Positions 1 to 64,000 of a stretch of 64,000 nucleotides of DNA are shown piece after piece. The notes under the pieces were generated by a model that saw only the letters and a list, made by a program, of their open reading frames with translations, did not search any database and had not been told where the DNA came from. The stretch covers positions 8,472 to 72,471 of the forward strand of contig VXYT01000112.1 of the NCBI GenBank assembly GCA_009845855.1, read 5' to 3'. The position numbers and the translations under genes are program-made. The DNA is from Candidatus Palauibacter ramosifaciens (lineage in GTDB: Bacteria; Gemmatimonadota; Gemmatimonadetes; Palauibacterales; Palauibacteraceae). How positions within the stretch are numbered: position 1 is the stretch's first letter; every line of letters starts with the position of its first letter.

Positions 1-602
1 GCCGCTCCGGCCCCGTCGCCGAAGAGCACGGCCGTCCGCACGTCCGTGTAGTCCACGAGCCGCGTGAGGGCATCGCCCGAGACCACCAGGACCCGCTCCG
101 CCATGCCGCTGACGATCGCCGACCAGGCCGCCCCCACCCCGTACACAAAGCCGGCGCAGGCCGCGTTGATCGAGAATCCCCCCAACCGCGGATTCCCGAT
201 CTTCGTCGCCACGGTACAGGCACTGTTTGGAACCTCGTCGGACGGCGACACGGTCGCGACATAGAGCTGGTCGATTTCGTCCGGCTCGCGGCCGGCCGCC
301 TCGAGCGCGGCGAGCCCCGCCCGGGCGCACATGTCCTCGGTCGTCAGGTCGCTGCCCGGCGGGATTCGCCGGCGCGACCGGATGCCGGTCACCTGGTACG
401 CCCACCGATCGAAGACGTCGGGGGCCGACAGCCCGTTGACCCCCTCGACACCCCTGAGCGCGGATCGCGCCTGCCCGATGTCGAACGATTCGCGCAGCGT
501 ACCCATGCCGAGAAGCTGGAAGTTGTCGATGCTGTCAGGCGGCAGGTAGCTGCCGGTACCCGTGACCGCCGCGGTCACTCTGGCTGCCAAGGCCGTCTCC
601 AT
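1..602 (-). CDS. fabH: 3-oxoacyl-ACP synthase III (FabH/KAS III), 3'-truncated by window edge
   Basis: Reverse-strand ATG at 602. It translates to METALAARVTAAVTGTGSYLPPDSIDNFQLLGMGTLRESFDIGQ...LYVATVSPSDEVPNSACTVATKIGNPRLGGFSINAACAGFVYGV...VLFGDGAGA. The TGTGSYLP N-terminus and the AACAGF active-site Cys motif are typical of FabH. It is absent from the ORF track because no stop codon lies inside the window. Confidence 0.85.
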   Translation of the reverse strand, partial: METALAARVTAAVTGTGSYLPPDSIDNFQLLGMGTLRESFDIGQARSALRGVEGVNGLSAPDVFDRWAYQVTGIRSRRRIPPGSDLTTEDMCARAGLAALEAAGREPDEIDQLYVATVSPSDEVPNSACTVATKIGNPRLGGFSINAACAGFVYGVGAAWSAIVSGMAERVLVVSGDALTRLVDYTDVRTAVLFGDGAGA

Positions 603-711
603 CGTCCGTGGGCAATATCCGTGGGCCAGCAGCCCACGCAGGGTCTTGCCAAGGGCTGCTGGGCGTCCCGCCGGAAAGTCCGAGAGTATACGGCGGCGAC
701 CGGGATGGTTG

Positions 712-1440
712 CTAGCCTGCGGCCGCCTGGATGGCTGGAGGAGGTGAGTGGGCGAGCAGGAACTGCGCCGCGGCTGAGCGGGCCGCCTCCGCCAGCGTTC
801 GCGTCGGGCACGGCCGGGTCGGCATCACGCGGGCGCACTCCCGTACGCTCGCCTGCGACCAGCAGGAGTCGGGCTGGCCGTCGCCGCACTCCCGAATGAG
901 CAGCTTCACGCTGGCGGGCAGTCGGAGCACCGCCTCGCTGTCGAACTCCTCGGCCACCGCGTAACGCACGAGATCTTCGGCCAGGCGCAGTTCCACGCCG
1001 GCATCCAGCAACTCCTCGAGGGAGACGATCAAGAGAGCAAAATCGGCGCGGTCACGTCCCAACCGCACCAGAAGCTCCCGCCCCACGCCGCGGCGAAGGG
1101 CATCGGCGGCCTTCTCGAGCGCGACAGGCATCGCCCCCGGACCGACGACGGACGCCGCATCCCGCAACTCCGCGGCGAACGTGTCGACGGCGGCGAGGAC
1201 GACTTCCGGCGACATCCCCTTCGCCACGCCCTCCATGGCCTTGTCGATGAGCAGACCCCGGGGTAGACCATCCTGCACACCGGCCTCGATGACCGAAAGC
1301 GTGCGCGCCGCGTAGACCGCGCCCAGATGACGGCTGAAGCGCGCCCGCGCGTCCTGGCCCGCAAGCGGTGGCCCGAGCGCGAGGAGCACGGCGGCGAGGA
1401 GCACGACCGCGGGAGACGGGCGCAGCAGCGCTTTTGCCAC
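712..1440 (-). CDS. hypothetical secreted protein (signal peptide MAKALLRPSPAVVLLAAVLLALG), last gene of an ECF sigma/anti-sigma operon
   Basis: A 242 aa ORF that starts 10 bp downstream of the anti-sigma gene on the same strand. It has a clear N-terminal signal peptide. I recognise no family. Confidence 0.5.
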   Translation of the reverse strand: MAKALLRPSPAVVLLAAVLLALGPPLAGQDARARFSRHLGAVYAARTLSVIEAGVQDGLPRGLLIDKAMEGVAKGMSPEVVLAAVDTFAAELRDAASVVGPGAMPVALEKAADALRRGVGRELLVRLGRDRADFALLIVSLEELLDAGVELRLAEDLVRYAVAEEFDSEAVLRLPASVKLLIRECGDGQPDSCWSQASVRECARVMPTRPCPTRTLAEAARSAAAQFLLAHSPPPAIQAAAG

Positions 1441-1450
1441 AGGCTGCTGC

Positions 1451-2092
1451 CTAGGGGGCCAACGAGCGCGCGCCTGCGCCGCCCGTGATCGCGATCACGG
1501 CATTCTGGTTGCCGTAACCGTCCTCCACATACCGTTCCGCATGCGGATCCGTGATCCAGGTCTCGCCGTCCACGAGGAACATGTACTTGTGCACGCCGGG
1601 CGGGAGCTTCACCCGTCCGGTCCACACGCCGGTCCCGTACGGATCGGCCAGCGCGACCTCCGGCTGCCAGTCGTTGAAGTCGCCCGCCACGTGGACCGAC
1701 GCCGCGCCGGGTGCCTCGAGACGGAACTGCACGTAGTGGACTTCTTCGCCTACGAGCGCCGTCGCCGCCCCGGCCGGCTCGGAGACCACGTTCTCCCGCG
1801 GCAAGAGGAAGAAGACCCCTACGACCGCCGCCGCCGCGAGTCCCAGCCACGGCCGGATACGCACAGAGCGGGGATGCACCCACCAGTCCACGAGACCGGA
1901 CAAGGGCCGGCGCCTCTCCTGGCGAACCTCGGCCATGACCCGCGATTCGAGTCCGACCGGAGCTCCCTGCACCCCCGAATCCCGCACGTCCGAAAGGAGG
2001 GCATCCCACCGTTCGGACTCCCTGCGAAGCTCCCGCGAGAGTTCCGAATGGTCGATTTCTCCGTCGAGGTACAGCTTCAGATCGTCGTTCAT
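1451..2092 (-). CDS. anti-sigma factor with a single TM helix and a C-terminal CBM48/AMPK-beta glycogen-binding-like domain
   Basis: Its start overlaps the stop of the upstream ECF sigma by 4 nt (ATGA). TM segment: LGLAAAAVVGVFFLL. C-terminal motif: HVAGDFNDWQ...LPPGVHKYMFLVDGETWITDPHAE (AMPK1_CBM/CBM48-like). Confidence 0.7.
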   Translation of the reverse strand: MNDDLKLYLDGEIDHSELSRELRRESERWDALLSDVRDSGVQGAPVGLESRVMAEVRQERRRPLSGLVDWWVHPRSVRIRPWLGLAAAAVVGVFFLLPRENVVSEPAGAATALVGEEVHYVQFRLEAPGAASVHVAGDFNDWQPEVALADPYGTGVWTGRVKLPPGVHKYMFLVDGETWITDPHAERYVEDGYGNQNAVIAITGGAGARSLAP

Positions 2093-2661
2093 CGGTAGTT
2101 TTCTAACAGCACCTGTAACTGATCCCGAGCCCGATGGACGCGCATCTTCAACGCGGACACCGAAGCTCCAAGTCTCTCCGCCATCTCTTCGTAAGACCAG
2201 CCCTCGACATGCTTGAGGACGAAGGCTTCACGTTGCTCGTCGCTCAACGACTGCAGGGCCCGGTATATCTGCTCCCGTATCTCCGCTCGCTCGGCACGGG
2301 CTTCGGGAAGACCTCTCGTCGCCGCGAGGGGGCCGGCCGCCTCCAGCGACACCTCCCGCCGTGCCCGCCCCTTCAACTGATCCTTGCACAGGTTGACGGC
2401 GATCCGAAACAACCAGCCTCCCACCCGTTCCCGGTCACGGCAGCGGTCGAGGCTCCGAAAACCGCGGATGAACGTGCGCTGCACGATATCCGCTGCGTCG
2501 TCCGCGCGCCCGGTCATGCGCTCCGCGTAGCGGTACAGCACATCCTTGTACCGGCGCACGAGAACCCCGTACGCCTCGCGATCGCCCTCCAGTACGGCGG
2601 TCACGGCATCCGCGTCGCTCGGTTCATCGTCCGGAACCCGACCTTCCGGCCCGATCCGCAA
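2089..2661 (-). CDS. ECF RNA polymerase sigma factor (sigma-70 family, group IV)
   Basis: 190 aa. The region-2 and region-4 patterns are those of ECF sigma factors: AYGVLVRRYKDVLYRYA...IVQRTFIRGFRSL and SYEEMAERLGASVSALKMRVHRAR. Confidence 0.9.
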   Translation of the reverse strand: MRIGPEGRVPDDEPSDADAVTAVLEGDREAYGVLVRRYKDVLYRYAERMTGRADDAADIVQRTFIRGFRSLDRCRDRERVGGWLFRIAVNLCKDQLKGRARREVSLEAAGPLAATRGLPEARAERAEIREQIYRALQSLSDEQREAFVLKHVEGWSYEEMAERLGASVSALKMRVHRARDQLQVLLENYR

Positions 2662-2766
2662 GATCTTCTCTTCGTGAATAAGACGACCTCTACGGCTTTG
2701 CGGTCACTAGCGAAGTCCGGCGATTCCAACTTAGCGGAACCGCGATCCCCCAACTACCTTGAGCGC

Positions 2767-3882
2767 GTGAACGCCGGGAACGCTGTCCGAGACGCGCCGG
2801 ACCTGTTCGGTCTCCGCACTCCGGCGCTCGTCCTCGATCTCGATGTCCTGGAGAACAACCTCCGGGTCATGCAGGCACGCACGGACGCGCTCGGCGTTCG
2901 GCTTCGCCCCCACGTGAAGACGCACAAGTGCATCGAGATCGCCGAACTCCAGCGATCGCTCGGGGCGTCGGGCATCGCCGTTTCCACGCTCGCGGAGGCC
3001 CGGATCTTCGCCGAGGCGGGTTTCGATGACATCCTGTGGGCCTTTCCGCTCAATCTCTCCCGGATCGGTGAGGCGGCCGCGCTCTCCCGGCGCGTCAGAC
3101 TGGGCGTGACCGTGGACTCGCTCACCGCCGTCGAGGCCCTTGAGGCCGCGGACACCCCGTTCTCGGTATGGCTCGAAATCGACTGTGGCTACGGACGCTC
3201 CGGCGTCCCCTGCGACAGCGGCCGCGTCGTCGAGATCGCACGGCGGATCTCACGCGCGGGCCGGCTCGCGCTCGGCGGCTGCCTGACGCACGCGGGCCAC
3301 ACCTACGGCGCGGACTCGCCCGCCGCCGTCGCCGCGCTGGCGGAGGAGGAGCGACGGGCAATGGTCGAAGCAGGGGGCGCGCTCCGGGCGGCGGGACTCG
3401 AGCCGGGGGTGCTCTCGCTCGGTTCGACCCCGGGAATGAGCCGGGTCGAGACGCTGGACGGGATCGACGAGGCCCGGCCGGGGAACTATGCGCTCTACGA
3501 CTACACGCAGACGCGGCTGGGATCGTGCGCGGTGAGCGACTGCGCGGTCACGGTGCTCGCGACGGTCGTGTCCGCCCGCGACGGGTCCGGCGGGGCGATC
3601 GCGGACTGTGGCGCGCTCGCCCTGTCAAAGGATGTGGGGCCGGACGATCCGCCTCACTACGGCCGCCTCTTCCGCAACGCGGCCGGAGGGGCGCTGAGCG
3701 ATGATCGCGTGACCTCGGTGAGCCAGGAACACGGGCGGCTGTCCGGGCGGTTCGATGTCGGCGAGAAGGTCCGCGTCCTTCCGAATCACGCCTGCCTCAC
3801 GGTCGCGCACTTCGATCGTTTCGAGGTCGTGCGGGGGCAAAGCGTGGTCGACCGCTGGAAGATCCGGCGCACGCGCGACTGA
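2767..3882 (+). CDS. D-serine deaminase-like / alanine racemase N-terminal domain protein (DSD1 / D-threonine aldolase family, PLP-dependent)
   Basis: The PLP-lysine motif RPHVKTHKC is present, followed by a TIM-barrel-like stretch and a C-terminal beta domain. The 5' 630 nt of the 2134..3882 ORF is antisense to the sigma gene, so the true start is internal. I propose GTG at 2767; the first in-frame ATG is at 2869. Confidence 0.75.
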   Translation: MNAGNAVRDAPDLFGLRTPALVLDLDVLENNLRVMQARTDALGVRLRPHVKTHKCIEIAELQRSLGASGIAVSTLAEARIFAEAGFDDILWAFPLNLSRIGEAAALSRRVRLGVTVDSLTAVEALEAADTPFSVWLEIDCGYGRSGVPCDSGRVVEIARRISRAGRLALGGCLTHAGHTYGADSPAAVAALAEEERRAMVEAGGALRAAGLEPGVLSLGSTPGMSRVETLDGIDEARPGNYALYDYTQTRLGSCAVSDCAVTVLATVVSARDGSGGAIADCGALALSKDVGPDDPPHYGRLFRNAAGGALSDDRVTSVSQEHGRLSGRFDVGEKVRVLPNHACLTVAHFDRFEVVRGQSVVDRWKIRRTRD

Positions 3883-3889
3883 TCCGGCG

Positions 3890-3932
3890 CCTAGCAGCCC
3901 CGCGCCGGCGTTAGCCGTCCGTGGCTGCTAGG
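3890..3932. terminator. inverted repeat between convergent genes (stem CCTAGCAGCC / GGCTGCTAGG, 23-nt loop); putative bidirectional terminator
   Basis: A 10-bp perfect stem at 3890-3899 and 3923-3932, located between the DSD1-like stop (3882) and the xdhC stop (3928). Confidence 0.4.
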
Positions 3933-4998
3933 GAGCGCGGTCGAGGGCGATGAGTTGCGCGAGGATGGAGACGGCGATCTGCGCGGGCGAGCGGGCACCG
4001 ATCCGCAACCCCACCGGCCCGTGGATGCGGTCGCACGCCGCCTCGTCCAGCCCCCGCGCGTGGAGCGCCTCTCGGCGTTGCCGCTGCGTCCGGCGCCCGC
4101 CGAGGAGACCGACGTAGCCGCAACGGGAGGCGAGCGCGGTCTCGAGGGCGGGCTCGTCCAGCTTCTCATCGTGCGTGAGGATGACGACGCTCGTGCGAGG
4201 GTCGAGATCGAGGGCGGCCATCGCCTCGTCCGGCCAGCGGGAGTCGAGCGACGCGGCGTCCGGGAACCTGTCCGGCCGCAGGAAGGCCTCCCGCGGATCC
4301 ACGACGACGACCTCGAAGCCGGTCCGGTGCGCCATGGCGCACAACGCATGCCCGATCGGCGTCGCCCCCACGATGACGAGCCGCGGGGGCGGGGCGAAGG
4401 ACTCGACGAAGACGAGGCTGTCCGGATCGTCCCGCACGAGTTCGACGGCGCGGGCGTCCGACCGGCCGAGCCAGTCGTCGACGCGGGAGCGGGCCGCCCG
4501 GTCGAGCTCGGCGGACCCGAGCGTTCCGAGCGACCGGTCCGGTTCGAGGAGGAGTTGCCGCGAGCGCGTGGGCGGCGCCGCGCCGGTGAGGAGCACGCCC
4601 GGGGCGCCGGCCTCCTGGAGCTGCCAGAGGCGATGCCAGACGGGGTCGCCGGGGTCGTAGCGGTCGAGGAGGACATCGATCTCCCCGCCGCAGGAGAGGC
4701 CCACGCCCGCGGCCATCTCGTCGGTGATCCCGTACGTGACGGAGGCCGGCGCGCCGCCGCCCAGCAGCGCGGAGAGCCGTTCGTGCAGGTCGCCCTCCAC
4801 GCACCCGCTCGAGATCGAGCCGCTCAGCTCCCCGGCGGCCGAGATCGCGAACCGCGCGCCCGGTGGCAGCGGAGCCGAACGGCGCACGGCGATGAGCGTC
4901 GCCATGGCGATCGGATCGCCCCGCTCCGCCCAGCGCGCGATGTCCCCGCGCACGGCCCGCAGGCTCATGCCGGCCGACCCGGACCCGCGTAGCGCCAC
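3928..4998 (-). CDS. xdhC: XdhC/CoxI family molybdenum-cofactor insertion accessory protein
   Basis: It contains both XdhC domains. The N-terminal region reads IAMATLIAVRRSAPLPPGARFAISAAGELSGSISSGCVEGD and the Rossmann-like C-terminal region reads RLVIVGATPIGHALCAMAHRTGFEVVVVDPRE. Confidence 0.85.
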   Translation of the reverse strand: MALRGSGSAGMSLRAVRGDIARWAERGDPIAMATLIAVRRSAPLPPGARFAISAAGELSGSISSGCVEGDLHERLSALLGGGAPASVTYGITDEMAAGVGLSCGGEIDVLLDRYDPGDPVWHRLWQLQEAGAPGVLLTGAAPPTRSRQLLLEPDRSLGTLGSAELDRAARSRVDDWLGRSDARAVELVRDDPDSLVFVESFAPPPRLVIVGATPIGHALCAMAHRTGFEVVVVDPREAFLRPDRFPDAASLDSRWPDEAMAALDLDPRTSVVILTHDEKLDEPALETALASRCGYVGLLGGRRTQRQRREALHARGLDEAACDRIHGPVGLRIGARSPAQIAVSILAQLIALDRAP

Positions 4999-5004
4999 AC
5001 GGGG

Positions 5005-5988
5005 CTAATCGCCGCTGCGGGCTTCGCGCACCGCCTCGGTGAGCGCGGGCAGCACCTCGAACACGTCGCCCACGAGGCCGTAGTCCGCCACCCCGAAGAT
5101 CGGTGCATCCGCGTCGCGGTTGATCGCCACGATGACCTTCGCCGTGCGCATCCCGGCCAGGTGCTGGATCGCTCCGCTGATCCCGACCGCGAAGTACAGG
5201 TTGGGCGACACGGTCTTGCCGGTCTGGCCCACCTGCTCGCCGTGCGGCCGCCAGCCCGCATCCACCACCGCCCGGCTCGCGCCGAGCGCCGCCTCGTCGC
5301 CCAGCGCTTCGACGAGCGCCTCCAGCAGCGGCCAGTGCTCCGGCCCCTGCATTCCGCGGCCGCCGGAGACGATCGTCGTCGCCTCGCTCACGTCGAGGCG
5401 GTCGCGATCCCCCTGCTCAAGGGCGGCCGTCCGCACCCGGCCCTCCAGCCCATCGAGATCCAGATTCGAGATCTCCCCCGCCGCCCCCTCCCCGGCCGGC
5501 GCGAAGACGTTCGCCCGAATCGTCATCACGGCCGGGCCCGGGGTGAAACGCAGGGTCGCGATCGCCTTTCCGGCGTACATGGGCCGGCGCACGACGATGG
5601 CGCCGTCCTCGCGCCGGCACTCGATGACTTCCGAGGCCACGCTCCGCCCGAGCCGCGCCCCGACGCGAGGGGCGATGTCCCTCCCCTGTGCGGTAGCCGC
5701 GAAGATCACCGCGTCGTAGTCTCCCGCCTCGACGAGCCGGGCGATGGCGGCCGCGGCGATGTCCGGCTGGCACAGCGTGAGAACCTCCGACTCGCCCACG
5801 TAGGTGTGGTCGGCACCGAAGCCGGCGAGTGCTGCCGCCGCCTCGGCCGTGCCGGGAGGACCGAGCGCCACGACGTGGGTCTCGCCTCCGGCATCGGCGG
5901 CGATCCGCCGCGCGAGCCCGACCGCCTCCCTGGAGGCCCGGCTCACCGCCCCCTCCCGGATCTCGGCGTACGCCAGCGCGCCGGGCAT
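5005..5988 (-). CDS. etfA: electron transfer flavoprotein alpha subunit
   Basis: Carries the FAD-binding C-terminal signature [22 protein letters not shown]. It overlaps the etfB stop by 1 nt. Confidence 0.9.
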
Positions 5989-6737
5989 CAGAGCACCCCC
6001 GCTTCGTCGCGCAGCGCCCGCACCAGTTCCGGCACCGCGTCCACGCCCTCTCCGACGATCCGGCCCGCGGCCGGCGCCGGCGGTTCGTCGAGGCGGAGGA
6101 ATTCGATGGTCGGCGCGTCGAGCGTCACGTCCCGCTGCTCGAGCGGCTTCCGCTTCGCCGCCATGATCCCCTTGAGGCTCGGATACCGCGGCTCGTTGAG
6201 CCCCTTCTGCGTCGACACGACGGCGGGCAGCGGGAACTCGACCACCTCGTGACCGCCCTCGACCTCGCGGCGGGCCGTCGCTTCCCTTCCCGCGATCTCG
6301 AGGCCGACGACGACGGTCGCGCAGGGGAGGCCCAGAAACTCGGCCACCATCTGCGGGACCTGCATGTTGTCGTCGTCGATCGCCTGCTTCCCGAACAGCA
6401 CGAGGTCGACCTCCCGACCCCGAATCTCGTTGGCCAGCGCGCGCGCTACGGAGAGCGCGTCGTGCGAACCCGCGCAGGCGAGGAGGACGCCCTCATCCGC
6501 CCCCATCGCAAGCGCCTGGCGGATCGATTCGGCGGTCTCGGGGGGGCCGAGCGCGACGACCGTCACCTTCCCCTCCCCCGCCTCTTCCCTGCGGCGGATC
6601 GCATCCTCGAGCGCGAACTCGTCGTACGGGTTCACGACGTACTTGACGCCGGCCGGGTCCAGTCCCGCGCCGTCGGGCGTCACTCTCACCCGCGTGGCCG
6701 AGTCCGGCACGCGTTTCATGCAGACTATGGTATTCAT
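5988..6737 (-). CDS. etfB: electron transfer flavoprotein beta subunit
   Basis: Only the 3' 750 nt of the long 5988..7586 ORF is EtfB-like: MNTIVCMKRVPDSATRV...VKYVVNPYDEFALE. The ATG is at 6737. Confidence 0.9.
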   Translation of the reverse strand: MNTIVCMKRVPDSATRVRVTPDGAGLDPAGVKYVVNPYDEFALEDAIRRREEAGEGKVTVVALGPPETAESIRQALAMGADEGVLLACAGSHDALSVARALANEIRGREVDLVLFGKQAIDDDNMQVPQMVAEFLGLPCATVVVGLEIAGREATARREVEGGHEVVEFPLPAVVSTQKGLNEPRYPSLKGIMAAKRKPLEQRDVTLDAPTIEFLRLDEPPAPAAGRIVGEGVDAVPELVRALRDEAGVL

Positions 6738-6760
6738 CCGTCTTGTTCTTCTGAATGGAG

Positions 6761-7345
6761 TCAGGCGTTCTGGTAGGTCTCGATCTCGTCGGAAGTCAGC
6801 GCGCACACGCGAAACGCGATAAGGTCGATGAGGGAGTCCGTGACGTTCTTCTGGCGGAGGTTCCGCGCCCGCGCGTCCTCCGCGGAGGGTCGCGCCTCGC
6901 GCAGGGTCACGAGCCGGGCGGCCAGCCAGTCCAGGAAATCGTGTACGACGTCGCGGTGTTCGCGGTCGCGGTCCGGCTCGCCGTTGGGAGCCTTCGGGAG
7001 GAACGCATCGATGAGCGCGAGCAGCCCGGGGAAGATCATCTCCGTGAGTTCCTCGTCGCCGATGAGTTCCTCTTCGGTGATCTCCTCCCAGCTCATCTCG
7101 TTCCAGTACAACTCGCACGCCTCCTCGAACAGGTGGCGCCGCACTTCGGGAGACGCCTTCCTGAGGACGATGTCGCCGGGCGAGAGCCTGCGCCCCGCGA
7201 CCTTCTGCATGCCGCGAATGCGTTCCTGGATGAGGGTTCGGCCGGCCAGAGAGTGGGCTCGGTCGGGCGTTTCGGCGGCGGCGGGCCGGGGTTGCGTTTC
7301 GTTGTTCACGGAGCCGAAGATGCGACGGCCACGGTGAAGGAACAA
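6761..7345 (-). CDS. hypothetical protein upstream of etfBA (start uncertain; an internal ATG at 7210 is equally plausible)
   Basis: Acidic, Trp-containing composition looks protein-like: ...FEEACELYWNEMSWEEITEEELIGDEELTEMIFPGLLALIDAF.... It lies on the same strand 24 bp before etfB. I do not recognise the family. Confidence 0.4.
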   Translation of the reverse strand: MFLHRGRRIFGSVNNETQPRPAAAETPDRAHSLAGRTLIQERIRGMQKVAGRRLSPGDIVLRKASPEVRRHLFEEACELYWNEMSWEEITEEELIGDEELTEMIFPGLLALIDAFLPKAPNGEPDRDREHRDVVHDFLDWLAARLVTLREARPSAEDARARNLRQKNVTDSLIDLIAFRVCALTSDEIETYQNA

Positions 7346-7410
7346 GCGCCAGGCCGAACGCCGACGGGAGCCGGTGCAACGGCCGGCTTCGAGGGCGTGT
7401 TACCCAAGCG

Positions 7411-8076
7411 ATGGGGACGTCTTTGGCGGAGGAAACGCGAACGCGCAGCGGATCGCAGGGCGACGCGGCCGGTCCCGGTTCCGGACCTGTCGAGCCGCCG
7501 GATCCCGGCGCGGACGAACCCGGCCTCGTGGAAGCCGTGCAGGCCGGCGACTCGCAGGCGTTTTCCCTGTTCGTGACGAGATACACGGACCCGGCCTACG
7601 CCGTGGCGCTGTCGATTCTGCGGCACGAGCAGGACGCGGAAGATGCGGTGCAGGCCGCTTTCATTCGCGCGCTCGAGCGGATCGGGCAGTTGCGGCCGGG
7701 AAGCCGTTTCGGCCCGTGGTTCTATCGCGTGCTGAGGAGCACGTGCCTGAACCTCAGGCGACGCGAGTTGCTGCGGACCCATTCGGAGCTGAAGGACACT
7801 GCGGCGTCGCGGGACGACCCGCACCGGGAGTTCGAGCGGAAGTACGCCCGGCAGCGGGTGCTCGACGCGCTCGCGGAGCTTCCGGAACGACAGAGAACGG
7901 CGGTCATGATGTACGACCTCGAAGGGTACGACCACGCGGAGATCGCGGAGATCCTCGGGATCGCGGTCGGAACTTCCAGGGCCAACCTTCACCACGGCAG
8001 GCACGCGCTGCGCCGCCTGCTCGGCGAAGTGCCGGCGTCCGGCGCCGGAGGAACGGATGAGGATGGAGATGAATAG
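7411..8076 (+). CDS. ECF RNA polymerase sigma factor (second copy in the window)
   Basis: Shows ECF sigma region-2 and region-4 sequence: FSLFVTRYTDPAYAVALSILRHEQDAEDAVQAAFIRA and ...MMYDLEGYDHAEIAEILGIAVGTSRANLHHGRHALRR. Confidence 0.9.
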   Translation: MGTSLAEETRTRSGSQGDAAGPGSGPVEPPDPGADEPGLVEAVQAGDSQAFSLFVTRYTDPAYAVALSILRHEQDAEDAVQAAFIRALERIGQLRPGSRFGPWFYRVLRSTCLNLRRRELLRTHSELKDTAASRDDPHREFERKYARQRVLDALAELPERQRTAVMMYDLEGYDHAEIAEILGIAVGTSRANLHHGRHALRRLLGEVPASGAGGTDEDGDE

Positions 8077-8473
8077 AAGCGATCGGCATCGGCGTAGCGG
8101 GGGCGGGCCGGCGTGGGCGGCGTATCTCGAGCCCCTGCGGCCTGACGAACTCACGCGGCGGCGCCTGCGCCGGAACGTGATGGCGGCGGCGGAAGCGCTG
8201 CTCGAGCGGCGGCCGCTCTCGTGGCTCGACGTGACGGCAAGCTGGTCCGCGGCGCTTGCGCCGCTCGCAGCCGGGCTGCTCGTCGCAGCCGGGGTCCTGC
8301 TGTATCGCATCTCGGTGCCGGACGCGCCCGAGTTCGCCGCCGATCCGGACGTGGCGCCGGTCGGGCTTGTGCGCGCGTTGGCGCCGGACGCCGAAGCCCC
8401 GCCGGAGTTGCTCATCGACCTCGCCGAGCCCAGTCGCGACGCGGTGCTGACCGCCGCCCTCGTTAGTCCCTGA
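8057..8473 (+). CDS. putative membrane-anchored anti-sigma factor
   Basis: It overlaps the sigma gene's 3' end by 20 nt. It has a single TM segment (LAPLAAGLLVAAGVLLY) and a short periplasmic tail. Confidence 0.55.
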   Translation: MRMEMNRSDRHRRSGGGPAWAAYLEPLRPDELTRRRLRRNVMAAAEALLERRPLSWLDVTASWSAALAPLAAGLLVAAGVLLYRISVPDAPEFAADPDVAPVGLVRALAPDAEAPPELLIDLAEPSRDAVLTAALVSP

Positions 8474-8490
8474 AACGCGACACGAATCGG

Positions 8491-8955
8491 GTGCGTATGG
8501 ACACTTCGAGATTCCGGGCGATCCTTCTCCTGACGCTCGTGTTCGCGGCGGGCGCCGCGATCGGCGTAGCAGTGGACCGCCTCGATCTTCTTGCGGACGC
8601 GACCGCGGCCGACCCGCCTGTGGAGACCGTGTCGCCCGAAACGCCGGATCGCGATGGCGGGTCGCGGGGGGGACAGACCACGATCGAGCAGTTCGCCGAT
8701 GAACTGGGTCTGACGGCCGACCAGCGGTCGCAGATCGAGGGTTTCCTCGATCACTACCGCGACGGGATGCGGACGTTGCGCGGGGGCTACCGGACGTTGA
8801 TGGATTCGGTCCGGACCCGGATCGAGTCGGTGCTGACGGAGGAGCAGGGTGAGGATTATCGGGAGTTGCTGCGACAGCGCTACGGGGGCGGGCGGGAGCG
8901 CGGCGGCGAACGGGGATCATCCCAGGGGCGTGACGACGCGCAGCGAAACAACTGA
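8491..8955 (+). CDS. periplasmic LTXXQ-motif protein (CpxP/Spy/ZraP family, stress chaperone/sensor-like)
   Basis: Has a signal peptide/TM (ILLLTLVFAAGAAIGVAV). The LTXXQ motif occurs twice: LGLTADQRSQIEGFLDHYRD and VLTEEQGEDYRELL. Confidence 0.6.
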   Translation: MRMDTSRFRAILLLTLVFAAGAAIGVAVDRLDLLADATAADPPVETVSPETPDRDGGSRGGQTTIEQFADELGLTADQRSQIEGFLDHYRDGMRTLRGGYRTLMDSVRTRIESVLTEEQGEDYRELLRQRYGGGRERGGERGSSQGRDDAQRNN

Positions 8956-8999
8956 CAACCCAGAGACGTCAATCCGCCCCTCGGGGAGCAAGGAAAACG

Positions 9000-10358
9000 A
9001 TGACCATTCGACATAGATGTGGGTACGGAGACCGGCCGAGCGCCGGTCTTCGTCGATGGGGGTTCGTCCTGCTGCCGGCGCTTCTGCTCGCGGGAGCGTC
9101 GCCCCGGATGGCCGAGGCGCAGGTGCAGGCGAGCGGCAACGTCCGCCAAATCACGGTCGACGAAGCCGTCGAGATCGCGCTCCGCCGCAACCCCGGGTTG
9201 CTCCAGGCCTACTCCGCGATCGAGATGGCCGAGCACAACCGGCTGAGCGCGTACGGGACGCTCCTCCCGGGGGTGAACGCCTTCTTCAGCTACTCGAACT
9301 CGTCTACCGGTCGCCTCGACGCGCTCAGCCAGGGGATCGTCGCGACGAGTTACTCCACGCGGCTCCAGGCCAACTACACGCTGTTCGACGGATGGGGGCG
9401 TTTCACGAACCTGAAGAGCGCCCGGCTCGGGGTCGTCGAGCAGAACGCCCGCTATCGCGAGGCCGAGTTCCAGGTCATTCAGCAGGTGAAACAGGCCTAC
9501 GCGGAGAACGTCGCGGCGCTCGAACTCGTGGCGGTGGAGGAACGCCGCGTCCAGCGGCAGGCGGACCAGCTCGAGTTCGTCCGGCAGCAGTTGGAACTGG
9601 GACGGGCCACGCGCTCGGACTCGCTCCGCTCGCAGGTCGATCTCAACAATGCGCAACTCGCACTTCTGAACGCGCAGAACAACGCGCGTACGCGGACCTT
9701 CGAACTCACCGAGGTCATCGGCTCCGAGACCCTCGTGGGGCCGACCGCGGAGGCGGAACTCGCGATGGCCGCGATCCCCTTCTCCCGCGACGAGCTGTTC
9801 GCGATGGCCGATGTGACGGCTCCCGCCCTGGAGGCGGCCTCCCTGGCCGTCGAAGCCGCCGAGGCAGCGGTGTCCGGCGCACGCTCCAGTTACCTGCCCA
9901 CGATCTCGATCGGCGCCGGCTACGGGTGGGCGAATCAGGAGTTCCCGCCCTCCAACCGCTCCTGGTCGGTCGGGGTCTCCGGCAGCTATCCCCTCTTCAA
10001 CGGCTTCCAGCGCGAGACGCAGGTGTTCCGCGCCCGGGCCGCCGCCGATCAGGCCCGGCAAAACGAACGGGCGGCGCGACTCAACCTCAGTTCGCTGCTC
10101 GACGCACGATACGCGACAGCGCAGTCGGCGCTCGCGAGCGTCGACCTCGCGGAGAGGAACGTCGAACTCAGCGAGGAGAGCCTCCGGGTCGTACAGGAGC
10201 GCTACCAGCTCGGCCTCGCCACGATTCTTGAGCTCCAGGACGCGCAGATCACGCTCACGCAGGCGGAGGTCGATCTGGTCCGCAATCGGTTCCTGTACGA
10301 GGCATCGGTCGCGGGGATCGAGGCCCTCCTTGGCCGGAGGCTCGACCAGCAACCCTAG
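9000..10358 (+). CDS. TolC-family outer membrane efflux protein
   Basis: Has a signal peptide and two repeated alpha-helical/beta halves typical of the outer membrane factor family, e.g. QAYSAIEMAEHNRLSAYGTLLPGVNAFFSYSNSSTGRLD and FNGFQRETQVFRARAAADQARQ. Confidence 0.85.
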   Translation: MTIRHRCGYGDRPSAGLRRWGFVLLPALLLAGASPRMAEAQVQASGNVRQITVDEAVEIALRRNPGLLQAYSAIEMAEHNRLSAYGTLLPGVNAFFSYSNSSTGRLDALSQGIVATSYSTRLQANYTLFDGWGRFTNLKSARLGVVEQNARYREAEFQVIQQVKQAYAENVAALELVAVEERRVQRQADQLEFVRQQLELGRATRSDSLRSQVDLNNAQLALLNAQNNARTRTFELTEVIGSETLVGPTAEAELAMAAIPFSRDELFAMADVTAPALEAASLAVEAAEAAVSGARSSYLPTISIGAGYGWANQEFPPSNRSWSVGVSGSYPLFNGFQRETQVFRARAAADQARQNERAARLNLSSLLDARYATAQSALASVDLAERNVELSEESLRVVQERYQLGLATILELQDAQITLTQAEVDLVRNRFLYEASVAGIEALLGRRLDQQP

Positions 10359-10412
10359 CACCCGCATGTAGTATCTCTTCAACGTCGGCCCCGCGCGGAG
10401 TGTCCTCTGAGC

Positions 10413-11954
10413 GTGCCATGGTGGGCGCTGTTTCGGCGCCCCGATCGTCCGTTCAAGGACCCGACACGAGACGAGATGCCGATGTCCATATTCGAACGCT
10501 GCAGGCGTCGCTTCCCCCGGCGAGGCGGGGCCTTGGGCCCTGCCGCGATCTTCACGACGCTTGGACTCGCGGCCGCGGGCTGTGCGACCGGCGAGGCCAA
10601 CGAGCCCGAGCAGACCCTCCAGACGCTGACCGCGGGGCACCAGACCATCGTCTCCAGCGTGGAGGCGACCGGCACGGTCGAACCGATCCGCGTGATCGAG
10701 GTCAAGTCGCAGGCGGGCGGCGAGGTCCTCGAACTGCCCGTCGAACTCGGCGACAACGTCGAACAGGGGACGCTCCTCGTGCGGATCGACCCGCGCGATG
10801 TGAACAACGCTCACGCCCAGGCCCAGGCCGATCTCGACGTCGCGGAGGCGCAGAACGACGTTGCCGAACGCCAGCTCGAACGGGTCGAGGCGCTTCACGA
10901 GTCCGACATCGTGACCTCCGAGGAACTGGAGAGCGCGATCCTCTCCGCGGCGAACGCGAGGGCTTCCCTCGTCCGCGCCACGACCAACCTCGAACTTGCC
11001 GAGGACAAGCTGGACGACGTGACGCTCCGGGCCCCCATCACCGGAACCGTCGTGGAACGGACGGTGGAGCAGGGGCAGGTCGTCACGGGGACGCGCGACC
11101 TCACCGGCGGCACGGTGCTGATGCGAATGGCCGACCTCACCGAGGTCCAGGTGCGCATGCTCGTCGACGAGACGGACATCGGCCGGCTCCAGCCCGGACT
11201 CCCGGCGGATATCACCGTCGAAGCGTACCCCAACCGGACCTTCCGGGGGGCCGTTCTCAAGATCGAACCGCAGGCGGTCGTCGAGCAGAACGTGACCATG
11301 TTCGCCGTGCTCACGCGCATCTCCAACGAAGAGGATCTGCTGCGGCCGGGGATGAACGCGGACGTCGAGGTCGTGATCGGGCGCCAGGAGGATGTGCTGG
11401 CGGTGGCGAACAGCGGGATCAAGACGCAGCAGGAGGCCCTGCAGATCGTCCGGGCGCTCGAAATCGACGCCGATGTCAACGCGCTGCTGCGCGACTTCCA
11501 GAGCCAGGATCGGCCGGACGGTGCGGCGCAGGGGGATGGAGCGGCGGAGGGCGAGGAGGAGGCGATGATCGGCGGGGTTCCGATGTCGGAGTTCCAGTCG
11601 ATGTCGCAGGCGGAGCGGATGCGGGTCATCCAGAACCTGTCGGACGACGAGCGGCGGCAGATGATGCAGCAGTTCCGGAACCGCGGAGGAGGCGGACCCG
11701 GAGGCGGCCGAGACGCCGCCGCGCGGCGGCCCGACGAGCCCCGCCCGGCCTTCGTGTTCAGGTACGATGCGAGCGGCCTCCTCGACCTGAAGCCGGTCAT
11801 GATCGGCCTCAGCGACTTCGATCACACGCAGATCATCCGGGGGCTCGAGGAAGGCGAGGAGATCGTCGCCGTTCCCACCTCGCTCATCGCGCAGCAGGAG
11901 TTCCTGGACCGGATCCGCAGCCGCACGGCGCTGCCGGGCATCGGCGGAAGGTGA
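10413..11954 (+). CDS. efflux periplasmic adaptor (membrane fusion protein, HlyD/MacA-like lipoprotein) with a ~120 aa acidic/Gly-rich insertion
   Basis: Lipobox LGLAAAGCA. It contains the coiled-coil hairpin, lipoyl and beta-barrel segments, and the C-terminal MP domain (PAFVFRYDASGLLDLKPVMIGLSDFDHTQIIRGLEEGEEIVAV). The likely true start is an internal ATG near 10479-10485. Confidence 0.85.
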   Translation: MPWWALFRRPDRPFKDPTRDEMPMSIFERCRRRFPRRGGALGPAAIFTTLGLAAAGCATGEANEPEQTLQTLTAGHQTIVSSVEATGTVEPIRVIEVKSQAGGEVLELPVELGDNVEQGTLLVRIDPRDVNNAHAQAQADLDVAEAQNDVAERQLERVEALHESDIVTSEELESAILSAANARASLVRATTNLELAEDKLDDVTLRAPITGTVVERTVEQGQVVTGTRDLTGGTVLMRMADLTEVQVRMLVDETDIGRLQPGLPADITVEAYPNRTFRGAVLKIEPQAVVEQNVTMFAVLTRISNEEDLLRPGMNADVEVVIGRQEDVLAVANSGIKTQQEALQIVRALEIDADVNALLRDFQSQDRPDGAAQGDGAAEGEEEAMIGGVPMSEFQSMSQAERMRVIQNLSDDERRQMMQQFRNRGGGGPGGGRDAAARRPDEPRPAFVFRYDASGLLDLKPVMIGLSDFDHTQIIRGLEEGEEIVAVPTSLIAQQEFLDRIRSRTALPGIGGR

Positions 11955-11964
11955 TGATGGTTCG

Positions 11965-13176
11965 ATGATCTTCTTCGAGATTCTCCGGGTCGCCATGGAC
12001 GCGATCCGCGCCAACAAGCTGCGCTCGTTCCTGACCATGCTCGGGATCGTGATCGGGGTCGGGGCCGTGATCACGATGGTCGCGCTCGGGGAGGGGGCCC
12101 AGCAGCAGGTCGAGAACCAGATCGAGTCGCTCGGCACCAACGTGCTCACGGTTCGCGCCGGGCAGGGCATGTTCCGCGGCGTGCGCGGAGGGTCGAACGC
12201 CCGGTTGACGACGGAGGACGTCGAGGCGGTGCGGCGCGGGGCCCCGGCGCTGGTGGAGGTCGCGCCGGAGATGCAGGGGCAGTTGCAGGTCCAGTTCGGG
12301 CGCAACAACGCCAACGTTCGAATTCTCGGGACGACGCCGAACTACCTGGCGGTCGAGAACCACACCCTCGAGCTCGGCCGCTTCTTCGACGAGTCGGAGA
12401 ACCGCGGCCGGAGGCGGGTCGCCGTGCTCGGGGGCGCGGTCCCGGCCGTCCTGAACGCCGAAACCGCCGAACTCGTCGGCCGGACGATCTCGATCCGGAA
12501 CATCTCCTTCGAGGTCGTCGGAGTGCTGGAGGAAAAGGGCGGATCGGGCTGGTTCAACCAGGACGAGCAGATCTTCGTCCCCCTGGAGACGGCGCAGTTC
12601 CGGTTGCTCGGGACCGACCGCGTGAGCCAGTTCAAGGTCGTCGTCGAGAGCGAGGCGGCGATCCCGGTCGCGATGGTGCAGATCGAGGAAGTGCTCCGGC
12701 GCGAGCACCGCATTCCCCTGGGGCGGGAGAACGACTTCTGGATCTCGGACAGCGTGCAGTTCCTCGAAATGGCGCAGGAGACGACGCAGACGTTCACGAT
12801 GCTGCTCGCCGGCATCGCCGCGGTCAGCCTCCTCGTCGGCGGCATCGGGATCATGAACATCATGCTGGTGTCGGTCACGGAGCGAACGAAGGAGATCGGC
12901 GTGCGCAAGGCGCTCGGCGCCACGAGGAGCGCGATCCTGCTCCAGTTTCTGCTCGAAGCCACGACGCTCTGCATGACGGGCGGCATCCTCGGAGTCGCTT
13001 TCGCGTACGGCGCGGCCGAGATGCTCTCGCGGTCGGCGGGCTGGACGATGGCCATCGCGCCGCAGGCCATCGGCCTCGCGGTGGTCTTCGCTGCCGCGGT
13101 GGGCATGTTCTTCGGCCTCTGGCCCGCCCGGCGGGCGGCCCGGCTCGATCCGATCGTGGCGCTCCGGTACGAATAG
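11965..13176 (+). CDS. MacB/FtsX-type ABC transporter permease (stand-alone, no fused ATPase)
   Basis: Begins MIFFEILRVAMDAIRANKLRSFLTMLGIVIGVGAVITMVALGEG, as MacB-type permeases do. It has four TM helices and a large periplasmic domain. No Walker motifs are present. Confidence 0.85.
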   Translation: MIFFEILRVAMDAIRANKLRSFLTMLGIVIGVGAVITMVALGEGAQQQVENQIESLGTNVLTVRAGQGMFRGVRGGSNARLTTEDVEAVRRGAPALVEVAPEMQGQLQVQFGRNNANVRILGTTPNYLAVENHTLELGRFFDESENRGRRRVAVLGGAVPAVLNAETAELVGRTISIRNISFEVVGVLEEKGGSGWFNQDEQIFVPLETAQFRLLGTDRVSQFKVVVESEAAIPVAMVQIEEVLRREHRIPLGRENDFWISDSVQFLEMAQETTQTFTMLLAGIAAVSLLVGGIGIMNIMLVSVTERTKEIGVRKALGATRSAILLQFLLEATTLCMTGGILGVAFAYGAAEMLSRSAGWTMAIAPQAIGLAVVFAAAVGMFFGLWPARRAARLDPIVALRYE

Positions 13177-13183
13177 GCTGCGA

Positions 13184-13729
13184 ATGGCGGGACGTCGCGG
13201 GCCGATGTATGGTCCCGGCATGAGTGTTCCGCTGACATCCCTTCCGGATTCCGCCCGCGTCTGGATCTACGGGACGGATCGTCCGCTGACTCCCGAGGAG
13301 CGCGACGCGCTGATGGTCGACCTGCGCGCCTTCGTCGACATCTGGACCGCGCACGGGGCCGCGCTCCGGGCGGGCGTGGACTGGGTCGAAGACCGGTTCG
13401 CGGTCGTCGCCGTCGACGAAGCCTCGGCTCCTGCGTCCGGGTGCTCGATCGACGCGATGGCCCGGCGGCTGGGCGCGCTCGAGGAACGACTGGGTTGCTC
13501 GCTTCTCGACAGCACGCGCGTGTTCTACCGGGACGAGTCCGGCGCGATCGAGAGTTGCGCGCGGGCGGAGTTCCGGGCGCGGGCGACGACAGGAGCGATC
13601 AGCGACGCGACCCCCGTCTTCGATCCCACCATCGACACGCTGGCGGCACTGCGCGCGGGCGAACTCGAGCGGCCCGTCGCCCGTTCGTGGCACCGGCAAC
13701 TCCTGAGCCGCCCCGGCGGACGGTCCTGA
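13184..13729 (+). CDS. hypothetical protein (family not recognised), co-transcribed between the permease and patatin genes
   Basis: 181 aa ORF, 8 bp after the permease stop and 14 bp before the patatin start. The likely start is an internal ATG at 13220. Confidence 0.45.
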   Translation: MAGRRGPMYGPGMSVPLTSLPDSARVWIYGTDRPLTPEERDALMVDLRAFVDIWTAHGAALRAGVDWVEDRFAVVAVDEASAPASGCSIDAMARRLGALEERLGCSLLDSTRVFYRDESGAIESCARAEFRARATTGAISDATPVFDPTIDTLAALRAGELERPVARSWHRQLLSRPGGRS

Positions 13730-13742
13730 CGCGGGGACCGGC

Positions 13743-14903
13743 GTGACGGGGGGGCCGGGGAGCGGCGCTTCCGGCGCCGCGCGGGGGAAGCTGGCCTTCG
13801 CCCTCTCAGGCGGCGGCGCGCGGGCCGCCTACCAGACGGGCGTGCTGAGCCATATCGGCAAGCGGCTGCCCGGGCTTCGGGTCCCTCTCCTCACAGGCGT
13901 CTCGGCAGGCGCGATCAACGTGGGTTTTCTCGCCGCCTATGACGGAAATCTACGCGGCGCGACGCAGGCGCTGAAGCGCCGCTGGCTCTCGCTCACGACG
14001 GAGGAGGTGCTGCGCACCAACCCCGCTTCCCTGCTGAAGGTCGGCGTGCGACTCGGGGGATCCCTTCTAGGCGGCGGCACCGGGCTGAGCCCCCGTTTCC
14101 GAAGCCTCGTCGACACGTCACCGCTACGGGAGTTCATCGAACGCGACGTCGACCGCGGAGAGATCGGGAGCCGGATCGAGGCAGGGGACCTCGAGGCGGT
14201 CGGGCTCACCGCGATGTCCTACCAGACGGGGCGCACGGTCCTCTTCGTACAGGGAGACCCACAATCGGCGCCGAGGCCCGCGAGCTCGCACTACCGACTC
14301 GTGCGGACGGACATTTCGGTGGACCACATCCTGGCCTCCGCGTCGATTCCGCTCGTGTTCCCGGCCGTCAAGCTCGGGCAGCAGTATTACGGAGACGGGA
14401 GCTTCCGCACCGCCGCCCCGCTGGCGCCCGCGATTCACATGGGGGCGGACCGCATCTTCACGATCTCGGCCCGCTATCGGCGGTCCGAGCTGGAGGCGCG
14501 CGCGCCGGACACGACCGGATATCCGCCGCCGGCGAGAGTCCTGGGCCTGCTGCTAAATTCGGTGTTCCTCGACACGCTGGACTGGGATGCGGCCGCGCTG
14601 CGCAGGATCAACCTCCTCGTCGGCCGACTCCCCCCCGAAGTTTCCGAGCGCCAGGGGCTGCGTCACGTCGACCTGCTCATCCTGAGACCCTCCCGGGATA
14701 TCGGGAAGCTGGCGCGCGACTTCGAGATCGAACTTCCTCCGGCGCTGAGGTTCCTCGTGCGCGGCCTGGGCACGCCGGACATCAAGACGGCCGACTTCGT
14801 GAGTTATCTCCTGTTCGAGAGCGAGTACATCCGGACGCTCGTGGAACTGGGAGTCTCGGATGCCGAGGTGAACTGGGACCGCATCGAGGCGTTCCTCACC
14901 TGA
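13743..14903 (+). CDS. patatin-like phospholipase
   Basis: Carries the oxyanion motif ALSGGGARAAYQTGVL and the serine hydrolase motif GVSAGAIN (GxSxG). A catalytic Asp lies in the DGS/DGG region. Confidence 0.85.
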   Translation: MTGGPGSGASGAARGKLAFALSGGGARAAYQTGVLSHIGKRLPGLRVPLLTGVSAGAINVGFLAAYDGNLRGATQALKRRWLSLTTEEVLRTNPASLLKVGVRLGGSLLGGGTGLSPRFRSLVDTSPLREFIERDVDRGEIGSRIEAGDLEAVGLTAMSYQTGRTVLFVQGDPQSAPRPASSHYRLVRTDISVDHILASASIPLVFPAVKLGQQYYGDGSFRTAAPLAPAIHMGADRIFTISARYRRSELEARAPDTTGYPPPARVLGLLLNSVFLDTLDWDAAALRRINLLVGRLPPEVSERQGLRHVDLLILRPSRDIGKLARDFEIELPPALRFLVRGLGTPDIKTADFVSYLLFESEYIRTLVELGVSDAEVNWDRIEAFLT

Positions 14904-16021
14904 CTGAGCAACGGACGATCGTCCACTTCGCCGACCTCCACCTCGACTCCCCGTTCGCGTGGTGCGAGGCGACGGGCGACGTAGCGCGGAGGCGTCGCGA
15001 AGCGCTTCGCGACACCCTGCTCGCGATCGTGGACCTCGTGCGTTCGTCCGGCGCGGACGCGCTCTTCTGCGGAGGCGATCTGTACGAGCACGACCGCGTC
15101 ACGCTGGACACGGCGGACTTCCTGCGGCAGACCTTCGCCTCCCTCGACCCGGTGCCGGTCTACATCGCGCCCGGCAATCACGACTGGTACGGGCCGACGA
15201 GCGTCTACGCGACGGGGGGCTGGAGCGGGAACGTCCACATTTTTCGGGATGCGGCGCTGCGGGCGGTCTCCCTCGCGCCGGGCATCACGCTGTGGGGCGC
15301 CGCGCACTGCGCTCCCGCCAACACGGACAATTTCCTCGGCGACGGCTTCCGGATCTCCGGCGAGGGGGCGCACGTGGCGCTCTTTCACGGAGCGGAACGG
15401 TCGTGGCTCGCGGCACAGGGCGAAGGCAAGGCGCCGCACGCTCGCTTCGAGACCGCGGAAATCCCGGACAGCGGGCTGGATCACGCCTTTCTAGGCCACT
15501 ATCACCGGCCGGCGGACGGCGCGCATCACACGTATCCGGGCAATCCCGACCCGCTGCAGTTCGGAGAGGAAGGGGAGCGCGGGCCCGTCGTGGCGACGAT
15601 CGACGCGACGGGCGAGGTCACGCGGGAGCGCCACGTCGTCGCGGTCACGCCAGTGTACGACCTGCGGCTCGATGTCACGGGCCTCACGAGTCGCCAGCAG
15701 ATTCGGGACGCCCTGCGCGCGATGACGGAGAGCCTCGCGGGACTCGCGCGTCTCACGGTGTCCGGCGACCTGGAGCCGTCGCTCGACCTCCAGGAGAACG
15801 CGATCCGCGAGCAGTTGCTCGACACGTTCGACGCCGTGCAGATCCGGAAAACCGATTTGCACCTTGCCTACGACCTCGACGAGATCCGCGGCGAGCCCAC
15901 GGTGCGGGGGCGGTTCGTCGACGATGTGCTGGGAGCGGGGTTGCCGGACGATGAGGAGCGCCGTGTCCTGCGGATGGGACTCCGGGCTCTCGACGGACGC
16001 GACGATCTCGAGGTGCTGTAA
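14900..16021 (+). CDS. sbcD: SbcD/Mre11-like metallophosphoesterase nuclease (start non-canonical: CTG at 14900 overlapping the patatin TGA as CTGA; first in-frame GTG only at 15029)
   Basis: The in-frame translation upstream of 15029 reads LTEQRTIVHFADLHLDSPFAW...GGDLYEH.... This holds the conserved motif I (DxH) and motif II (GDL) of calcineurin-like phosphoesterases. GNHDW and GHYH come later. No ATG, GTG or TTG lies between the in-frame stop at 14870-14872 and motif I. Confidence 0.8.
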   Translation: MTEQRTIVHFADLHLDSPFAWCEATGDVARRRREALRDTLLAIVDLVRSSGADALFCGGDLYEHDRVTLDTADFLRQTFASLDPVPVYIAPGNHDWYGPTSVYATGGWSGNVHIFRDAALRAVSLAPGITLWGAAHCAPANTDNFLGDGFRISGEGAHVALFHGAERSWLAAQGEGKAPHARFETAEIPDSGLDHAFLGHYHRPADGAHHTYPGNPDPLQFGEEGERGPVVATIDATGEVTRERHVVAVTPVYDLRLDVTGLTSRQQIRDALRAMTESLAGLARLTVSGDLEPSLDLQENAIREQLLDTFDAVQIRKTDLHLAYDLDEIRGEPTVRGRFVDDVLGAGLPDDEERRVLRMGLRALDGRDDLEVL

Positions 16022-18912
16022 TGCGTTTCGAGTCGGTGACGGCCCACCGCTTCGGCCCCTTCCGCGACGAGACGCTGGAACTGGCGCCGGGCATGAACGT
16101 CGTCTTCGGCCGCAACGAGGCGGGCAAGTCGTCCTGGCACGCCGCGCTCTATGCCGGGCTCTGCGGCATTCGGCGCGGCAAGGGGGCGATCCGGAAGGAG
16201 GAAAGGCGGTTCGCGGAGCGCCACAGGCCGTGGGACGGCGACGAGTGGGAGATCGGGGCCATCGTCGCCCTCGAGGACGGACGGCGCGTGGAGTTGCGGC
16301 ACGACCTGGCGGGAAGGGTCGAGAGTTCGGCGGAGGACACGAGCGTCGCCAGACGGGACTATTCGGGCGAGATCCTGTTCGACGGGGCGCCGGACGGCTC
16401 GCGGTGGCTGGGTCTGAATCGCCGCTCGTTCCTCGCCACCGCCTGTGTGCGCCAGGCGGACATTCTCAAGGTCCGGGACGATCCCGAATCGCTGCAGGAA
16501 GACATGCAGCGCGCCGCGGCGACGGCCGGTGTGGACCAGACGGCGGCTGCCGCGCTGCAGCGGCTCGAGGAGGTGCTCCGGGAACGCGTTGGGTCGACCC
16601 GGGCTCCGACGAAGCCTCTCATGACGACCGCGCGGCGGGTAGCGGAGTCGCGAGAGGCGCTGGAGGCGGCCCGCGAGGCGCAGCGGGACTTCCAGGAGCG
16701 TCGCGCCGAGGTGGAAACTCTGGAACAGGCGGCGAGGGACGCCCGGCGGCGCGTGGAGGCAGCGGCGGCCGCGCTCGCGAGCGCGGAGGCGGAGGCGCTC
16801 GCGGAGCGGCTGCGGGAGGCGCGGGCCCTGCACGAGGAGTTCCCCGAGGGGGCGCCGCACCCGGTCCCCGAGGGCGGTGGGCTGACGAGAGCGGTCACCG
16901 AAGCGCTCACCACGTGGCGCAACCTCCCGGCTCCGGTGGAGCTGACCGGGCCCTCGGCGCGCGAGATCGGGGCGAGGATCGAGGGGGTCGATACGGAGCT
17001 GGCGGCCGCGCGGGCGGTCATCGCGGAGGCCGCCGCGGCGGACGCCGAGGCTCGCCTCGCCAGCGTGCATGAGCTGCATGCGCTCTTCCCGGACGGCGGC
17101 CCCCGGGTCTCCCCGGAGGAGGACGCACGCATGGGGGAGATCCGCGATGCACTGCGCGCCTGGGAGTCGCTTCCCGCAGTTGAAGCGCCGATCGGCCGGA
17201 GCGTGGAGGAGCTCGAGGAAGAGCTGGCCAACCTCGAAGAGAGACGGCGGGCGCCCCTCACGGAAGGTCCGGCCGCGCGACCCGCAATGTGGCTGGCTCT
17301 TTCGGCGGTCGTGGCGGCAGGGGGCCTCGTCCTCGCCCTGCTGGCGCCCGATTCGGGTTCCGCGGGGCTCATCCTGTTCGCCGTCGGGGCGGCGGGTGTC
17401 CTGTCCCACAGGTTCGCGAGGACACGCTCCGACCGCTCGGAGATCGCGCTCGCCCTGGACGTGCGCCACGACAGTCTCCGGCGCGAACTCGCGTCGGCGC
17501 GCGCGGAGCATGAGCGCTACGAGGACGGGCGCCGGCATCGGCGCGAGGCGATCGGCCGCATGCGCGAGCTTGCCGATCCGGAGACCGCGGCGACCGCCGA
17601 CCCGGAAACGCTCGCGGACGCCCTGCGCCGCGAGGTGGCGTCCCTGCAGGCCGGACGAGAAAAGGCCGGGCAGCTGGGCTCGCAGTGGGACGAGCTCAAG
17701 GGGTTGCTGGCCGGCTCGTCCTTCGACGCGCTTGTCGCCGAGACGGATCGGCGGCGCGAGGCGGCTGACGTCCTTGTCGCGGATGTGGCCGAGGCCGCGC
17801 TCGCGGACGCGAGGGCGCGGGGCATTACGCGGGGAGAGTTGGACGAACTCGAACGGCGGGCCGCGGAGCGACGTCGAACGTGGAGCGACGAGCGGGCCCG
17901 GCGCCTGGCGGCGGAGACGCGCGACGCACAGCGGTCGGAACGTGCCGCCGATGCCGCGAACAAGCTGCGCGAAGCCGGCGCGCAGGTCGGCGTGACCGCC
18001 GAAGATCCCGAGGATCTGGCTGCCGCACTGGAGCAATGGCGCGCCGGCCGGGAGCGGGTGCTCGACGAAGCCGGCGAGCGCAACGAGTCATGGGATCGCC
18101 TGCAACAGTTGCTTGGCGAGCGGACGCTGGAGGCGTTCGCGGACGATGTGGAGCGACTCCGCCTCCGGGCCGCCCGGCTCCTCGCCCGCAGCGGAGCGGA
18201 CGTTGACGAGGCTCGGGCGAGACGGGTCACCGAGGCGACGCTGGAGGATCTGAAGGGAGAAGCGGAGGCGGCCCGCGAGGAGGTGCTGCGCGCGGGCGGC
18301 CAGCTCACCGAGCGCGAACATCACCTCCCCAGCGTCGCGGACGCGGAGGACGCGCTGGCAGCGGCCGAACGTGAACAGGCGAGGATCGCACGTCTCAAGG
18401 ACACGCTGGACTGCACGATCGGGTTCCTCGAAGAGGCGCAGGAGCGCGTGCTGCGCGACATCGCGCCCATCCTCAGGCGGACCGTGCTCGAATGGCTGCC
18501 CGGGGTGACGGACGGCCGCTACACGGGATGCCGCATCGACCCGGAGAATCTGCTCGTGGAGGTCCGGGCGCCGGGCGGGCGCTGGCGGCCCGCCGAACTG
18601 CTCTCCCATGGCACGGCGGAGCAGATCTACCTGCTGCTCAGGTTCGCACTCTCACGGCACCTCACGCGCGAAGGCGAATCCTGTCCGCTCATCCTGGATG
18701 ATGTCGTCGCCGCTTCCGACGCGGCACGGAAACGGGCAGTACTGCAGACGCTGTACGCACTCTCGCGCTCGACGCAGATCATCCTCTTCACGCACGAGGA
18801 TGATGTGCGGGACTGGGCAACGGACCACCTCGCGGAACCCGACGGCCGCCTCATCGAACTCGGCGGACGGCGCGTCGAGAGTGAAGGAAACGGGCTGGCC
18901 GCCGCTACTTGA
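16021..18912 (+). CDS. sbcC: SbcC/Rad50-like SMC-type ATPase (YhaN-like: Walker A, long coiled coils, internal TM hairpin, no CxxC zinc hook)
   Basis: TAATG overlap with sbcD. Walker A is GRNEAGKSS. The ABC signature LSHGTAEQ, Walker B/D-loop LILDDVVAASD and H-loop FTHED sit at the C-terminus. The central ~800 aa are Ala/Glu/Arg-rich coiled coil. Two hydrophobic helices (PAMWLALSAVVAAGGLVLALLAP...LILFAVGAAGVLS) interrupt it. Confidence 0.8.
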   Translation: MRFESVTAHRFGPFRDETLELAPGMNVVFGRNEAGKSSWHAALYAGLCGIRRGKGAIRKEERRFAERHRPWDGDEWEIGAIVALEDGRRVELRHDLAGRVESSAEDTSVARRDYSGEILFDGAPDGSRWLGLNRRSFLATACVRQADILKVRDDPESLQEDMQRAAATAGVDQTAAAALQRLEEVLRERVGSTRAPTKPLMTTARRVAESREALEAAREAQRDFQERRAEVETLEQAARDARRRVEAAAAALASAEAEALAERLREARALHEEFPEGAPHPVPEGGGLTRAVTEALTTWRNLPAPVELTGPSAREIGARIEGVDTELAAARAVIAEAAAADAEARLASVHELHALFPDGGPRVSPEEDARMGEIRDALRAWESLPAVEAPIGRSVEELEEELANLEERRRAPLTEGPAARPAMWLALSAVVAAGGLVLALLAPDSGSAGLILFAVGAAGVLSHRFARTRSDRSEIALALDVRHDSLRRELASARAEHERYEDGRRHRREAIGRMRELADPETAATADPETLADALRREVASLQAGREKAGQLGSQWDELKGLLAGSSFDALVAETDRRREAADVLVADVAEAALADARARGITRGELDELERRAAERRRTWSDERARRLAAETRDAQRSERAADAANKLREAGAQVGVTAEDPEDLAAALEQWRAGRERVLDEAGERNESWDRLQQLLGERTLEAFADDVERLRLRAARLLARSGADVDEARARRVTEATLEDLKGEAEAAREEVLRAGGQLTEREHHLPSVADAEDALAAAEREQARIARLKDTLDCTIGFLEEAQERVLRDIAPILRRTVLEWLPGVTDGRYTGCRIDPENLLVEVRAPGGRWRPAELLSHGTAEQIYLLLRFALSRHLTREGESCPLILDDVVAASDAARKRAVLQTLYALSRSTQIILFTHEDDVRDWATDHLAEPDGRLIELGGRRVESEGNGLAAAT

Positions 18913-19912
18913 AGACCTTGTAGTCGGTCGAGTGGCCCGGGTTCACCTTCGCGGTCGGGTCGATGTGGTGGACCGCGTTGTTCACGGCGATCGCGGCCTC
19001 TCCGAAACCGGTCGAGATCAGTTCCAGCTTCCCGTCGTAGGTGGCGATGTCCCCTGCCGCATAGACGCCGGGGATGTTCGTGCGCATGCGCGAGTCCACC
19101 TCGATGCACCTCTTCCGCAGCTCGAGCCCCCATTCGGCGATCGGCCCGATGTTCGGAACGAAACCTATCAGAGCGATGATGCCGTCCACCTCGATTCGCT
19201 CCGTTTCCTTCGTCTTCGTGTGCCGGATCGTCGCGGCCTCCACCCGCTCGCCGCCGTGAATCTCCGTTACGGTGTGGAACGTTCGGAGCCGCAGTTCTCC
19301 GCGTTCATGCGCTCCCTCCACCTGGGCGACCGTGCTCTCGTGGGCCCGATAGCGGTCGGTCCGGTGAATATGTGTGAGCTCTCCGGCGATGTTCCGCAGC
19401 GCCCAACTCCAGTCGAAGGCGGAGTCGCCCCCGCCGACAAGAAGGACGCGTTTCCCGCGGAACACTTCCGGGTCCTTCACGTTCGTCGCGAGGCCCCGGT
19501 TCAGGAACTCATCCCAGCCCGGCACGCGCAGAGTGCGGCTCTTGAAGGCGCCCTTACCCCCCGCAATGACGACGGTGCGCGTGGGCCGCGGACCCTTGTC
19601 CGTGCGAAGATCGAAGCAGCCGTTTCCCGGATTGAGTTCGAGGACGCGCTCCTCTAGACAGACCTGCGCGTCGAACTGCAGACCCTGCGTGACGAGTTCC
19701 CGCGCCAGATCCTTGGCCAGCACCCGGGGGAAACCGGCGACGTCGAACACGTCCTTCTCCGGGTACAGCGCCGTAAGCTGACCCCCTAGTTCGGGAAGGA
19801 CATCGATGATGCGGGCCGACGCACCGCGCATACCGGCGTAGAAGGACCCGTAGAGGCCGGTCGGACCGCCTCCGATGATGGTAATGTCGACTGTTTCTTC
19901 TTTCACGCCCAA
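18905..19912 (-). CDS. ferredoxin--NADP+ reductase (thioredoxin-reductase-like, YumC type)
   Basis: N-terminus EETVDITIIGGGPTGLYGSFYAGMRGASARIIDVLPELGGQLTALYPEKDVFDVAGFP has the FAD-binding GGGPTG motif. A second NAD(P)-binding motif is VLLVGGGDSAFDW. It ends convergently, overlapping sbcC by 8 nt. Confidence 0.9.
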   Translation of the reverse strand: MGVKEETVDITIIGGGPTGLYGSFYAGMRGASARIIDVLPELGGQLTALYPEKDVFDVAGFPRVLAKDLARELVTQGLQFDAQVCLEERVLELNPGNGCFDLRTDKGPRPTRTVVIAGGKGAFKSRTLRVPGWDEFLNRGLATNVKDPEVFRGKRVLLVGGGDSAFDWSWALRNIAGELTHIHRTDRYRAHESTVAQVEGAHERGELRLRTFHTVTEIHGGERVEAATIRHTKTKETERIEVDGIIALIGFVPNIGPIAEWGLELRKRCIEVDSRMRTNIPGVYAAGDIATYDGKLELISTGFGEAAIAVNNAVHHIDPTAKVNPGHSTDYKVFK

Positions 19913-19936
19913 GCCGTTCAGGCCGTCCGGGGATCG

Positions 19937-20596
19937 TCAGGCCGCGCTCTTCCATTTCCGCCGGAGGCAATGCGTTCCGTAATCGATGATCGCCCAGGCC
20001 GACGTTACGCCGACGAGCAACACGAGTGCGGGAACATACCGAGGGTTGAAAATGAGGGCGAGGAGCGTAAGAAATTGCAGGCCGGTGGCGATTTTGCCCG
20101 GCCACCGGGGCTTGAAGGGGATGATGATGGAGACGAGCCGGGCCAGGAGGTAGCACCCGGCCGTATAGAGATCCCGGAGGATCAGGATCACGAACGACAC
20201 CCCGTCGAGGCTGCCCGCCGCCAGGAAGCCGGAGAGGGCGAGCAGGACGAAGAGCTTGTCGCAGAGCGGGTCGAGCAGGAGTCCGACCTGGGAGCGCGTC
20301 CCGCTTACGCGGGCGATGAACCCATCGAGGACGTCCGTTGCGCCCGCCGTGGCCACGAGAAGAGCCATCATGCCGGGGTCCGAGACCACTATGAAGGCGA
20401 GGCCGAGCGGTATGCGGCTGAGGGACAGTAGATTCGACAGGGTCAGAAACCCCGGATCGTGTGTCTGTATCGGATTCCTCCGCTTCGACCTGGTCGACGG
20501 ACCCGCCCCACGCACGGGAAGATGCACGTTCCTGGGGCGGGTCTCCAGTGCCCCGGCGAGCGTCGCCGAGGGTTCGCCGAATGCGGCGCGATGCAT
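19937..20596 (-). CDS. pgsA: CDP-alcohol phosphatidyltransferase (PgsA-like)
   Basis: Carries the CDP-OH phosphatidyltransferase motif DVLDGFIARVSGTRSQVGLLLDPLCDKL (D-G-x2-A-R...G...D-x3-D). The ORF track's long N-terminal extension (to 21064) runs across ssb and is not real. The ATG at 20596 is my proposed start; a shorter start is also possible. Confidence 0.75.
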   Translation of the reverse strand: MHRAAFGEPSATLAGALETRPRNVHLPVRGAGPSTRSKRRNPIQTHDPGFLTLSNLLSLSRIPLGLAFIVVSDPGMMALLVATAGATDVLDGFIARVSGTRSQVGLLLDPLCDKLFVLLALSGFLAAGSLDGVSFVILILRDLYTAGCYLLARLVSIIIPFKPRWPGKIATGLQFLTLLALIFNPRYVPALVLLVGVTSAWAIIDYGTHCLRRKWKSAA

Positions 20597-20601
20597 GCAG
20601 T

Positions 20602-20976
20602 CTACTGCGGCAGCTCGGCGCTGTCGGTTGCGAGGTCGCCGTCGTCCGGCCGCGGATCCAGCATCACCATGTCCTCCACGACCACGTCCACGGTGGGAAT
20701 CGCGATGCCGTCGCGCTCGAACGACCCGTACTCGAGGTGGCCCTCGACGTAGAGGCGCGAGCCCTTGCGCACGTACTCGCCGACCGTCTCCGCCTGACGC
20801 CGCCAGAAGGTGAGCCGGTGCCAATCCGTGCGGCGCTGGGTCTCCCCGTTCTTGCGGAACACGCGGTTGGTCGCGAGCGACAGGTGCGCGACGGCGGTGC
20901 CGGAGGCGGTCTCGCGCACATCGGGATCGCTGCCGGCGTTTCCGACGAGGATGACGCGGTTCACCGTTCTCGACAT
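20602..20976 (-). CDS. ssb: single-stranded DNA-binding protein
   Basis: MSRTVNRVILVGNAGSDPDVRETASGTAVAHLSLATNRVFRKNGETQRRTDWHRLTFWRRQAETVGEYVRKGSRLYVEGHLEY is an OB fold, with an acidic C-terminal tail (DDGDLATDSAELPQ). A strong SD (AAGGAGAG) precedes the ATG at 20976. Confidence 0.9.
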   Translation of the reverse strand: MSRTVNRVILVGNAGSDPDVRETASGTAVAHLSLATNRVFRKNGETQRRTDWHRLTFWRRQAETVGEYVRKGSRLYVEGHLEYGSFERDGIAIPTVDVVVEDMVMLDPRPDDGDLATDSAELPQ

Positions 20977-21121
20977 GATTCTCTCCTTTGCGATGCGTGA
21001 GCAGGTCAGCGAGGCACGCGAATCTCCGATCGGGGGGAGGGACTTCAAACCGCATCTCCGCCACGGCCGGAGCTGGCCGGTCCCACCTTGACGCCGCAGC
21101 CGGGAGAGGGTCTGCTCAGGG

Positions 21122-22105
21122 ATGATCCGGACGGACCTCTCTTCAGACGTCTCGCGGATCCGGGCCCGGCGGGGCCTGGTTCTGATCGCCGTCGCCATCG
21201 TCCTTTCGGCGACGATCTCCGTCATCGAGGTCATCGTCCGCGCGACGCTCGAAGGCCCCCGGATCACGGCGCTCGCCCAGTCGGTGGAAGGGCTTGGGCC
21301 GGGTTCCGCCGTCTGGGTGGCCGGGAGGTCGGTCGGGCGCGTGCTGTCGATTTCGTTCCAGGCTCCCGGAGCAAACGGACGCGATGCGTCGCTCGAGAGC
21401 CGGGTCGTGATCGAAGCCGTCATCGACCGGGCCGCCGAAACGATCCTGCGAGCGGATGCCACCGCCGACGTCCGACCGTCGGATCTCGTGGCGCCCGTCG
21501 TCCTCTCCGTGAACCCGGGCACGGGCTCCGCCCCCCCCTGGAACTACTCGGACACGCTGCGCGCTTCCGGTCCGCCGATCGAACCGGAGACGGTCATGGC
21601 GCTGGCGGACTCGCTGTTGGGGGCGGTACGCACGCTCGAAGTGGGCGCCTCCGAAGCGCAGGACGCGCTCGGCTCGGATCAGGGCTCGCTCGCCCGCTTT
21701 CGGGAGGATCCGGGCACGCTGGCCGGGCTGCGAAGCAGTCTCGAAGCGCTGGAGGAGCTGTTTCAGCAGGACTTTCGGCGCTCGTCGCTCGCGCGGCTCG
21801 CGACGGACACGCTCGTGAGCGCGGCCACGCGCCGCGTGCGGGAACGGTTCGCGACCTGGGAGGCGTCCCCGCGACTCGCGCACGGCGTCGGCAATCTCGA
21901 ATCGACAGTCGAGGCGCTGGACGCGGTGCTGTCTCGTGTCGCGGCGATGATCGCGCGGCTGGAGCGCGGCGAGGGGACCGCGGGCCGGGCTCTCGTGGAT
22001 GGGGAGGTCCGACGCCAAATCGCCGCCCTGCGCACCGCAGTCGCCGAGTTGGCGGAAGACCTCGGTTACAACCCGTCGCGCTGGCTCCGCATCCGCGTCT
22101 TCTAG
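21122..22105 (+). CDS. MCE/MlaD-family protein (single N-terminal TM plus MCE domain plus C-terminal helical region)
   Basis: TM segment LVLIAVAIVLSATISVIEVIV. MCE-like core: VWVAGRSVGRVLSISF. C-terminal stretch: LERGEGTAGRALVD. Confidence 0.7.
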   Translation: MIRTDLSSDVSRIRARRGLVLIAVAIVLSATISVIEVIVRATLEGPRITALAQSVEGLGPGSAVWVAGRSVGRVLSISFQAPGANGRDASLESRVVIEAVIDRAAETILRADATADVRPSDLVAPVVLSVNPGTGSAPPWNYSDTLRASGPPIEPETVMALADSLLGAVRTLEVGASEAQDALGSDQGSLARFREDPGTLAGLRSSLEALEELFQQDFRRSSLARLATDTLVSAATRRVRERFATWEASPRLAHGVGNLESTVEALDAVLSRVAAMIARLERGEGTAGRALVDGEVRRQIAALRTAVAELAEDLGYNPSRWLRIRVF

Positions 22106-22667
22106 CAGCCGGGCTGCCGGCTGGCCGCCGGCTCAGATCCTCCGCTTCGGAAGGCCGCCGTGGACGGCGAACCGGAGCAGTTCCGTCTTTCTGCCGCGCT
22201 TTCGCCGGACCCCGATGATGACGTGGTCGACCACCTGGTCGCGGTCTTCGATGGACACCGCCACATCGACGGACCCGTCCGCGGCCGAGATCCGCGTCCG
22301 CACCGACCGGCCCGGCTCCGCGTCCGCCGTACGTGCCGGATTGCGGCACAGCGTGCGGGACGAACGGCGCCCCCCCGGCACCGGCCGCGACAGCTTCAAC
22401 AGACGGAACCAGTCGGGCTGATAGCTTATCCGCCACAGGTTGCCGAGCTGGTCGAGTCCCCTTCCTTCGCGATTGTGTCTGGCCATCGGGCGCTCGCGGG
22501 TCGCAGTTACGGTTGCGGCGCGGTCGCCTTGACCGTGCCCGGCGGCACCATTATGGTCGGTGCGTCCACCTCGGACCACATCCCCCGGCCGCAAGCAGGA
22601 CACCTCACGAACCGACCATGCCGTACGCGGCGTGGCTGCAGCCCGGCTCACTCTCTTCCGGAGGCAG

Positions 22668-23921
22668 GCGATGGACATCGCCGAACTCAAGTCGAAGTCG
22701 ATCGGCGAGCTTCATGACATGGCCGAAGAACTCGACATTCACAACTTCTCGGGCCTTCGAAAACAGGACCTGATCTTTCGGATCGAACAGAATCTCCTCG
22801 ATTCCGACATCGTCCTCCGGGGCGAGGGCGTCCTCGAGATTCTGCCGGAGGGCTACGGCTTTCTGCGGAGCCAGGACTGGAACTACCTGTACGGCCCGGA
22901 CGACATCTACGTCTCCCCGTCGCAGATCAAGCGCTTCGACATGCGGACGGGCGACACCATCCAGGGCCGCGTGCGGCCGCCGAAGGAGGGAGAGCGGTAC
23001 CTCGCCCTGCTGAAGGTGGAGACGCTCAACGGCGTGGACCCGGACAAGGCGAAGCACCGGATCGCGTTCGACAATCTCCGACCGCGCTATCCCGAGGAGC
23101 GGCTCGTCCTCGAGCAGGAGGACGGCGATGTGTCGATGCGGATCCTCGACCTCATCGCGCCGATCGGTAAGGGGCAGCGGAGCCTCATCGTCTCCCCGCC
23201 CAAGGCCGGGAAGACGATCCTCCTGCAGAAGATCGCGAACGCGATCGTCGCGAACCAGCCGGATGCGAAGGTGATCGTACTCCTCATCGACGAGCGGCCC
23301 GAAGAGGTCACGGACATGGAGGAGAACGTTCCCGCCGAGATCATCTCATCCACGTTCGATGAGCCGGCCGACCGCCACACGCAGGTGGCGGAGATGGTGA
23401 TCGAGAAAGCCAAGCGGCTGGTCGAATACCAGCACGATGTCGTGATCCTCCTCGATTCGATCACGCGCCTCGCGCGGGCCTACAACACGACGGTCCCCCA
23501 CTCGGGCAAGATTCTCTCCGGCGGCGTGGATGCGAACGCGCTCCATCGGCCGAAGCGCTTCTTCGGCGCGGCGCGAAACATCGAGGAGGGGGGCAGCCTC
23601 ACGATCATCGCGACGGCCCTGATCGAGACGGGCAGCCGGATGGACGAGGTCATCTTCGAGGAGTTCAAGGGCACGGGGAACAGCGAGGTCCTGCTGGACC
23701 GCCAGATCTCCGACAAGCGGATCTACCCCGCGATCGATCTCAACCGTTCGAGCACGCGCAAGGAGGAACTCCTCCTGAACGAGGTCGAACTCAACCGGAT
23801 GTACCTGCTGCGGAACTTCCTCTCCGACATGCCGCCGGCCGAGGCGATTCAGTTCATGATCGAGCGGCTGCAGCGCACGGACACGAACCAGGAGTTCCTC
23901 GACTCGATGGCCGGCGGATAG
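22668..23921 (+). CDS. rho: transcription termination factor Rho
   Basis: [23 protein letters not shown]... is the N-terminal RNA-binding domain. Walker A is PPKAGKT. The Q-loop/R-loop region and C-terminal motifs ([27 protein letters not shown]) are conserved. The annotated ORF start at 22560 is too far upstream. Confidence 0.95.
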
Positions 23922-23948
23922 CCGGTTTCGCGGCTCGCGGGCGCCGGG

Positions 23949-26774
23949 TCACTGCGTCTCCAGCCAGCGGTCTTCCAGCACCTCCAGCAGCGCCGAATGC
24001 GTGGCCTCACCCACCTTCAGCGTCACGCGGTATGTGCCCGGGGTCACGGGCAACCCGGCCCCGCCCCGGCCCTGGAGGCCCGGGTTCGTGCGCAGATTCC
24101 AGGCCACCCGGTTCAGCCCCGTCCGGCCGGTGCCTTCGAGTCCGCGCACGACCCTGCCGGTCGCGAGGTCCGAGATCTCGATCGACACATCGGCCGGAGA
24201 GCCCAGGTAGTACTGGATCATCGTACCTGCCGGCGCGCTCTCGCCCGTCCAGTTCTTGTCGCCCGTGACGGAGCGGCTGCGCCGGATATCGTTCTTCCAG
24301 AGGACGGCCGGGCGGGGGTCGAACAGGTGGGCGTCGCTCGCGAGGATGCCATCGGTCAGCGCCTGAAGGGCCGTGACGTCGTCGAGGATGTAGACGCTGC
24401 GGCCGTGCGTCGCCAACACGAGATCGTTCTCGCGGGGGTGGACGACCACATCGTCGATCCGGACTACGGGCAGGCCCGGCATGAAGTCGTGCCACGTGTC
24501 GCCCTCGTCGAACGAGACGTGGAAGCCGAACTCGGTGCCGACGTAGAGCAGACGGGGGTTCCGCGGATCCTGCCGGACCGTGTTCACGTTTCCGAACGAG
24601 GGCAGATTCGATGTGATGTCTTCCCACGTGGCGCCGTAGTCGCGGGTCACGTACACGTAGGGACGCAGGTCGTCGTTCTTGTGCCCGTCGATCGATACGT
24701 ACGCGGTCGCCGCGTCCGCATGCGAGGCTTCCACGCGGGACACGTAGTGCCGCGTCGTACCCCCGGGGAGGTTGCGGCTGACCTCGGTCCAGATCGCACC
24801 CCCGTCGCGGCTCACCTGGATGTTGCCGTCGTCGGTTCCGGCCCAGAGAAGGCCCGGGACGATGGGCGACTCGGCGATGGACGTCATGCTGCCCCACATC
24901 GATACGCCATCGTTGCGCGACAGCGTGCACTCCGTCCCGCGCTCGAACTGCGAGCAGCGCGGGATGCCGTTGGCCACCCCCATCACGACCTCGGCGTCCC
25001 GGTCCACGTCTTTCGAGAGGTCCGGGCCCATCGTCCAGGTCTCTCCACGGTCGCGCGATGTGAAGAACCGGTTGCCGCCCGCGTGCAGGATGCGCGGGTT
25101 GTGGGGCGAGAGGAGGAACGGTGTGTTCCAGTTCCACCGGATCTCGCTGTCAACCGATGGAACCGGGGCGATGTTGGTGTCCATGGGGTCTTCTTCATCC
25201 GGGACCCGCGGTGTGATCGGACGCGAGACGCCCTCGCGCAGATCCACGCGCCGGAGACGCCCGTTCTGCGACTCGACGAACACGATCGCCGCGTCCGTCG
25301 GGTCGACCTGCGTGTAGAACCCGTCCCCGCCGCCGACCCGATACCAGTCCTGGGAGAGGATCGGCCCCGAGCGCACGGAGCTCGGCCCGCACCAGCTTCC
25401 GTTGTCCTGCAGGCCGGTGCAGACGTAGTAGGGGCGCCGCATGTCCACCGAGGCGTGATAGGGCTGCCCGACGGCCCAGGGGCGCAGCGATTCCCAGGTC
25501 TCGCCCTGGTCCCAACTCACGTCGACCCCCCCATCGTTGCCGATCACGAGGTGATCGTGGTCGGCCGGATCGATCCAGAACGCGTGCTGGTCTACGTGGC
25601 CGTACCCGCTCAGCACCTCCCAGGTGCGGCCGCCGTCGCGTGACTTCGACACCCGCTGGTCCACGGTATAGACGAGATCGGGATCCTCGGGGGAGACCCG
25701 GATCTGGCTGAAGTACATGGGGCGTCCGTTCTCGTTGCTCCGGAACTCCCATGTGCGGCCCTTGTCCGCCGATCGCCACACCCCGGACCACTGCGGGTCG
25801 GGGGGGAGCGAATCGAGCCTGGCAAGCCTGCGCCATTCGCCCTGCTCCTCTTCGGACAGCGGCGACTCGCGGTCCGCGGCCACTTCGATCTGGGCGTAGA
25901 CGATGTCGGGATCGGCGGGCGTCATTGCGAGCGCGATGCGGCCCAGGGTGCCGGCGGGCAGCCCGGCTCCCTCGACGGGCGACCAGCTCTCCCCGCCGTC
26001 CCCGGAACGCCAGATTCCGCTTCCCGGCCCGCCGCCGACAAAACAGCACACGGTGCGTCGACGCTGATAGGTAGAGGCGAACAGCACGTCGGGATTCGAC
26101 GGGTCCATGACGAGGTCCGTCGCGCCGGTGTCCTCATCGACCGCGAGTACGTGGCGCCAGCTCGCTCCTCCGTCGCTGGACTTGAACACGCCGCGCTCCG
26201 CGTTGGGGCCGAAGAGATGGCCGACCGCGGCCACCCATACGACATCCGGATTCGTCGGGTGGACGAGGACGCGCGCGATGCTCTGCGTCTCCCGGAGTCC
26301 CGCATGCGTGAACGTGGCGCCGCCGTCGGTGCTCTTGTAGACACCGTAACCGAACGACGAGCTTTGTCGGTTGTTCGCCTCGCCCGTACCCACGTAGAGG
26401 ACGTCGGGGTCGGAGGGCGCGAGGGCGAGGGCGCCGATGGAGTGCGTCTCGTAGCTGTCGAAGATCGGCTCGAACGTCGTCCCGCGGTTCGTCGTCTTCC
26501 ACAGACCGCCGGTCGCGAAGCCGACGTAGAAGATCCGGCTGTCTTCGGGGTGGACCGCGAGGTCGTCGACGCGACCGCCCTGCCCGGTCGGGCCGACGGG
26601 CCGCCACCGGAACCCCTGGAGCAGCGGGTGTCCGGGGGCGTTGAGGACGGCCTCCGCGTCTTCATCCCGCGCTCCGTCCTGGGCATGGGCGGGCGGCGGC
26701 GGCACGGTGAGTGCGGCCGCGAACAGGGCGAGCACGGTCATCGAGGGGGCGCATGTGCGCGATTCGTATCGCAT
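23949..26774 (-). CDS. secreted BNR/Asp-box repeat protein (sortilin/VPS10-like beta-propellers)
   Basis: Has a signal peptide. S/T-x-D-G-G-x-T/S-W Asp-box motifs recur: YKSTDGGATF, FKSSDGGASW, WRSGDGGESW, WRSADKGRTW, SKSRDGGRTW, VSRDGGAIW, VTRDYGATW. Confidence 0.8.
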   Translation of the reverse strand: MRYESRTCAPSMTVLALFAAALTVPPPPAHAQDGARDEDAEAVLNAPGHPLLQGFRWRPVGPTGQGGRVDDLAVHPEDSRIFYVGFATGGLWKTTNRGTTFEPIFDSYETHSIGALALAPSDPDVLYVGTGEANNRQSSSFGYGVYKSTDGGATFTHAGLRETQSIARVLVHPTNPDVVWVAAVGHLFGPNAERGVFKSSDGGASWRHVLAVDEDTGATDLVMDPSNPDVLFASTYQRRRTVCCFVGGGPGSGIWRSGDGGESWSPVEGAGLPAGTLGRIALAMTPADPDIVYAQIEVAADRESPLSEEEQGEWRRLARLDSLPPDPQWSGVWRSADKGRTWEFRSNENGRPMYFSQIRVSPEDPDLVYTVDQRVSKSRDGGRTWEVLSGYGHVDQHAFWIDPADHDHLVIGNDGGVDVSWDQGETWESLRPWAVGQPYHASVDMRRPYYVCTGLQDNGSWCGPSSVRSGPILSQDWYRVGGGDGFYTQVDPTDAAIVFVESQNGRLRRVDLREGVSRPITPRVPDEEDPMDTNIAPVPSVDSEIRWNWNTPFLLSPHNPRILHAGGNRFFTSRDRGETWTMGPDLSKDVDRDAEVVMGVANGIPRCSQFERGTECTLSRNDGVSMWGSMTSIAESPIVPGLLWAGTDDGNIQVSRDGGAIWTEVSRNLPGGTTRHYVSRVEASHADAATAYVSIDGHKNDDLRPYVYVTRDYGATWEDITSNLPSFGNVNTVRQDPRNPRLLYVGTEFGFHVSFDEGDTWHDFMPGLPVVRIDDVVVHPRENDLVLATHGRSVYILDDVTALQALTDGILASDAHLFDPRPAVLWKNDIRRSRSVTGDKNWTGESAPAGTMIQYYLGSPADVSIEISDLATGRVVRGLEGTGRTGLNRVAWNLRTNPGLQGRGGAGLPVTPGTYRVTLKVGEATHSALLEVLEDRWLETQ

Positions 26775-26902
26775 AAAGTTTTTTCTTTCGGTAAGGTCGG
26801 GGGTGACGACCCGGCATTATCCGACGGACGGTCGGAGTCTGTCAAAGCTCAACTCGGCGAAACGGACGGCGACTTGCCCGAGGGATCGCGGAAAAGCATG
26901 CT

Positions 26903-26916
26903 GCGGGGCGCCCCGC
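26903..26916. promoter_or_regulatory. perfect 14-nt GC palindrome GCGGGGCGCCCCGC immediately upstream of the fmdB Shine-Dalgarno
   Basis: The sequence is self-complementary, 7 nt before AGGAGGG-N5-ATG (26930). Confidence 0.3.
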
Positions 26917-26929
26917 GACAGGAGGGTCC

Positions 26930-27175
26930 ATGCCGATATACGAGTACCGGTGCCGCGAGTGTTCAGACGAGTTCGAACTCCTCGTGCGGGGTTCCATGAC
27001 GCCCGCGTGCGCCTCGTGCGGGAGCGCGGAGCTGGACCGACTCATCTCCCTTCCGCGCGTCCACTCCGGGGCGCGCAAGGAACGGTCGCTCGCCGCGGCG
27101 AAGAAACGCGACGTGAAGCTGGGGAGCGAACGCACGCGGGCGCAGCGGGAGTACGAACTGAGCCATAACGACTGA
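26930..27175 (+). CDS. FmdB-family zinc-ribbon regulatory protein
   Basis: MPIYEYRCRECSDEFELL...CASCGS has two CxxC pairs, typical of the FmdB/CxxC_CxxC_SSSS family. Confidence 0.8.
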   Translation: MPIYEYRCRECSDEFELLVRGSMTPACASCGSAELDRLISLPRVHSGARKERSLAAAKKRDVKLGSERTRAQREYELSHND

Positions 27176-27245
27176 CGCCCCGGAACAGGCGAGCGCGGCG
27201 GATCCGTGAGACGGACGGGCGGGCGAGGCGGATGGAGATGACGGG

Positions 27246-27641
27246 ATGACGGAGACCTACGCGCAGGCGCTGGCCGGGCACGGGATCGAGGACGTACAGC
27301 CCCTTTACCGTCGACTCCTCCTGCGGTTGAAGACGCGCGATGGCGGAGCCTACGAGCTCGCCGTCGCGCGCTACCGATCGAACGTGGAAGGCGTGACGGA
27401 GGGCGGCGAGGCGCTGGCGGCATGGCTTTCCTATGGGGCTTGGCTGGCGTGCAGCCTGGAGCCCGGGGGACTCTTCACAATTTCCGAGGAAGGTCTCGCG
27501 GCGCCCGCGCCGGACCCTTCCCCTATGGGCGCCATGCTGATCCATCTGCCCGATGCGGCGAACCGCAGGGGCTTCGTGATCGCCATGCCCGCGGCCCCGT
27601 CCGAAGCTCAGCGCGCAACGGCCGACCTGCTGTGTGAATAG
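27246..27641 (+). CDS. hypothetical protein
   Basis: 131 aa ORF between fmdB and gyrA. Codon usage is consistent with neighbours. I recognise no family. Confidence 0.35.
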   Translation: MTETYAQALAGHGIEDVQPLYRRLLLRLKTRDGGAYELAVARYRSNVEGVTEGGEALAAWLSYGAWLACSLEPGGLFTISEEGLAAPAPDPSPMGAMLIHLPDAANRRGFVIAMPAAPSEAQRATADLLCE

Positions 27642-27712
27642 GGTTCCCCCGGCCGCGACCGGTGCGGGCTGACGATGAGGAGGATGGTTGAGGTGGAAGA
27701 GGAGGCACGGCA

Positions 27713-30241
27713 GTGACGCAAGGCACCCTGCAGCACGAACGCATCGAACGCCGCGCACTCGAGCAGGAGATGCGCGAGTCGTTCATCGACTACTCGATGA
27801 GCGTCATCGTGCAGCGTGCGCTCCCCGATGCCCGCGACGGCCTGAAGCCGGTCCATCGCCGGATCCTTTACGCAATGCTGGAAGAGGGGATGCGCCCCTC
27901 GCGGCCCCACAAGAAGAGCGCGACGGTCGTGGGCGACGTCCTGGGCCGGTATCACCCGCACGGCGATGGGGCGGTGTACGACACCATCGTCCGCATGGTC
28001 CAGCACTTCTCGCTGCGCTATCCGCTCATCGACGGCCAGGGCAACTTCGGGTCGATCGACGGCGATTCCGCCGCCGCCTACCGGTACACGGAAGTGCGGA
28101 TGACGCCGGTCGCCATGGACCTCCTCGCCGACATCGAGCGCGACACCGTCGACAAGCGACCCAACTTCGACGGGCGCCTCAGCGAGCCGGTGGTTCTGCC
28201 CTGCCGGCTGCCGCACCTCCTGCTGAACGGCAGCGACGGGATCGCGGTCGGCATGGCGACGAAGATCCCGCCGCATAACGCCGGGGAACTCCTCGCCGCG
28301 GTCGACCACCTTGTCGCGAACCCGCATTGCGACATCGAAGATCTGCTCGCACGCCTGCCCGGGCCCGACTTCCCGACAGGCGGATACATCCAGGGCCGGT
28401 CCGGCATCGAGTCCGCCTACCGGACCGGTCGGGGACGCCTCGACATGCGCGCCAGGATCCACATTGAGGAGGGCAGGTTCGGGAAGAGCTCGCTGATCGT
28501 TACGGAACTCCCCTATCAGGTGAACAAGACGCGCGTGATCGAGCAGATCACGAAGCTCGTGCGCGCCGGGCGGGCTGACGCGATCACCGACCTGCGCGAC
28601 GAGTCCGACCGCGACGGGATCCGGCTCGTGATCGAGCTCAAGCGCGACGCGAAGCCGAAGAAGGTGCTCGCGACCCTGTTCAAGAAAACGCAGCTCCGCT
28701 ACACATTCGGCGTGATCATGCTCGCCCTCGTAGATGGCAAGCCCGAGGAGCTGGATCTGAGGAGAGTCCTCGGCACCTGGATCGATCATCGCCTCTCCGT
28801 GATCCGCCGCGGCGCCGCGCACGACCTCGCCCGGGCCGGGGACCGCGCGCACGTCGTCGAAGGACTGCGGACGGCGCTCGACGAAATCGATCGCGTCATC
28901 GACATCATCCGCGGCTCGAAGACGCCGGCCGCCGCGCAGAAGGCACTCCTCGCGGCGTTCGACCTCACGGAGCGGCAGGCGGACGCGATCCTCGCCATGC
29001 GGCTCGTGCGGCTGACGGGCCTGGAACGGGACAAGCTGGCTGAGGAACTCAGGGCGCTGCGGGAGGAGATCACGCGCCTGACCGCCCTGGTGGAGGACGA
29101 GGCGGCCCGGCGGGGATTCCTGCGAGAGGAGATTCGGGAGCTGGCGGGACGCTACGACGACCCCAGGCGGACGGAGATCCTCGATGACGACGCGGAGTTC
29201 CGGCTGTCGAAGGGGGGCGGCGGCGAGGCGCAGCTGGTGCTCGTGAGTCGGGGCGGCTACGTGAAGGCGCAGCCTGCCGCAACCGGCGGGGGGATGGCGG
29301 GCGCCGAAGTGCTGTCCGCCCGTGAAGGCGACTTCGCGCGCCACGCGTTCCTGGCGCGGGGGACGCATACGCTCCTCGCGTTCACGGCCCGCGGCAACGC
29401 GCATGCGCTACCCGTGTCGGCGCTGCCGAGGGGCACGCGGAGCTCCCGGGGCCGCCACCTCGAGGAGTTCATCGAGCTGGAGCCGGCCGACGAGATCGTC
29501 GCGCTGCTCGCGGCCGAGACGTTCGCCGATGACCGGTTCCTCGTGGTGGCCACGCGACGGGGTCACGCGAAGCGTTCGGCGCTGTCGGAGTACGCGAACG
29601 CCCGGAGCGCGGGCATCATCGGAGCCGGGATCGCGCGCGGCGACGAGGCCGTGGCCGCGTTCGTCACCGAGGGGAGCAGCGACCTCCTGTTCGCGACGCG
29701 ATCCGGCCAGGCGATCCGCTTCCCGGAGTCCGCCATCCGAGCCATGGGGCGCACGGCCCGCGGCGTCAAGGCCATCGACCTGGCGCCCGGCGACGTGGTG
29801 GTCGCCGCGACGGCTCCACGCGCGGACTCCGATCTGCTCGTGGCTACCGCCGCCGGGTACGGCAAGCGCATCCCGTTCACCGAATTCAAGGTCCAGGGCC
29901 GAGCAGGCAAGGGTTTCACCGTCCTTCCCGAGCGGGCGCGTACCGGCGGTCTCGTGGGGTTCACCGAAGCGCACGACGCGGACGAGGTGGCCTGGGAACT
30001 GTCCGATGGGTCCGTGGAGGCGATGTCGGCGGCCAGCGTGATCCGCCGGGCGCCCCGCGACGCCGGGCGCCCCGCCGTGCGGCTGCCGGCCGGCGTTGCG
30101 GTGGAGGCGGTACACCCGATGTACTCGGGACGCCGCGCGCGCACCGGATCTCCTGCCGGCGAGGAGACCGGTGAGCATGCATTCCCGGAAACGCCCCCGG
30201 GCGGCGGGGATCCGCAGGCCGAGTTGGAGTTCGAAGCATGA
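27713..30241 (+). CDS. gyrA: DNA gyrase subunit A
   Basis: N-terminus [32 protein letters not shown] has the catalytic Tyr region. The [13 protein letters not shown] pattern fits GyrA better than ParC. A C-terminal beta-pinwheel is present. A canonical QRRGGKG GyrA-box is not obvious. Confidence 0.85.
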
Positions 30242-31089
30242 GAAACATAGGAGAGTCCATGCAAAGACTCTGTGCGATGTTGGCGGTGTCGACGTTGGCG
30301 GCGTCCACGTTCGTCGCGTGCGGCGGCGGGACGCCGGAAGACGGCGGCGGGACCGCGGCGGCCGCCGCGGCGCCGAACGACACCGCGGCCATGCACGTCG
30401 CGCGTCTGGCCGAGAGTCTCGGTGGACGCGAGGCATGGGACCGAACGCGATACCTGTCGTTCCGCTGGATCGTGGAACGCGACGGCGAGATCGTGGCGAA
30501 CCGCGAACATTCGTGGGACCGGTACGACGGACGGTATCGCGTCGCCTTTGCAGTGGACGGAACGCCCCACCTGCTGCTCTTCAACGTGAACGAAGTAGAG
30601 CCGCACCCCGAACTCGAGAAGGTTCCGGCCGGACGCGCATGGGTCGGGGGCGAGGAACTGGCCGGCGCGGCGCGGGACTCTGCGCTCCGGCGCGGCTACG
30701 GCGCTTTCATCAACGATACGTACTGGGCGATCATGCCGTTCAAGTGGGACGACCCGGGCGTGCACGTCGCCTACGAGGGGACGCGTACGCTCTCCGATGG
30801 CAGGACGTACGAGGTCATCCACCTCAGCTTCGACGAGGGGCTGGGTACGACCGAAGACCAGTACTGGGGCTTCCTCGACGAGTCGGGACGCATGATGGCC
30901 TGGCAGTACCACCTGGGGCGTGCGGAAGCTCCCGGAGAGGTCATCTGGTGGGCCGACTGGCAACCGGTCGGCGACATCCAGTTTGCGATGACGCGGCTCC
31001 GGGATGGGGGCAGCCGTTTCATCTACTTCGAGGATGTGGCCGCGGGTGAGACGGTGCCCGACGGACGCTTCGATCCTCCGACGCCTTGA
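30238..31089 (+). CDS. hypothetical lipoprotein
   Basis: Signal plus lipobox: [24 protein letters not shown]. It overlaps the gyrA stop. The likely start is the ATG at 30259. Confidence 0.55.
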
Positions 31090-32819
31090 GCGAGCAAGGA
31101 TCCGGCCCGACGGCGCCGGACTCGATCTCCTCAAGCACCGAGGAGGGGCGGCAGTACCGCGGGGGCGTGTACCAACCGCTCGACGAGACCGCCCTCCCCG
31201 ACGCGCCCGACACCGAGGCGTTCCCCGACCGCGGTCACGGCCGACCGTTCAAGTTCGTCCGCCGCATGTCGCGGGTACCGCGCCTCAGGCACATCATCGG
31301 TCCGTCGGTCATCGCGCTCGGCATGGGTCTGGGAAGCGGCGAGTTCCTCCTCTGGCCCAACCTCGTGGCGGCCAACGGGTTCTCGATCTGGTGGCTGTTC
31401 TGGATCGGCGTCGTGACCCAGTTCGTCGTCATCGGCGAGATCGAACGCTGGACCATCGCCACCGGCGAGTCGACATTCGCCGGCATGGCGCGGCTCGACC
31501 GGCTGGGGTTCTGGCCCTGGCTCTTCCTGGTCGCGACGCTGGCCAGCTTCTTTTGGCCCGGGTGGGCGTCTCAGTCCGCCGAATTGGTGGGTCAGATCGT
31601 GGTCCTCGTCGGAGGGCCGCAGATCCAGTGGCAACCGATGGCGCTGCTCATGCTCGCCTGCATCTGGTTCGGGCTCGCGGTCTCCCGGATCGTCTACAAT
31701 GTCCTGGAGCGCTGCGAGATCGCGCTGGTGGCCGGGTTCTTCCCTCTTCTCGCGATTACGCTTCTCGTGGTCGGTCTCGTTCCGTCCCATCTCCTCGAAC
31801 TGGCGATCGGCGCCGTCTCGTTCGGGAGCGCCCCGGCCGAACTGTTCACCGGGGATCAGTTTCCGACGCTGATCCTCGCGGTCGCGTATGCCGGCACCGG
31901 GGGTACGCTGCTCCTCGCACAGTCGCTGTGGCTGCGCGACAAGGGCTTCGGGATGGCGCGGTTCCAGGGGCGGATCGCCGGCATCCGCGGACGCAATGAG
32001 GACATCAGCACGACGGGGTTCGTCTTCGACACGAACGACCCGACCCAGCTCGGGCGTTTCCGGGGATGGATGCGGGTTGTCCACCAGGAGCTGCTCGTCA
32101 CCTTCGTTGTCCTGACTCTCCTGAGCGTCGTCATCACGTGCATGCTCGTCGCGGCGACGCTTGGGACGGACAGCCCGGAGATCGCGGGCGATCTGACTGC
32201 CATGGTGACGCTGCAGGGCGAGGCGATCGAACGTGTCGGCGGGCTATGGCTGCGCGTCGCGTTCCTGCTCGGGGGATCGTTCGTCATCTTTTCGACCCAG
32301 CTTGCGATCCTCGACACCGTCACTCGCATCACGGGCTGCATCTTCTTCGAACGTTTCGGATACCGGACCCGCTTCTTCACGCAGAAACGCACGTTTCTGG
32401 TGTTTCTCACGATCTTCGTGCTGGCGGCGATGGGGATCATCACCGCGTCGTGGATCGGCGGGGAGGCGCTGGATGTGCTTCAGCCCGATTTCCTGCTCCT
32501 CATCGCCGGCCCGTTCACGATGTCCAGCATGTTCCTGTTCACGCTCGTCATCGGCTACATGAACGTGCGCCGGCTGCCGGCCGAGCTGGGGCCTCCGACC
32601 TGGAAGCGGTGGAGTCTGCTCTGGGCTGCGGTGCTGTGGGGATGGTTCACGGCCGAACAGCTCTCGCGAACCACGATGCTCGTCACCGGAGTGGCGCCGC
32701 AGTTCCAGGAGTCCCTGGCGCTCCACCCGATCCGCATCGTGCTCTACGCGCTGTGGCTGGGGTCGCTCGTGTGGTTCGCCGCGCGCACCCTTCCGGGACG
32801 GGCGCCGCGCGGGGTGTAG
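31086..32819 (+). CDS. polytopic membrane protein, putative transporter (distant Nramp-like; family uncertain)
   Basis: About 11-12 predicted TM helices after a 60-aa cytoplasmic N-terminus. The TTG start at 31086 overlaps the lipoprotein stop (TTGA). An alternative start is the ATG at 31266. Confidence 0.55.
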   Translation: MSEQGSGPTAPDSISSSTEEGRQYRGGVYQPLDETALPDAPDTEAFPDRGHGRPFKFVRRMSRVPRLRHIIGPSVIALGMGLGSGEFLLWPNLVAANGFSIWWLFWIGVVTQFVVIGEIERWTIATGESTFAGMARLDRLGFWPWLFLVATLASFFWPGWASQSAELVGQIVVLVGGPQIQWQPMALLMLACIWFGLAVSRIVYNVLERCEIALVAGFFPLLAITLLVVGLVPSHLLELAIGAVSFGSAPAELFTGDQFPTLILAVAYAGTGGTLLLAQSLWLRDKGFGMARFQGRIAGIRGRNEDISTTGFVFDTNDPTQLGRFRGWMRVVHQELLVTFVVLTLLSVVITCMLVAATLGTDSPEIAGDLTAMVTLQGEAIERVGGLWLRVAFLLGGSFVIFSTQLAILDTVTRITGCIFFERFGYRTRFFTQKRTFLVFLTIFVLAAMGIITASWIGGEALDVLQPDFLLLIAGPFTMSSMFLFTLVIGYMNVRRLPAELGPPTWKRWSLLWAAVLWGWFTAEQLSRTTMLVTGVAPQFQESLALHPIRIVLYALWLGSLVWFAARTLPGRAPRGV

Positions 32820-32868
32820 TGAGGGGTGCAGTAACGGGAAGGGACGGATCGACGCCGCGGGTCGCCCG

Positions 32869-33852
32869 CTACGCCGTGGGTGCCGGCACCGCCTCCGCCA
32901 TCTTTCCGGACATCTCCTCCGCGCTCTTCATCTGCGAGAGATCGAGCGTGAAGTCCGGCCGTTCCACCGGAGACAGCTTGTTCAGCAGTTCCCGGATCTC
33001 TCGGGGCGCCAGACCGGCCGCCCCGAGATCCTCCTTCGTCGCGATCCCTTCGGCGCAGATCGATTCCGACTCGGCGTCCACCCGCAGCAGGCTTCGCAGC
33101 ACCTCGAGTTCCCCCGCGCTCAGCCGCGCCCCCAGCACCTCGTAGTCGACCCAGGCCTCGTAGCTGAGCGGGGCGACCCGCTGGAGCATCCCGGCCATCA
33201 CCCGGCCATACTCCTGGATTTCCCACTGAGCGTGCGAGTCCACCCGCAGCCGCAGGAAGTGGAGGAGGTTGTGCAGGTCGATCTTCCAGTACCACTGCGT
33301 ATAGGTGGAGAGGGGAAGGTCGATCCGCGCGAGTTCCCGGGCGACATCCTCGGACAGCAGCCAGCCGTAGGAATCGGCCGCTTCCGCGCGCAGCTGATCC
33401 CAGCGGTCGATCGCGTTGCGGTAGAGGTCGTCCGGGGCGGGATCCGTCTCCCGGCCCTGGTTGTTCAGGCGACTCTGATAGGCGAACTGCTCGTGGTTCG
33501 GCCGGTAGAACAGCAGCGGCAGGAGGCTGTAGCGGGCGCTGAGTTCGTTGACGGAAGCCGTGCGGTGCCGGATCCACTGTCGCGCCACGAACATCGGCAT
33601 GGAGCAGTGGAACTTGAACTCGACCATCTCGCTCGGCGTCGTGTGGGCGTGGCGCCGCAGATACCGCACGAGGCCGCGCGTCTGGCTCACGCGGCGCGTG
33701 CCGGCCCCGTAGCTGACGCGAGCCGCTGCCTCCACATCGGCGTCTGAGCCCATGTAGTCGACGAGCGCGACGAATCCGTGGTCGAGGACGGGAAAATACC
33801 CGCCGAGAATCTCCTCGGCCGCGGGGACGGTCGGCCTCCTGGTCGTCTCCAT
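32869..33852 (-). CDS. thyX: FAD-dependent thymidylate synthase
   Basis: Carries the ThyX signature RHRTASVNELSARY (RHRxxSxNExSxRY) and the N-terminal YFPVLDHGFVALVDYMGSD. Confidence 0.9.
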   Translation of the reverse strand: METTRRPTVPAAEEILGGYFPVLDHGFVALVDYMGSDADVEAAARVSYGAGTRRVSQTRGLVRYLRRHAHTTPSEMVEFKFHCSMPMFVARQWIRHRTASVNELSARYSLLPLLFYRPNHEQFAYQSRLNNQGRETDPAPDDLYRNAIDRWDQLRAEAADSYGWLLSEDVARELARIDLPLSTYTQWYWKIDLHNLLHFLRLRVDSHAQWEIQEYGRVMAGMLQRVAPLSYEAWVDYEVLGARLSAGELEVLRSLLRVDAESESICAEGIATKEDLGAAGLAPREIRELLNKLSPVERPDFTLDLSQMKSAEEMSGKMAEAVPAPTA

Positions 33853-33893
33853 GGGCTACCCGTGCGCTACAGGGGGTGGTGTCGGGCAGAATA

Positions 33894-35381
33894 TCAGTTC
33901 GTGAGCACGCGGGCGACCGCCCGCCGCCACCCGCAATAGAGTGTTTCGCGCTCCTGCGCGTCCATGGCGGGCCGCCACGCGCGGTCATGTCGCCACAGTG
34001 CCGCGACTTCCCGCAGATCGGCGAACACGCCGGCGCCGAGGCCCGCCAGCATCGCCGCCCCCAGCGCGGTGGTCTCGGTCACGACGGGGCGCCCGATCTC
34101 GAGGTCGAGGATGTCGGCGAGAAACTGCATCGCCCAGTCGTTGCGCGTGAACCCGCCGTCCACGCGCAACGTGCCGGGGCGCGGCGCGCCGTCCCCCTGC
34201 ATCGCGTCGATCAGTTCGCGTGACTGGTAGGCGACCGCCTCCAGCGCCGCCCGGGCGATCTCGGCTCGACCTGTGTCGCGCGTCATTCCCAGCAGGGCGG
34301 CACGGGCGTCCGGATCCCAGTGGATGCCGCCCAGCCCGACGAAGGCGGGAACCAGCACGACCCCGCCCGTCGAATCCACGGAACGGGCCAGAGCCTCCGT
34401 CTCGGCGGCATCGGAGATGATGCCCAGCCCATCGCGCAGCCACTGAACCGAGGCGCCCGCGACGAAGATGCTGCCCTCGAGCGCGTACGTGCGTTCTCCG
34501 CCCAGTTGCCAGGCCACCGTCGTGAGCAGGCCTTGCCGGGATGCGAGTCGCTCCGCGCCGGTGTTCAGCAGCGCAAACGCGCCCGTACCGTAGGTGAACT
34601 TCATCCCGCCCGGCTCGAACGCCGCCTGCCCGAAGGTCGCCGCCTGCTGGTCGCCGGCCACGCCCCGCACCGGGATCGCACGGCCGAAGAGCCCGGCGGA
34701 CGTTTCCCCGAAGTCGCCGGCGGAATCGCGAACCTCGGGCAACAGGGAGGCGGGCACGCGCAGAATTTCGAGCAGTTCCGGGTGCCACCGGCCCTCATCG
34801 ATGTCGTAGAGGAGGGTCCGCGACGCGTTCGACGCATCCGTCGCGTGCACGCGTCCTCCGGTCAGACACCAGAGCAGCCAGGTGTCGATCGTCCCGAAGG
34901 CGAGGTCGCCCTTACCCGCCGCCTCGCGCGCTCCAGACACATGGTCGAGGATCCACGCGAGCTTCGTTCCGGAAAAGTACGGGTCGAGCCGCAAACCGGT
35001 GCGGCGCTCGATCGGCCCCTCGTGTCCCGCCCCGCGAAGCCGGGCGCACTCCTTCGCCGTCCGCCGGTCCTGCCACACGATCGCCGGGTGAATCGGCCTG
35101 CCGCTCGCGCGTTCCCAGACCACGGTCGTCTCGCGCTGGTTCGTGATGCCGATCGCCGCCACATGGGCCCCGAGCGTCTCGGCGGCCTCGATGACCTCCC
35201 GCGCCGCCCGGATCGCATCGTCCCGAATTCGCTCGGCATCATGCTCCACCCGGCCCGGCATCGGATAGCTCTGAGGCAGCTCGCGCTGCGCCGTGGCCAG
35301 CGCCACCGCCGCGCGATCGAACGCGATGGCGCGCGTGGAGGTCGTTCCCTGGTCGATCGCGATCACCGCCGGGTCGGTCAT
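33894..35381 (-). CDS. glpK: glycerol kinase
   Basis: [15 protein letters not shown]... WQDRRT... [14 protein letters not shown]... FTYGTGAF... [18 protein letters not shown] are the FGGY kinase motifs, conserved throughout. Confidence 0.95.
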
Positions 35382-35452
35382 GGTCCCAGGCTACGGGCTG
35401 GATCGGCGCGGTTTCAAGTCCCGCGATCCCGCAGCGTCCTGAACATCAACCA

Positions 35453-35487
35453 TCCCCGGCCACCGAGCGGAACTCGGTGGCCGGGGA
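35453..35487 (-). terminator. 15-bp-stem hairpin (TCCCCGGCCACCGAG-cggaa-CTCGGTGGCCGGGGA), 3' of small secreted gene copy 1 and 5' of glpK
   Basis: It is a perfect inverted repeat. The same palindrome recurs at 37022-37066 in the same relative position after paralog copy 2. Confidence 0.5.
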
Positions 35488-35552
35488 CGGCTCTCGGCGA
35501 AGACCCAACCCCCGCGGACGGAGCTTCGAACCGGTCACGCCTTGCGCGCGGC

Positions 35553-35843
35553 TCATGGACACGGGAGGCCGGCGAGGCCGCCGTTATCCAGGTGGTACCA
35601 CCCGACGGTCATGTTCACGGGAATCCTCCAGATGAACAAACGCACGTAGAACGTCACCTCCTGAGAGCCTACCAGGCGCCCGATTGCGAGATTGTCCGGA
35701 CCTCCGGACACCCACTCCGCACACTCGTCCTGTGCCGCGGCTTCGGACGGTTGGGCCAGCGAAAGCGCCAGGGCTCCCGCAAGAAGCCATGCCACCCCGA
35801 GCAGCCACGCTCCTCCGCGATTTCTCCTCGTCCTCATCATCAT
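35553..35843 (-). CDS. small secreted cysteine-containing protein, paralog copy 1 (start at one of three tandem ATGs 35837/35840/35843)
   Basis: MMMRTRRNRGGAWLLGVAWLLAGALALSLAQPSEAAAQDECAEW... is a signal peptide with an AXA cleavage site. There are 2 Cys in the mature part. Its 5' UTR, signal peptide and first mature residues match the ORF at 37129-37476. Confidence 0.6.
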   Translation of the reverse strand: MMMRTRRNRGGAWLLGVAWLLAGALALSLAQPSEAAAQDECAEWVSGGPDNLAIGRLVGSQEVTFYVRLFIWRIPVNMTVGWYHLDNGGLAGLPCP

Positions 35844-35865
35844 CCACCTCCCCTGATCGGTCAGC

Positions 35866-35888
35866 GAGGGCGACACCCTGCCGCCCTT
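35866..35888 (-). promoter_or_regulatory. conserved 5'-leader hairpin (mRNA AGGGCG-GCAGGGUGU-CGCCCU) just upstream of the SD of secreted-protein copy 1
   Basis: The same stem, with a 2-nt-different loop, occurs at 37502-37524 ahead of copy 2. About 60 nt of leader are conserved between the copies. Confidence 0.4.
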
Positions 35889-35950
35889 CCGATACCAGGA
35901 TCCTGAGAAGCTTCAACGGGGCATCAACGGGAGTCGCGGCGGGGGGAAGA

Positions 35951-37144
35951 TCATCGGTCCCGGTCTACAAGCCGGACCGGCGCGGCTTCGAGGCTCGCAG
36001 TCCACATGGGATTGAGGACCGCCCGATCCAGTCGGTCGATATCGACGCGAACCGCCCGTGCCCATGGTCGATCGACGTCGGCGCCGAAGACCAGGGGGAT
36101 CGCCTCGAGACGCTCCAGGTCCAGTACCCGACCCCTCGTGACCAGACCGTCGGCGGTCACCGCGGAGGTTGTTCCGGCGAGCAGGCGACCATCGTCGAGA
36201 GGCGTAAGGGACATCACCACCGGTGAGGAGAGGACTCGGTCGCGTCCGCCGAGCGCTTCGATCATCTCCTCGTTCTGCTTCACTTCGCGAGCCTGCATCT
36301 CCTTGGGCAGGAAGACGATGCCCACGAGCTCGCCGTCGGGGCGATAACTCACGAGCGCAAGCCGATCCCCGTCGAGGACGTGTACGAGACCGTCGGGCGT
36401 CACCGCGACCCGATCCTCGGGGAGCTGTACTTTGTCTGCGGAGTCGTCGGAGTCTTCGGGGTCGACGATCCACTCGGCCGGGATCGGTCCGAAAGCGGTA
36501 TGCGCCTGCTCCGAAACTCGCGTCAGGTAATGGTCGGGGAACGCATCGCCCGCGACGAGCAGCCCGAGTTCCGGATGTCCCGCGATACCGCTTGCGAGAC
36601 CGGGAAACCGCCGGCTCGCCACGAAATCGCCCTCCAGCGTCAGGTAGGTGACCCGGCCGTTCCCGCTATCGTGGACCAGAACCCGATCATCCGCCCGGGA
36701 CAGATGCCACGGGAGCCTGTACTCTCCAGGTCCTTCCCCCTCCCTGCCCATGGTTCGCACCGGGTTGAGACCCTCATCGAGCAGGACGATACGCGGGTCG
36801 AGCCCGTCGGCGACGAAATAGCCGCCGGGTACGGCCACTACGTCGATGATGGAACCGAAGCTGACGCGTTCGTCCAGTTGATCCAGGTGGGTATCGGACG
36901 GCCCGATTTCGTAAACGTGGCTGGTGCTCTCGCTGAAATAGACACGCCCGTCGTCGGCGTCCGGGCCTCCGCAGCCCGCCGAACCGAGGGCGCCCGCCAG
37001 ACCCAGAGCGATGGTGCGCGAAACCGTCCCCGGCCACCGAGTTCCGCTCGGTGGCCGGGGACGGTTCGCAGCTGCAGCCTCAACTCGCGCGGGACGCGAC
37101 CTCGAACCGATGACTCCGCGCGCTCGACTCACTGGAGGTCCCAT
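35951..37144 (-). CDS. NHL-repeat beta-propeller lipoprotein (start uncertain)
   Basis: Lipobox LGLAGALGSAGCGG. NHL-like repeats recur, e.g. GREGEGPGEYRLPWHL and VYFSESTSHVYEIG. The annotated N-terminal 40 aa include the translated 37022-37066 palindrome (RPRPPSGTRWPGTV) and give an implausibly long n-region. No canonical start lies between the palindrome and the lipobox. Confidence 0.6.
   Translation of the reverse strand: MGPPVSRARGVIGSRSRPARVEAAAANRPRPPSGTRWPGTVSRTIALGLAGALGSAGCGGPDADDGRVYFSESTSHVYEIGPSDTHLDQLDERVSFGSIIDVVAVPGGYFVADGLDPRIVLLDEGLNPVRTMGREGEGPGEYRLPWHLSRADDRVLVHDSGNGRVTYLTLEGDFVASRRFPGLASGIAGHPELGLLVAGDAFPDHYLTRVSEQAHTAFGPIPAEWIVDPEDSDDSADKVQLPEDRVAVTPDGLVHVLDGDRLALVSYRPDGELVGIVFLPKEMQAREVKQNEEMIEALGGRDRVLSSPVVMSLTPLDDGRLLAGTTSAVTADGLVTRGRVLDLERLEAIPLVFGADVDRPWARAVRVDIDRLDRAVLNPMWTASLEAAPVRLVDRDR
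37022..37066 (-). terminator. 20-bp-stem hairpin (AACCGTCCCCGGCCACCGAG-ttccg-CTCGGTGGCCGGGGACGGTT), 3' of secreted gene copy 2
   Basis: Second copy of the CCCCGGCCACCGAG palindrome, with the loop inverted relative to copy 1. Confidence 0.5.
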
Positions 37145-37476
37145 TCCGTGTAGTCATCGCACCGGAGGCTCAGGTGGCTTCCATCGTGCATCCGGTAGAC
37201 GCCGACGTTGAAGCTCACCGCGATGCTGCCGTTGAGCCCGCCGCTCAGGCCGGCGCCCTCGACGCCGGCGCTGCCGCCGAAGGTGGCGGTAACCCGCTGC
37301 CAGCCTATCAGCGTTCCACTCGCCGGAAAGTCCCGACCTCCCGAGATGTAGTCCCCACACTCGCTCTGCGCCGCGGCCTCGGACGGCTGCGCCAGCGAGA
37401 CCGCCAATGCCCCCGCGAAGGCCCACGCCACGGCGAGCGGCCACGCCGTTTTCCTGCCTCTCCTCGTCCTCATCAT
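37129..37476 (-). CDS. small secreted cysteine-containing protein, paralog copy 2
   Basis: MMRTRRGRKTAWPLAVAWAFAGALAVSLAQPSEAAAQSECGDY...RCDDYTEWDLQ. SD GGAGGTGGACG sits 6 nt before the first ATG. Confidence 0.6.
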   Translation of the reverse strand: MMRTRRGRKTAWPLAVAWAFAGALAVSLAQPSEAAAQSECGDYISGGRDFPASGTLIGWQRVTATFGGSAGVEGAGLSGGLNGSIAVSFNVGVYRMHDGSHLSLRCDDYTEWDLQ

Positions 37477-37501
37477 CGTCCACCTCCCCTGATTGATACC
37501 G

Positions 37502-37524
37502 GAGGGCGACGCCGTGCCGCCCTC
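37502..37524 (-). promoter_or_regulatory. conserved 5'-leader hairpin (mRNA GAGGGCG-GCACGGCGU-CGCCCUC) upstream of secreted-protein copy 2
   Basis: See 35866-35888. The stem is identical and the loop differs at two positions. Confidence 0.4.
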
Positions 37525-37626
37525 TCCAGCACAAGGATCGGGGCGGACATCAACGAACTATCAACCCGCGCGCCCCGGCCATGAGCCGCGCGAGCCGCCA
37601 ACGAACGGTGGATCGGGGAGGGCGAC

Positions 37627-39994
<2,368 letters not shown>

Positions 39995-39998
<4 letters not shown>

Positions 39999-41167
39999 GC
40001 GATCAGCCGTCCATTGCGCAGGCGCCAGCGCGCGAGCTTCCCACCTAACAGCCCTACGTCACCGGGCTTGGGCGCCGTGAGAATCACCTGACCGCCCCGC
40101 TCGGACTCGAAGAGGCGAAACAGCCGGTCGGAACGTCCCTCGTCGAGTTCCGCAAACACGTCGTCGAGGACGTACAGCGGCTCGCGGCCGAGCCGTTCCC
40201 TGAGCCGATCCGCTTCGAGCAGGCGCAGGGCGAGCGCTGCCGTGCGCTGCTGTCCGCTCGACCCGTAGCTCCGGAGGTCGCGGGGGCCCTCCGGCGCCTC
40301 GACTTCGAACCGGATCTCGTCACGGTGCGGGCCCACCACGGTCATGCCCTGCCGACGCTCACGTTCTCCGGCCCTCTCGAGCGCGTGTCGAAAGCGGTCC
40401 TCCCACGACACCGCGCCCTCCGCACCGTCCGTTCCGCCATTCGAAGCGATCGAAGCCGAATACCGAAGCCCCGCCCGGTCTCCTCCCGAGATCCGTGCGT
40501 AGAAATCGGCGTATCGCTCCGCCCCCTCCGACACCCACTCCGCCCGCCTTTCCGTGAGGACTCCGCCCGCCTCGATCAACCCTTCCGTCCACGCTTCGAT
40601 CTCGTCGTTCGACCCGCCGCGCCGCAGCGCCTCGTTCCGCTGCGACAGAAGACCCCGGTAGCGCTGCAGCGCCGGCAGGTAGCCCACCACGCCCACCGAG
40701 AGCGCGACGTCGAGGAAGCGACGCCGCAGCGTCGGCCCTCCGCGCACGATCTCGGCGTCGTCGAGGCGGAACGCCGCGACCCCCACCGAGCCGATCCCCG
40801 CCGAAACCCGCTCCACCTCGAGCGCGTCGATCTCGACCTTCTTGATCCGTTGAGACCGGTCGTAGGCCGCAGCCACGGACATCCCCCCCTCCACCTCACC
40901 TTCCACCCGAAACACGGTCTGTCCGAACCGCACAAGGTCGCGGTCCCGCACGCCTCGAAAGGACCGAAAAACCTCGAGGTAGCAGATCGCCTCGAGGAGG
41001 TTCGTCTTGCCCGATCCGTTGGGCCCGATGATCGCGACGCCGGCTTCGGGAAACTCGCATTCGAGTCGTTCGAAGTTGCGGTAGTCGCGCAGGATCAAGC
41101 GCCTGAGAAAAGGCGCGGAGGACGCCTCGGGCTGGCGGATGGGCGGTGCCTCCGGTGTCTTCGTCAC
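39995..41167 (-). CDS. recF: DNA replication and repair protein RecF
   Basis: LRRLILRDYRNFERLE...IIGPNGSGKTNLLEAICYLE is Walker A. A C-terminal signature LSSGQQRTAALALRL and a Walker B LYVLDDVFAELD are also present. Confidence 0.9.
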
Positions 41168-41292
41168 AGGCTTGTGAAAATACGGCGAAAAGCCTTATAC
41201 CGCAAGGAAATTTGTCCGTTGGAGGCCTTCTCCGGAAAGCACCGCCGAGCGGTTGCCCGAGAGGCTCCCCGCAGGCAGCTTCGAAGACGTCC

Positions 41293-42135
41293 ATGACACG
41301 CCTCGACCGCCGCGGCGCACGCCGCCCGATCACGCGAAACAGAGCCCTGCGAGGGGCGGTCTCCTCCCTCGGGTTGGCGTGGCTCCTGTTACCGGTCCAC
41401 CTCGCCGCGCAGACCGTTGAAGCGCCTCCGGATTCGCGGACGCCGGGCGCGAGCCGGATCGGGCGGGATATCGCCCTCGCGGCAGGCGTGCTCGGCGGCA
41501 CCTTCCTCCTCGACGAGCACGTCCGCAGCCTGGCGCTGGACCATCAGGGCACGTTGGGACGTGATCTGGCCGAGGCGGGCCACACGTACGGCGACTGGCA
41601 GCGGACCGCGCCATTTCTCGCCGGGGGCGGGATTCTGCTCGGCGTCGCGTTGGACGGGGAACGGGGCGTCCGGCGGGCGACCTCGGCCTTCTTCGGCGTC
41701 TTCGCCGGCTCGATGTCGAACACCGTCCTCAACTGGACGCTGGGACGAAGCCGCCCGAGAGACGAGCGGGGCGTCCTGCACTTCGACCCCTTCCGGGGCA
41801 ACGCATCGCTGGGTTCCGGCCATACGGCCTATGCCTTCGCCATTGCCGCCGCCGTCGATGAGGTGACCGACGGCGGGTGGGCGATCCCCTTCTACGCGGC
41901 CGCCGCGGGCACGGGAATCGCCCGCATCTACGGAGACCGCCACTGGCTTTCCGACGTGGTCGTCGGCGGCTTCATCGGCTGGTGGGTGGGCGGCCGGGCG
42001 ACGGCCGCCGCCGCGGGCTGGCTCGGGATCGAACCCTCGTCCGCCGCCCCCGGAGTCTCTCCTTCCGCCCGCGCCCGGATCCGTCCGCTGATCGCCGGGG
42101 ACGCGCTGGGCGTTCAGGTCCGCTTCCGGGAGTAG
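41293..42135 (+). CDS. PAP2-family membrane phosphatase
   Basis: Shows the three PAP2 motifs: GRSRPRDE (KxxxxxxRP), PSGHTAY and GDRHWLSDVVVG (SRxxxxxHxxxD). The ATG at 41293 sits before the signal/TM region. Confidence 0.8.
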   Translation: MTRLDRRGARRPITRNRALRGAVSSLGLAWLLLPVHLAAQTVEAPPDSRTPGASRIGRDIALAAGVLGGTFLLDEHVRSLALDHQGTLGRDLAEAGHTYGDWQRTAPFLAGGGILLGVALDGERGVRRATSAFFGVFAGSMSNTVLNWTLGRSRPRDERGVLHFDPFRGNASLGSGHTAYAFAIAAAVDEVTDGGWAIPFYAAAAGTGIARIYGDRHWLSDVVVGGFIGWWVGGRATAAAAGWLGIEPSSAAPGVSPSARARIRPLIAGDALGVQVRFRE

Positions 42136-42187
42136 CTCCCGAGGCGCCTTCGAGTGGCTCGGGCGGACCGGAGCGGGTGATGCCGCC

Positions 42188-42727
42188 TCAGGGCCCAGCG
42201 TCCGGGAGCAGCGATGTCCTCCAGGCCTCCAGCTGCCTGATGGTATACTGTCGCCTGAGCGGTCGGCGCGGACGTACGCCGACACTCGTCGCCAGGGCCT
42301 CAAGCGAAACAACTCGATCGAGCCATCCGAGTGCGTGAGCCGCCGTTACTGCCGCCTTGTCGCAACTACACAGGATGAAGCCATCTGCCAGCATGTATGC
42401 CAACGCCAACAAGTCGCGCTCACCGGCGTCGAGGCGGTGGGCATCGGGGTACTGCAAACGAAAGGTGACGTCCGCTGCGCTGGACAGCGTTCTCACGGTG
42501 GCGCGGGCGATGTCCTGTTCGCGCACTGGGACGTACCCGCGCATGGAAGGATCGCCGCGCCGCAGTTCTTCCGCACACTCCTCGACTGTGACGATCTGTC
42601 TGCCACCGGCCACGGCGTTCCAGCAACCGGTATCCACCGCCTCGATGACGATCATGGTGTCCACGAGTACGATGTCGTTCGGGGCGAAACCTACGGGTTC
42701 ACGCCTCGAAATACGTCTCGTGGCCAT
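42188..42727 (-). CDS. PIN-like small protein (DUF4411-like) coupled to the upstream XRE/ImmA gene; candidate toxin/nuclease partner
   Basis: Its first 29 nt overlap the upstream gene's 3' end. N-terminus NDIVLVDTMIVIEAVDTGCWNAVAGG resembles the PIN/DUF4411 start, with acidic residues positioned as in PIN folds. Confidence 0.45.
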   Translation of the reverse strand: MATRRISRREPVGFAPNDIVLVDTMIVIEAVDTGCWNAVAGGRQIVTVEECAEELRRGDPSMRGYVPVREQDIARATVRTLSSAADVTFRLQYPDAHRLDAGERDLLALAYMLADGFILCSCDKAAVTAAHALGWLDRVVSLEALATSVGVRPRRPLRRQYTIRQLEAWRTSLLPDAGP

Positions 42728-43823
42728 AACCTCGGATGAGGGAAACGAGATCCGCCAACGACAGGCCGAGCAGAGTAGCCGCCCGCCTTACGGAGAGGCG
42801 ACCAGCATCCAGGGCTACAACGACGCGATCGATGAACGGCTTGCTGAATGCCGGCACTTCGGGGGGGGGATCGGTTGTGTGCCCGTTGGCCACGAAGCGC
42901 CGGTCATCGATCTCCGCGAGATCCGACCCTGCGAGCAGTCCGGCGTTGTGAAGACGCCACTTGCAGGCCGTTCCGGAGACGCGGAAATCGTCCGCGATCT
43001 CATTGATCCGCTGGTGGATGCCGGTTTCCCCCGCCGACCGCTCCCACCGCTGCCGCAGCATCTTCTCGGGCATGAGGATCGCGGCGGCGAAGTTCTCGGC
43101 AAGTCGCTCGACACGCCACCCCTTTCCGGTTCTTGGAACGCTAACGTCTTCGGTCCGCTCGGGTGGCATTGCGTCCCACGTCAGCAGATGAAACAGCTCG
43201 TGGGCCAGGTCGAAGTTCCGACGTCGTTCAGGATCGTTACGATTAACCAACACACAACTCAGCCCGGGAACCCTCGAGGCTGCACCGGAAACGCCAGGTG
43301 GTGTGTCGACATCGAGCACCAGGATTGAGGCGCGGCTCTCCATGGCCGAACGCAGCTTCGCCGCGGGGCACGAGCCCAGTTGCCAGCGATCAGCTACCGA
43401 CTCCCCGGAGGCTTGGGCGTCCTCGAAGGATGATCCGGCCGTGAGGGCCAGCTTGGACTCCAGCCACCGCGGCTCAAAACCCTGCTCCAGGGAGAGCTCA
43501 CGGTACATGGCAATCCAGCGTCCCGCGCAATCTTCGAAGTCGTCGAGCACCGCACCCGCGACGCCCGTACTCGTCCTGAACGAGAACTGGCCCTCGCCCA
43601 CGAGTCGAAAGGGGTCGGTGAAGTAGTCAAGATCGACCCCGAGCACGTCCATGGCGCTGACCAGTTCCCTCGCGCTCAGAGGTCGTTCCCCGGATTCGAT
43701 GCTGGCAATCGTCTGCCGATGCCGGAGGCCTAAGGCGCCGGCAAGTTCCTCTTGCGTCAGGCGAGCGCGTTTTCGGGCCGCCCTGAAACGGAGGCCAACG
43801 CGAGGATCGGATGCCAACGACAT
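42699..43823 (-). CDS. XRE-family HTH fused to ImmA/IrrE (COG2856) zinc metallopeptidase domain
   Basis: N-terminal HTH: RLTQEELAGALGLRHRQTIASIESGERPLSARELVSAMDVLGV. Central HExxH: FDLAHELFHLL. The 374-aa architecture matches ImmA/IrrE-like anti-repressor proteases. Confidence 0.8.
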   Translation of the reverse strand: MSLASDPRVGLRFRAARKRARLTQEELAGALGLRHRQTIASIESGERPLSARELVSAMDVLGVDLDYFTDPFRLVGEGQFSFRTSTGVAGAVLDDFEDCAGRWIAMYRELSLEQGFEPRWLESKLALTAGSSFEDAQASGESVADRWQLGSCPAAKLRSAMESRASILVLDVDTPPGVSGAASRVPGLSCVLVNRNDPERRRNFDLAHELFHLLTWDAMPPERTEDVSVPRTGKGWRVERLAENFAAAILMPEKMLRQRWERSAGETGIHQRINEIADDFRVSGTACKWRLHNAGLLAGSDLAEIDDRRFVANGHTTDPPPEVPAFSKPFIDRVVVALDAGRLSVRRAATLLGLSLADLVSLIRGYGHETYFEA

Positions 43824-43826
43824 AAA

Positions 43827-43861
43827 TGCAATCTATTCTTGCATCAAACGATTTGCAATCT
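43827..43861 (-). promoter_or_regulatory. putative autoregulatory operator: palindrome ATGCAA-N6-TTGCAT plus a direct repeat TGCAATCT x2 in an AT-rich patch immediately upstream of the XRE/ImmA start
   Basis: Palindrome arms at 43827-43832 and 43839-43844. TGCAATCT occurs at 43828-43835 and 43854-43861. The local GC is far below the ~70% background. No SD is present, so a leaderless mRNA is possible. Confidence 0.4.
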
Positions 43862-43930
43862 CACACGCCATGGAGACGGTAGGTGGACCGGAAGACGCCA
43901 CGCCGTCCTCCGGTCCGTTTGGGGCGCACA

Positions 43931-44817
43931 CTACAGCACGAAGCTGGACACTACCGGTTCGTCGCCGCTGTAGTCGTAGAAGCCCTTCCCCGTCTTCCGG
44001 CCGTGGTATCCGGCCAGGTACATGCGGCGCAGGAGAGGCGGAGAGGCGAAGCGCGCCTCCTTGTACTCGTCGTACATGATCCCCGTGATGTGGTACAGCG
44101 TGTCGAGCCCCACGAAATCGCCCAGCGTGAACGGGCCCATCGGGTAGCCGCAGCCCAGCCGCAGCCCCTTGTCGATGTCGGGGATCGATGCGACCCCGGC
44201 TTCGTACGCGCGAATCGCGTCGAGCATGTACGGCACGAGCAGCCGGTTCACCACGAAGCCGGTATTGTCGCCACAGGCGATCGGGCTCTTCCCGAGCGAT
44301 CCGGCGAAGGCGAAGGCCGCCTCGAACGTTTCATCCGCAGTCTGCCCGCAGCGGACGACCTCCACCAGCGGCATGACCGGAACGGGGCTGAAGAAGTGGA
44401 GCCCGACGAAACGCTCCGGCCGATCCGTCTCCGCGGCGAGTTCGGTGATGGACAGGCTCGATGTGTTGGAGGCGAAGATCGTCTCTCCGGCGCACAGTCC
44501 GCCAAGCTCGGCGAAGAGCGCGTGTTTCGCTCCGAGGTTCTCGGTGATCGCCTCGATGATGAGGTCGCACTCCGCCAGGTCGCCCGGCTCGAGGGTCGGG
44601 TGGAGGCGAGCCATCGTCTCGTCCCGGTCCGCCGCACCAAGCTTCTCCTTATGCACGGCGCGGTCGAGGTTCTTTCGGATCCCGGCCAGCCCGCGGTCGA
44701 GGAGGCCCTGCTCCACCTCCCGCACGATCGTCTCATAGCCGGCCGCCGCGCTGACCTGCGCGATCCCGCCTCCCATCAATCCCGCTCCGACCACCCCGAC
44801 CTTCCGAATTTCAGCCA
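43931..44817 (-). CDS. 3-hydroxyacyl-CoA / 3-hydroxybutyryl-CoA dehydrogenase
   Basis: TTG start at 44817, with SD GGAGGGAG 7 nt upstream. (M)AEIRKVGVVGAGLMGGGIAQV is the NAD Rossmann motif. The C-terminal dimerisation domain is conserved. The ORF-track N-terminal extension (to 45157) has no start codon in frame before this and crosses the repeat region. Confidence 0.85.
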
Positions 44818-44832
44818 ATGTCCACTCCCTCC

Positions 44833-44896
44833 ATGTCTGTTGGTGCGATTGTCTGTTGGTGCGATTGTCTGCTGGTGCGATTGTCTGCTGGTGCGG
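44833..44896. repeat. 4 tandem copies of a 16-bp unit TGTCTG(T/C)TGGTGCG(A/G)T in the hbd promoter region
   Basis: Copies at 44833-48, 44849-64, 44865-80 and 44881-96. Copies 1 and 2 are identical. Copy 3 has 1 substitution and copy 4 has 2. The array starts 16 bp upstream of the hbd start codon. Confidence 0.9.
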
Positions 44897-44918
44897 TGGC
44901 GCGCGGAACCACACGCCC

Positions 44919-45791
44919 TCAGCGGAGGAGCTTCCGGTGCCACGGTTCCTCGGCGCTGCGAAGATTCTCGCCGCGTTCGAGTCGGTCCAGAAGACCCTGA
45001 AGCGCGAGTTCCATCCGCTGCCTGACCTTCCGCATGTCGGCCCGCGCGGACACCGCCGCGATGGCCGTGAAACCCGAGAAGATCGCCAGTCCTCCCATGA
45101 GCGGCAGGATGCCGCCCCCCGTCGCCATGAACAGGCCGAAACCACCGGCCGCTCCACCCAGTCCCATCCCGGCGAACCAGCCGCCGAGCCGCTCCGCCCT
45201 CATGTTGCCGACGTCTGCCGTCAGCGTGACGAGCGACCACCCACTCTCCAGGGCTTCCACGCTGACCTGGAGGTTCCGCGACTTCGCGAGCGTGTACCGT
45301 CGGCCGCCGACATCCATCGCGCGGCGCATCTGGCTGACGAGGCCGGTCCCCGGCTCCCAGAGCGATCCGCCCGGTCGCGACCGTACCTGCCGGAGAAGCT
45401 CCTCTTCGCGCAGGTACGATTCGAGATTCGCTTCCACATCCGCGGGACTCCCGGGCACCACGCGGCTCGTGCTCACGATCGCGGGACCCACGATCCGGCG
45501 CGCGAGCCCCTCATCGGCAGGCGCATCCGGGATGAGGGAGGCGGCTTCCACCTCGGCCAGCGCCTGCCGGACGTAGCGCTCCTCGATCCCGACTTCCGCT
45601 CCGATCTGGACGACTTCGCCCGCCCCGAGTTCCCCGCCGACCGAGGTGGAACTGCGGAACTGGAGATCGGACGCGCGCCGGATCACACGTTCGAGTTGCT
45701 CCTGCGTGACCGTGCGGGGCAGCGACGAGCGGCGTGCCGGGGGACCGGACTCGCCTGAACCCTCGCGATCCTCGTCAGCCGGCGGCATCGC
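44919..45791 (-). CDS. hypothetical membrane protein co-transcribed downstream of the SPFH gene
   Basis: A soluble N-terminal region is followed by a Gly-rich TM region: [43 protein letters not shown]. The likely start ATG at 45791 overlaps the SPFH stop by 17 nt. It is not a canonical NfeD. Confidence 0.45.
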
Positions 45792-46695
45792 GCTCCCTTG
45801 CGACCGCCTCCGGCTCGTCCGCCGCCTCCGGTACGTCCTCCGCGGCCTCCGCGCCGGGCAACCGCGGCGCGCCGCCCTCCGAGCCTTCGAGCACGCGTTC
45901 GTCGACCGGAGCCGGAGCCTCGGACGCATCGTCGGCCGCGGTCGCGATTCCCTTGAACAGACCCACCATCGGGCCGAGTTCCACGGGAAGCGGGAAGAGC
46001 GTCGTCGAGTTGTTCTCCGCCGCGATCTCCGTCGCCGTCTGCAGGAAACGAAGCTGCAGCGAGGCCGGGTATTCGCTCAGCTGGCGCGCCGCGTCCCGCA
46101 GGTTCGACGCCGCCTGCAGCTCGCCCTGCGCGTTGATCACCTTGGCGCGCCGCTCGCGTTCCGCCTCCGCCTGCCGGGCGATCGCCCGCTTCATCTCGTT
46201 CGGCAGGTCTACGTCCTTCACTTCGACGCCCGTGACGTCGATCCCCCAGGCGTCCGTCCCCTGGTCGATGATGTCGCGCAGAATCTGGTTGAACTTCTCG
46301 CGCTCGGCGAGGACCTCATCCAGTTCCGCCTGCCCGATGACCGAGCGCAGTGTCGTCTGGGCAAGCTGCGAGGTGGCGAACAGGTAGTCCTCGATCTCGA
46401 GGATGGCCCGCCGGGGGGTCGCGACCCGGAAATAGAGGACCGCGTTGACCTTCACCGACACGTTGTCTCGCGTGATGACGTCCTGCGGCGGGATGTCCAT
46501 CGCGATGATCCGCAGGCTCACCCGCTCCATGCGTTCGACCCCGAACGGGACGAGGAAGATGAGCCCGGGCCCTCGGGTCGGACGCGCACGGCCAAGGCGG
46601 AAGACGACGGCCCGTTCGTATTCCTTGAGGATGCGGAGACTCGTCGCCAGCGCCAGCGCGCCCGCCCCGGCGAGGATGAAGAATAGAGGATCCAT
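45775..46695 (-). CDS. SPFH/band-7 (stomatin/prohibitin-like) membrane protein
   Basis: [36 protein letters not shown]... is the SPFH domain. A coiled-coil tail follows: [29 protein letters not shown]. The ATG at 46695 has SD GGAGGGAG. Confidence 0.85.
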
Positions 46696-46783
46696 GTTCA
46701 CTCCCTCCGACTGATCGCGGAGCGCGGCCCGGCTGATCGCGGCACCCGGCCGGGGGCTGCTCGCGTCGCCGGGCCGCGGTCCG

Positions 46784-47983
46784 CTAAGCGTCGACCTCCA
46801 CGATGACGGCCGCGCCCTGCCCACCCCCGATGCACGCCGCGCCCAGACCCAGGCCACCGCCCCGCCGCCGCAGTTCGTGCAGAAGATGGCCCGTGATCCG
46901 TGCCCCCGTCATGCCGAGCGGGTGGCTCAGCGCGATGGCTCCGCCGTTCACGTTCACCTTGTCGCGGTCGAGGCCGAGTTCGCGCTCGACCGCCAGATAC
47001 TGCGGAGCGAAGGCTTCGTTCACCTCGACGAGATCGATGTCGTCGAAGGTGAGGCCGGCCTTCTCGAGGGCGGCGCGCGAGGCGGGCGCGGGTCCGATGC
47101 CCATGATGTGGGGTGGCACACCCGCCACGGCGTACGACACGAGACGGCCGGCCGGCTCCAGGCCGTGCGCGGCGGCGTAGTCCCCGCCCGCCAGCACGAG
47201 CGCCGCCGCCCCATCCCCGATGCCGCTCGCGTTGCCGGCGGTGACGAGGCCATCCTGCTTGAAATACGGCCGAAGCTTCGCGAGCCCATCGACCGTCGTG
47301 TCGGGACGGAGATGTTCATCCCGCTCGAAGGACGTTTCCCTCCCCTTTCTTCCCACCATCATCGGCACCACCTCGTCCTCGTAGCGGCCGCCGTCCCAGG
47401 CCTCCGCCGCCAGCCGCTGGCTGCGCACGGCCGTCTCGTCGGCCTCCGAGCGCGAGATCCCGTATTCCTCCGCAAGATTCTCCGCCGTCTGGGCCATCGA
47501 GAAGCCGCAATAGGGATCCGTGAGAGCCTCCCACAGCGAATCCTCGAACTTCGGCGCGGGGCCCAGCCGCAGACCCCAGCGGGCCCCGCGAACGATATGC
47601 GGCGCCTGACTCATGGACTCGGCTCCACCCACCAGACAGACATCGCTTTCCCCGAGTTCAATCTCCTGCGAGCCATCGATCACGGCCTGGAAGCCCGAGC
47701 CGCACAGGCGGTTCACGGTGACGGCCGGCGTCTCGATCGGCAGCCCGGCCCGCAGCCCCACGTGCCGCGCGAGATAGATCGCGTCCGCCGACGTCTGCAT
47801 CACGTTCCCCATCACCACGTGCCCGAAATCGCCGGGCTCGGCGCCCGAGCGCTCGATCGCGGCTTCCGAGGCGACGACGCCCAGGTCCACCGCCGAGTAG
47901 TCCTTCAGGCTGCCGCCGAACGCGCCCATGGCGGTTCGGGCCGCGGAGAGAAACACCGTCCCGTTACCGTTGCTTTCGCTCAT
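46784..47983 (-). CDS. acetyl-CoA C-acetyltransferase (thiolase II)
   Basis: [24 protein letters not shown]... contains an active-site Cys ([11 protein letters not shown]). The C-terminal motifs [19 protein letters not shown] and [15 protein letters not shown] are present. Confidence 0.9.
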
Positions 47984-48121
47984 TTCGCAGAGTCCTTCCA
48001 TACCCTTGCCGGTCGCGCGACCGGTGTCGTGTGATGTCAGAGGTGACTTCGCCGGCACAGTCCGGCCGGCGGCGCGCGCGGATCAGGCTGCAGAGCCGCA
48101 CCGGGAACGTAGCGCGACGGA

Positions 48122-49192
48122 TCAGGCTGCGCCCGAGGCCACCCGGTCCGCGAGCCAGCCGCCGACCTCCGAGGTCGTCGCGCTCCCCCCCAGGTCCGGT
48201 GTCCGGATCCGCGAGTCGAGTGCCGCATTCACGGCGGCCTCGATGGCCGAGGCCGCTTCGTTCGAACCGTGATCCCGCAGGAGGAGCGCGGCGCTGAGCA
48301 CCGCGGCCATCGGATTGGCCCGACCCGTGCCGACGATGTCGGGGGCGCTGCCGTGCACGGGCTCGTACAGTCCATGCACACCCGGGTTCACGTTGGCGGA
48401 GGGCGCGAGGCCGGGCCCACCCACGATCTCGGCGCCGAGGTCGGAGAGAATGTCGCCGAGCAGGTTCGACGTGACGATGACCCCGAACCGTTCCGGCACC
48501 CGGATCATCTCCATGGCGAGCGCGTCCACGTAGCGCATCTCCGACTCCACCGCCGGATATCCGGCGGCGACCTCCGCGAACACGCGGCGCCAGAGCCCGA
48601 ACATGTGCGGCACCGCGTTGGCCTTGTCCGCGAGCGTCACCCGCAGCCCCCGTGGAGCCGCGTGCTCGAACGCCCGCCGCACGATCCGCTCCACGCCGAA
48701 CCGGGTCGCGACCGACTCCGACACTGCGACCTCATCGGGCGTGCCCTCGTGTTCGACCCGGCCGATGCCCACGTATAGGCCCTCCGTGTTCTCCCGGAAG
48801 ATCTCGAAGTCGATGGGCGCCGAGTCCGCCAACCGCAGCGGCGACAGCTCCGGCGCGCGCAACCGCAGCGGCCGGCGGTTCAGGAACAGGTCCAGCCGCA
48901 CCCGCAGGCCGAGAAGGAGGTCGCGCGCGTGGCGGCCATCGGGCACGCGCGGGTCGCCCACGGCGCCGAAGAGAATCGCGTCGAAGTCATCCCTCAGAGA
49001 CTCGAACGTTTGCTGCGACAGCGTTTCCCCGGTGGCGAGATAGTGGTCGGCGCCGTGCGGGAAGTGCGTCAGTTCGAGTTCTGACAGGCCTCTGGCGACC
49101 GCGGCCCCGAGCACGCGACACGCCTCGTGGGTGACCTCGGGGCCGATCCCGTCGCCGCCGATGACGGCGATGCGCAGCGGAGCCCTCGACAC
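48122..49192 (-). CDS. isopropylmalate/isocitrate/tartrate dehydrogenase family (LeuB-like) oxidative decarboxylase
   Basis: N-terminus RIAVIGGDGIGPEVT and the signature NLLGDILSDLGAEIVGGPGLAPSANVN. Confidence 0.85.
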   Translation of the reverse strand: MSRAPLRIAVIGGDGIGPEVTHEACRVLGAAVARGLSELELTHFPHGADHYLATGETLSQQTFESLRDDFDAILFGAVGDPRVPDGRHARDLLLGLRVRLDLFLNRRPLRLRAPELSPLRLADSAPIDFEIFRENTEGLYVGIGRVEHEGTPDEVAVSESVATRFGVERIVRRAFEHAAPRGLRVTLADKANAVPHMFGLWRRVFAEVAAGYPAVESEMRYVDALAMEMIRVPERFGVIVTSNLLGDILSDLGAEIVGGPGLAPSANVNPGVHGLYEPVHGSAPDIVGTGRANPMAAVLSAALLLRDHGSNEAASAIEAAVNAALDSRIRTPDLGGSATTSEVGGWLADRVASGAA

Positions 49193-49202
49193 CGGAGTAC
49201 GG

Positions 49203-50300
49203 CTAGCGTTCGATCTCGAGCGCGCCGACCCGGGCCGAGTCCTCGAGGAAGGCGCGCGCCGTCTGCCAGGAGACGGCGATGCCCGTCAGAGCCTGGAGCC
49301 GCATCGCCTCGTTTCGCATGAAGTCGGCCAGCGAAACGCCCGGCTCCTCGGACCCGTTGCGCATGGCTCGCACGATCCCATCCCAGTCTCCCTCGTACAC
49401 CACGCCGTTCGGGGCCCGCACGCGGTGCACCTCCACCGCCGACGCGTCGGGCGGACGACCGAACAGATCAAGCTGGCCCGTGCCGGGCCCCGCCGTCAAG
49501 CCGTTGGCACGGGCCTCGACCTCGGCAAGCACGCGTTCCTCCGCACTCGGTTCCGGCGCCAGTTCCTCCAGCGCCAGCAGGTAGGGCCGCAACTCCTCGG
49601 CGTCCGCCGGAAGATCTTCGAGTCGCCGCTTGAGGTCGACGACCCGCCACGCAACGATCGGGTCCGCAAGATCCGTTACCGGGATCGTCGCAAGCTGTCT
49701 GAGCGCTCCCCTGAAATCGCCGCGTTCGTAGAGCACGTTGCCGTAGAGCGCGCGGGCCTCCGCGAAGCGAGGATCCAGGCGCACCGCCTCGTGGCTCCAG
49801 AACAGGGCCGCCTCGGTATCGCCATCCCGGTAGAAGGTGAAGGCGAGATCCAGTGCGGCATCGGGGCTCTCGCGATCGGCGGCGAGGGCGAGCCGGAAGA
49901 ATCGCTCAGCCCGGCGCAGGAGACCCTCGCGCAACAAGCTGCGCCCGACGCAGAGCATGAGTTCAACATCCCGATCGTACCCCAGCGCGACGAGGCCTTC
50001 GAAGATCTGGAAGGCCGCCGCGCGTTCCCCAAGTTTCAGCAGGACGTCTCCCAGGCCGGCCAGCGCTTCCTCGTGCTCCGGGTCGATCCCGAGGACCCCG
50101 TCGAAGGCCGCGCGGGCCCAGGCGTATTCCTCACGGGCCAGCCGCGTATATCCTAGCGATACGAGGAGTTCGACCGAATCGGGATAACGGGTGAGGGCCT
50201 CCTTGAGGAGGCCAAGCGCCTGGTCGAAGTCGCCGGCTTCGTACAGCCGTTGCGCCTCGGCGTCGAACTGCTCGTAGTTCCAGGAGTCGGAGAGGTTCAA
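49203..50300 (-). CDS. TPR-repeat protein
   Basis: 34-aa TPR-like units recur, e.g. AQRLYEAGDFDQALGLLKEAL, FQIFEGLVALGY and YGNVLYERGDFRGALRQL. Confidence 0.7.
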   Translation of the reverse strand: MNLSDSWNYEQFDAEAQRLYEAGDFDQALGLLKEALTRYPDSVELLVSLGYTRLAREEYAWARAAFDGVLGIDPEHEEALAGLGDVLLKLGERAAAFQIFEGLVALGYDRDVELMLCVGRSLLREGLLRRAERFFRLALAADRESPDAALDLAFTFYRDGDTEAALFWSHEAVRLDPRFAEARALYGNVLYERGDFRGALRQLATIPVTDLADPIVAWRVVDLKRRLEDLPADAEELRPYLLALEELAPEPSAEERVLAEVEARANGLTAGPGTGQLDLFGRPPDASAVEVHRVRAPNGVVYEGDWDGIVRAMRNGSEEPGVSLADFMRNEAMRLQALTGIAVSWQTARAFLEDSARVGALEIER

Positions 50301-50428
50301 GTCCGGAACCTCAAGTCAGGAACCCTTCCGACCGTATTCGGCGAGCCAGAGCGGAGCCTTTCGTTGAAGGAGGCTCTTTCAACTTCGGACGCGATGCCCA
50401 CGCCAGCAAGTTCGAGGCTCGAATGCGT

Positions 50429-51787
50429 TCACGACTCGAGGGCTTCCAACAACCTCCCCACCCTCTCCTCGTCCACCCCGAGCAGGGTGAGCCGGGTGAT
50501 CCGCCGTTCGACCAGCTCCGTGACCTCCAGCCGCGCATCTCCCAGCGGGACACGGTCGCCCGGCGCCGGAATGCGGCCCAGCGTGCCGATCACATAGCCG
50601 GCCACGGTGTCGTACTCCTCGTCCTCCTCAAGATCGTCCAGGCCCAGACCCTCGAGGAGATCCGTGAACGAGACGCCCCCATCGAGTCCGACCGACCCGT
50701 CCGGCCCGACCTCGAGTCCCGCCTCCGCCTCGTCGTGCTCGTCGTAGATCTCGCCGACGATCTCCTCGAGAAGATCCTCCAGGGTGGCGATGCCGTCCGT
50801 GCCGCCGAACTCGTCGACGACGACCGCCATATGCGTCTTCCGGGTCCGCATTTCCGCCAGCAGGTCGTCGACCGCCTTCGACTCGGGGACGAAGAGCGCC
50901 TCGCGCATCACGTCCCGCGCCACGAGCCCCGTAGGGCGCGCCGCGAGGAGTTCCGCGAGCAGGTCCTTCACGACGACGATGCCGACGATGTCGTCCAGCG
51001 AATCGTCCGTGACGGGAAGACGCGAATGTCCGGACTCCGCCGCGACCTCCAGGATGACCTTGGCCGGATCCCCGGCCCCGACGGCGACGATGTCCGGCCG
51101 GGGCGTCATCACCTCCCGAACCACGGTATGCGTGAGATCGAACACGCCTTCGATCATCGCCTGTTCGTCCTTCTCGACCATTCCTCGTCGCCGACTCTGC
51201 CGGATGAGCACCTCGATCTCGTCCGGACTGTGCGCGTGTTCGACGCCGTGCGCGTCGCCCGCGGGGGCGCGGATCGTCCTCAGGAACAGCCGGGCCGAGC
51301 CGTCGAGCAGCCAGATCGCCGGCGTCGCGACGCGGTTGAAGGCGAGAAGAGGGCCGGCGAGGTAGCGGCTCACCGTCTCGGGACGAAGGAGCGCAACGGT
51401 CTTCGGCGCGAGTTCGCCGAGGACGATGTGAAGATAGGTGATGAGGATGAAGGCGACGACGACGGCCGTCGTGTGGAGCGCCGCCGGTCCCGCGGCGAGA
51501 CCCAGCGTGCCGAACATGGGCTCGATCGACCGCGCGAGCGCCGGCTCACCGATCCAGCCCAGGCCGAGCGACGCGATCGTGATCCCGAGCTGCGTACCCG
51601 AGATGGCGCGGTCGAGATTGTCCTGCGCCCGGCGCACGACGCCCGCCAGGCGATCACCGGCTTCGGCCAGTTCGTCGATGCGGGTGCGTCGCGCGCTGAC
51701 GAGCGCGAACTCCGCCGCAACGAAGAAGGCGTTCGCCGCTACGAGCGCGAGGACCGCGCCGAGCCTCAGAGCGAGTCCGAGGTCCAT
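50429..51787 (-). CDS. CorC/HlyC (TlyC) family transporter: DUF21 membrane domain + CBS pair + CorC_HlyC domain
   Basis: The N-terminal 4-TM DUF21 starts LALVAANAFFVAAEFALVSARRTR. CBS motifs include VREVMTPRPDIVAV. The C-terminal transporter-associated domain has YDTVAGYVIGTLGRIP. Confidence 0.9.
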   Translation of the reverse strand: MDLGLALRLGAVLALVAANAFFVAAEFALVSARRTRIDELAEAGDRLAGVVRRAQDNLDRAISGTQLGITIASLGLGWIGEPALARSIEPMFGTLGLAAGPAALHTTAVVVAFILITYLHIVLGELAPKTVALLRPETVSRYLAGPLLAFNRVATPAIWLLDGSARLFLRTIRAPAGDAHGVEHAHSPDEIEVLIRQSRRRGMVEKDEQAMIEGVFDLTHTVVREVMTPRPDIVAVGAGDPAKVILEVAAESGHSRLPVTDDSLDDIVGIVVVKDLLAELLAARPTGLVARDVMREALFVPESKAVDDLLAEMRTRKTHMAVVVDEFGGTDGIATLEDLLEEIVGEIYDEHDEAEAGLEVGPDGSVGLDGGVSFTDLLEGLGLDDLEEDEEYDTVAGYVIGTLGRIPAPGDRVPLGDARLEVTELVERRITRLTLLGVDEERVGRLLEALES

Positions 51788-51880
51788 TCGGCAATCCGAC
51801 TAGCGGGTGGTGTGGCTCCCGGTCTGTCCGGGGGCGGGGGTTCGTTCAGGCTACGTTACCTCGTTACCTCGCCGGTGGCG

Positions 51881-52147
51881 CTAGATCTGGGCTTCCTGCT
51901 CCGACTGCCGGGCGGCGCCGCCGTGCGGAATCGCCGGGGCACAGTACCGCTCGCCGATGGTGCGCAGGACAGACAGGTCACCGGGCGTCAACTCCGGATA
52001 TCGCTCTCCGAGGTACTGGATCGTATCGTCGAACCACTCCTGCCGCTGCTCTTCTTCCGCGTCGAGCACGCCACAGCGGCGGATGTGGCTGAACAGCTCG
52101 TCGCGGGCCCGGTCGCTCGAATTCGGCACATGATTTCCTTTGCTCAA
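51881..52147 (-). CDS. hypothetical small protein (88 aa, TTG start)
   Basis: ORF with SD GGAGGTG before the TTG. I recognise no family. Low support. Confidence 0.3.
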   Translation of the reverse strand: MSKGNHVPNSSDRARDELFSHIRRCGVLDAEEEQRQEWFDDTIQYLGERYPELTPGDLSVLRTIGERYCAPAIPHGGAARQSEQEAQI

Positions 52148-52291
52148 GGCACCTCCTTGCTGGTCGTCGTCGCCTTATGGGCTCCAAGACTAACCTAGGA
52201 CGTACCATGGCAGAAAGGGAGTGCCGCGCGGCCCCGGCGGCGGCCCCGGGCGACGCCGGCGCCCGCTCCGCCGATGGGCCCGGTTCGAACG

Positions 52292-53128
52292 TCAGCGATC
52301 GGCGTCCGCCGCATTCTGTTCGAAGTCGCGAAGATACATGTTCACGCTGCCTCTCCTCATGCGGCTCTTGATCTGCACGATGAGCCGACGATCGTCGTCC
52401 GAGATGAAGACCTCGGCCTGCCCCTCTTCCCCGAAGAGGCCATCGGTCTGGATGATGGGACGCACGACGAACGTCTCGAACGTCCCCGCGGGGACCCGAA
52501 CGCGCTCGCGGCGGAGAACCTCGACGATGACGGGATTGCCATCCTCTTCGAAGTAGCGGTCGAATTCATAGTTCTGTCCGACTGCAAAGGGGAGGGTCCG
52601 GATCAGGAAGAGATACGAGATCTCGTCCAGGGCGCCCTGCGGTATGGGAAGGTCCCGTTGCCGGCGGTGCGGACGGTAGGCTTGAATCTCCTCATCCCAG
52701 TCTTCCCGGGTCGCCGTCAGCGCGTCGTGATCCAACTCCCAGCGCTGGTGTCTCCGGTAATCGCCCTGATGCAGAATCTCCTCGAACCGGAGCGTTCGGT
52801 ACGGTTCCGTGGCGAGCCAGCTCACCGAGCGGTCGTCCATCCTGTAGAAGGGTATGCTCCCCTTCATCTCCATCGCGATCCGGTACGCGGGCGTGCTGCG
52901 GATCGTGTCCTGCGCTTCCACGCGCAGATGCATCCGCCCGAACCGCACGGGCCCGAACGTCACCGCGTATTCGGCTTCCTGACCGATCGCAAAGGGCCAC
53001 GCCCCGGGGAACGGACCACCGTCCGCCGCTTCCGATCCGGCCTGGCCCGCGAGGGGACCGACGCCGGCAAGGGAGGCGGAGAGAACCGACGCGAAAACCG
53101 TGGCGAGCCCGGGGCGACGCTTCGGCAT
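52292..53128 (-). CDS. secreted protein, DUF3108-like (tentative)
   Basis: Signal peptide MPKRRPGLATVFASVLSASLAGVG. Aromatic-rich beta-type sequence follows. The ATG at 53128 lies 1 nt after the upstream GT2 stop. The ORF-track N-terminal extension is Cys-rich junk. Confidence 0.45.
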   Translation of the reverse strand: MPKRRPGLATVFASVLSASLAGVGPLAGQAGSEAADGGPFPGAWPFAIGQEAEYAVTFGPVRFGRMHLRVEAQDTIRSTPAYRIAMEMKGSIPFYRMDDRSVSWLATEPYRTLRFEEILHQGDYRRHQRWELDHDALTATREDWDEEIQAYRPHRRQRDLPIPQGALDEISYLFLIRTLPFAVGQNYEFDRYFEEDGNPVIVEVLRRERVRVPAGTFETFVVRPIIQTDGLFGEEGQAEVFISDDDRRLIVQIKSRMRRGSVNMYLRDFEQNAADADR

Positions 53129-53129
53129 C

Positions 53130-53879
53130 TCAGGCGACATCCATGACCTGCCGGCCGATCTCGCGCAGGGCGCGGTCCCGGCCGACCGCGAACAGCTGCC
53201 GGAGCTGCTCGCCGGCCCGGAAGCGGGCCTCGCGGTATCGCCGGAGGGGATGCGGACCATGCGGAATCTCCTCGAATCTTCGTACAAACGGCCACACCTG
53301 CAGCAGCAGCGCGGCGTCGGCGGCCCAACCTTCGTACTGCAACAGCGGCCCATCGCCGGCGGCGACGGCGCCTTCCAGTGCGAACAACCTATATAACCGA
53401 AGAGAAGCATAAGGGTCCGTTACGGCTGGAGCCGCCAGCAGATGACGGGCGCAGAGCCGGCCGGCCGCCCGGGTCAGGCGTCGGGGCAGAGGTTCGGGTT
53501 CGGCGCGCGCGACCGTGACGAGGTCGGCGCCGCCCTCGAAGTGGCGAAGCATCTCCGGCAGGCGCTCGGGCGGATCGGAAAAATCTCCCTGCATGGAGAC
53601 GAACGCATCGCGCCGGGGATAGCCCGAGCGGCGGAGCGTCGCCCGGATCAGCCGGTCGAGGCTCGCGGCGTATCCCCGGCGTTCCTCGTTGCGGAGCACG
53701 GTCAGCGGGAGCACCCGCGGATACCGCTCAAGCGCTTCGGCCGTCCCGTCGTCCGAGGCATCGTCGCAGACGAGCACGTGAAACCGTCGCCGCTCGCCGT
53801 AGAGCAATTCGCGGATGCGCCACAGCAGCGGACCGATGGTCTCGCGCTCGTTATGTACTGGAATCCCGATGTGGATCAC
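53130..53879 (-). CDS. family 2 glycosyltransferase (DPM1-like)
   Basis: VIHIGIPVHNERETIGPL...FHVLVCDDASDDGT holds the DxD region. The GTG start at 53879 forms a GTGA overlap with the lpxL-like stop. Confidence 0.75.
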   Translation of the reverse strand: MIHIGIPVHNERETIGPLLWRIRELLYGERRRFHVLVCDDASDDGTAEALERYPRVLPLTVLRNEERRGYAASLDRLIRATLRRSGYPRRDAFVSMQGDFSDPPERLPEMLRHFEGGADLVTVARAEPEPLPRRLTRAAGRLCARHLLAAPAVTDPYASLRLYRLFALEGAVAAGDGPLLQYEGWAADAALLLQVWPFVRRFEEIPHGPHPLRRYREARFRAGEQLRQLFAVGRDRALREIGRQVMDVA

Positions 53880-54820
53880 GCCTGCTCCCCGCTTTGCGCC
53901 ACCGGCTTCCAGCGCCGGTGGAACCAGAAGTACTGCTCCGGCCGCCGTTCGATCTCCCTCTCCAGCGCCCGAACCCATCGCTTCGTGACCTCGGCCGGGT
54001 CGCCGGGGCGGGATCCGGCGCCGTCGATCTCTTCATGGACGATCCTGTACCCCGTCGGGTCTCGAACGAGAGCCGCGAAGAAGAGAGGGACATCGGCCGC
54101 GAGACACAAACGCGCGGGGGCGAGCGATGTCCACGCGGGGCGGCCCAGGAAGTCGATCGGGACGCTGCCGCGCCGGGCGTGCTGATCGGCCACGAGGGCC
54201 AGGATCCGGCCGGAGCGCAGGGCGTCGAGCGCGGGCCGCGCCGCCGCGTCGCGGTCGAGCACGTCCAGTCCCAGCCGCGCGCGCAGGTCGCGCAGCCGAC
54301 GGCCGAAGGCGCCCCGCTGACGCTGCACGACCGCCGTCACACGCACTCCGAGCGCCCGCACGGCGGCGCCGCCGAGCTCCCAGTTGCCGAGGTGCCCGGC
54401 GACGACCGCGGCGCCGCCCCGCTCCGCGATCGCGGCGTGCAGACGCGGACCCAGCCCGGCCTCGTCGGTGACGCGGGACAGCGTCCGCTCGATCCGGGGC
54501 GGGCCGCCCATGAGGAGCGCCGCCTCCCGGCCGAAGTGGCGGTAGCAGGCGCGAGCCGTGTCGCGCACCCAGTGCGGCGTCGCGGCCGGGAAGCTCGCGG
54601 CGAGCTGCGCGTCAACCACGCGACGACGCACGCGGAGAGGATCGCGACACAGCGCCCCGAGCGTCCGGCCGGCCGCGAGCGCCACCGGTTCCGGCGCCGC
54701 GCGCAGTCCCAGGTGCAGACCGGTCACACCGCCGTCCACCAACGCATCCGCGAGCCGTCGGCCGGCGCCCCGGCCGCCGTCCCCGCCACGCCGGCCGGCC
54801 CGGCCCGCCCGGCCCTTCAT
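53876..54820 (-). CDS. lysophospholipid/lipid A biosynthesis acyltransferase (LpxL/HtrB family)
   Basis: Carries the HX4D-type motif AGHLGNWELGG and a C-terminal EQYFWFHRRWK. ATGA overlap with the msbA stop. Confidence 0.8.
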   Translation of the reverse strand: MKGRAGRAGRRGGDGGRGAGRRLADALVDGGVTGLHLGLRAAPEPVALAAGRTLGALCRDPLRVRRRVVDAQLAASFPAATPHWVRDTARACYRHFGREAALLMGGPPRIERTLSRVTDEAGLGPRLHAAIAERGGAAVVAGHLGNWELGGAAVRALGVRVTAVVQRQRGAFGRRLRDLRARLGLDVLDRDAAARPALDALRSGRILALVADQHARRGSVPIDFLGRPAWTSLAPARLCLAADVPLFFAALVRDPTGYRIVHEEIDGAGSRPGDPAEVTKRWVRALEREIERRPEQYFWFHRRWKPVAQSGEQA

Positions 54821-56652
54821 GGTTGCGAGGCGTGTTCGAGCTGCCGGCCGAAGAGCCGGCGATACGTCCCGCCGCGAGAGACGAGCGCGTCATGGCGGCC
54901 GGCGTCCACGAGTCGCCCGCGCTCGAGGACGAAGATCCGGTGGGCCTCGCGCACCGTGGAAAGCCGGTGGGCGACGACGATCACCGTGCGGCCGCGAAGG
55001 CCTTCCGCCGCCGCCCTCAGCGCCGTCTCCGTTTCGGCGTCGACGGCCGACGTGGCTTCGTCCAGGATGAGGATGGGCGGGTCGTGGAAGAGTGCCCGCG
55101 CGATCCCGATGCGCTGGCGCTGTCCCGTCGACAGGCGCACCCCGCGATCGCCGAGCACGGTGTCGTAACCGTCGGGCAGTCCCGCGATGAATCCATGCGC
55201 CCCGGCCGTCCGCGCGGCCGCCTCGACCGCCGCCGGGTCCGGCGCGTCCTCCCCGTAGGCGATGTTCGCCGCCACCGTGTCGTGGAAGAGCACCGCCTCC
55301 TGCCCCACGAGACCGGTGAGGCGGCGCAGGGAATCCACCGAGAACTCCCGGATGTCCGTCCCGTCGATCGTGACCCTCCCCGCCTGCGGGTCCGCAAACC
55401 TGGGCAGCAGGTCGACCAGCGTGGATTTTCCGCTCCCCGACGCCCCGACGATGGCGACGACGGCCCCGTGCGGGATGACGAGGTCGACGTCTCGAAGCGC
55501 CGCCCGGCCTCGCTCGTAGGCGAAGCTGACCCCTTCGTAGCGGATCTCCCGTTCGGGGCCCTTCGCGATCCGCGGCCCTCCGGCCGGCTCCGGGTTCCGG
55601 TCGAGAATCTCGAAGAAACGGTCGGCCGCGGCGAGGCCCTGAGCGGCGATGGCCGGGTACTGCGCAACCCCCTTCACCGGTGAGATGGCGCGCAGCGCGA
55701 TGGTCACGAATGCGACAAACTGTTCAGGCGCGATGGACCCGCCGTTCTCCACGAACGACGCCCCGACCCAGACGAGCCCGAGCGCCACGACGGACGCGAG
55801 CGTTTCGGAGATGGGCGATGCGAGGTGCCGGGTCGTGGCCGCCGCGATCCGCTTGCGGCTGAACGCGTCCGAACGATGTCGAAAACGCTTCTTCTCGAAG
55901 TCCTCGGCAACCCTCGACTTCACGAGCCGCACCGCGCCCAGCGATTCCTGCAGCGCCGCGACGAGTTCGCCGTGGTCATCCCACGTGCGGCGGAACCTCT
56001 CGCGCAACCGGCCGAGCAGCGGCCGCAGGCCGAGCCACACGAGCGGCACCAGGATGGCGGCGACCAGCGCCAGCCTCCACGAGAGCGCGAACAGCGCCAC
56101 GGCGTACGCCGCGAGGGTCGCCGCCTGGCGCACCGCCTGCGCGAGCGCGTCGGTCACGACGGGCTTCGCCTCCCCGGCATCCGCGATCACGCGCGCGATC
56201 AACTGTCCCGCCTTGCCGCGCTCGAAGAAGGCGAGCGGCAGGTGCTGCAGGTGCGCATGCACGGCGTTGCGCACATCGCGGACGAGGAACTCCTGGGTGC
56301 GGATGGAGAGCACTCGCCCCCCGACGACGCAGAGGTTCTTGAGGAGGAGCGCGGCCAGCACCAGTACGCACACGGCCCGCAACCCGTCCAGCCCCGCTTC
56401 CGGGCCGAGCCACCCCCCCGCGATCCCGTCGATGAAGCGCTCCGCCGCATTCCGTCCGCCGCCGGGCAGCGGAGGCCCCATGCCGAAGAGCGAGCGGAGG
56501 AACGGGATCAGAAGGAGGAGGCTGAACGCTTCGAGTCCTGCCGCGAGCACGCCCAGCGCCAGGCTCGCGAGGAAGGTCCAGCGATAGGGGTGCAGGAACC
56601 GGAGCAGCCGCCGATACGACGAGGCGCCCCCCCCGTTCCGCCCCGCGTTCAT
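54817..56652 (-). CDS. msbA: ABC transporter ATP-binding/permease protein (MsbA-like lipid A/lipid exporter)
   Basis: A 6-TM N-terminal domain precedes the NBD with Walker A GASGSGKST, signature LSTGQRQRIGIARAL, Walker B ILILDEATSAVD and H-loop VVAHRLST. Confidence 0.85.
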   Translation of the reverse strand: MNAGRNGGGASSYRRLLRFLHPYRWTFLASLALGVLAAGLEAFSLLLLIPFLRSLFGMGPPLPGGGRNAAERFIDGIAGGWLGPEAGLDGLRAVCVLVLAALLLKNLCVVGGRVLSIRTQEFLVRDVRNAVHAHLQHLPLAFFERGKAGQLIARVIADAGEAKPVVTDALAQAVRQAATLAAYAVALFALSWRLALVAAILVPLVWLGLRPLLGRLRERFRRTWDDHGELVAALQESLGAVRLVKSRVAEDFEKKRFRHRSDAFSRKRIAAATTRHLASPISETLASVVALGLVWVGASFVENGGSIAPEQFVAFVTIALRAISPVKGVAQYPAIAAQGLAAADRFFEILDRNPEPAGGPRIAKGPEREIRYEGVSFAYERGRAALRDVDLVIPHGAVVAIVGASGSGKSTLVDLLPRFADPQAGRVTIDGTDIREFSVDSLRRLTGLVGQEAVLFHDTVAANIAYGEDAPDPAAVEAAARTAGAHGFIAGLPDGYDTVLGDRGVRLSTGQRQRIGIARALFHDPPILILDEATSAVDAETETALRAAAEGLRGRTVIVVAHRLSTVREAHRIFVLERGRLVDAGRHDALVSRGGTYRRLFGRQLEHASQP

Positions 56653-56656
56653 CGAG

Positions 56657-58231
56657 TCACCGCGGCGTGAGCAGCGCGGCCGGAAGCACCATCTCGTCGG
56701 GGCTCACTCCGCCGTGCAGGAAACTGTCCCGGTATCGATTCTGGTATTCCCGCAGCCTGGTCGGATAAACGAAGAAGTAGTCTTCGCGGCAAAGGGCGAA
56801 GGTCTTGTTGATCCCGCCGGGAGGCAGCCGCCATTCGTCGGAGTCCGAAGTCGACATGACCGCGGCCGGGTTCTCCACCTTCATGTCGTCGCCGATCTTG
56901 TAGCGCAGACTCGTTGACGCGTCGCGCCCGGCGTAGATCGTGGCGGGCCGCCGGCAGTGAATCGAACCGTGGTCTGTCGTGAGAAGGACACGGACGCCCC
57001 GCTGCGCGGCCAGTCGGAGCGCCTTCAGCGCCGGCGAACGCTCGAACCAGGTCACCGTCAACGAGCGTAGCGCGCTGCTGTCCTGCGCCATCTCCCAGAT
57101 GAGGCGCGACCGCGCCCTCCCGTGCGTGAGCATGTCCACGAAGCCGAACACAAGCGCCGTGGCCGAAGGGGAGGACAGGTAGCCGCCGAGCCGCGCCAGC
57201 ATGGGCTCGCTCTCCTGGGCCGAGAAGATCTTCTCGTAGTGCACGGGGATCCGCGACGCAGTCAGTTCGTGGATATGCCGTTCGAAGAGTTCATCTTCGA
57301 ACGAGTTGTAGCCGATCTCGCTCCCTCTCTCCCACCAATCGGGATAACTCTCGGCGAGTTCGTCCGCGAAGGTGCCTCCGAAGATTGCGTTGCGCGCAAA
57401 CGGAGTCGCGGTGGGTAGCAGGCCCGCGTAGAGCGCCTCCTCGATCTCGAAGTATTCGCTCACGATGGGGAGGACAGCCCGCCACTGGTCCAGCCGCATG
57501 CAGTCCATCACGACGAGGAGCGCCGCCGGATCCTCGTCCAGGATCGGGCGGAAGAAGCGAGGCAGCACGTCCACGGAGAGGGTCGGCCCCGGCTCGCCTC
57601 CCTCATGCACCCACTCTCCGTACCGATCCGCCACGAGATCGCAGAAACCGCGGCTCAGGTCGGTGTGCAGCCCTTTGAGGATCTCGCGCAGGCCCGACTC
57701 GCCGGCCTCCTCGAGCTTCAGGTCCCAGTCGACGAACTCGGAATACAGGTCGGCCCAATCCCGCCACGAAGCCGCCGTGGAGACCCGCTCCCGCAACTCG
57801 CCGAAGCGGCGCGAGAAATCGCGCGTGATGTGCTCGTGGCGCAGGGCCGGGCCGGCGAGGAGCCGCGTCACGACCGACAGCACCTGTCGGGGGCTCGTCG
57901 GCTTGACGATGTAATCGTCCGCCCGCCGTCCGATCGCCTCGTGCATGGTCGATTCTTCTTCGCTCTTCGTGACCATCACCACGGGAAGGCGCGGGGCGGA
58001 ACTCCGGATGCGGTCGAGCACCTCGATCCCGCGCAGCCCGGGCATCCGCTCATCCAGCAACACGAGATCGTAGGAAGCCGCCGTCAGGAGTTCCATCGCG
58101 TCCTGGCCGTTCATCACGGCATCCACGTGATATCCCGACGATCGCAGCAGCATGAGATGCGGACGCAGCAGGTCGACTTCGTCGTCCACCCACAGGATCC
58201 GGCCCGCCGCGGTCTTCGTCCCTTCGGTCAT
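56657..58231 (-). CDS. response regulator: CheY-like receiver + PglZ (alkaline-phosphatase-like) domain; PorX-like
   Basis: N-terminal REC: ILWVDDEVDLL...YDLVLLDERMPGLRGIEV...VVMVTKSEEE (phospho-acceptor Asp in LLDERMPG). C-terminal ~350 aa resemble the PglZ/AP superfamily (VVMDCMRLDQW..., LLTTDHGS). The 524 aa length matches PorX-type regulators. Confidence 0.7.
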   Translation of the reverse strand: MTEGTKTAAGRILWVDDEVDLLRPHLMLLRSSGYHVDAVMNGQDAMELLTAASYDLVLLDERMPGLRGIEVLDRIRSSAPRLPVVMVTKSEEESTMHEAIGRRADDYIVKPTSPRQVLSVVTRLLAGPALRHEHITRDFSRRFGELRERVSTAASWRDWADLYSEFVDWDLKLEEAGESGLREILKGLHTDLSRGFCDLVADRYGEWVHEGGEPGPTLSVDVLPRFFRPILDEDPAALLVVMDCMRLDQWRAVLPIVSEYFEIEEALYAGLLPTATPFARNAIFGGTFADELAESYPDWWERGSEIGYNSFEDELFERHIHELTASRIPVHYEKIFSAQESEPMLARLGGYLSSPSATALVFGFVDMLTHGRARSRLIWEMAQDSSALRSLTVTWFERSPALKALRLAAQRGVRVLLTTDHGSIHCRRPATIYAGRDASTSLRYKIGDDMKVENPAAVMSTSDSDEWRLPPGGINKTFALCREDYFFVYPTRLREYQNRYRDSFLHGGVSPDEMVLPAALLTPR

Positions 58232-58241
58232 GTGCCGCCTT

Positions 58242-59303
58242 TCAGGTGTTCAGATATGAGCGCATGGCCCGCTCCAGCTTAAGCATGACATCCTCGACGC
58301 GGATCCTCGACATGCGTCGGCGCCGGGTGTCGCGCGACGGCTTTCGCTCGACGTCGGCGCCGGCCCGGCCGCGAAACCGGTCCACCGTGAGGTCCGTGAA
58401 CCGGCCGTAGGGACCGCTGCGTTCGGGGTCCGTGTACCCGTACAGTCCGATGGTCGGCGTCCCCAGCGCCACCGCCATGTGCAGAGGACCCGTGTCCGGC
58501 GCCAGCACGAGGTCGCTCGCGTAGAGCCGACCCGCCAACTCCCGCAGCGTGCCGCCCAGCGCGACGCGCGGCGGAGCCCCGCACAATTCCCCGAGGCGGC
58601 GGGCATCCCGCAGCTCCTCTTCGGAGTCTCCTCCCAGGAGGACGGGCTGAAGACCCAGATCGCCGGCCGCCGCATCGATTACCCGCGCCGTGCCCTCGAG
58701 GGTCCAGTTTCTGCGGGCGTTGGAACTCCGGGGCACGACGGCAAGCACCGGGCGCGAGAATCGCTCCCGCCACCGCGCCGAAACCTCCCGTTCCGCCTCC
58801 GTGAAATGAAAACGCCACTCCAGGCGTCGCGGGACGCCGAGATGGTCGAGGAACTCGAACAGTTCGTCCTGAATGTGGGCTACGGGGGCCGACGGGATGC
58901 GGCGGTTGGTGGCCAGCCAGCTCAGGTCGCGGGCGCGCGTGCGGTCATGGCCCAGGCGCTTCGGGGCGCGCAGGAGACGCGTGACCACCCCTCCCTTGAA
59001 GTTCGGCTGCAGACAGATGACGAGATCGAACGTCTCTGCCGCCACCTCGCGCCGAAAGCGGGAATAGGCACGGGCGCCGAGCCGTCGGTGAAAGAGCTGG
59101 ATCCGGTCCACGTCCGGCCGGCCGGCCATCAGCGTCGCGGGGCCCGGTTGCAGCACCCAGGTGATGTGGGCGGCGGGCCACGCCCGTCGGAGGGACGCGA
59201 CGATGGGCATCCCCTGGACGGTGCTTCCCACCGCGCTCATGAGCACGATGGCGACCCGGCGCGGCGGAGCGTCGGCGCTCCGCGGGGATCTATCCGGCCG
59301 CAT
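58242..59303 (-). CDS. family 9 glycosyltransferase (LPS heptosyltransferase-like)
   Basis: VAIVLMSAVGSTVQGMPIVASLRRAWPAAHITWV... and the C-terminal LGGTLRELAGRLYASDLVLAPDTGPLHMAVALGTPTIGLYG are GT9 motifs. Start uncertain: ATG 59303, or the ORF-track 59423. Confidence 0.8.
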   Translation of the reverse strand: MRPDRSPRSADAPPRRVAIVLMSAVGSTVQGMPIVASLRRAWPAAHITWVLQPGPATLMAGRPDVDRIQLFHRRLGARAYSRFRREVAAETFDLVICLQPNFKGGVVTRLLRAPKRLGHDRTRARDLSWLATNRRIPSAPVAHIQDELFEFLDHLGVPRRLEWRFHFTEAEREVSARWRERFSRPVLAVVPRSSNARRNWTLEGTARVIDAAAGDLGLQPVLLGGDSEEELRDARRLGELCGAPPRVALGGTLRELAGRLYASDLVLAPDTGPLHMAVALGTPTIGLYGYTDPERSGPYGRFTDLTVDRFRGRAGADVERKPSRDTRRRRMSRIRVEDVMLKLERAMRSYLNT

Positions 59304-59409
59304 CCCGGTACAGAAGTTGGCGGACCGTGCCAAACCCGCGGGGCGGAACCGGCGCGGGAAAGACCCGCCCGGGCTGACAACGGCCCGAAAACACAGTAAT
59401 CTCGGGGCG

Positions 59410-60888
59410 ATGCGAACTCTCACCCGCTACATCCTGAGTCGTCACGCCGGGCCGTTCATCTTCGCCGTCATCGGCACCACGGTGCTGCTCCTCCTCGACC
59501 AGGTGAGCAAGCGCTTCGAGCGGCTCATCGGCAAGGACCTCGAGTGGACGGTGATCGCCGAGGTCTTCGCCTACTCGATCCCCTTCATCCTCGCCCAGAC
59601 CCTGCCGATGGCCGTGCTCATCGCCGTCCTGTACGTCTTCAGCCGGATGGAGGGCGACTTCGAGATCACAGCCGTCAAGGCGAGCGGCATCCCCCTGTCG
59701 CGGGCGATGGCCCCGCTTCTCGTCTGTGCCGTCATTCTCGCCGGCGGAATGACCTGGTTCAACAACACGGTCCTGCCGCAGTCGAATCATCACCTGCAGG
59801 TGCTGCTCACGGGAATCGGCCGCAAGAAGCCGACCTTCAACCTCCGGGAACATACGATCAACGAGGTGCTCCCGTCCCATGTCTACGTACACCCCGGCAT
59901 GATCGACCGGGAAGAAAGCGTGGTTCACGATGTCGCGATCTACGATGAGCGGAACGGCCAGGAGAGCCGCTCCATCTATGCGACCCGCGGAAAGATGGGC
60001 TTTTCGGAGGAGGGAGAGGACCTCTACTTCGACCTCGAGGACGGCGTCGTCCAGGTACGCATGAACGAACGTCCGCACGCCTTCCGGCGCATCGCCTTCG
60101 AGCGGATGCTGCTCAAGATCCCGGATGTAGCGAACGGACTCGAGCGGGATACCGCGGCCATTCGCGGCGATCGCGAGATGAACATCGCCGACATGCGCGT
60201 GGAGGCGGATCGCGGCGCGCAGATGGCGGACGCGGCGCGTTCGGAGAGTCTCGCGTACGCGCGGGCGATCACCGGCATGCTGCTGGATTTCGAGCAACCT
60301 CTCGCGGACGCGCCGGTGCCGGGGCCCGGGCCGGCGGACGGCGCCTGGACCCCGGAGGGCGAGACCCGCGACTGGGAAGATGACATCTCCGACCTGGAAC
60401 GCGGGAGAGATCGCCTCCCCGCGACACCCGGAACGCCCGCGGGGCGCGAGATCGAGCCGGGACCCGCGCAGGAAGCCGCCGCGCCGGACTCCACGACGCA
60501 GGTCGCCGAGAGCGCGGCCCGCCGCTTCTACTCCGCCTCCGATGCCGCGAACCAGTTCCAGTCATACGCCGAGCGGGAGGTCACGGGCCTTCGCCGCATC
60601 AACCAGTACTGGGTCGAGATTCACAAGAAGGGGACGATCCCGGCTGCGTGCATCGTCTTCGTCCTCCTCGGCGCCCCGATCGCCGTGCGGTTCCCGCGTG
60701 GGGGGGTCGCGCTCGTCGTCGGCGTCAGTCTGGGCATCTTCGGAGCGTATTACGTCTCGCTCATCGGGGGGGAGCGACTTGCCGACCGCCTCTGGATCTC
60801 GCCGCTCTGGGCCATGTGGGCCCCGAACGTCATCTTCGGCGCGGCGGGGCTCGTGGCCCTGGCGCGCTCCACCAAGGTGATGCGCTGA
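59410..60888 (+). CDS. lptF: LPS export ABC permease LptF/LptG family (first of a pair) with a ~130-aa low-complexity periplasmic insertion
   Basis: MRTLTRYILSRHAGPFIFAVIGTTVLLLL... is a YjgP/YjgQ-type N-terminus. The C-terminal TM helices are IPAACIVFVLLGAPIAV.... The ATG at 59410 is internal to the ORF-track ORF that starts at 59161. Confidence 0.8.
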   Translation: MRTLTRYILSRHAGPFIFAVIGTTVLLLLDQVSKRFERLIGKDLEWTVIAEVFAYSIPFILAQTLPMAVLIAVLYVFSRMEGDFEITAVKASGIPLSRAMAPLLVCAVILAGGMTWFNNTVLPQSNHHLQVLLTGIGRKKPTFNLREHTINEVLPSHVYVHPGMIDREESVVHDVAIYDERNGQESRSIYATRGKMGFSEEGEDLYFDLEDGVVQVRMNERPHAFRRIAFERMLLKIPDVANGLERDTAAIRGDREMNIADMRVEADRGAQMADAARSESLAYARAITGMLLDFEQPLADAPVPGPGPADGAWTPEGETRDWEDDISDLERGRDRLPATPGTPAGREIEPGPAQEAAAPDSTTQVAESAARRFYSASDAANQFQSYAEREVTGLRRINQYWVEIHKKGTIPAACIVFVLLGAPIAVRFPRGGVALVVGVSLGIFGAYYVSLIGGERLADRLWISPLWAMWAPNVIFGAAGLVALARSTKVMR

Positions 60889-60892
60889 CCCC

Positions 60893-61969
60893 GTGAAGCT
60901 GCTCGACCGCTACGTCCTTTCCCAGTTCCTGAGGATATTCGCGGCCTGCGCGCTCGGCGTGCCGTTCCTCTTCATGGTCATCGACATCGCCGACAACCTC
61001 GACAGGTTCCTCGACCAGGGGTCGACCTGGTCGCAGATCGTCCTCCACTACCTGTACGGGTTCCCATACCATTCGCTGCTCGGGTTCCCGATTGCCGCCC
61101 TGCTCGGGTCCGTGTTCACGGTGGCCTCCATGTCCCGGCACTTCGAGGTCGCGGCCGTCAAGGCCGGCGGCGTTTCGTTCTATCGGCTCGCCCTCCCGAT
61201 CCTTTGCGGCGCTACGCTGCTCAGTTTCGTCGCGCTCGGCCTCACGGAACTCGTCGCCGTGACGACGCGGGAATCGGCCGAAGTCCTCGAGCAGGAGGAG
61301 GCCCGCAGCCAGACGATCCGCAACTCCTTCGTCTACCGGGGAGACGAAGGCCTGGTATACAAGGCGCGACTGCTCGACGCGCGCGAAGGCCGGATGGACG
61401 ACGTGCAGATCGAGCGGAGGGGGTCGGGGCCCGACTTTCCGACCATACACATCACGGCCAACGTCGCGCGGTACGACTCGGCGTCCTCGCGCTGGGTGCT
61501 CGAGCGGGGATGGATGCGCGAGTTCCGCGGCCCGGAGGAGGAGACCGCCTACGAGTTCGGCGAGTTGTTCGTGCGGCAACTGGATGAGACGCCCGAGGAG
61601 CTTCAGGCCAGGCCCAAGGAACCGGACGAGATGCGCTACGCGGAACTGGGGCGCCTCATCGAGGCCGTCGAACGGTCGGGCGGCACGACGAACGGGCTCA
61701 GGACCTCCCGCGCGCAGCGCATCGCCTTCCCCTTCACATGCCTGGTGATCGCCGTGTTCGGCATACCGCTTGCGCAGAGCAACAAACGCGGCGGCGCGCC
61801 GACCTCGATCGGAATCGCGCTCGGGACGACGATCCTCTTCCTGACTCTGATCCGCATCGCCGAGGCGATGGGCGCGGGAGGGGCGCTGTTGCCGGCGGCG
61901 GCGGCCTGGCTGCCCAACGTCATCTTCTTCGGCGCCGGCCTCCTGCTATTCGCAAAACTGCGTACGTAG
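60893..61969 (+). CDS. lptG: LPS export ABC permease LptF/LptG family (second of the pair)
   Basis: GTG start. (M)KLLDRYVLSQFLRIFAACALGVPFLFMVIDIADNLDRF... is the YjgP/YjgQ architecture. Confidence 0.8.
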   Translation: MKLLDRYVLSQFLRIFAACALGVPFLFMVIDIADNLDRFLDQGSTWSQIVLHYLYGFPYHSLLGFPIAALLGSVFTVASMSRHFEVAAVKAGGVSFYRLALPILCGATLLSFVALGLTELVAVTTRESAEVLEQEEARSQTIRNSFVYRGDEGLVYKARLLDAREGRMDDVQIERRGSGPDFPTIHITANVARYDSASSRWVLERGWMREFRGPEEETAYEFGELFVRQLDETPEELQARPKEPDEMRYAELGRLIEAVERSGGTTNGLRTSRAQRIAFPFTCLVIAVFGIPLAQSNKRGGAPTSIGIALGTTILFLTLIRIAEAMGAGGALLPAAAAWLPNVIFFGAGLLLFAKLRT

Positions 61970-61993
61970 GAGACCCGGCCCGGTCAGCCGTGG

Positions 61994-62959
<966 letters not shown>

Positions 62960-63144
62960 GGCGGCCGAATATGCGCGGCCGGCGGGCCGCGGCCAAACGG
63001 CGGCGGGCGGCGGGGGGCCGGCGTCTCTCCACCGCTTGACCGAAGACAACCCGAAGCCGACATTCCCGGTCCCGCCGCCGACCGGGCCGCGGGAAACCGA
63101 AGGCCGAAGACAGAGGAGGTCTCGCGATCCCGCGCGCGACACCG

Positions 63145-64000
63145 GTGCCGGAATGGGTGCCCGATCTTCCCGCGACCCCGGGCGTCTACGTTTTCGGGGA
63201 TGCGCACGGGCATCCCCTCTACGTGGGGAAGAGCGTCAACCTGCGGCGGCGCGTGCGGGGCTACTTCTACGCGGGCGGGCCAACGAACGAGCGCCTGGCC
63301 GAGATGCTGCGGATCGCCCGGGGCGTCGAGGCATACCCGACCGGGAGCGACCTCGAGGCGCGGCTGGTGGAGGCGGAGCGCATCCTCGGCCAGCGTCCGC
63401 CCTACAACCGGGCCCTCAAGCGGCGCGGCGCCGGCTGGTATCTGGAACTGCGCCGGAACGAACCCTTCCCGCGGCTGCGCGTCGTGCGCCGCCCGCGCCG
63501 GGCCGGGGCCCGCTACGTCGGTCCCTTCTGGAGTCGCCGGTTGCCCGAGCGCATCCGTCGCCTCGTCGAGAAGATCGTCCGGTTGCGGAGTTGCGCCGAA
63601 GCCGTGCATCCGAACCCCGCGCGGAGCCCGTGCATGCAGTTCGACATGGACCTCTGCACCGCGCCCTGCGCGCGCCGCGTGGGACTCAACGCCTATCGGC
63701 GACAGGCGGAAGCGGCCGGGCGCCTGCTCGCAGACCCGGGCTACGCATGGGAGCTCATGGACCGTTTCGCCGAGGCACGCGACGCCGCCTCTGAAAGACT
63801 CGAGTTCGAGCGGGCCGCGGCGGCGCAACTTCGGCTCGACTGGATCGAGGAACTCGAGGAACTTCGGTTCCTGCTGGAGCCGGGAGCGGAGCCGCACTCC
63901 TGGCTCATCGTGCTCCCCGGGCTCGACGAGGCGCACCGGATGTTCCAGCCCGTGGCGCGGGGCCAGGTGCTCCGGCGGCGCCGCGTGTCGTGGGCTGAGG
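63145..64000 (+). CDS. GIY-YIG nuclease domain protein (UvrC/Cho-like excinuclease N-terminus), 3'-truncated at window end
   Basis: Frame +1 from GTG 63145 (or GTG 63157) reads [41 protein letters not shown]...[14 protein letters not shown]...VGPF.... The GIY-YIG core is followed by a Cys cluster ([26 protein letters not shown]) like the UvrC N-domain. The frame stays open to 64000. It is not in the ORF track because no stop falls inside the window. Confidence 0.65.

Follow-up and report, generated by a model that had tools for sequence, protein, structure and literature searches.

A packed four-gene tail on an efflux operon

The locus described here raises the question of whether four genes packed at the end of an efflux operon, encoding a small conserved protein, a patatin-like phospholipase, a nuclease and an SMC-like ATPase, constitute one functional module or separate units that happen to lie side by side. 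The initial annotation of the window (the whole 64,000-nt stretch of Candidatus Palauibacter ramosifaciens DNA that was analyzed) had placed them at the end of an 11.5-kb gene string. This string is indeed present on the + strand at 7411-18912, and the four co-directional ORFs form its 3′ end. Its upstream body (7411-13176, +) comprises genes for an ECF sigma factor (7411-8076), a putative anti-sigma factor (8057-8473), an LTXXQ/CpxP-like protein (8491-8955), a TolC-like OEP (9000-10358), an HlyD-type MFP (10413-11954) and a MacB_PCD/FtsX permease (11965-13176), all on the + strand; the sigma factor, OEP, MFP and permease were assigned with Pfam, which found no ABC ATPase gene between 7411 and 13176. 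The same upstream order occurs in all Palauibacter-clade loci and in the nearest outgroup loci, L091 and L092.

The packing of the four genes was largely as first described. The 8-bp gap reported between the permease and the small-protein gene is probably wrong. That ORF is open from 13184 (181 aa), while tblastn matches in orthologous loci begin at Met-13 (ATG 13220) and homologs are mostly 160-175 aa long; judged by these alignments, the protein most likely starts at 13220 and has 169 aa (13220-13729, +). Because translation would then begin at ATG 13220 instead of ATG 13184, the gap becomes 43 nt. The next gap, to the patatin gene, is short as claimed, although it measures 13 nt and not 14. 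Both reported overlaps are present: at CTGA (14900-14903, +) the patatin stop codon TGA (14901-14903) is overlapped over 4 nt by a probable CTG start of the nuclease gene, and at TAATG (16019-16023, +) the nuclease stop (16019-16021) shares 1 nt with the ATPase ATG (16021-16023). GAGG lies 10 nt upstream of the first junction and 7 nt upstream of the ATPase ATG. Nuclease gene calls likewise stop at the ATPase start in L001, L003, L005 and L090, and 4 nt short of it in L089.

Given these overlaps, and since no terminator-like site was found on the + strand from 13104 to 18912, the four genes are likely to be co-expressed in this genome, as had been proposed; this is an argument from geometry alone. 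On the right, a convergent gene for a thioredoxin-reductase-like flavoprotein (18905-19912, − strand; NCBIfam TRX_reduct, 6.5e-49, below the cut-off) shares 8 nt with the ATPase gene where their stops meet. It adjoins the nuclease/ATPase genes in Palauibacter loci, in L091 and in L092, and is the conserved right-hand boundary of their slot in Gemmatimonadota.

The nuclease start is unusual. There is no ATG, GTG or TTG upstream of nuclease motif I in the window, and a protein begun at the first canonical start codon (15029) would lack that motif. Start codons were compared across 17 distinct Palauibacter-clade loci, L001 and L020 being the same stretch and counted once. The CTG is conserved except in L021, which has GTG instead, and a further GTG stands two codons past the CTG in 11 of the 17 loci; at this second position the window has GAG and L009, L017 and L022 have GCG. 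This comparison makes it plausible that translation begins at the non-canonical CTG (14900), or by a coupled start, over the patatin stop, and the CTGA junction is not a sequencing artifact.

Synteny separates the lipase from the nuclease and ATPase

The compact arrangement invites the reading that the four genes are one module wired to envelope stress, in which the patatin would be the effector while the nuclease/SMC pair would act as a sensor or a second effector. The gap and overlaps favor it, as does the whole 11-gene order, which all 17 distinct Palauibacter-clade loci retain. In addition, four species have lost the canonical GTG start, which suggests that translating the nuclease requires ribosomes coming off the end of the patatin gene. 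Tight packing and overlapping stop and start codons can, however, make an accidental, lineage-specific juxtaposition resemble a module, and comparative synteny separates the two.

Among the roughly 80 loci in which both genes could be read, the nuclease gene is directly upstream of the ATPase gene in every one, and no third conserved partner was seen across phyla; the two are an obligate cassette of two genes. This cassette stands next to patatin, small-protein or efflux genes in the Palauibacter clade alone, and none of these adjoins the pair in the non-Palauibacter loci examined. The small protein and patatin, on the other hand, are found at the end of the ECF-sigma/TolC/MFP/MacB-permease string even in relatives whose patatin is only 48% identical. 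L091 and L092 retain the order sigma-OEP-MFP-permease-small protein-patatin, and a cassette of some kind fills the slot in both; in L091 it lies on the opposite strand, convergent on the patatin gene, and in L092 four unrelated genes intervene. Since the cassette is inverted or set apart there, whereas the small protein and patatin remain attached to the efflux genes, we think it probable that the four genes are two independent units that became a single transcription unit only in the Palauibacter lineage. The one-module reading is largely refuted by the synteny and seems to us very improbable. One point against two separate units is that the nuclease gene is tightly coupled to the patatin stop throughout the Palauibacter species, which might reflect a genuine, if recent, functional link.

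The small protein is found alone in unrelated contexts elsewhere, a further point against the one-module reading. It has a compact alpha/beta ferredoxin-like fold and an invariant G-C-S-I-D motif (aa 74-78), and it lacks a P-loop despite the name “ABC transporter ATPase” in some records. The patatin-like phospholipase (13743-14903, +; 386 aa; Pfam PF01734, 8.9e-25) retains the oxyanion motif GGGAR (aa 23-27), GxSxG (52-56, with Ser54) and DGS at 218 (Asp218). No N-terminal hydrophobic stretch was apparent by eye, which suggests that the protein is cytoplasmic. Its homologs form a smooth gradient from 97% to 48% identity, and those with organism names are Gemmatimonadota proteins annotated “NTE family / patatin-like”; the family is vertically inherited, which also tells against the one-module reading.

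It had also been noted that patatin-like lipases recur as effectors of anti-phage systems. A role for the patatin as effector of the nuclease/ATPase pair is not supported by the CBASS and PADLOC models, nor by synteny, as no patatin gene adjoins close homologs of the pair in the non-Palauibacter loci. As a CBASS CapV effector the protein scored 16.1 bits (NF041079, cut-off 200), and on the PADLOC phospholipase effector models it scored 14-15 bits. It shares with CapV the patatin fold, Ser-Asp dyad and oxyanion-hole motif, but it falls far below the CapV cut-off, and Pfam found neither the cyclase (CD-NTase) that would be linked to CapV in CBASS nor any other signaling gene in the string. Housekeeping patatins (COG1752/RssA-like, “NTE family”) fit better with a protein inherited vertically with its efflux operon.

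An Mre11-type nuclease and a Rad50-like ATPase with a predicted membrane hairpin

Pfam and profile searches confirmed the domain calls made earlier for the patatin, the SbcD/Mre11-like nuclease and the SMC/Rad50-like ATPase with its membrane segment. The nuclease (14900-16021, +; about 373 aa; Pfam Metallophos, 8.2e-14) has all of its motifs intact (D12-x-H14, G59-D60, G92-N-H-D95, H163 and G199-H-Y-H202), and these are invariant in the homolog alignment. It matches T. maritima Mre11/SbcD in the PDB and an SbcD-like PHROG.

The ATPase (16021-18912, +; 963 aa; Pfam AAA_27, AAA_23 and SMC_N) carries, all on the + strand, a Walker A GRNEAGKS (nt 16108-16131), a signature LSHGTAEQ (18601-18624), a Walker B LILDD (18688-18702), an H-loop FTHE (18787-18798) and two FP-x-G-x-P breaks in its coiled coil (16840-16863 and 17086-17106). 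Where Rad50 has its zinc hook, this protein has a predicted membrane hairpin (aa 423-441 and 443-467; 17287-17421, +) that is conserved in the ATPase alignment. One strong hydrophobic 19-mer (aa 423-441, Kyte-Doolittle 2.31) marks the coiled-coil midpoint, and the AlphaFold2 model (pLDDT 79) has helices at 421-441 and 443-467. A Kyte-Doolittle scan found a midpoint hydrophobic segment in about 55 of 78 homologs of 600-976 aa, with about 20 falling under the threshold. Of the earlier description “membrane-anchored”, the hydrophobic midpoint segment stands, while the anchoring itself is a prediction from Kyte-Doolittle and AlphaFold2. The window ATPase has no CxxC zinc hook; a CxxC occurs, anywhere in the protein, in two homologs.

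Foldseek matched the model to SMC5/6, Rad50, MukB, LmuB and JetC, the heads being 20-23% identical to Rad50 heads in structure alignments. The AAA_27 match (39.4 bits, cut-off 22) covers only model positions 1-55 of 206, so the N-terminal head, as read from its sequence, is divergent from AAA_27; its aa 60-210 region has conserved family-specific motifs. A Rhizobium relative aligns to positions 1-201 at 214 bits. This full-length AAA_27 ATPase lacks a hydrophobic midpoint, and its gene comes after a “DNA repair exonuclease” gene. With hhalign, the window protein matched it with 96% probability, over the C-terminal heads only. The AAA_27 and hhalign matches speak for the SbcEF-like interpretation set out below; the divergent N-terminal head, the missing hydrophobic midpoint of the Rhizobium protein and the homologs under the hydrophobicity threshold speak against it.

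The cassette was probably exchanged in place

The genes flanking the cassette are 76-84% identical to those of L091, while the nuclease is only 27% identical to that of L091 and 29% to that of L092, whose slots hold a distant, paralogous cassette. Its identity is 60-76% with the nuclease of L089 and with those from Dehalococcoidia, Vicinamibacterales and Gammaproteobacteria, so that Chloroflexota and Acidobacteriota are among the groups concerned. Because the nuclease is nearer to those of other phyla than to the syntenic outgroup ones, the identities point to an in-situ xenologous replacement by a horizontally acquired cassette. The cassette has no GC anomaly, and all Palauibacter-clade genomes carry it at one fixed position, with ETF on one side and SSB/Rho/GyrA/GyrB/RecF on the other. 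On the question of whether the arrangement is conserved or island-like, the outcome is mixed: synteny within the genus and a core-region setting were found, as for a housekeeping gene, but the cassette itself was probably acquired horizontally.

This history could also fit a stand-alone, horizontally mobile anti-plasmid or anti-phage device, that is, a membrane-tethered nuclease acting on linear or entering foreign DNA to which the patatin is a mere neighbor. Besides the cross-phylum identities, some relatives lie among defense or mobile genes. Of the relatives outside this synteny, the closest, L089, is near HipA, ParD/PIN, MmeI, DUF4238, SMEK and type III R-M genes; L005 is near PIN, PemK, Uma2, DruA/transposase and PDDEXK_9; L002 is near DndB and a methylase, L003 near RES-Xre and L090 near transposases. 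Elsewhere, cassettes neighbor type ISP and type I R-M genes and a Cas3-like gene. A Tepidiformaceae chromosome carries the cassette twice, within a duplication of 19 kb or more at 97-99% identity, and one Caldilineaceae genome has diverged paralogs. The cassette also gives partial PADLOC matches to mad3 (5e-21, C-terminal head) and LmuB (1e-13); the mad3 profile, like the other mad profiles, derives from HHpred-versus-PDB alignments and therefore represents a generic SMC head.

Several observations weigh against a defense role. In a PADLOC survey of the 137 nearest-neighbor ORFs from about 54 non-redundant loci (raw counts), five matched the generic mad3 and an estimated eight or so more had matches to other models at E ≤ 1e-8 among the best 25 of 45 families, which is far from the signature of defense islands. 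Repair genes neighbor cassettes about as often as defense genes do: L042 has AddB-AddA-like genes immediately upstream in the same orientation, L035, L049 and L061 have them close by, and Mfd is downstream in L072, L077 and L084. No Palauibacter-clade species departs from the fixed, syntenic position of the cassette, its slot is filled in both outgroup loci, and a short form keeps its synteny in nine or more Vicinamibacterales. The ATPase had no plasmid matches at E ≤ 1e-10, the nuclease had only distant chromid matches (about 26-30%), and the cassette has no linked sensor or methylase, nor any other component that would tell self from non-self. We regard the stand-alone defense role as unlikely, though deserving of some weight. 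The cross-phylum transfer, the double copies and the defense-island settings of relatives fit an accessory or defense role as well.

A bolder proposal is that the cassette belongs to an unrecognized class of Mre11/Rad50-like nucleases, mobile and tethered to the membrane, which guard the envelope during phage injection, conjugation and transformation by acting on the DNA there, and that in Palauibacter it was captured into an ECF envelope-stress operon and translationally coupled to a lipase. If this were true, envelope damage would switch on efflux, lipid remodeling and an envelope-proximal nuclease together. We consider this proposal rather improbable.

A model for the two units

We favor the interpretation that the interval joins an efflux-operon tail (Unit A) to an SbcEF-like DNA-end-processing cassette (Unit B) and is not a new four-gene defense system. 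Unit A is native to the envelope-stress/efflux operon under ECF sigma control and forms its tail; the ferredoxin-fold protein and catalytically intact lipase would serve membrane-lipid or envelope homeostasis. In Unit B, the ATPase may dimerize through cytoplasmic heads and bind a nuclease dimer, as in Mre11-Rad50/SbcCD, with its hook-less hydrophobic apex embedded in the inner membrane. By clamping DNA ends or hairpins in an ATP-driven step, the ATPase would license cutting by the nuclease, and the outcome would be membrane-tethered DNA-end processing in double-strand-break repair or recombination. The machine possibly also acts on DNA entering at the membrane. A Palauibacter ancestor would have exchanged the distantly related resident cassette, between the patatin and thioredoxin-reductase-like genes, for the acquired version; its insertion in the same orientation as the patatin gene would account for the stop/start overlap. 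Seen this way, Unit B is probably a little-studied but ordinary DNA-end-processing cassette.

Comparison with known systems

The initial annotation invoked Lamassu- or Wadjet-like logic. The ATPase is of the same SMC-like class as theirs, but the partner here is an Mre11-type phosphoesterase, and PADLOC did not detect the other components of either system. For Lamassu there was only the partial LmuB match, with no LmuA or LmuC match among the other three proteins; for Wadjet, only JetC at E 0.008, with JetA, JetB and JetD (the Toprim nuclease) not found. MADS, an eight-gene operon with an N6-methyltransferase, a kinase and a specificity subunit, was represented only by the mad3 matches, and the string has no methylase.

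The other reading offered at the outset was ordinary SbcCD, a housekeeping hairpin and palindrome nuclease. With SbcCD/Mre11-Rad50 the cassette shares the nuclease-then-ATPase order with coupled genes, intact nuclease motifs I-V, ABC Walker A/B and signature motifs in Rad50-type heads, an antiparallel coiled coil, and PHROG matches to SbcC-like as well as SbcD-like proteins. It differs in the predicted apex hairpin that replaces the CxxC hook, in its two coiled-coil breaks and in its family-specific N-terminal head motifs. The TIGR00619 SbcD model gave 32.7 bits against a cut-off of 77.65 (NCBIfam), and the Rad50 equivalogs gave 20-34 bits against cut-offs of 700-1087, aligning only the P-loop or the C-terminal head. 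A canonical SbcCD is scarcely credible on these results.

The closest likeness, by published description, is to SbcF/SbcE (YhaO/YhaN), the fourth SMC-like system of Firmicutes (PMC2811018). In B. subtilis, the sbcD-like yhaO is adjacent to yhaN, whose product SbcE has a unique central domain with a hydrophobic first half and no CxxC; SbcEF phenotypes include double-strand-break sensitivity, a transformation defect and polar foci (PMC2811018). The present cassette differs in phylum, in matching only the first 55 positions of AAA_27, in its own head motifs and in having no yhaM-like neighbor. It shares with SbcEF an above-cut-off AAA_27 match, SbcC-like heads, and an SbcD-like phosphoesterase gene adjoining the gene of an approximately 960-aa SMC-like ATPase, an adjacency seen in all loci examined. 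Also shared is a central, hook-less domain with a hydrophobic first half between two coiled-coil stretches of about 300 aa. Many MAG names in this branch suggest sponge or marine sources. The SbcEF-like branch of hook-less, membrane-hairpin Mre11/Rad50 systems extends past Firmicutes to Gemmatimonadota, Chloroflexota, Acidobacteriota and Gammaproteobacteria and moves between phyla, and its natural length variants (600-976 aa) provide material for asking what a membrane-apex Rad50-like machine does.

Gene order and setting

All genes between positions 7411 and 18912 lie on the + strand, in a window with a G+C content of ~69%. They encode, in order, an ECF sigma factor, a putative anti-sigma factor, an LTXXQ/CpxP-like protein, a TolC-like OEP, an HlyD-type MFP, a MacB_PCD/FtsX permease and, 3′ of the permease, a small protein without a family match, a patatin, a metallophosphoesterase (“nuclease”) and a 963-aa AAA_27/AAA_23/SMC_N protein (“ATPase”). 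The surroundings are those of a core chromosome, with ETF genes upstream and genes for a TrxR-like protein, MlaD, Rho, GyrA, GyrB and RecF downstream. The ATPase is 100% identical to a deposited protein of a Gemmatimonadales MAG, and its nearest relatives belong to the marine and sponge-associated Candidatus Palauibacter. Neither Rfam nor tRNA scans gave matches in the window.

No ABC ATPase gene accompanies the permease (11965-13176) in the efflux string (7411-13176), and the same holds for L001, from the Palauibacter clade, and for two outgroup Gemmatimonadota loci, L091 and L092; the ATPase partner of the pump may therefore be encoded elsewhere. The sole ABC_tran-type gene seen in the window encodes a fused exporter (54817-56652, - strand). 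Two other - strand genes encode an ImmA/IrrE-like fusion of HTH_3 and Peptidase_M78 (42699-43823, 374 aa), close to the RecF and GyrB genes, and a PglZ domain fused to a response-regulator receiver (56657-58231, 524 aa). Cumulative GC skew is maximal at ~32000-34000, where gene orientation flips from mainly + on the left to mainly - on the right; the peak may simply follow the coding strand.

Junctions and start codons

The initial annotation had described the last four genes as translationally coupled. The TAATG overlap between the nuclease and ATPase genes (16019-16023) and a 13-nt gap between the small protein and patatin genes were confirmed in the sequence, whereas the proposed 8-bp gap after the permease gene is probably wrong. 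Most homologues of the small protein have 160-175 aa and matches in orthologous loci start at Met-13, so the start is more likely the ATG at 13220, which leaves a gap of 43 nt.

The CTGA junction between the patatin and nuclease genes is also real. Nuclease motif I (D-x-H) has no ATG, GTG or TTG 5′ of it; translation from the first canonical codon, at 15029, would remove the motif. We compared aligned junctions from 17 distinct orthologous loci, counting L001 and L020, which are the same stretch, once. A GTG stands two codons 3′ of the CTG in 11 of them; at that position there is GAG in the window (14900-14908) and GCG in L009, L017 and L022 (8880-8888). The CTG itself is conserved, with GTG in its place in L021. 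Since the canonical GTG start is missing in four related species (sub-clade) while the reading frame remains intact and 91-94% identical, the alignment points to translation of the nuclease either by initiation at CTG or by termination-reinitiation coupled to the patatin stop.

No terminator-like site was found on the + strand between 13104 and 18912. At the 3′ end, the ATPase gene (stop TGA, 18910-18912) and the convergent TrxR-like gene (stop 18905-18907, - strand) share 8 nt (18905-18912), and there is thus no space for a terminator between them. The suggested co-expression is plausible within the genus Palauibacter.

The four proteins

The initial annotation was largely correct, and its domain calls were right. 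All Mre11/SbcD motifs of the nuclease are invariant in the alignment and its PDB and PHROG matches are Mre11/SbcD, with a score under the curated SbcD cut-off. The ATPase has Walker A, S-x-G-T-x-x-Q signature, Walker B and H-loop motifs, and its PDB sequence matches are Rad50 heads. The predicted model comprises an N-terminal head (1-190), an interrupted coiled coil, helices at 421-441 and 443-467, and a C-terminal head (836-947); Foldseek matches of this model were SMC5/6, Rad50, MukB, LmuB and JetC. The protein has no CxxC hook. Its midpoint is a strongly hydrophobic segment, as in ~55 of 78 homologues (600-976 aa).

Within its N-terminal coiled-coil arm the ATPase carries an ~80-aa unit twice, each ending in a conserved L-x-x-x-F-P-[ED]-G-x-P break (16840-16863 and 17086-17106) followed by “...AL..W..LP”. 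The FP-type break is conserved across phyla (alignments A1 and A4) and may be an elbow or docking element.

Some NCBI and UniRef records call the 169-aa small protein (13220-13729) an “ABC transporter ATPase”, apparently a misnomer. The protein lacks a Walker A motif; its fold is ferredoxin-like and its G-C-S-I-D motif invariant, and the conserved Cys-Ser-x-Asp could be catalytic. The patatin motifs are intact (oxyanion GGGAR, G-V-S54-A-G and D218-G-S). Homologues of the patatin span a continuous range from 97% down to 48% identity, the named ones being Gemmatimonadota proteins annotated “NTE family / patatin-like”. The patatin failed the CBASS lipase model (16 vs 200 bits) and reached only 14-15 bits against PADLOC phospholipase effector profiles.

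Probably two units rather than one module

We scanned one genome per GTDB species for relatives of the ATPase, found 330, fetched 78 loci and searched each with all eleven window proteins. In the Palauibacter clade (L001 and L009-L025; 17 distinct stretches) the entire order is kept, from the sigma factor gene to the convergent TrxR-like gene. At all other loci the nuclease gene lies directly 5′ of the ATPase gene, and in none of the non-Palauibacter loci (Dehalococcoidia and other Chloroflexota, Vicinamibacterales, Caldilineaceae, Gammaproteobacteria and Acidimicrobiia) did we find the patatin, small protein or efflux genes. The small protein is also found on its own in Gemmatimonas and other genomes, in unrelated contexts. 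When the flanking ORFs were clustered all against all, only lineage-internal synteny emerged and no third gene conserved across phyla.

The outgroup loci L091 and L092 are decisive for this question. Both retain the sigma-OEP-MFP-permease-small protein-patatin string (patatin 76% and 48% identical, respectively), and in both a metallophosphoesterase/SMC-like cassette adjoins the TrxR-like gene. In L091 this cassette is on the opposite strand, converging on the patatin gene; in L092 four unrelated genes lie between it and the patatin gene. The proposed four-gene module held as a conserved order within the Palauibacter clade, but at the other fetched loci the pair does not accompany the patatin, small protein or efflux genes. 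The “module” would be an evolutionary juxtaposition of an efflux-operon tail (small protein and patatin) and an independently inherited nuclease/ATPase cassette.

The window nuclease is only 27-29% identical to that of the resident outgroup cassette, whereas identity to L091 reaches 76-84% in the flanking genes. It is 60-66% identical to nucleases of other phyla and 76% to that of L089. The simplest reading is that the slot between the patatin and TrxR-like genes would be ancestral, and that the Palauibacter ancestor would have taken up a xenologue, in the orientation of the patatin gene, in place of the resident cassette. The G+C content of the cassette is not anomalous, which argues for an old event. 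A second cassette, of resident type, was looked for in the window and not found.

The similarity across phyla might suggest that Gemmatimonadota outside Palauibacter lack the pair, a reading ruled out by L091 and L092, where a distant paralogue occupies this slot. The resident-type ATPase of L091 (13200-13620, - strand) has no in-frame Walker A and its N-terminal part is spread over two frames, through either pseudogene decay or an error in the assembly.

Repair or defence

A role of the cassette in repair or recombination seems to us more likely than not. In L042 (1275-12718), AddB- and AddA-like helicase-nuclease genes lie directly upstream of the nuclease and ATPase genes on one strand, a layout resembling that of the B. 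subtilis operon addB-addA-sbcD-sbcC. AddB-/AddA-like genes also occur near the cassette in L035, L049 and L061, and Mfd lies downstream of it in L072, L077 and L084.

That the cassette is a stand-alone defence system is unlikely, although identity across phyla is high and several neighborhoods suggest it. L089 (1-22880), the closest non-syntenic relative (nuclease 76%, ATPase 57%), lies in a dense defence/TA island with HipA, ParD/PIN, MmeI fragments, DUF4238, an SMEK_N protein with an unknown 474-aa partner, and type III R-M. L005 has PIN, PemK, Uma2 and DruA/transposase genes as neighbors, L002 DndB and a methylase, L003 RES-Xre and L090 transposases; type ISP and type I R-M genes and a Cas3-like gene adjoin the cassette at other loci. 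On one chromosome (Tepidiformaceae, OZ253575.1) it lies within a duplicated segment: stretches totalling at least 19 kb, 97-99% identical, occur at 3.53 Mb and 2.71 Mb (L033 and L052), each with the cassette and, after it, a gene for a 1187-aa SF1 helicase (AAA_11/AAA_12) that includes an RNase_H_2 domain. The duplicated segment may be a multi-copy element.

On the other hand, the cassette is fixed and syntenic across the whole Palauibacter clade, and a short form is syntenic in at least nine Vicinamibacterales. In a weak test of defence-island enrichment, PADLOC matches at E≤1e-8 were few among 137 nearest-neighbor ORFs, a sample without background control: five match the generic mad3 profile and ~8 more were estimated from the top-25 family summary, which does not list single ORFs. 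The mad3 match of the ATPase is likewise generic, because mad profiles derive from alignments of PDB homologues. None of the four proteins showed defence-system membership when scanned with PADLOC, PHROG and NCBIfam. The ATPase had no plasmid match at E≤1e-10, and the nuclease matched only distant chromid proteins (~26-30% identity), one of them (Vescimonas) without any adjacent ATPase.

Comparison with known systems

Canonical SbcCD, Lamassu, Wadjet, MADS and CBASS are each defined by one or more features that the window genes lack. A literature search on AAA_27/COG4717 and membrane-anchored Rad50-like defence systems found nothing relevant. The AAA_27 match of the window ATPase is above the cut-off and covers positions 1-55 only, whereas the ATPase of a “DNA repair exonuclease + AAA family ATPase” pair from Rhizobium matches AAA_27 over its full length, lacks the hydrophobic midpoint and aligns with the window family at the C-terminal head only (96% probability).

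The architecture of the cassette matches that of SbcF/SbcE (YhaO/YhaN) of B. subtilis. There, an sbcD-like gene adjoins a gene for an SMC-like protein of the 963-aa class without CxxC, and the unique central domain of SbcE is insoluble, its first half being hydrophobic; the system is reported to act in double-strand-break repair and transformation and to form polar foci in competent cells (PMC2811018). The window cassette belongs to a known but poorly understood kind and may act either in repair or in surveillance of incoming DNA. It would be an SbcEF-like Mre11/Rad50 pair, horizontally replaced and independently inherited, and a putative member of SbcEF.

Follow-up and report, generated by a model that had tools for sequence, protein, structure and literature searches.

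A diverged YhaN/SbcE-type ATPase from a sponge-associated Gemmatimonadota bacterium carries a conserved hydrophobic hairpin, probably a membrane tether, between its helical arms

The SMC/Rad50-like ATPase studied here, encoded by a sponge-associated Gemmatimonadota bacterium (Candidatus Palauibacter ramosifaciens), lacks a zinc hook, and we ask what occupies the tip of its arms and to which kind of complex it belongs. Its gene lies in a window of 64,000 nucleotides (contig VXYT01000112.1), by which we mean the whole stretch of DNA that was analysed. A preliminary description of this DNA had proposed an SbcC/Rad50-like ATPase, and this was borne out: the open reading frame matches 16021..18912 exactly and encodes 963 amino acids. 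The relevant features are as follows.

13743..14903, plus strand: patatin-like phospholipase gene, co-directional (Pfam Patatin, 8.9e-25)
14900..16021, plus strand: SbcD/Mre11-like metallophosphoesterase, YhaO/SbcF type, about 372-373 aa (Metallophos profile)
16021..18912, plus strand: SMC/Rad50-like ABC ATPase, YhaN/SbcE type, ATG start (open reading frame and translation)
16108..16131, plus strand: Walker A (P-loop) GRNEAGKS, aa 30-37 (motif search); G30, N32, E33, G35, K36 and S37 invariant in 52 homologues
16615..17250, plus strand: N-terminal helical arm, aa ~199-410 (AF2 helices)
17284..17346, plus strand: hydrophobic helix 1, aa 422-442, AMWLALSAVVAAGGLVLALLA (Kyte-Doolittle maximum 2.31; AF2 helix 422-441)
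17347..17358, plus strand: tight turn P443-D444-S-G (family consensus P-D-[LF]-R)
17359..17418, plus strand: hydrophobic helix 2, aa 447-466, SAGLILFAVGAAGVLSHRFA (AF2 helix 443-466)
17437..18507, plus strand: C-terminal helical arm, aa ~473-829 (AF2 helices)
18601..18624, plus strand: ABC signature-like motif LSHGTAEQ, aa 861-868; S862, G864, E867 and Q868 invariant in 52 homologues
18685..18720, plus strand: Walker B PLILDD, aa 889-894, and D-loop D900; D893, D894 and D900 invariant in 52 homologues
18793..18795, plus strand: H-loop histidine H925 (FTHED), invariant in 52 homologues

The ATPase head is complete, comprising Walker A, a Q-loop (Q145), an SxGTxxQ signature, Walker B, D-loop and H-loop. 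Its signature is common to a Sphingomonas 'YhaN family protein', a Monoglobus ATPase and an E. faecalis homologue, and its Walker B reads Asp-Asp instead of Asp-Glu, which is found in YhaN-type comparators too. Among the Pfam profiles, AAA_27 matches with 39.4 bits (cut-off 22) over profile positions 1-55 only, together with AAA_23 and SMC_N, whereas the NCBIfam Rad50, SbcC and SbcD models stay far below their cut-offs (Rad50 models 20-34 bits against 700-1087, SbcD 19 bits against 77.65). The protein thus resembles the YhaN type rather than a true SbcC, as had been suggested. It is nevertheless a very diverged member, since it aligns with the comparators in the head lobes only and its AAA_27 score of 39 bits stays below those of the E. 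faecalis (78) and Sphingomonas (232) proteins. The top sequence match among solved structures is P. furiosus Rad50 (E 9e-11, C lobe only). As far as the AF2 model can be trusted, the SMC/Rad50 fold is the top structural match: Foldseek returned SMC5/6, MukB, Rad50, LmuB and JetC, with a TM-score of 0.41-0.43, normalised by target length, for C. thermophilum Rad50.

Two long, segmented helical arms built of duplicated units split this head. The N arm (~212 aa; AF2 helices 199-273, 287-300, 313-354, 365-382 and 395-410) contains a tandem repeat of aa 253-328 and 338-403, each unit with a 'FPxGxP' break; the units are 44% identical and score 100 against 36 +/- 6.5 for shuffles. The longer C arm (~357 aa) repeats aa 518-618 as aa 652-752 in 'WDxLxxLLG' units (34% identity; score 114, shuffled sequences 55 +/- 8.6). 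A 744-aa relative is shorter than one of 960 aa by precisely one unit of the N arm (82 aa) and one of the C arm (~141 aa).

An uncharged helix-turn-helix of 45 residues, Arg-rich on either flank, sits exactly between the arms (helices aa 422-442 and 447-466, nt 17284-17418). Two consecutive hydrophobic helices had been noted before, and they do exist; their position, given as aa ~455-500, had to be corrected by about 35 residues toward the N-terminus. The 19-residue Kyte-Doolittle (KD) window peaks at aa 423 with 2.31, and the 43-residue apex block PAMWLALSAVVAAGGLVLALLAPDSGSAGLILFAVGAAGVLSH comprises no K or R and one acidic residue. Charged residues account for 0-2% of the two helices, compared to 33-36% of the arms. 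At 0.67 per residue, a near-chargeless run of ~43 residues would be expected by chance some 1e-5 to 1e-4 times per protein of this size, which is a rough estimate; the conservation of the block is the stronger evidence. Across the family, helix 1 has a mean KD of 2.06 with 2% charged residues, is preceded by R420 in 28 of 39 alignment rows and retains G435 in 38 of them. The turn keeps P443 in 30 of 39 rows and D444 in 27, with Glu in five more. Helix 2 (mean KD 1.81, 0% charged) holds G449 and G456 in 33/39 rows and is followed by the conserved R467 and R469, the latter in 31/39. In the window protein, helix 2 is rich in Gly and Ala and of moderate hydrophobicity only (KD ~1.5-1.8), and serine occupies position 462, where 22 of 39 rows have Trp. 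AF2 places low-confidence linkers on either side (412-420 and 467-471) and models the hairpin with a pLDDT of just 64-71 at a pTM of 0.39. The preliminary description was also right that there is no zinc hook: CxxC is absent throughout the ATPase, which has five isolated cysteines only (aa 48, 142, 798, 837 and 888), none of them within the apex region aa 411-475.

Is this apex a peculiarity of the strain? A hydrophobic block is found at relative position 0.44-0.51 in homologues that span several phyla and range from 600 to 1175 aa, irrespective of how long their arms are. Of 150 diverse representatives from clustering at 50% identity, 112 show a pair of strong hydrophobic segments close to the midpoint; a K/R/E-free block of ~40 aa is kept in most of a further 32, and overall ~90% have a hydrophobic apex at the midpoint of the chain. 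CxxC is missing from the central third of all 150, and thus no hook motif occurs at the apex position of these homologues. Firmicute comparators show this architecture too: hydrophobic peaks start at aa 341 and 371 of the Monoglobus ATPase (701 aa), and an apex hairpin with the proline turn 'FLPSPLK' is present in the 903-aa E. faecalis homologue. In a minority sub-clade a single Arg-faced amphipathic helix replaces the hairpin (muH 0.62-0.78, <H> 0-0.3); it looks like an in-plane membrane anchor. Since the sub-clade swaps one for the other, it appears to be membrane affinity, and not a particular sequence, that is conserved. The 'YhaN family proteins' of proteobacterial plasmids lack the hydrophobic apex, and therefore a membrane anchor is not obligatory in the wider family.

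The only conserved neighbour of the ATPase is the nuclease gene, a homolog of which adjoins the ATPase start in 86 of 86 related loci. In the window its stop codon overlaps the ATPase start (TAATG). Translated from 14903, the nuclease matches Metallophos with 52.9 bits over profile positions 2-191, and the motifs DLHLD, GGDLYE, GNHD and GHYH can be read. It shares 22% identity (E 4e-15) with the exonuclease encoded at an E. faecalis locus of the order exonuclease-ATPase-HD/OB; we take this locus to be yhaO-yhaN-yhaM.

Taken together, we give a probability of roughly 70% to a two-subunit Mre11/Rad50-like complex of diverged YhaO/YhaN (SbcF/SbcE) type that is probably tethered to the membrane via its arm tips. 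The characterised counterpart is B. subtilis SbcE, which interacts with SbcF and gives polar foci in competent cells; its central domain is hydrophobic, free of CxxC, contains a highly conserved proline and was completely insoluble if isolated (PMC2811018, 2009). We liken SbcE by this published description, while the sequence comparison refers to the E. faecalis homologue. Both systems are two-gene units with the metallophosphoesterase nuclease directly upstream of an SMC-like ABC ATPase of ~900-960 aa without CxxC, in which a hydrophobic central domain with a conserved proline sits between two long helical arms, and the head combines an AAA_27 N lobe, the S-x-G-T-x-x-Q signature and a 'DD' Walker B. 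Differences exist as well: the arms of the window ATPase consist of recognisable tandem units, no yhaM-like HD/OB exoribonuclease gene follows downstream, and the host is a Gram-negative-type Gemmatimonadota, while the SbcE family was described as Gram-positive in 2009 (PMC2811018). With SbcCD/Mre11-Rad50 the pair shares the long antiparallel helical arms splitting an ABC head and the calcineurin-like phosphoesterase nuclease partner; it differs by the missing CxxC zinc hook, the hydrophobic hairpin at the apex and a Walker B of DD, not DE.

An alternative that we consider improbable, albeit the most serious one, keeps the hairpin out of the membrane: two hairpins would form a buried four-helix bundle replacing the zinc hook or SMC hinge. 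Every SMC/Rad50-type protein needs a device for apex dimerisation, and the window ATPase has no CxxC. The small conserved residues G435, G449 and G456 are of the kind seen where helices pack tightly against each other, and some relatives have one short amphipathic helix only, or no hydrophobic apex. In B. subtilis, SbcE-YFP foci are mobile and occur on nucleoids and at the poles (PMC2811018); such behaviour is not what one would readily expect of an integral membrane protein and counts against membrane insertion. However, the surface of a soluble bundle requires amphipathic helices, whereas the apex segment is not amphipathic, its helices being hydrophobic on all faces (0-2% charged, mean KD ~2); this also speaks against a buried coiled-coil. 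Hydrophobicity and Arg flanks are kept while the sequence is poorly conserved, which fits lipid-facing anchors better than specific protein interfaces, and the insolubility of the SbcE central domain points in the same direction. Moreover, both readings are not exclusive, as dimerisation could happen inside the membrane.

Less probable still is a primary role in anti-phage or anti-plasmid defence, akin to Lamassu, Wadjet or MADS, with the pair surveying DNA that enters at the membrane. LmuB, JetC and mad3 share the SMC/Rad50-type head and helical arms, and besides the Foldseek matches to LmuB and JetC, PADLOC gave partial matches to mad3 (5e-21, 73.6 bits, aa 637-930) and LmuB (1e-13, 49.1 bits). 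Some relatives adjoin integrases, toxin-antitoxin genes, DruA/transposase or a large DEAD/MZB helicase, others reside on alphaproteobacterial plasmids, and one Tepidiformaceae genome holds two paralogous copies (L032, L052). However, the PADLOC matches cover generic ABC-head and arm regions; the Sphingomonas and Monoglobus homologues give weak matches, and the E. faecalis homologue gives none. LmuA/LmuC, JetABD and other mad genes are absent near the window ATPase, and across the loci no partner gene of a known defence system is conserved beside it, only the nuclease. To our knowledge, an apex membrane hairpin has not been described in the LmuB, JetC or mad3 families. The Palauibacter pair is surrounded by housekeeping genes (rho, SSB, MlaD) whose synteny is stable across species at 61-87% identity, and SbcE, the characterised member, works in double-strand-break (DSB) repair and transformation (PMC2811018).

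That the Palauibacter pair forms one membrane-centred system with the patatin phospholipase and the MacB/OEP efflux genes is very doubtful: seven genes run co-directionally from 9000 to 18912 with gaps of -4 to +42 nt, and the patatin and nuclease genes overlap in a CTGA (stop of the former, probable start of the latter) that is nearly conserved across the Palauibacter-clade loci (GTGA in L019), but patatin and efflux genes are missing from all 67 loci outside this clade, including a Longimicrobiales Gemmatimonadota locus, and the patatin shows no CBASS-type or other defence signature above any threshold in profile searches. Patatin lies upstream in only 19 of the 86 loci, all of the Palauibacter clade, and does not belong to the conserved module but is a neighbour particular to this lineage. 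Within the clade the whole +/-5 kb is syntenic, and therefore nothing further can be read from the adjacency; the patatin and efflux genes lie there through lineage synteny and not as partners. Consequently, the membrane-proximal role formerly derived from this context loses its support, because the adjacency is confined to Ca. Palauibacter and closely related Gemmatimonadota MAGs.

For the membrane-tethered YhaO/YhaN-type complex, we infer that the hairpin enters the cytoplasmic membrane, with both ends cytoplasmic and the Pro-Asp turn alone at the outer face. The arm tips would then be tethered to the membrane and the ATPase-nuclease heads would hang in the cytoplasm. G435, G449 and G456 would permit tight packing of the two apex helices. 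They may also allow a pair of hairpins to come together within the bilayer, so that the apex would dimerise there instead of through a zinc hook. By analogy to B. subtilis SbcE/SbcF, the complex may process DNA ends, in double-strand-break repair or from incoming DNA, near the membrane. Membrane-type apex helices are conserved in the YhaN/SbcE family, which is little studied and to which this Gemmatimonadota gene adds a member.

The SMC/Rad50-like ABC ATPase of the window and the SbcD/Mre11-like metallophosphoesterase encoded next to it form, in our judgment, a YhaN/SbcE-type complex, a reading to which we give a probability of roughly 0.85. The open reading frame assigned to the ATPase in the preliminary description was confirmed (ATG start, 963 aa; residue numbers refer to this protein). 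It lies among the following genes:

9000-10358: OEP outer-membrane factor, first gene of a co-directional, tightly spaced string (9000-13729) 5' of the patatin gene
10400-11968: probable periplasmic adaptor of this string, without Pfam match in the window; the orthologue in the related locus L006 is BSH_RND/HlyD-like
11965-13176: MacB_PCD/FtsX permease without fused ABC domain, same string
13184-13729: unannotated 181-aa ORF, last of the string before the patatin gene
13743-14903: patatin
14900-16021, plus strand: calcineurin-like phosphoesterase (the nuclease, YhaO/SbcF type), directly 5' of the ATPase gene with a TAATG stop/start overlap
16021-18912, plus strand: the ATPase, YhaN/SbcE type
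18905-19912, minus strand: thioredoxin-reductase-like Pyr_redox_2 gene, converging on the ATPase gene with an 8-nt overlap at its 3' end

By tblastn, the nuclease gene was found directly 5' of the ATPase gene in all 86 fetched related loci, and comparators from Sphingomonas, Monoglobus and E. faecalis show the same order. Besides these two genes, all-against-all clustering of flanking ORFs gave no neighbour that is conserved across lineages. The patatin gene and the OEP/adaptor/MacB-type efflux genes (9000-13176) are confined to 19 loci of the Palauibacter clade, whose neighbourhood is wholly syntenic, while a Longimicrobiales (Gemmatimonadota) locus lacks both. The earlier argument for a membrane-proximal role from the patatin and efflux genes is therefore unsupported, and a functional partnership with them was rejected on the tblastn and clustering results, as the nuclease and the ATPase alone are conserved. 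A Pyr_redox_2 homologue is also located just 3' of the Chloroflexi homologue on the same strand (8956-9879 in L001, 6847-7770 in L002); in total this adjacency occurs in 22 loci, three of them outside the Palauibacter clade, and may be a coincidence. On the Chloroflexota contig L003 (1-4353), a gene for a DEAD/Helicase_C/MZB helicase of about 1700 aa, which we take to be MrfA/Lhr-like, lies directly 5' of the pair, with an integrase and an AlpA-type regulator 3' of it. A scan for promoters and terminators across 8800-19400, where the GC content is 68-74%, yielded no useful information.

The start of the nuclease gene (window 14897-14935) requires comment. Its first ATG, GTG or TTG codon is a GTG at 15029, and a start there would lose the metal-binding motif DLHLD. 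The product translated from 14903 covers positions 2-191 of the Metallophos profile (52.9 bits) and is 81% identical to a 369-aa relative over 367 aligned residues; the SbcD model (TIGR00619) scores 19.1 bits against a cut-off of 77.65. Most relatives of the Palauibacter clade carry a GTG six nt past the patatin stop, where the window has GAG and L007, L015 and L020 have GCG. The CTGA overlap with the patatin stop is nearly conserved, being GTGA in L019. The start is therefore probably the CTG at 14900, inside this overlap.

Pfam AAA_27 matches the ATPase with 39.4 bits (cut-off 22) and aligns to positions 1-55 of 206 only, AAA_23 and SMC_N match as well, and PF13514 is present in all listed homologues. 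NCBIfam Rad50 models reach 20-34 bits against cut-offs of 700-1087 (best 33.8 vs 700), and the best solved relative by sequence is P. furiosus Rad50 (9e-11, C lobe only). An AlphaFold2 model from a 52-sequence alignment (mean pLDDT 76.8, pTM 0.39) retrieved SMC5/6, MukB, Rad50 (TM 0.41-0.43, target-normalised), LmuB and JetC from the PDB with Foldseek; these matches are generic for SMC/Rad50 and show a very large rmsd because the arms are flexible. The nucleotide-binding head comprises the following motifs:

Motifs of the ATPase head and their conservation in 52 homologues
Walker A: G30, N32, E33, G35, K36, S37; invariant
Q-loop: Q145; kept in at least 90%
ABC signature: S862, G864, E867, Q868; invariant
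Walker B: aa 889-894 (18685-18702), with D893-D894, DD instead of DE; invariant
D-loop: D900; invariant
H-loop: H925; invariant

On these motifs, the head looks catalytically competent. The aspartate in place of the usual catalytic glutamate of Walker B may point to slow or regulated ATP hydrolysis. The same hhhhDD, rather than hhhhDE, occurs in the YhaN-type proteins of Sphingomonas, Monoglobus and E. faecalis.

Canonical SbcC/Rad50 proteins differ from the window ATPase in that the apex of their coiled coil carries a CxxC zinc hook. The earlier statement that the protein has isolated cysteines and no CxxC proved accurate: cysteines occur only at aa 48, 142, 798, 837 and 888, CxxC nowhere, and the apex region is free of them. 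The hydrophobic hairpin described along with it exists as well, but had been placed about 35 residues too far toward the C terminus (aa ~455-500), the strongest hydrophobic stretch being aa 421-463, where the Kyte-Doolittle (KD) value over 19 residues peaks at aa 423 (2.31). The apex block PAMWLALSAVVAAGGLVLALLAPDSGSAGLILFAVGAAGVLSH contains no Lys or Arg and a single Asp. Its geometry is that of a 21-residue helix (aa 422-442), a four-residue turn and a 20-residue helix (aa 447-466), the second of which shows no more than moderate hydrophobicity here. AlphaFold2 places helices at 422-441 and 443-466 (pLDDT 64-71); linkers of low confidence (412-420 and 467-471) lie between them and the arms. 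The sequence features expected of a hairpin anchor, namely two bilayer-length hydrophobic segments, a short turn and positive flanks, are present in the window ATPase.

The hydrophobic apex hairpin is a family trait and not a peculiarity of this gene. CxxC is absent from 119 of the 120 closest homologues; the exception P0043, a truncated entry of 736 aa, has two such motifs, both outside the hairpin. No zinc hook was found at the apex of the window protein, the 120 close homologues, the 86 loci or 150 representatives, and none of the latter has CxxC in its central third. Where present, the hydrophobic apex lies at relative position 0.44-0.51 in proteins of ~600, ~740, ~960 and 1175 aa. In 36 sequences (35 related loci and the window protein) it forms a block of 38-59 aa free of Lys and Arg with such residues on its flanks. 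Among 39 hairpin-type sequences, mean KD is 2.06 for helix 1 and 1.81 for helix 2, and charged residues make up 2% and 0%, respectively, compared with 33-36% in the arms. The surface of a buried coiled coil or a soluble bundle would instead be amphipathic. Overall identity within the hairpin is below that of heads or arms, with some positions conserved:

Conserved positions in and around the hairpin (39 hairpin-type rows)
R420: 28 rows
G435: 38 rows
P443: 30 rows
D444: 27 rows, plus 5 with Glu
G449: 33 rows
G456: 33 rows
W462: 22 rows; Ser in the window protein
R467: 26 rows
R469: 31 rows

A basic flank, about 21 apolar residues, a four-residue turn, about 20 apolar residues, an interfacial Trp and a second basic flank read as the classical signature of a helical in-in membrane hairpin, whose two ends lie in the cytoplasm. 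Two strong hydrophobic segments are present in 112 of the 150 best representatives (50% clustering), and most of another 32 retain a block of ~40 residues free of Lys, Arg and Glu. In about 8-10 of these 150, a single helix such as GLFATLFRAIRAVFAALFRLFG replaces the hairpin (hydrophobic moment (muH) 0.62-0.78, mean hydrophobicity 0.0-0.3), which would look like an in-plane, membrane-binding amphipathic helix. The sub-clade with this Arg-faced helix (L003, L029-L035, L047, L050, L052, L053, L055 and L056; a subset of the homologue proteins P0082-P0120) comprises mostly Dehalococcoidia, Tepidiformaceae and Caldilineaceae. This suggests that what is conserved in the apex is its affinity for the membrane and not a specific sequence. 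One Tepidiformaceae genome encodes two paralogous nuclease-ATPase pairs (L032 and L052; contig OZ253575.1), both with ATPases of the amphipathic-helix type.

Comparators were taken from plasmid records, in which tblastn matched alphaproteobacterial genes named 'YhaN family protein' by PGAP. The Sphingomonas protein of this name (1154 aa, AAA_27 232 bits, a 'DNA repair exonuclease' gene upstream) aligns with the family profile in the C lobe (hhalign probability 97.6%, E 3.6e-12), yet unlike the window ATPase it has no hydrophobic apex. The Monoglobus (Clostridia) homologue (701 aa, metallophosphoesterase gene upstream) matches each of the two head lobes of the window ATPase (31% identity, E 6e-15; E 3e-8), and its two strongest 19-residue peaks of hydrophobicity begin at aa 341 and 371 (KD 2.55 and 2.77). 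The record of this homologue and that of E. faecalis come from the plasmid collection and look chromosomal by gene content. In E. faecalis the gene order is exonuclease, AAA ATPase (903 aa), HD plus OB-fold protein, PPIase, YtxH and HIT. HD plus OB-fold is the architecture of YhaM, and prsA and hit are neighbours in B. subtilis. Given this gene order, domain architecture and neighbourhood, we take the 903-aa ATPase to be a YhaN orthologue and let it stand as a proxy for B. subtilis YhaN. The E. faecalis locus agrees with the order nuclease, ATPase, exoribonuclease of yhaO-yhaN-yhaM (PMC2811018).

This proxy (AAA_27 78.5 bits; hhalign 95.2% in the C lobe, E 2.6e-8) has the signature LSTGTKDQ, the Walker B IIIDD, no CxxC and, at its midpoint, the hairpin PLWLLLGSILVLLGFFLPSPLKWGLVLVGVSFIA, whose turn contains prolines; its nuclease matches that of the window with E 4e-15. 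In the C lobe, the window ATPase shares the signature pattern SxGTxxQ and the Walker B hhhhDD with the Sphingomonas and E. faecalis proteins. B. subtilis SbcE likewise has no CxxC; between two long heptad/helical regions it has a unique central domain with a hydrophobic first half and a highly conserved proline; expressed by itself, this domain was completely insoluble (Krishnamurthy et al. 2009, PMC2811018). SbcE interacts with SbcF (YhaO), contributes to double-strand break repair and transformation, is polar in competent cells and forms mobile foci as a YFP fusion (PMC2811018). The window ATPase resembles SbcE in its hydrophobic aa 422-466 with the conserved P443 between helical arms. What it shares with SbcC/Rad50, the ABC head motifs and an Mre11-type phosphoesterase partner, is superfamily-wide and does not discriminate. 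The YhaN-type interpretation of the preliminary description was right, as every sequence-level feature of YhaN/SbcE that could be checked was found, and on these comparisons the window ATPase is a member of this family, yet of a diverged branch. Membership in a defence system (Lamassu, Wadjet, MADS) was rejected, as the PADLOC matches are partial and generic and no further component of a defence system is conserved in the vicinity: mad3 of MADS matches aa 637-930 (window 17929-18810) over model positions 59-327 (73.6 bits, E 5e-21), LmuB matches more weakly over positions 194-590, and mad3 matches the Sphingomonas and Monoglobus homologues weakly and that of E. faecalis not at all.

The arms show a further peculiarity. 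They are unequal (N ~212 aa, C ~357 aa), and thus not a simple two-stranded coiled coil, and each contains a tandem duplication: aa 253-328 vs 338-403 in the N arm (window 16777-17229; 44% identity, score 100 vs 36 +/- 6.5 for shuffles) and aa 518-618 vs 652-752 in the C arm (window 17572-18276; 34% identity, score 114 vs 55 +/- 8.6). Compared with a 960-aa relative, a 744-aa Dehalococcoidia protein is missing precisely one unit per arm (82 aa in the N arm, ~141 aa in the C arm), and the hairpins of the two differ at three positions only. Relatives are separated by whole paired units of ~82 aa (N arm) and ~135-141 aa (C arm), and the family falls into length classes of ~600, ~740, ~900-990 and ~1175 aa. 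Changes in arm length thus seem to come in steps that are quantal and paired.

Ca. Palauibacter MAGs, of which several bear the names of sponge hosts, supplied the closest relatives of the window ATPase, and a 100%-identical entry is labelled 'MAG: Gemmatimonadales bacterium'. Relatives occur in 488 genomes of a scan with one genome per species, and the listed loci belong to Gemmatimonadota, Dehalococcoidia and other Chloroflexota, Vicinamibacterales and other Acidobacteriota, Actinomycetes and a few Gammaproteobacteria. For this sub-family alone, 1418 proteins (representatives of 50%-identity clusters) reached E <= 1e-30 when a profile was run against 1.84 billion cluster representatives.

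Regarding function, the apex hairpin would insert into the inner membrane in in-in orientation and tether the tips of the arms. The conserved glycines could permit tight packing within a hairpin and possibly between hairpins, which would substitute for the hook, and, as has been suggested for SbcEF, the ATP-driven head and the nuclease would act on DNA ends close to the membrane. That the pair is a YhaN/SbcE-type complex whose apex truly inserts into the membrane we consider likely; the moderate hydrophobicity of helix 2, the low AlphaFold2 confidence at the apex, the mobile SbcE-YFP foci, the Sphingomonas protein with its non-hydrophobic apex and the unequal arms are caveats to this reading. 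One might speculate further, with little expectation that all of it holds, that the hairpin is both tether and in-membrane dimeriser in place of the zinc hook, and that arms built of quantal units (~82 plus ~135-141 aa) act as a spacer setting the depth of the nuclease head. From its place at the membrane, such a complex would serve as gatekeeper for DNA ends arising at the envelope or entering there (in transformation, conjugation or phage injection, or from membrane-attached regions of the chromosome), and the amphipathic sub-clade would be its reversibly membrane-binding version.

For the window, the outcome is mainly a correct annotation and the removal of an unsupported link to patatin and efflux. 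The locus is no new kind of system; it adds an example and comparative handles to a known, poorly studied family. YhaN/SbcE-type complexes are widespread, yet we found essentially one experimental paper, from 2009, and our literature search on YhaN, SbcE/SbcF, COG4717/AAA_27, Rv1277/Rv1278 and SMC-like proteins returned no description of a membrane-anchored SMC-like apex. The midpoint hairpin, its Gly, Pro and Arg positions, the amphipathic replacement and the quantal units are handles for B. subtilis or other tractable homologues. If true, the tethering of arm tips to the membrane would represent a distinct spatial organisation of DNA-end processing, and the membrane hairpin of an SMC/Rad50-like protein would offer another way of achieving apex dimerisation.

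Follow-up and report, generated by a model that had tools for sequence, protein, structure and literature searches.

Organization of the locus

The locus occupies the minus strand of the window, the 64,000-nt stretch of DNA that was analysed, which is Ca. Palauibacter-like and originates from a sponge metagenome. It is sequentially composed of the gene of a small protein A of 115 aa (37129–37476), the gene of a six-bladed NHL/DUF5128-like β-propeller lipoprotein of 393 aa (35951–37132), and the gene of a small protein B of 95 aa (35553–35840). The small genes were assigned from their ORFs and translations, and the propeller from its ORF, sequence profile and predicted fold. Each small gene is preceded by a conserved 5′ leader and followed by a GC-rich hairpin. 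A protein identical to small A is called on metagenome contigs. Small B is identical to protein P0055 and has an orthologue at locus L007.

The leader of small A (37477–37566) was defined by alignment between species and by its duplication within the window. It contains tandem GTTGAT hexamers at 37565–37560 and 37554–37549, 11 bp apart, a short stem (GAGGGCG..CGCCCTC), and the Shine–Dalgarno sequence GGGGAGGTGG. The leader of small B (35841–35929) begins about 22 nt past the propeller stop and carries GTTGAT at 35928–35923, GTTGAA at 35917–35912, the stem, and a Shine–Dalgarno sequence. The leader is conserved across 13 species, standing 5′ of first and second small genes alike. Its consensus fold contains 0 compensatory pairs and displays no covariation, and pairing with the anti-Shine–Dalgarno sequence is possible but lacks support. 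No sigma-70 consensus was found. A sigma-54 promoter was considered because PspF-like activators adjoin two distant loci; the leader carries a GGCAC(G)-like element, spaced as GG-N9-GC in most species, and the search yielded no convincing site. No Rfam family reached the gathering score in the window, which also contains no tRNAs.

A family of small exported proteins

On inspection, the N termini of A and B have the features of Sec signal peptides cleaved by signal peptidase I, namely a basic n-region (MMRTRRxR), an h-region of the expected 15–20 hydrophobic residues (AWPLAVAWAFAGALAVSLA), and an A-x-A cleavage motif (QPSEAAA↓Q). The Tat motif S/T-R-R-x-F-L-K is not matched, as the residues after T-R-R are G-R-K or N-S-R rather than hydrophobic ones. 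The RR pair is absent altogether from the signal peptides of distant family members, which are generic by inspection and place AxA just ahead of the first Cys.

Cleavage of small A is predicted at AAA↓QSEC. The mature protein would then comprise about 79 aa, among them Cys4 and Cys70, and has a long loop rich in Gly. Small B shares the A-type signal peptide, has a short loop, and is left with about 59 mature residues, including Cys4 and a penultimate Cys. The original prediction of two small secreted paralogues with a common signal peptide holds for A and B (BLASTP 3e-17). Their mature parts had been described as diverging completely; instead, A and B align end to end.

The small proteins belong to a family found, in all named sources, in the Gemmatimonadota (Palauibacter, Longimicrobiales, Gemmatimonadota). 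The close relatives form 56 homologous clusters, and an exhaustive search with a mature-domain profile recovered 74 representatives. Against the broad family HMM, A and B score E values of 4e-32 and 1e-18, respectively. Typical of the family are a first Cys located 1–4 residues past the signal-peptidase site and the motif C-A-x-Y-I-S-x-G...P..G.L.G..TVT, then a loop of hypervariable Gly/Ser/Thr sequence, V-G-x-Y-x-M-x-D-G, and the second Cys near the C terminus. The mature N-terminal Gln is invariant in the Palauibacter clade and missing in distant members. Neither Cys varies among more than 100 relatives, and the two probably form a disulfide, as had been suggested from the two sequences of the window. 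These relatives come from divergent lineages.

The small-protein family has no match in Pfam, NCBIfam, PADLOC, PHROGs or the PDB, in line with the earlier impression that no known family was recognizable; in particular, none of 58 family members matched Pfam or NCBIfam. The single hint of a bacteriocin or RiPP is a faint match to lanthi_III_b (E 0.2). The anti-phage and phage families of PADLOC and PHROGs match neither A, B nor the propeller. Structure prediction had been proposed as a check of the small proteins. An AlphaFold2 model of small A from 43 homologues yielded a three-strand β-sheet, and its overall pLDDT of 53 was too poor for a fold search. A and B are very probably old paralogues of an undescribed family of Sec-exported, β-rich mini-proteins with 60–90 mature residues.

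The propeller lipoprotein

The propeller starts with GTG at 37132, which overlaps the stop codon of small A as GTGA. An alternative start, ATG at 37144, would give a reading of 397 aa in which the lipobox Cys is residue 58; the NCBI call for a propeller of 100% identity (P0057) is 393 aa. As judged by sequence inspection, the protein has a hydrophobic signal followed by a lipobox of the form [LVI..][AST..][GAS]-C. The lipobox reads ...TIALGLAGALGSAG↓C in the window, ...GLAG↓C in most orthologues, and IAAC or LSAC in distant homologues. The lipobox Cys is the sole conserved Cys of the propeller.

The AlphaFold2 model of the propeller (pLDDT 90.6) folds into six blades and is structurally closest to NHL domains. 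The paralogues do flank an NHL β-propeller lipoprotein. A profile of the propeller family matches the PDB sequences of the Thin NHL region (E 3.9e-30) and TRIM71 (E 6e-25). The window propeller alone stays under the Pfam NHL threshold, and scores 16.8–17.2 bits (E 0.003–0.004) against DUF5128 (PF17170), for which the gathering threshold is 22.9 bits. PF17170 matches were obtained for 43 of 65 propeller homologues at E values up to 0.01, the best being 5.5e-9. The conserved residues comprise the structural NHL motif G-x-E-G-x-G-P-G-E-Y and scattered Asp and Gly; no metal-binding or catalytic constellation was identified among them.

Conserved pairing of small gene and propeller

A propeller homologue lies directly 3′ of the small gene in 13/13 gyrB loci of Palauibacter and in 8/8 distinct distant loci. 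The pairing is therefore present in all 21 loci examined, with flanking genes that all differ across deep divergence. In the 13 Palauibacter species, the position is fixed in the core genome, in the interval from gyrB to glpK. The GTGA stop/start overlap is conserved, being TTGA in L016, and the frame is intact through to the lipobox. Three loci contain a propeller without a small gene (L011, L013, and L026), and the copy number differs between species. An apparent natural fusion of small protein and propeller, P0152, was set aside because it appears to be a frame-shifted gene call.

In 4 of the 8 distant loci, a CxxC oxidoreductase of the DsbA/Thioredoxin_4 type is adjacent to the propeller gene, as in L021 (CAAC), L024 (CPAC), and L031 (CSSC), or fused to the propeller, as in L018 (CPAC). 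Since the only conserved Cys of the propeller is that of the lipobox, the small protein is the obvious substrate of the oxidoreductase. No DsbA-like sequence was found within the 64-kb window. Throughout the phylum, small gene and propeller form an obligate pair in the loci examined, often accompanied by a dedicated DsbA-type enzyme. The distances of small proteins and propellers are correlated after control for gyrB (partial Mantel r 0.31, p 0.02), a weak signal that could come from shared locus history.

A hairpin within the propeller coding region

Hairpin A (37022–37066) has a perfect 20-bp GC-rich stem and a 5-nt loop that reads CGGAA in the sense direction. It is located in the N-terminal extension of the propeller, at codons ~27–41, upstream of the hydrophobic core of the signal peptide. 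The 136-nt region holding it has a folding energy of −79.7 kcal/mol (z −5.2). A 12-bp core is invariant in all species. The hairpin segment has dN and dS values both of about 0.12, and the flanking N-terminal extension has a dN/dS of 1.07. The hairpin is under nucleotide, not protein, constraint. Because the stem is invariant, it offers no covariation to prove a role as RNA.

Stems of 9–15 bp, GC-rich and non-homologous, occupy the equivalent place in 7 of the 8 distant loci. Small B also keeps the hairpin at its 3′ side, as do the second small genes in L008, L009, and L012. The hairpin lacks a U-tract, was not called as a terminator, and is followed by no canonical start codon. The exact palindrome has three matches in metagenomes, two of them at the small gene and propeller type of locus. 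A dispersed REP-like repeat and an integron attC site were both rejected, as the palindrome is confined to this type of locus and no integrase is present. Whether the hairpin sets the expression ratio of small protein to propeller is, in our judgement, evenly balanced; it may instead terminate transcription like other GC-rich hairpins, or act as a site at the level of DNA.

Duplication and divergence

Alignment to the DNA 3′ of small A identified positions 35440–35555 as a vestige of a second propeller gene, derived from its 5′ end. It includes hairpin B (35448–35490, loop TTCCG). What is left is a frame-shifted ORF of 36 codons that starts on the small B stop as ATGA, matches propeller residues 25–48 (phmmer), and ends just past the hairpin. 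Intermediate relics retain residues 1–139 of the second propeller in L009 and 4–45 in L008, and in L012 the second propeller is no longer detectable. The flanking arrangement in the window is the remnant of a duplicated unit of small gene and propeller.

The synonymous divergence pS between A and B is 0.41–0.56 over the whole gene and about 0.5 in signal peptide and mature part alike, as compared with 0.19–0.43 between small A orthologues across regions. A recent duplication or gene conversion behind the shared signal peptide was rejected, because A–B synonymous divergence in the signal peptide (0.52) is no lower than elsewhere. Small B would have arisen by an old duplication of the entire unit, before the split of the examined Palauibacter species. 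With the second propeller deleted down to its hairpin, one propeller would now serve two small proteins. The family, its pairing with the propeller and this duplication history, taken jointly, are very probably correct.

The signal peptides are under purifying selection, with a dN/dS of 0.18 in small B. The mature part evolves fast, with a dN/dS of 0.62 overall and 0.88 in the loop, and small B reaches 1.48 in its mature part against its closest orthologue. These values agree with the view of A and B as duplicated and diversified secreted proteins (mature-part dN/dS 0.6–1.5), and could also result from relaxed constraint rather than diversification.

A possible platform for disulfide-linked proteins

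The functional unit may consist of a small protein and a six-bladed NHL lipoprotein, joined in many lineages by a CxxC oxidoreductase of the DsbA type. A and B would be exported and cut after AAA, and the two Cys of each would be oxidized to an end-to-end disulfide. The conserved N-terminal segment and the β core would then dock on the membrane-anchored propeller, leaving the variable loop exposed, and the propeller would act as a binding or maturation platform for the small proteins. The stable hairpin, along with the GTGA overlap, might render the small protein far more abundant than the propeller. The NHL domain of thioredoxin-NHL proteins is likewise thought to act as a binding or maturation platform. 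Physical docking or maturation on the propeller is a step that we consider slightly less likely than not. The whole explanation, which combines exported disulfide-linked proteins, a propeller platform, a hairpin and a duplication, we regard as tentative, with a chance of being right that approaches one half.

A broader version is rather unlikely. It describes an envelope system, new to science, in which a dedicated NHL-propeller/DsbA platform matures disulfide-stapled mini-proteins as diversifying effectors, with the hypervariable loop as their active surface. In Gemmatimonadota living free or as sponge symbionts, the effectors may be interbacterial toxins, decoys facing hosts or phages, or adhesins. 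The unusually well conserved signal peptide and N-terminal segment may serve as a recognition leader, and the invariant palindrome within the ORF as an expression switch of its own.

The original prediction likened the small proteins to bacteriocins or toxins. Developed for this locus, that idea describes Sec-exported antibacterial peptides, shielded from harming their producer by the coupled propeller lipoprotein and diverging in an arms race. Small proteins that depend on Sec and bear a disulfide, with conservation of the signal peptide and rapid evolution of the mature part, would fit, as would a lipoprotein gene directly downstream with a start/stop overlap, and the propellers lacking a small gene (L011, L013, and L026) look like orphan immunity genes. 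However, the toxin label has no direct support. In 13 species the locus lies at the same core-genome site, flanked by gyrB and glpK. It contains no transporter, lysis or release gene, offers no route across the outer membrane, and carries no modification gene, radical SAM, LanM, YcaO, and ABC transporter genes all being absent. The producer is diderm, and periplasmic export alone therefore does not release the small protein. Small B has persisted with no cognate propeller, as have the second small genes in L008 and L012, which is awkward for the propeller as a cognate immunity protein; a 340-residue NHL propeller would be unusual in that role, and the adjacency or fusion of DsbA better suits maturation than immunity. 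Given also that no bacteriocin family shows similarity, we consider this explanation unlikely. Another proposal is that there is no direct link, the small proteins being independent periplasmic or secreted (structural or stress) proteins, the propeller merely co-regulated, and the hairpin the terminator of the small gene. A strong hairpin 3′ of the small gene would give a separate transcription unit, each small gene has its own conserved leader, and small B lacks a propeller of its own. Yet adjacency is kept in 21/21 loci over deep divergence with differing flanking genes, the stop and start codons overlap, the frame stays open through a hairpin after which no canonical start follows, and DsbA is fused to a propeller whose only conserved Cys is that of the lipobox. 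An absence of any direct link is thus quite unlikely; were the pairing plain co-regulation, the outcome would be only a new domain lacking an assigned role.

One propeller for two paralogues would also suit an enzyme and its substrates. A propeller of the lyase, cyclase or lactonase type could modify the small proteins, for example at the N-terminal Gln or a conserved Tyr, and weaker Foldseek matches to streptogramin B lyase and bacterial glutaminyl cyclases, together with the invariance of that Gln in the Palauibacter clade, speak for it. This is very unlikely, as the conserved propeller residues are structural with no metal-binding or catalytic constellation identified, the Gln is missing in distant family members, and the top structural matches are non-enzymatic binding NHL domains. 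Finally, the small genes could be chance ORFs in GC-rich DNA or decaying pseudogenes. The window is 66–70% GC with many chance ORFs, and the mature part of small B has a dN/dS of at least 1 against its nearest orthologue. On the other hand, the ORFs are intact; signal peptide, both Cys and core motifs are kept in more than 100 sequences of divergent lineages; purifying selection acts on the small B signal peptide (dN/dS 0.18); and a strong Shine–Dalgarno sequence and conserved leader precede each gene. The homologue data effectively refute this reading, which is scarcely conceivable.

Comparison with known systems

Gemmatimonadota are abundant, hardly any have been cultured, and little of their envelope biology has been described. 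The present analysis defines a phylum-wide family of small proteins that is absent from curated libraries and has an NHL lipoprotein as its obligate genetic partner. With mature parts that evolve fast while the signal peptide is conserved, these small proteins are candidates for contact with the sponge host or with other cells.

Sec-dependent class II bacteriocins, such as those of the lactococcin 972 type, are likewise small, β-rich and exported by a signal peptide, with a partner gene directly downstream and a fast-evolving mature part. In contrast, the proteins described here have no sequence similarity to them, occupy a core-genome position, lack an ABC transporter or immunity-type membrane protein, and are partnered by a large NHL propeller.

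Intercistronic stem-loops set differential expression within operons such as puf, malEFG (REP), and those of pilins. As there, a very stable stem-loop stands in the present loci between the gene of a small, presumably abundant first product and a larger partner gene; its place is conserved across distant lineages while its sequence differs. The Palauibacter stem-loop differs in that it lies inside the N-terminal coding region of the downstream ORF and has an invariant 12-bp core. This invariant palindrome within a coding region presents a clean case in which hairpin control of gene ratios could be studied in GC-rich bacteria.

The DUF5128 (PF17170) or BF0058-type propellers of Bacteroidota (PDB 4raa) are likewise six-bladed propellers that are lipoproteins or exported, and 4raa was matched both by the propeller sequence profile (E 7.5e-6) and by fold. 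Bacteroidota DUF5128 genes often adjoin genes of small NVEALA peptides, which would be an analogous pairing, but small A and B have no similarity to NVEALA or any Pfam family. We found no literature on NVEALA or DUF5128.

Proteins that combine a thioredoxin fold with NHL repeats include human NHLRC2, plant SOQ1, and bacterial TlpA/DsbA-NHL fusions. The window propeller differs from these in standing alone, without a linked oxidoreductase. In its relatives, the thioredoxin-fold partner is of the DsbA/Thioredoxin_4 type and is C-terminal or separate. To our knowledge, few clients of thioredoxin-NHL systems have been identified. Only here is a dedicated candidate client with two Cys encoded directly upstream of the propeller, and such a hard-wired candidate would make the relationship between platform and client testable.

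Locus organization and the small proteins

The window, with a GC content of 66-70%, carries recF, a DciA-family gene, gyrB, small A, a propeller ORF, small B, glpK, and thyX in this order on the minus strand. Small A (37476-37129, 115 aa) and small B (35840-35553, 95 aa) flank the propeller ORF, which starts at 37132 (GTG) or 37144 (ATG), ends at 35951, and encodes a lipoprotein of 393 or 397 aa. No third small gene is found within the 64-kb window. The DciA-family (DUF721) gene (39588-39998), located between recF and gyrB, shares 4 nt with recF. GC skew changes sign near 32-34 kb of the window, which in our opinion probably reflects a switch in gene orientation.

The original prediction of two paralogs with a shared signal peptide and two cysteines holds: small A and small B match with a BLASTP E value of 3e-17 and 47% identity, and their signal peptides are near-identical. 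Both are predicted to be Sec-exported and cleaved between AAA and Q. They have in common a cysteine at mature position 4 and a second near the C terminus. The mature parts had been described as diverging completely. Instead, they can be aligned over their full length, interrupted by a single indel in the loop, and retain L-x-G, V-G-x-Y, and both cysteines.

An exhaustive search with a profile restricted to the mature domain yields 74 representatives, nearly all of which are 85-125 aa long and carry a generic signal peptide. The mature consensus is C-A-x-Y-I-S-x-G-x-x-D-x-P-x-x-G-x-L-x-G-x-x-T-V-T, followed by a variable G/S/T loop and T-Y-x-V-G-x-Y-x-M-x-D-G-x5-C-x-x-Y-T. The named sources are Longimicrobiales and Gemmatimonadota. 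None of 58 aligned members matches Pfam or NCBIfam, no match was found in PADLOC, PHROGs, or PDB sequences, and no literature on the family or module was found. The small-protein family is real, old, and phylum-wide, and a spurious-ORF reading of the small genes is excluded.

Pairing with the propeller and DsbA

The AlphaFold2 model of the propeller protein is a confident six-bladed propeller (pLDDT 90.6). PF17170 (DUF5128) is touched by 43 of 65 propeller homologs, and the window propeller scores under the cut-off. The conserved residues constitute the structural NHL motif.

In each of eight distinct distant loci, a homolog of the window propeller directly follows the small gene; this homolog is intact in seven (L018, L021, L023, L024, L026, L027, and L029) and frame-shifted in L031. 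The pairing of small gene and NHL lipoprotein is obligate. The module is also frequently linked or fused with DsbA: four of the eight loci encode a DsbA/Thioredoxin_4 protein whose CxxC is intact, as an adjacent gene in L021, L024, and L031 and as a fusion to the propeller C terminus in L018. The small protein contains exactly two invariant cysteines and the propeller family has no conserved cysteine besides that of the lipobox, making the small protein the natural candidate client of the oxidoreductase. A second, shorter family member with both cysteines is encoded in L021 and L024, so the arrangement of a long-loop and a short-loop protein around a single propeller is found outside Palauibacter as well. 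A partial Mantel test of small-protein against propeller distances, controlling for gyrB (r 0.31, p 0.02, 13 species), hints that the two proteins co-evolve.

The L026 module (6001-9261), on a Palauibacter chromosome, is a second one located elsewhere in Palauibacter genomes and unlinked. It is composed of a small gene (105 aa), a propeller (357 aa), a 175-aa opposite-strand gene, and another propeller (351 aa), with an unrelated 15-bp hairpin inside the 5' coding region of the first propeller.

Origin of the duplicated cassette

Proteins with identical or nearly identical sequences occur in sponge-metagenome assemblies that bear the label Gemmatimonadales or Candidatus Palauibacter. Scanning species-representative genomes recovered 13 Palauibacter-type loci (L005-L017), each with the synteny gyrB-[small+propeller]-glpK-thyX. 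Seven species contain one small gene and one propeller. The second small gene is followed by propeller residues 1-139 in L009, by residues 4-45 in L008, and by essentially the hairpin alone in L012 and the window. L011 and L013 possess a second full propeller, and L013 also a duplicated glpK fragment. These graded remnants show that small B arose by duplication of the entire small-propeller unit, the propeller copy of which decayed. The flanking arrangement originates from this duplication and decay. In L013 (7582-9478) the order is small A, propeller 1, propeller 2, a glpK fragment (residues 11-115), small B, and intact glpK, which appears to show a separate duplication with a boundary inside glpK.

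DNA alignment shows that the repeat in the window is a cassette, more than the ORF alone, comprising a leader of ~90 nt, the ORF, and ~110 nt downstream. In the leader, GTTGAT hexamers in tandem, spaced by 11 bp, are accompanied by a short stem and a strong Shine-Dalgarno sequence. At the end of the downstream part is a palindrome of 43 nt, whose GC stem spans 18-20 bp and whose loop has 5 nt. GTTGAT-N5-GTTGAT is conserved ~75-90 nt upstream of every small gene in L005-L017 (window 37549-37565 and 35912-35928). Response-regulator sites of the OmpR/PhoB type typically show an 11-bp spacing of this kind; near the hexamers, neither a sigma-70 nor a sigma-54 consensus promoter was found. PspF-like sigma-54 activators of 305-366 aa with only AAA+ and HTH_8 domains adjoin the module in L018 (7930-8847, opposite strand) and L021 (4568-5668), and an HDOD-domain protein lies upstream of it in L024. 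These neighbors hint at stress or signal control in other lineages.

Within the window, pS between small A and small B is 0.52 for the signal peptide and 0.41-0.56 elsewhere, above the 0.19-0.43 found across regions among small A orthologs. The duplication is therefore old, and the shared signal peptide is maintained by selection. Recent duplication or gene conversion as its source is rejected by the signal-peptide value.

Nei-Gojobori dN/dS averages over the 13 species are 0.11 for gyrB, 0.16 for glpK, and 0.36 for the mature propeller. In small A they are 0.43 for the signal peptide (with a low dS of 0.21), 0.62 for the mature part, and 0.88 for the loop. Small B compared with its L007 ortholog gives 0.18 for the signal peptide and 1.48 for the mature part. 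A signal peptide conserved beyond the mature part is unusual. The pattern fits what would be expected of an exported protein undergoing diversification; given the small samples, relaxed constraint may also explain the high mature-part ratios. Interspecies dS is higher in the propeller (0.57) and mature small A (0.48) than in gyrB (0.25) and glpK (0.32). Weaker codon bias may account for this, as may the exchange of divergent alleles at the locus.

A conserved hairpin at the junction

Hairpin A (37022-37066, minus strand) lies inside the propeller ORF, upstream of the lipoprotein signal core. Hairpin B (35448-35490, minus strand) follows small B, with only glpK beyond. The 12-bp core CCGGCCACCGAG/CTCGGTGGCCGG does not vary among the Palauibacter-type loci, even in the most divergent, L016, the propeller of which is only 52% identical. 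The codons before the hairpin have a dN/dS of 1.07, so protein constraint is absent there. Within the hairpin codons, dN and dS are equally low, at about 0.12, so the constraint is on nucleotides. The ratio is 0.49 in the signal core. In several species, the sense strand has G-U wobbles at the stem edge. Seven of the eight distant loci have non-homologous GC stems of 9-15 bp, located either immediately downstream of the small gene or near the 5' end of the propeller ORF. A hairpin at the small/propeller junction is a conserved feature. The palindrome as a dispersed element was rejected, as its exact sequence is not dispersed.

The only in-frame canonical starts of the propeller ORF are ATG 37144 and GTG 37132. 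The latter overlaps the small A stop as GTGA and is the NCBI call for the identical protein P0057 (393 aa). All species preserve the frame from this overlap (TTGA in L016) as far as the lipobox, one 3-nt indel included, and in none does a canonical start codon lie downstream of the hairpin. Two public assemblies break exactly at the palindrome, with a 10-N run inside the hairpin in L001 (10100-10130) and poly-G junk plus an N run in L015 (6380-6480). Gene callers consequently disagree on the propeller start, giving 383, 393, or 397 aa, and PGAP 339-342 aa with a start within the signal peptide.

No U-tract accompanies the hairpin, a putative RNA-level attenuator or stabilizer. Together with translational coupling, it would raise the abundance of the small protein above that of the propeller; the chance that it controls this expression ratio is about even. 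The hairpin A loop CGGAA (sense) is the reverse complement of the TTCCG in hairpin B and nearly all other species, and its 20-bp stem is perfect, the outer pairs being imperfect in other species. Loop inversion and perfected stem bear the apparent signature of a template switch (quasipalindrome). The event alters 3-4 codons of the propeller N-terminal extension, SSARWPGI to SGTRWPGT.

Possible roles of the module

The observation behind the original prediction is confirmed, and its interpretation as toxin-like or surface-ligand proteins is partly supported. From the positions of the two cysteines, an end-to-end disulfide in the small proteins is rather probable. By analogy with thioredoxin-NHL proteins, they might dock on or mature at the propeller, a tentative reading that falls somewhat short of even odds. 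The other readings are weaker. A bacteriocin/immunity pair is unlikely, and mere co-regulation of the small genes and propeller slightly more so. Modification of the small protein as the substrate of a propeller enzyme is the least probable; no catalytic constellation was identified among the conserved propeller residues.

The conserved module of small protein and NHL propeller, with DsbA in some loci, is new. Its significance would grow if the proteins were shown to form a complex or to act as a released effector, or the palindrome to have a regulatory function. The module can best be regarded as a variation on the thioredoxin/NHL client-binding theme.

Follow-up and report, generated by a model that had tools for sequence, protein, structure and literature searches.

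A predicted HTH-M78 peptidase and PIN-nuclease gene pair in Candidatus Palauibacter ramosifaciens as a probable two-gene conflict cassette of the RosmerTA type

Does a compact two-gene unit lodged between housekeeping genes serve the neighbouring metabolism or does it constitute a toxin-antitoxin (TA) or phage-defence module? This question is raised by a locus of Candidatus Palauibacter ramosifaciens contained within a 64,000-nucleotide stretch of contig VXYT01000112.1, referred to below as the window. The upstream gene, ORF A, encodes an HTH domain and an M78 peptidase in a single polypeptide, and the downstream gene, ORF B, encodes a small PIN-like protein. Pairs of this kind, HTH-M78 plus PIN, have been predicted since 2009 and have been grouped with RosmerTA and CapH/CapP. 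Assignment of the pair to this already described class of TA/phage-defence modules, as a further example, is well supported, and we consider it probable that the two genes make up an independent conflict cassette of the RosmerTA type, the counterpart of a CapH-CapP fusion accompanied by a VapC-like gene, and that they act through the mechanism proposed below. For genome annotation, the pair is to be read as an ordinary accessory conflict module and not as a housekeeping regulator.

Table 1. Features of the locus, in window coordinates.
Feature	Position	Strand	Description
PAP2 gene	41146..42135	plus	
Inserted/variable segment, whole	42149..43929	minus	hairpin, promoter-operator, ORF A and ORF B; homology break relative to L055, low GC
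ORF B, 179 aa, ATG start	42188..42727	minus	PIN-domain (VapC-like) nuclease, predicted toxin/effector
ORF B residues 19-148, PIN core	42284..42673	minus	structure model and conserved acidic residues
ORF B acidic residues	D23 42659-42661; E54 42566-42568; E103 42419-42421; D123 42359-42361	minus	
ORF A 3' end/ORF B 5' end overlap	42699..42727	minus	29 nt
ORF A, 374 aa, ATG start	42699..43823	minus	XRE-HTH, M78 zinc peptidase and C-terminal three-helix domain
ORF A residues 328-365	42729..42842	minus	C-terminal three-helix HTH-like domain; structure model
ORF A residues 133-304	42912..43427	minus	M78 peptidase core; HELFH and E239
ORF A residues 76-83, GEGQFSFR	43575..43598	minus	linker-strand motif, conserved across phyla
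ORF A residues 7-69	43617..43805	minus	XRE-type helix-turn-helix DNA-binding domain
-10-like TAGATT (43830-43835) overlapping third TTGCA half-site (43827-43831)	43827..43835	minus	read off the sequence
Palindrome TTGCA-N10-TGCAA	43839..43858	minus	predicted operator for ORF A HTH dimer; unique in window, recurs in homologues
Hairpin	43885..43916	minus	13-bp stem, just past hbd stop codon; RNA fold
hbd (3HCDH_N + 3HCDH)	from 43931	minus	

Both halves of the HTH and ImmA/IrrE-type peptidase fusion proposed in the original prediction are borne out by Pfam, HTH_3 matching ORF A residues 14-68 (E 7e-11) and Peptidase_M78 (PF06114) residues 189-288 (E 9e-13, 48.6 bits against a cut-off of 22), with no further domain reported C-terminal to the peptidase. 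The HELFH sequence occupies residues 208-212 (43188-43202) and E239 lies downstream (43107-43109). H208, E209 and E239 are invariant, and H212 nearly so, in an alignment of 44 close sequences (A3); among 30 distant ORF A sequences the first three residues are retained in 30/30 and H212 in 29/30, being replaced by R in L001. In these distant sequences a [LC]-A-[EDN]-x-F-[ATS] motif precedes an invariant L-M-P. Judged by its sequence, ORF A is an M78 peptidase, possessing HEXXH, a downstream Glu ligand and a Pfam score above the gathering cut-off. The PADLOC RmrA model PDLC03949 matches residues 12-365 of 374 (E 7.6e-25), 14 more RmrA models and the capP model match as well, the best full-length matches are RmrA and the phage family phrog_2439, and the structure model resembles CapP, PprI/IrrE, ImmR and CapH.

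Two further regions of ORF A are conserved over long distances. Across 30 sequences from six phyla and plasmids, comprising the window and 29 related loci, the linker motif reads G-E-[GA]-x-[FV]-[SAN]-[FWY]-R; E77 and R83 never vary, and position 82 always holds an aromatic residue (F, W or Y). In A3 both F82 and R83 are invariant. CapP, once bound to ssDNA, cleaves CapH at F82|R83 (preprint 10.1101/2022.04.27.489752), and by analogy F82-R83 is a candidate self-cleavage site of ORF A. Downstream of the peptidase, the structure model contains three helices (residues 328-339, 345-352 and 356-365) in which a loose pattern, G-x-[LVIT]-S-x-[RKQM]-[RK], is kept across phyla; this C-terminal domain gives a weak PDC-S70 match, and weak HTH_37 matches are found in ORF A paralogues. 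This domain may serve to bind the toxin or to form dimers.

ORF B had been described as PIN/DUF4411-like, a description of which the first part stands and the second does not. Structure prediction gives ORF B a PIN alpha/beta/alpha fold, and the acidic residues, whose placement relative to the strands is taken from the structure model, are conserved: D23, E54, G102, E103 and D123 are invariant among 50 distant family members, and in loci and plasmids D23, E54, D100, G102 and E103 are present in 48/48 and D123 in 47/48. The persistence of D23, E54 and E103, and very nearly of D123, over such distances argues for a catalytic protein. Sequence profiles detect little of this relationship. Pfam yielded no match to ORF B at E<=1, PIN-clan models and DUF4411 (PF14367) included, and among the 50 family members Pfam PIN weakly matches 2/50 (best E 0.001) and PIN_3 2/50 (best E 0.019). 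Membership of DUF4411 is rejected, PF14367 matching neither ORF B at that threshold nor any of the 50 members at E<=0.1. PADLOC models, RmrT included, gave no ORF B match at E<=1 and only weak PDC-S70 matches among the 50 members, and the family profile produced one chance-level match (E 1.7) against all PDB sequences. ORF B, which has about 30 extra C-terminal residues compared with VapC, may correspond to Matelska's PIN_14, a family absent from Pfam. The position of its start codon is uncertain. ATG 42727 is the sole canonical start that takes in the first beta-strand; it arises from an ORF A Tyr codon (TAT), the syntenic relative L001 has ACG in its place, and public gene calls place the start later, giving 155 or 158 aa.

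The fusion gene overlaps the 179-aa ORF by 29 nt, as had been reported, and GAGG is present at 42730-42733, 2 nt ahead of the ORF B ATG; the overlap and this sequence suggest translational coupling of the two genes. The 45 nt preceding the ORF A ATG contain 37.8% GC compared with 68.7% for the window, and within them lies the palindrome TTGCA-N10-TGCAA, the single match in 64 kb where 0.02 would be expected. The same palindrome closely precedes the ORF A homologue in 27 loci, other phyla included, occurs in three plasmid loci (L135-L137) and is found in 0/80 recF loci which lack the pair. Its left arm is also a -35-like TTGCAA (43853-43858), followed after 17 nt by the -10-like TAGATT, itself 6 nt ahead of the ORF A ATG and conserved among the upstream sequences compared. 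The spacing of this hexamer from the ATG suggests that the ORF A-ORF B mRNA is leaderless. The two hexamers of this putative promoter match the sigma-70 consensus at 8/12 positions, and a consensus promoter scan with a threshold of 9/12 reported no promoter.

ORF A and ORF B are strictly paired and have co-evolved. In every related locus that could be assessed, ORF A immediately precedes ORF B, so the conservation of the small gene beside the fusion gene that had been anticipated is indeed observed, and ORF B was never seen apart from ORF A. For locus scans the broad alignment (A2) was too diverse and a closer alignment (A1) was used. The pair is found in Gemmatimonadota, Acidobacteriota, Verrucomicrobiota, Lentisphaerota, Nitrospirota and Pseudomonadota and on five plasmids, in differing neighbourhoods and always as a unit of just two genes. 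In 52/52 related loci measured, 29-52 nt separate the ORF A stop from the ORF B D23 codon, and the sequence identities of the two proteins correlate with r 0.96 over 47 loci. At the level of sequence, the pair fits the generic traits of type II TA systems, namely a compact bicistron, a palindromic operator, a scattered distribution, changing surroundings and plasmid-borne copies.

The pair is accessory and mobile in character. As the original prediction had stated, its neighbours are PAP2, which is convergent with the unit, and hbd, beyond which lie recF, dciA and gyrB in turn. A metagenome scan with recF returned L055 as the only close relative (recF and hbd 94% identical to the window), so the presence/absence comparison comprises this one locus and more distant ones. 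The pair is absent from the site in L055: homology ends at 43930 and resumes at 42148, and an unrelated 444-bp segment takes the place of the pair. At 63.6% GC, the module is the lowest 1.8-kb stretch of the window. The AT-rich promoter had been offered as a sign of acquisition; it is AT-rich as described but is not by itself evidence of acquisition, because it is a conserved functional element here, and the case for acquisition rests on the other data. Scans of the entire 64-kb window for tRNAs and against Rfam were both empty, which speaks against a tRNA-linked island and against an antitoxin made of RNA. Decayed copies, in which ORF B has suffered an internal deletion, occur at four loci, ORF A remaining intact in one of these, L052, and both genes are under purifying selection. 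The hbd neighbourhood of the pair is retained only in Palauibacter, within which the pair appears to be vertically inherited at the hbd-PAP2 site. Such inheritance, together with the housekeeping neighbours, would also fit a domesticated regulator.

One of the closest known systems is RosmerTA, in which a Zn-peptidase antitoxin with diverse toxins confers phage defence (Millman et al. 2022; Ernits et al. 2023). An rmrA deletion could not be transformed and RmrA was shown to be the antitoxin; toxin partners are swapped, and an ImmA node is linked to PIN-like toxins. The pair resembles RosmerTA in consisting of two genes with an HTH plus ImmA/M78 Zn-peptidase protein that matches RmrA profiles, but differs in that ORF B has no RmrT profile match and the characterised RmrT toxins, of unknown function or membrane-depolarising, are not PIN nucleases. 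In its domains and their order, with HTH and DUF955 fused in the first gene and a short PIN-like gene of one domain behind it, the pair is identical to the HTH-DUF955(COG2856)-PIN "three-component" TA modules predicted previously (Makarova 2009; Matelska 2017: DUF4411.1, COG2405, PIN_14, PIN_20, PIN_26), although ORF B is not DUF4411 by HMM and a separate third Xre gene is lacking. Compared with VapBC, the antitoxin is a 374-aa enzyme-containing regulator instead of a small AbrB, RHH or Phd protein, and ORF B falls below the Pfam PIN thresholds. In CapH/CapP, repressor and peptidase are encoded by separate genes located upstream of, and divergently from, the defence operon that they regulate, whereas ORF A combines both in one polypeptide and shows no recognisable GAF-like sensor domain, the pair runs in the same direction as, and inside, the operon where it is associated with defence genes, and the window copy regulates no defence operon. 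The ImmR/ImmA (ICEBs1) and DdrO/IrrE (Deinococcus) systems, in which an M78 peptidase inactivates an XRE repressor upon DNA damage, share the folds of ORF A but comprise two separate proteins, control mobile-element or repair regulons and have no nuclease partner. In the literature searched, no experimentally characterised HTH-M78 plus PIN pair was found.

Combined, these observations lead us to propose the following mechanism for a RosmerTA-type cassette. A dimer of ORF A, predicted to be autorepressor, sensor and antitoxin in the manner of RmrA or of a CapH-CapP fusion, would bind TTGCA-N10-TGCAA over its own AT-rich promoter as an XRE-type repressor, so that expression of the bicistronic and probably leaderless operon is kept low. 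By analogy with the neutralisation of its toxin by RmrA, ORF A probably also keeps ORF B, a putative metal-dependent PIN-domain ribonuclease, inactive. A stress signal, by analogy with CapP, IrrE and ImmA either infection by a phage or damage to DNA (sensed, for instance, as single-stranded DNA), would activate the M78 peptidase. Self-cleavage of ORF A, in cis or in trans, would follow, and its likeliest site is F82-R83, immediately C-terminal to the HTH. The cut would result in derepression and in a PIN nuclease that is freed or over-produced, and this presumably toxic enzyme would cleave cellular or phage RNA, causing growth arrest.

In other phyla the pair occurs inside BREX and DISARM operons and in or next to type I R-M operons, and it is also found inside DISARM-like operons. 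In these defence-embedded homologues it is co-directional and internal to the operon. In plasmid loci the end of ORF B overlaps the beginning of drmA, so that transcription from the ORF A promoter would extend into the defence genes downstream, and downstream genes in BREX and DISARM-like loci are arranged for co-transcription in the same way. No DISARM genes were detected in Gemmatimonadota loci by tblastn with the plasmid DrmA and DrmB, and the helicase and MZB genes in those loci are only DISARM-like. A literature search on BREX with ImmA and PIN found nothing relevant. This embedding, along with the variable contexts, L055 without the pair, the ORF B-deleted copies and the plasmid copies, fits and supports the proposed TA or abortive-infection-type module. 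A further, tentative possibility is a portable self-cleaving sensor-effector switch, in which ORF A, as a single-chain CapH-CapP equivalent, would cut itself at F82-R83 on sensing infection or DNA damage and would thereby, in a single step, derepress a leaderless operon and unleash a PIN family lacking a Pfam model; the same switch and operator would have been inserted into the BREX, DISARM and type I R-M operons of Verrucomicrobiota, Lentisphaerota and Alphaproteobacteria as a built-in gate or abortive-infection back-up, and would act in Palauibacter as an autonomous two-gene module near replication-origin genes.

A purely transcriptional stress switch of the CapH/CapP, DdrO/IrrE or ImmR/ImmA kind is a reading which we consider unlikely. 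ORF A would repress and inactivate itself without acting as a TA antitoxin, ORF B would be an inducible effector or RNA-processing enzyme that is not neutralised by contact, and elsewhere the switch would gate BREX/DISARM genes. The structural likeness of ORF A to CapP, IrrE, CapH and ImmR, the overlap of operator and promoter and the predicted co-transcription of drmA and other defence genes are consistent with such a role, and CapH-CapP fusions accompanied by a vapC-like gene have been noted at DISARM systems, where the fusions were described as regulators (Lau et al. 2022, 10.1101/2022.04.27.489752). However, the constant pairing and correlated divergence of ORF A and ORF B are more than a promoter-target relation requires, decay removes ORF B internally while ORF A can stay intact, as expected of a toxic gene, and the untransformable rmrA deletion of RosmerTA also argues against it. 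Moreover, the window copy, near which there are no defence genes, has nothing downstream to regulate since PAP2 is convergent.

Reversal of the roles is highly improbable. According to this scheme ("COG2856 toxin, Xre antitoxin") the M78 peptidase would be the toxic component, the HTH a cis-antitoxin and ORF B a catalytically irrelevant PIN-like adaptor. COG2856 was the predicted toxin in Makarova 2009, and GNAT-fused ORF A paralogues have lost HEXXH, which shows that certain relatives can do without the peptidase. Against this, the acidic residues of ORF B are conserved as described, RmrA is an antitoxin, and the gene that decayed copies have lost by deletion is ORF B and not ORF A. Even harder to credit is a remnant of prophage or integrative-element immunity, an ImmR-ImmA-like repressor and anti-repressor left after decay. 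COG2856-Xre genes are common in prophages (Makarova 2009), ORF A matches phrog_2439 and GC is low, but the pair is flanked by no integrase, attachment repeat, phage gene or tRNA (the whole window has 0 tRNA genes), the unit is limited to two genes in all contexts and purifying selection acts on both. Phage origin was dropped because ORF B has no relatives among IMG/VR contigs, BFVD structures or INPHARED phages. The least credible reading, that ORF A is a PrpR/RamB-type (short-chain acyl-CoA) metabolic regulator of the adjacent fatty-acid genes (hbd, thiolase) with ORF B as an unrelated passenger, is contradicted by the unrelated genes or defence operons that surround the pair outside Palauibacter, the intact and invariant HEXXH, the full-length matches to RmrA and phrog_2439 compared with an NCBIfam RamB score of 27 bits against a cut-off of 700 and confined to the HTH, the relative with the same hbd and no pair, and an operator found only ahead of ORF A.

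For a RosmerTA-type conflict module, the pair and its relatives form a clean family with a defined operator, a candidate cleavage site and intact catalytic residues in both proteins, and natural variants are available as stand-alone, BREX/DISARM-embedded, decayed and GNAT-fused forms, the latter with a dead peptidase. The family could reveal how a peptidase-containing antitoxin senses infection and how BREX/DISARM operons are gated or backed up.

Just past the hbd stop codon lies a hairpin. A terminator scan found a single terminator-like site, inside ORF A, and did not call the hairpin, which has no U-tract. The hairpin folds with -28.4 kcal/mol (z -1.8) and is conserved in L012, and it is possibly a terminator that insulates the cassette.

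ORF A, which encodes a helix-turn-helix (HTH) domain and an M78 Zn-peptidase of the ImmA/IrrE (COG2856) type, and the PIN-like gene downstream, ORF B, are both found on the minus strand with a 29-nt overlap, as originally predicted. The prediction of housekeeping neighbours is also correct, as the pair lies between the phosphatase-family gene PAP2, followed by recF, dciA and gyrB, and the 3-hydroxyacyl-CoA dehydrogenase gene hbd, followed by a Band_7 gene and a thiolase gene. An AT-richer promoter, likewise predicted, is evident as 37.8% GC in the 45 nt preceding the ORF A ATG compared with 68.7% window-wide, and the module itself, at 63.6%, is the lowest 1.8-kb stretch in 64 kb. Interpretation of the pair as a toxin-antitoxin or abortive-infection-type module is supported by the intact motifs, pairing, operator and accessory, defence-linked distribution described below.

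Coordinates of features in the window and in related loci (L-numbers)
Feature	Location	Coordinates	Strand	Description
Mechanically listed ORFs	window	37627-39998; 39995-42135		some overrun likely genes
PAP2	window	41146..42135	plus	neighbour of module
ORF B	window	42188..42727	minus	179 aa
ORF A	window	42699..43823	minus	374 aa
Palindrome	window	43839-43858		TTGCA-N10-TGCAA
Hairpin	window	43885-43916		perfect 13-bp stem directly after hbd stop codon; -28.4 kcal/mol, z -1.8
hbd	window	from 43931	minus	neighbour of module
336-aa ORF	window	44919-45929	minus	between hbd and Band_7 gene; no Pfam match
Membrane-like protein gene	L055	6578-7072	minus	fills hbd-PAP2 gap; no Pfam match
Decayed module copy	L052	6001-6200		ORF A intact; ORF B without residues ~47 to ~165 (E54, E103, D123 gone)
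Decayed module copies	L053, L054	5100-6300		both genes truncated; internal deletions in ORF B
Decayed module copy	L048	5900-6200		remnant only
Pair-containing operon	L040	78-11693
Pair-containing operon	L050	1449-8238
Pair-containing operon	L042	4923-11141
Pair-containing operon	L044/L045	1332-11158
Pair-containing operon	L039	4890-8849
DISARM plasmid loci	L135, L136, L138			drmA/drmB context

Scans of the whole window (1-64000) for tRNA genes and for Rfam families at gathering score were both empty. The ORF listed for gyrB is extended N-terminally by ~85 aa, overlapping dciA, and gyrB is divided into two gene calls in the syntenic locus L001. The starts of the PAP2 ORF and of recF share 22 nt, and PAP2 homology sets in only from residues 11-47 on. 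At the position of the 336-aa ORF, L001 has a 255-aa gene, also without a Pfam match.

The domain identities and intact catalytic motifs of both proteins are established at the level of sequence. In ORF A, HTH_3 (residues 14-68) and Peptidase_M78 (189-288) both exceed the Pfam gathering score, and over its full length the protein is matched best by the PADLOC model of RmrA, the RosmerTA Zn-peptidase antitoxin (PDLC03949; E 7.6e-25 over residues 12-365), by capP (E 4e-17) and by phage family phrog_2439 (E 2.6e-33); ORF A is an M78 protein of the RmrA type. In an AlphaFold2 model built from 44 homologues (pLDDT 85.7), the XRE helix-turn-helix (7-69) is followed by a short strand (79-84) and a long helix, then by the peptidase core (~133-304) and, C-terminally, by a bundle of three helices (328-365). 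All 44 close sequences have H208, E209 and E239, and nearly all have H212; the 30 sequences taken from plasmids and six phyla agree (30/30, and 29/30 for H212). These 30 also have in common a motif just C-terminal to the HTH, G-E-[GA]-x-[FV]-[SAN]-[FWY]-R, in which E77 and R83 never vary and an aromatic residue always occupies position 82; the motif spans residues 76-83 of the window's ORF A, with F82-R83. Residues 333-367, within the C-terminal domain, weakly match the uncharacterised defence candidate PDC-S70 in PADLOC (E 0.022), as do 7 of 50 ORF B family members (best E 3.4e-4).

ORF B itself gave zero matches in Pfam, NCBIfam, PADLOC and PHROGs, and its family profile found nothing among PDB sequences. 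Among 1.84 billion representatives, profile searching recovered 687 clusters at E<=1e-3, mostly proteins of ~165 aa. D23, E54, G102, E103 and D123 are invariant columns in 50 distant members, and in 48 locus and plasmid sequences D23, E54, D100, G102 and E103 are present in all and D123 in 47. In the structural model the conserved residues follow strand 1, lie in the helix after strand 2, begin the helix before strand 3 and follow strand 3; by position along the modelled strands this is the PIN active-site pattern. The original description of ORF B as PIN/DUF4411-like is upheld for a predicted PIN fold, given this pattern and the conserved acidic residues, and not for DUF4411, which none of 50 family members match. 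Pfam PIN or PIN_3 is matched weakly by only two of the 50. ORF B has a predicted PIN fold, fails the RmrT, Pfam PIN and DUF4411 profiles, and represents a PIN family that these profiles do not cover; it may belong to Matelska's PIN_14. Its start is less simple. ATG 42727 is the sole canonical start 5' of the first strand (I19-V22) and arises out of an ORF A Tyr codon, TAT; L001 has TAC for this codon, which gives ACG in the ORF B frame. Across the family ORF B starts 4-14 nt past the ORF A stop, an interval with no start codon in the window. The strand-1 region is probably translated, as between-locus codon changes there are synonymous or conservative, and the 179-aa reading appears most likely, though not certain.

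Pairing of ORF A with ORF B is obligate. Looking up the contigs of five ORF B homologues gave eight loci, all with an HTH-M78 gene directly upstream, and scanning a single genome per species gave 46 loci, mostly in Gemmatimonadota (Candidatus Palauibacter, Longimicrobiales, Longimicrobium) and otherwise in Thermoanaerobaculia, a Betaproteobacterium, Verrucomicrobiota (including an Akkermansia MAG), Victivallales and Nitrospiraceae. By tblastn, ORF B is conserved beside its partner, ORF A lying immediately 5' in every locus with upstream DNA. Identities of the two proteins covary from 92/90% down to 45/35% (Pearson r 0.96, 47 loci), 29-52 nt separate the ORF A stop from the D23 codon in each of the 52 related loci measured, and both genes are under purifying selection (dN/dS 0.14-0.37). 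The pair occurs on five plasmids (Burkholderia, Methylocystis, Acidibrevibacterium, Sinorhizobium, Rhizobium), three of them conjugative, and in none of the phage or viral contigs searched. The cassette has the generic features of a type II toxin-antitoxin system.

The minus strand 5' of ORF A reads gaTTGCAaatcgtttgaTGCAAgaaTAGATTGCAtttATG. It contains the palindrome TTGCA-N10-TGCAA, a single match in 64 kb against 0.02 expected. Twenty-seven related loci, some of them from Verrucomicrobiota, Nitrospiraceae and Thermoanaerobaculia, have an identical palindrome 30-60 nt 5' of ORF A, compared with 0/80 recF loci without the pair; plasmid loci L135-L137 have it as well. Conservation identifies it as a predicted operator, to which ORF A would bind. 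Its left arm forms a -35-like TTGCAA, followed after 17 nt by TAGATT, a hexamer that shares bases with a third TTGCA half-site and lies six nt 5' of the ATG. This hexamer-ATG geometry is kept in Gemmatimonadota loci, suggesting a leaderless transcript. A consensus scan reported no promoter, as the hexamers match at just 8/12 positions. The hairpin after hbd lacks a U-tract and is part of the inserted segment, conserved in L012 and absent from L055.

The gene order hbd, pair, PAP2, recF, gyrB is common to the window and five Palauibacter loci (L001, L010, L012, L013, L052). Comparison of close relatives revealed presence and absence at this site: metagenome contig L055, whose recF and hbd are 94% identical to the window, equal to pair-carrying L012, has no pair. 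Homology between window and L055 breaks off at 43930 and restarts at 42148, and the 444 bp between the breakpoints in L055 carry an unrelated 164-aa membrane-protein gene. In more distant recF loci hbd adjoins recF directly. Four loci contain decayed copies (see table); that the nuclease gene is lost while its partner is kept would be expected of a toxic gene and provides indirect evidence of toxicity. The membrane-like gene family (~164-186 aa; also in L001, L010, L013, L052, L009, L014-L018, L022, L026, L027 and L054) is absent from the window and L012. Many loci of Palauibacter and Longimicrobiales have it 0.1-5 kb 3' of ORF B, in the opposite orientation, which probably reflects an old shared chromosomal neighbourhood rather than a functional link. 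A second conserved chromosomal site is the end of a 2-oxoacid:ferredoxin oxidoreductase operon, directly 3' of which the pair is found in Longimicrobiales L005, L014, L015, L016, L020, L022 and L029; the gene 5' of the pair has the same ending in each, with a TPP_enzyme_C domain in L005 and L029.

The distribution of the pair is accessory and defence-linked. In Gemmatimonadota it is mostly alone among housekeeping genes, and outside this phylum it is embedded, co-directionally, in methylation-based defence operons. In annotated DISARM systems on three plasmids it lies between the methylase and drmA, whose start overlaps the ORF B stop. In L040, L050 and L006/L028 it adjoins an Eco57I-type methylase and a giant helicase fusion with MZB (DUF1998) and MTES_1575 nuclease domains, loci which are DISARM-like. 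BREX systems are represented by L042, in which PglZ and BrxL follow, and by L044 and L045, in which the pair lies between a PglX-like methylase and PglZ. An HTH-HsdM gene (type I R-M) follows in L039, and the L008 locus is an island that also encodes HsdR and several toxin-antitoxin proteins.

Combined, these data are consistent with a model in which ORF A would bind the palindrome and repress the operon, and would also neutralise ORF B in the manner of RmrA with its toxins. A signal may activate the ORF A peptidase, as ssDNA does CapP (10.1101/2022.04.27.489752) and DNA damage triggers IrrE and ImmA, and the activated peptidase would cut ORF A C-terminal to the HTH. F82-R83 is the obvious candidate site, since CapP cuts CapH between F82 and R83 (10.1101/2022.04.27.489752) and ORF A has an invariant aromatic-Arg at the equivalent place. 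The PIN nuclease, released or induced, would then cleave RNA and stop growth. The main alternative, that the pair acts only as a transcriptional switch of the CapH/CapP kind and ORF A does not neutralise ORF B as a protein, is rather unlikely. It fits the homologues embedded in defence operons but is a poorer explanation of the obligate co-evolution of ORF A and ORF B, of the ORF B deletion pattern and of a window copy that has no downstream gene to control. Three further readings are each highly improbable: a metabolic regulator of the PrpR/RamB type, a remnant of prophage immunity, and an exchange of roles between the two proteins.

The cassette belongs to a known class, as the arrangement of a PIN gene after a fused HTH-COG2856 gene was earlier predicted to be a "three-component" toxin-antitoxin system (Makarova 2009), with DUF4411.1, COG2405, PIN_14, PIN_20 and PIN_26 later catalogued as partners (Matelska 2017). 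Literature searches found no experimental study of any HTH-M78/PIN pair. What the cassette adds to this class is a predicted operator, a candidate site of cleavage, natural variants and a PIN family that the profiles do not cover. From sequence comparison it would work like the HTH-COG2856/PIN modules, RosmerTA and the "vapC-like gene plus CapH-CapP fusion" noted at DISARM (10.1101/2022.04.27.489752). It differs from RosmerTA in that ORF A fits the RmrA profile whereas ORF B fails that of the toxin, RmrT. RosmerTA Zn-peptidase antitoxins, with swappable toxins, have been shown to give phage defence, and an rmrA deletion could not be transformed. A PIN-to-GNAT toxin swap by fusion is what the close ORF A paralogues P0294, P0299, P0304, P0308, P0310, P0312, P0319 and P0323 look like. 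These proteins of 547-553 aa are ~62% identical to ORF A across all 374 residues and carry a C-terminal GNAT acetyltransferase domain, detected by scanning P0294 and P0308 and from precomputed Pfam domains in the other six. P0308 has lost the HEXXH motif (AHELFH to ADALFH) and has R in place of E239, indicating that its peptidase is dead.
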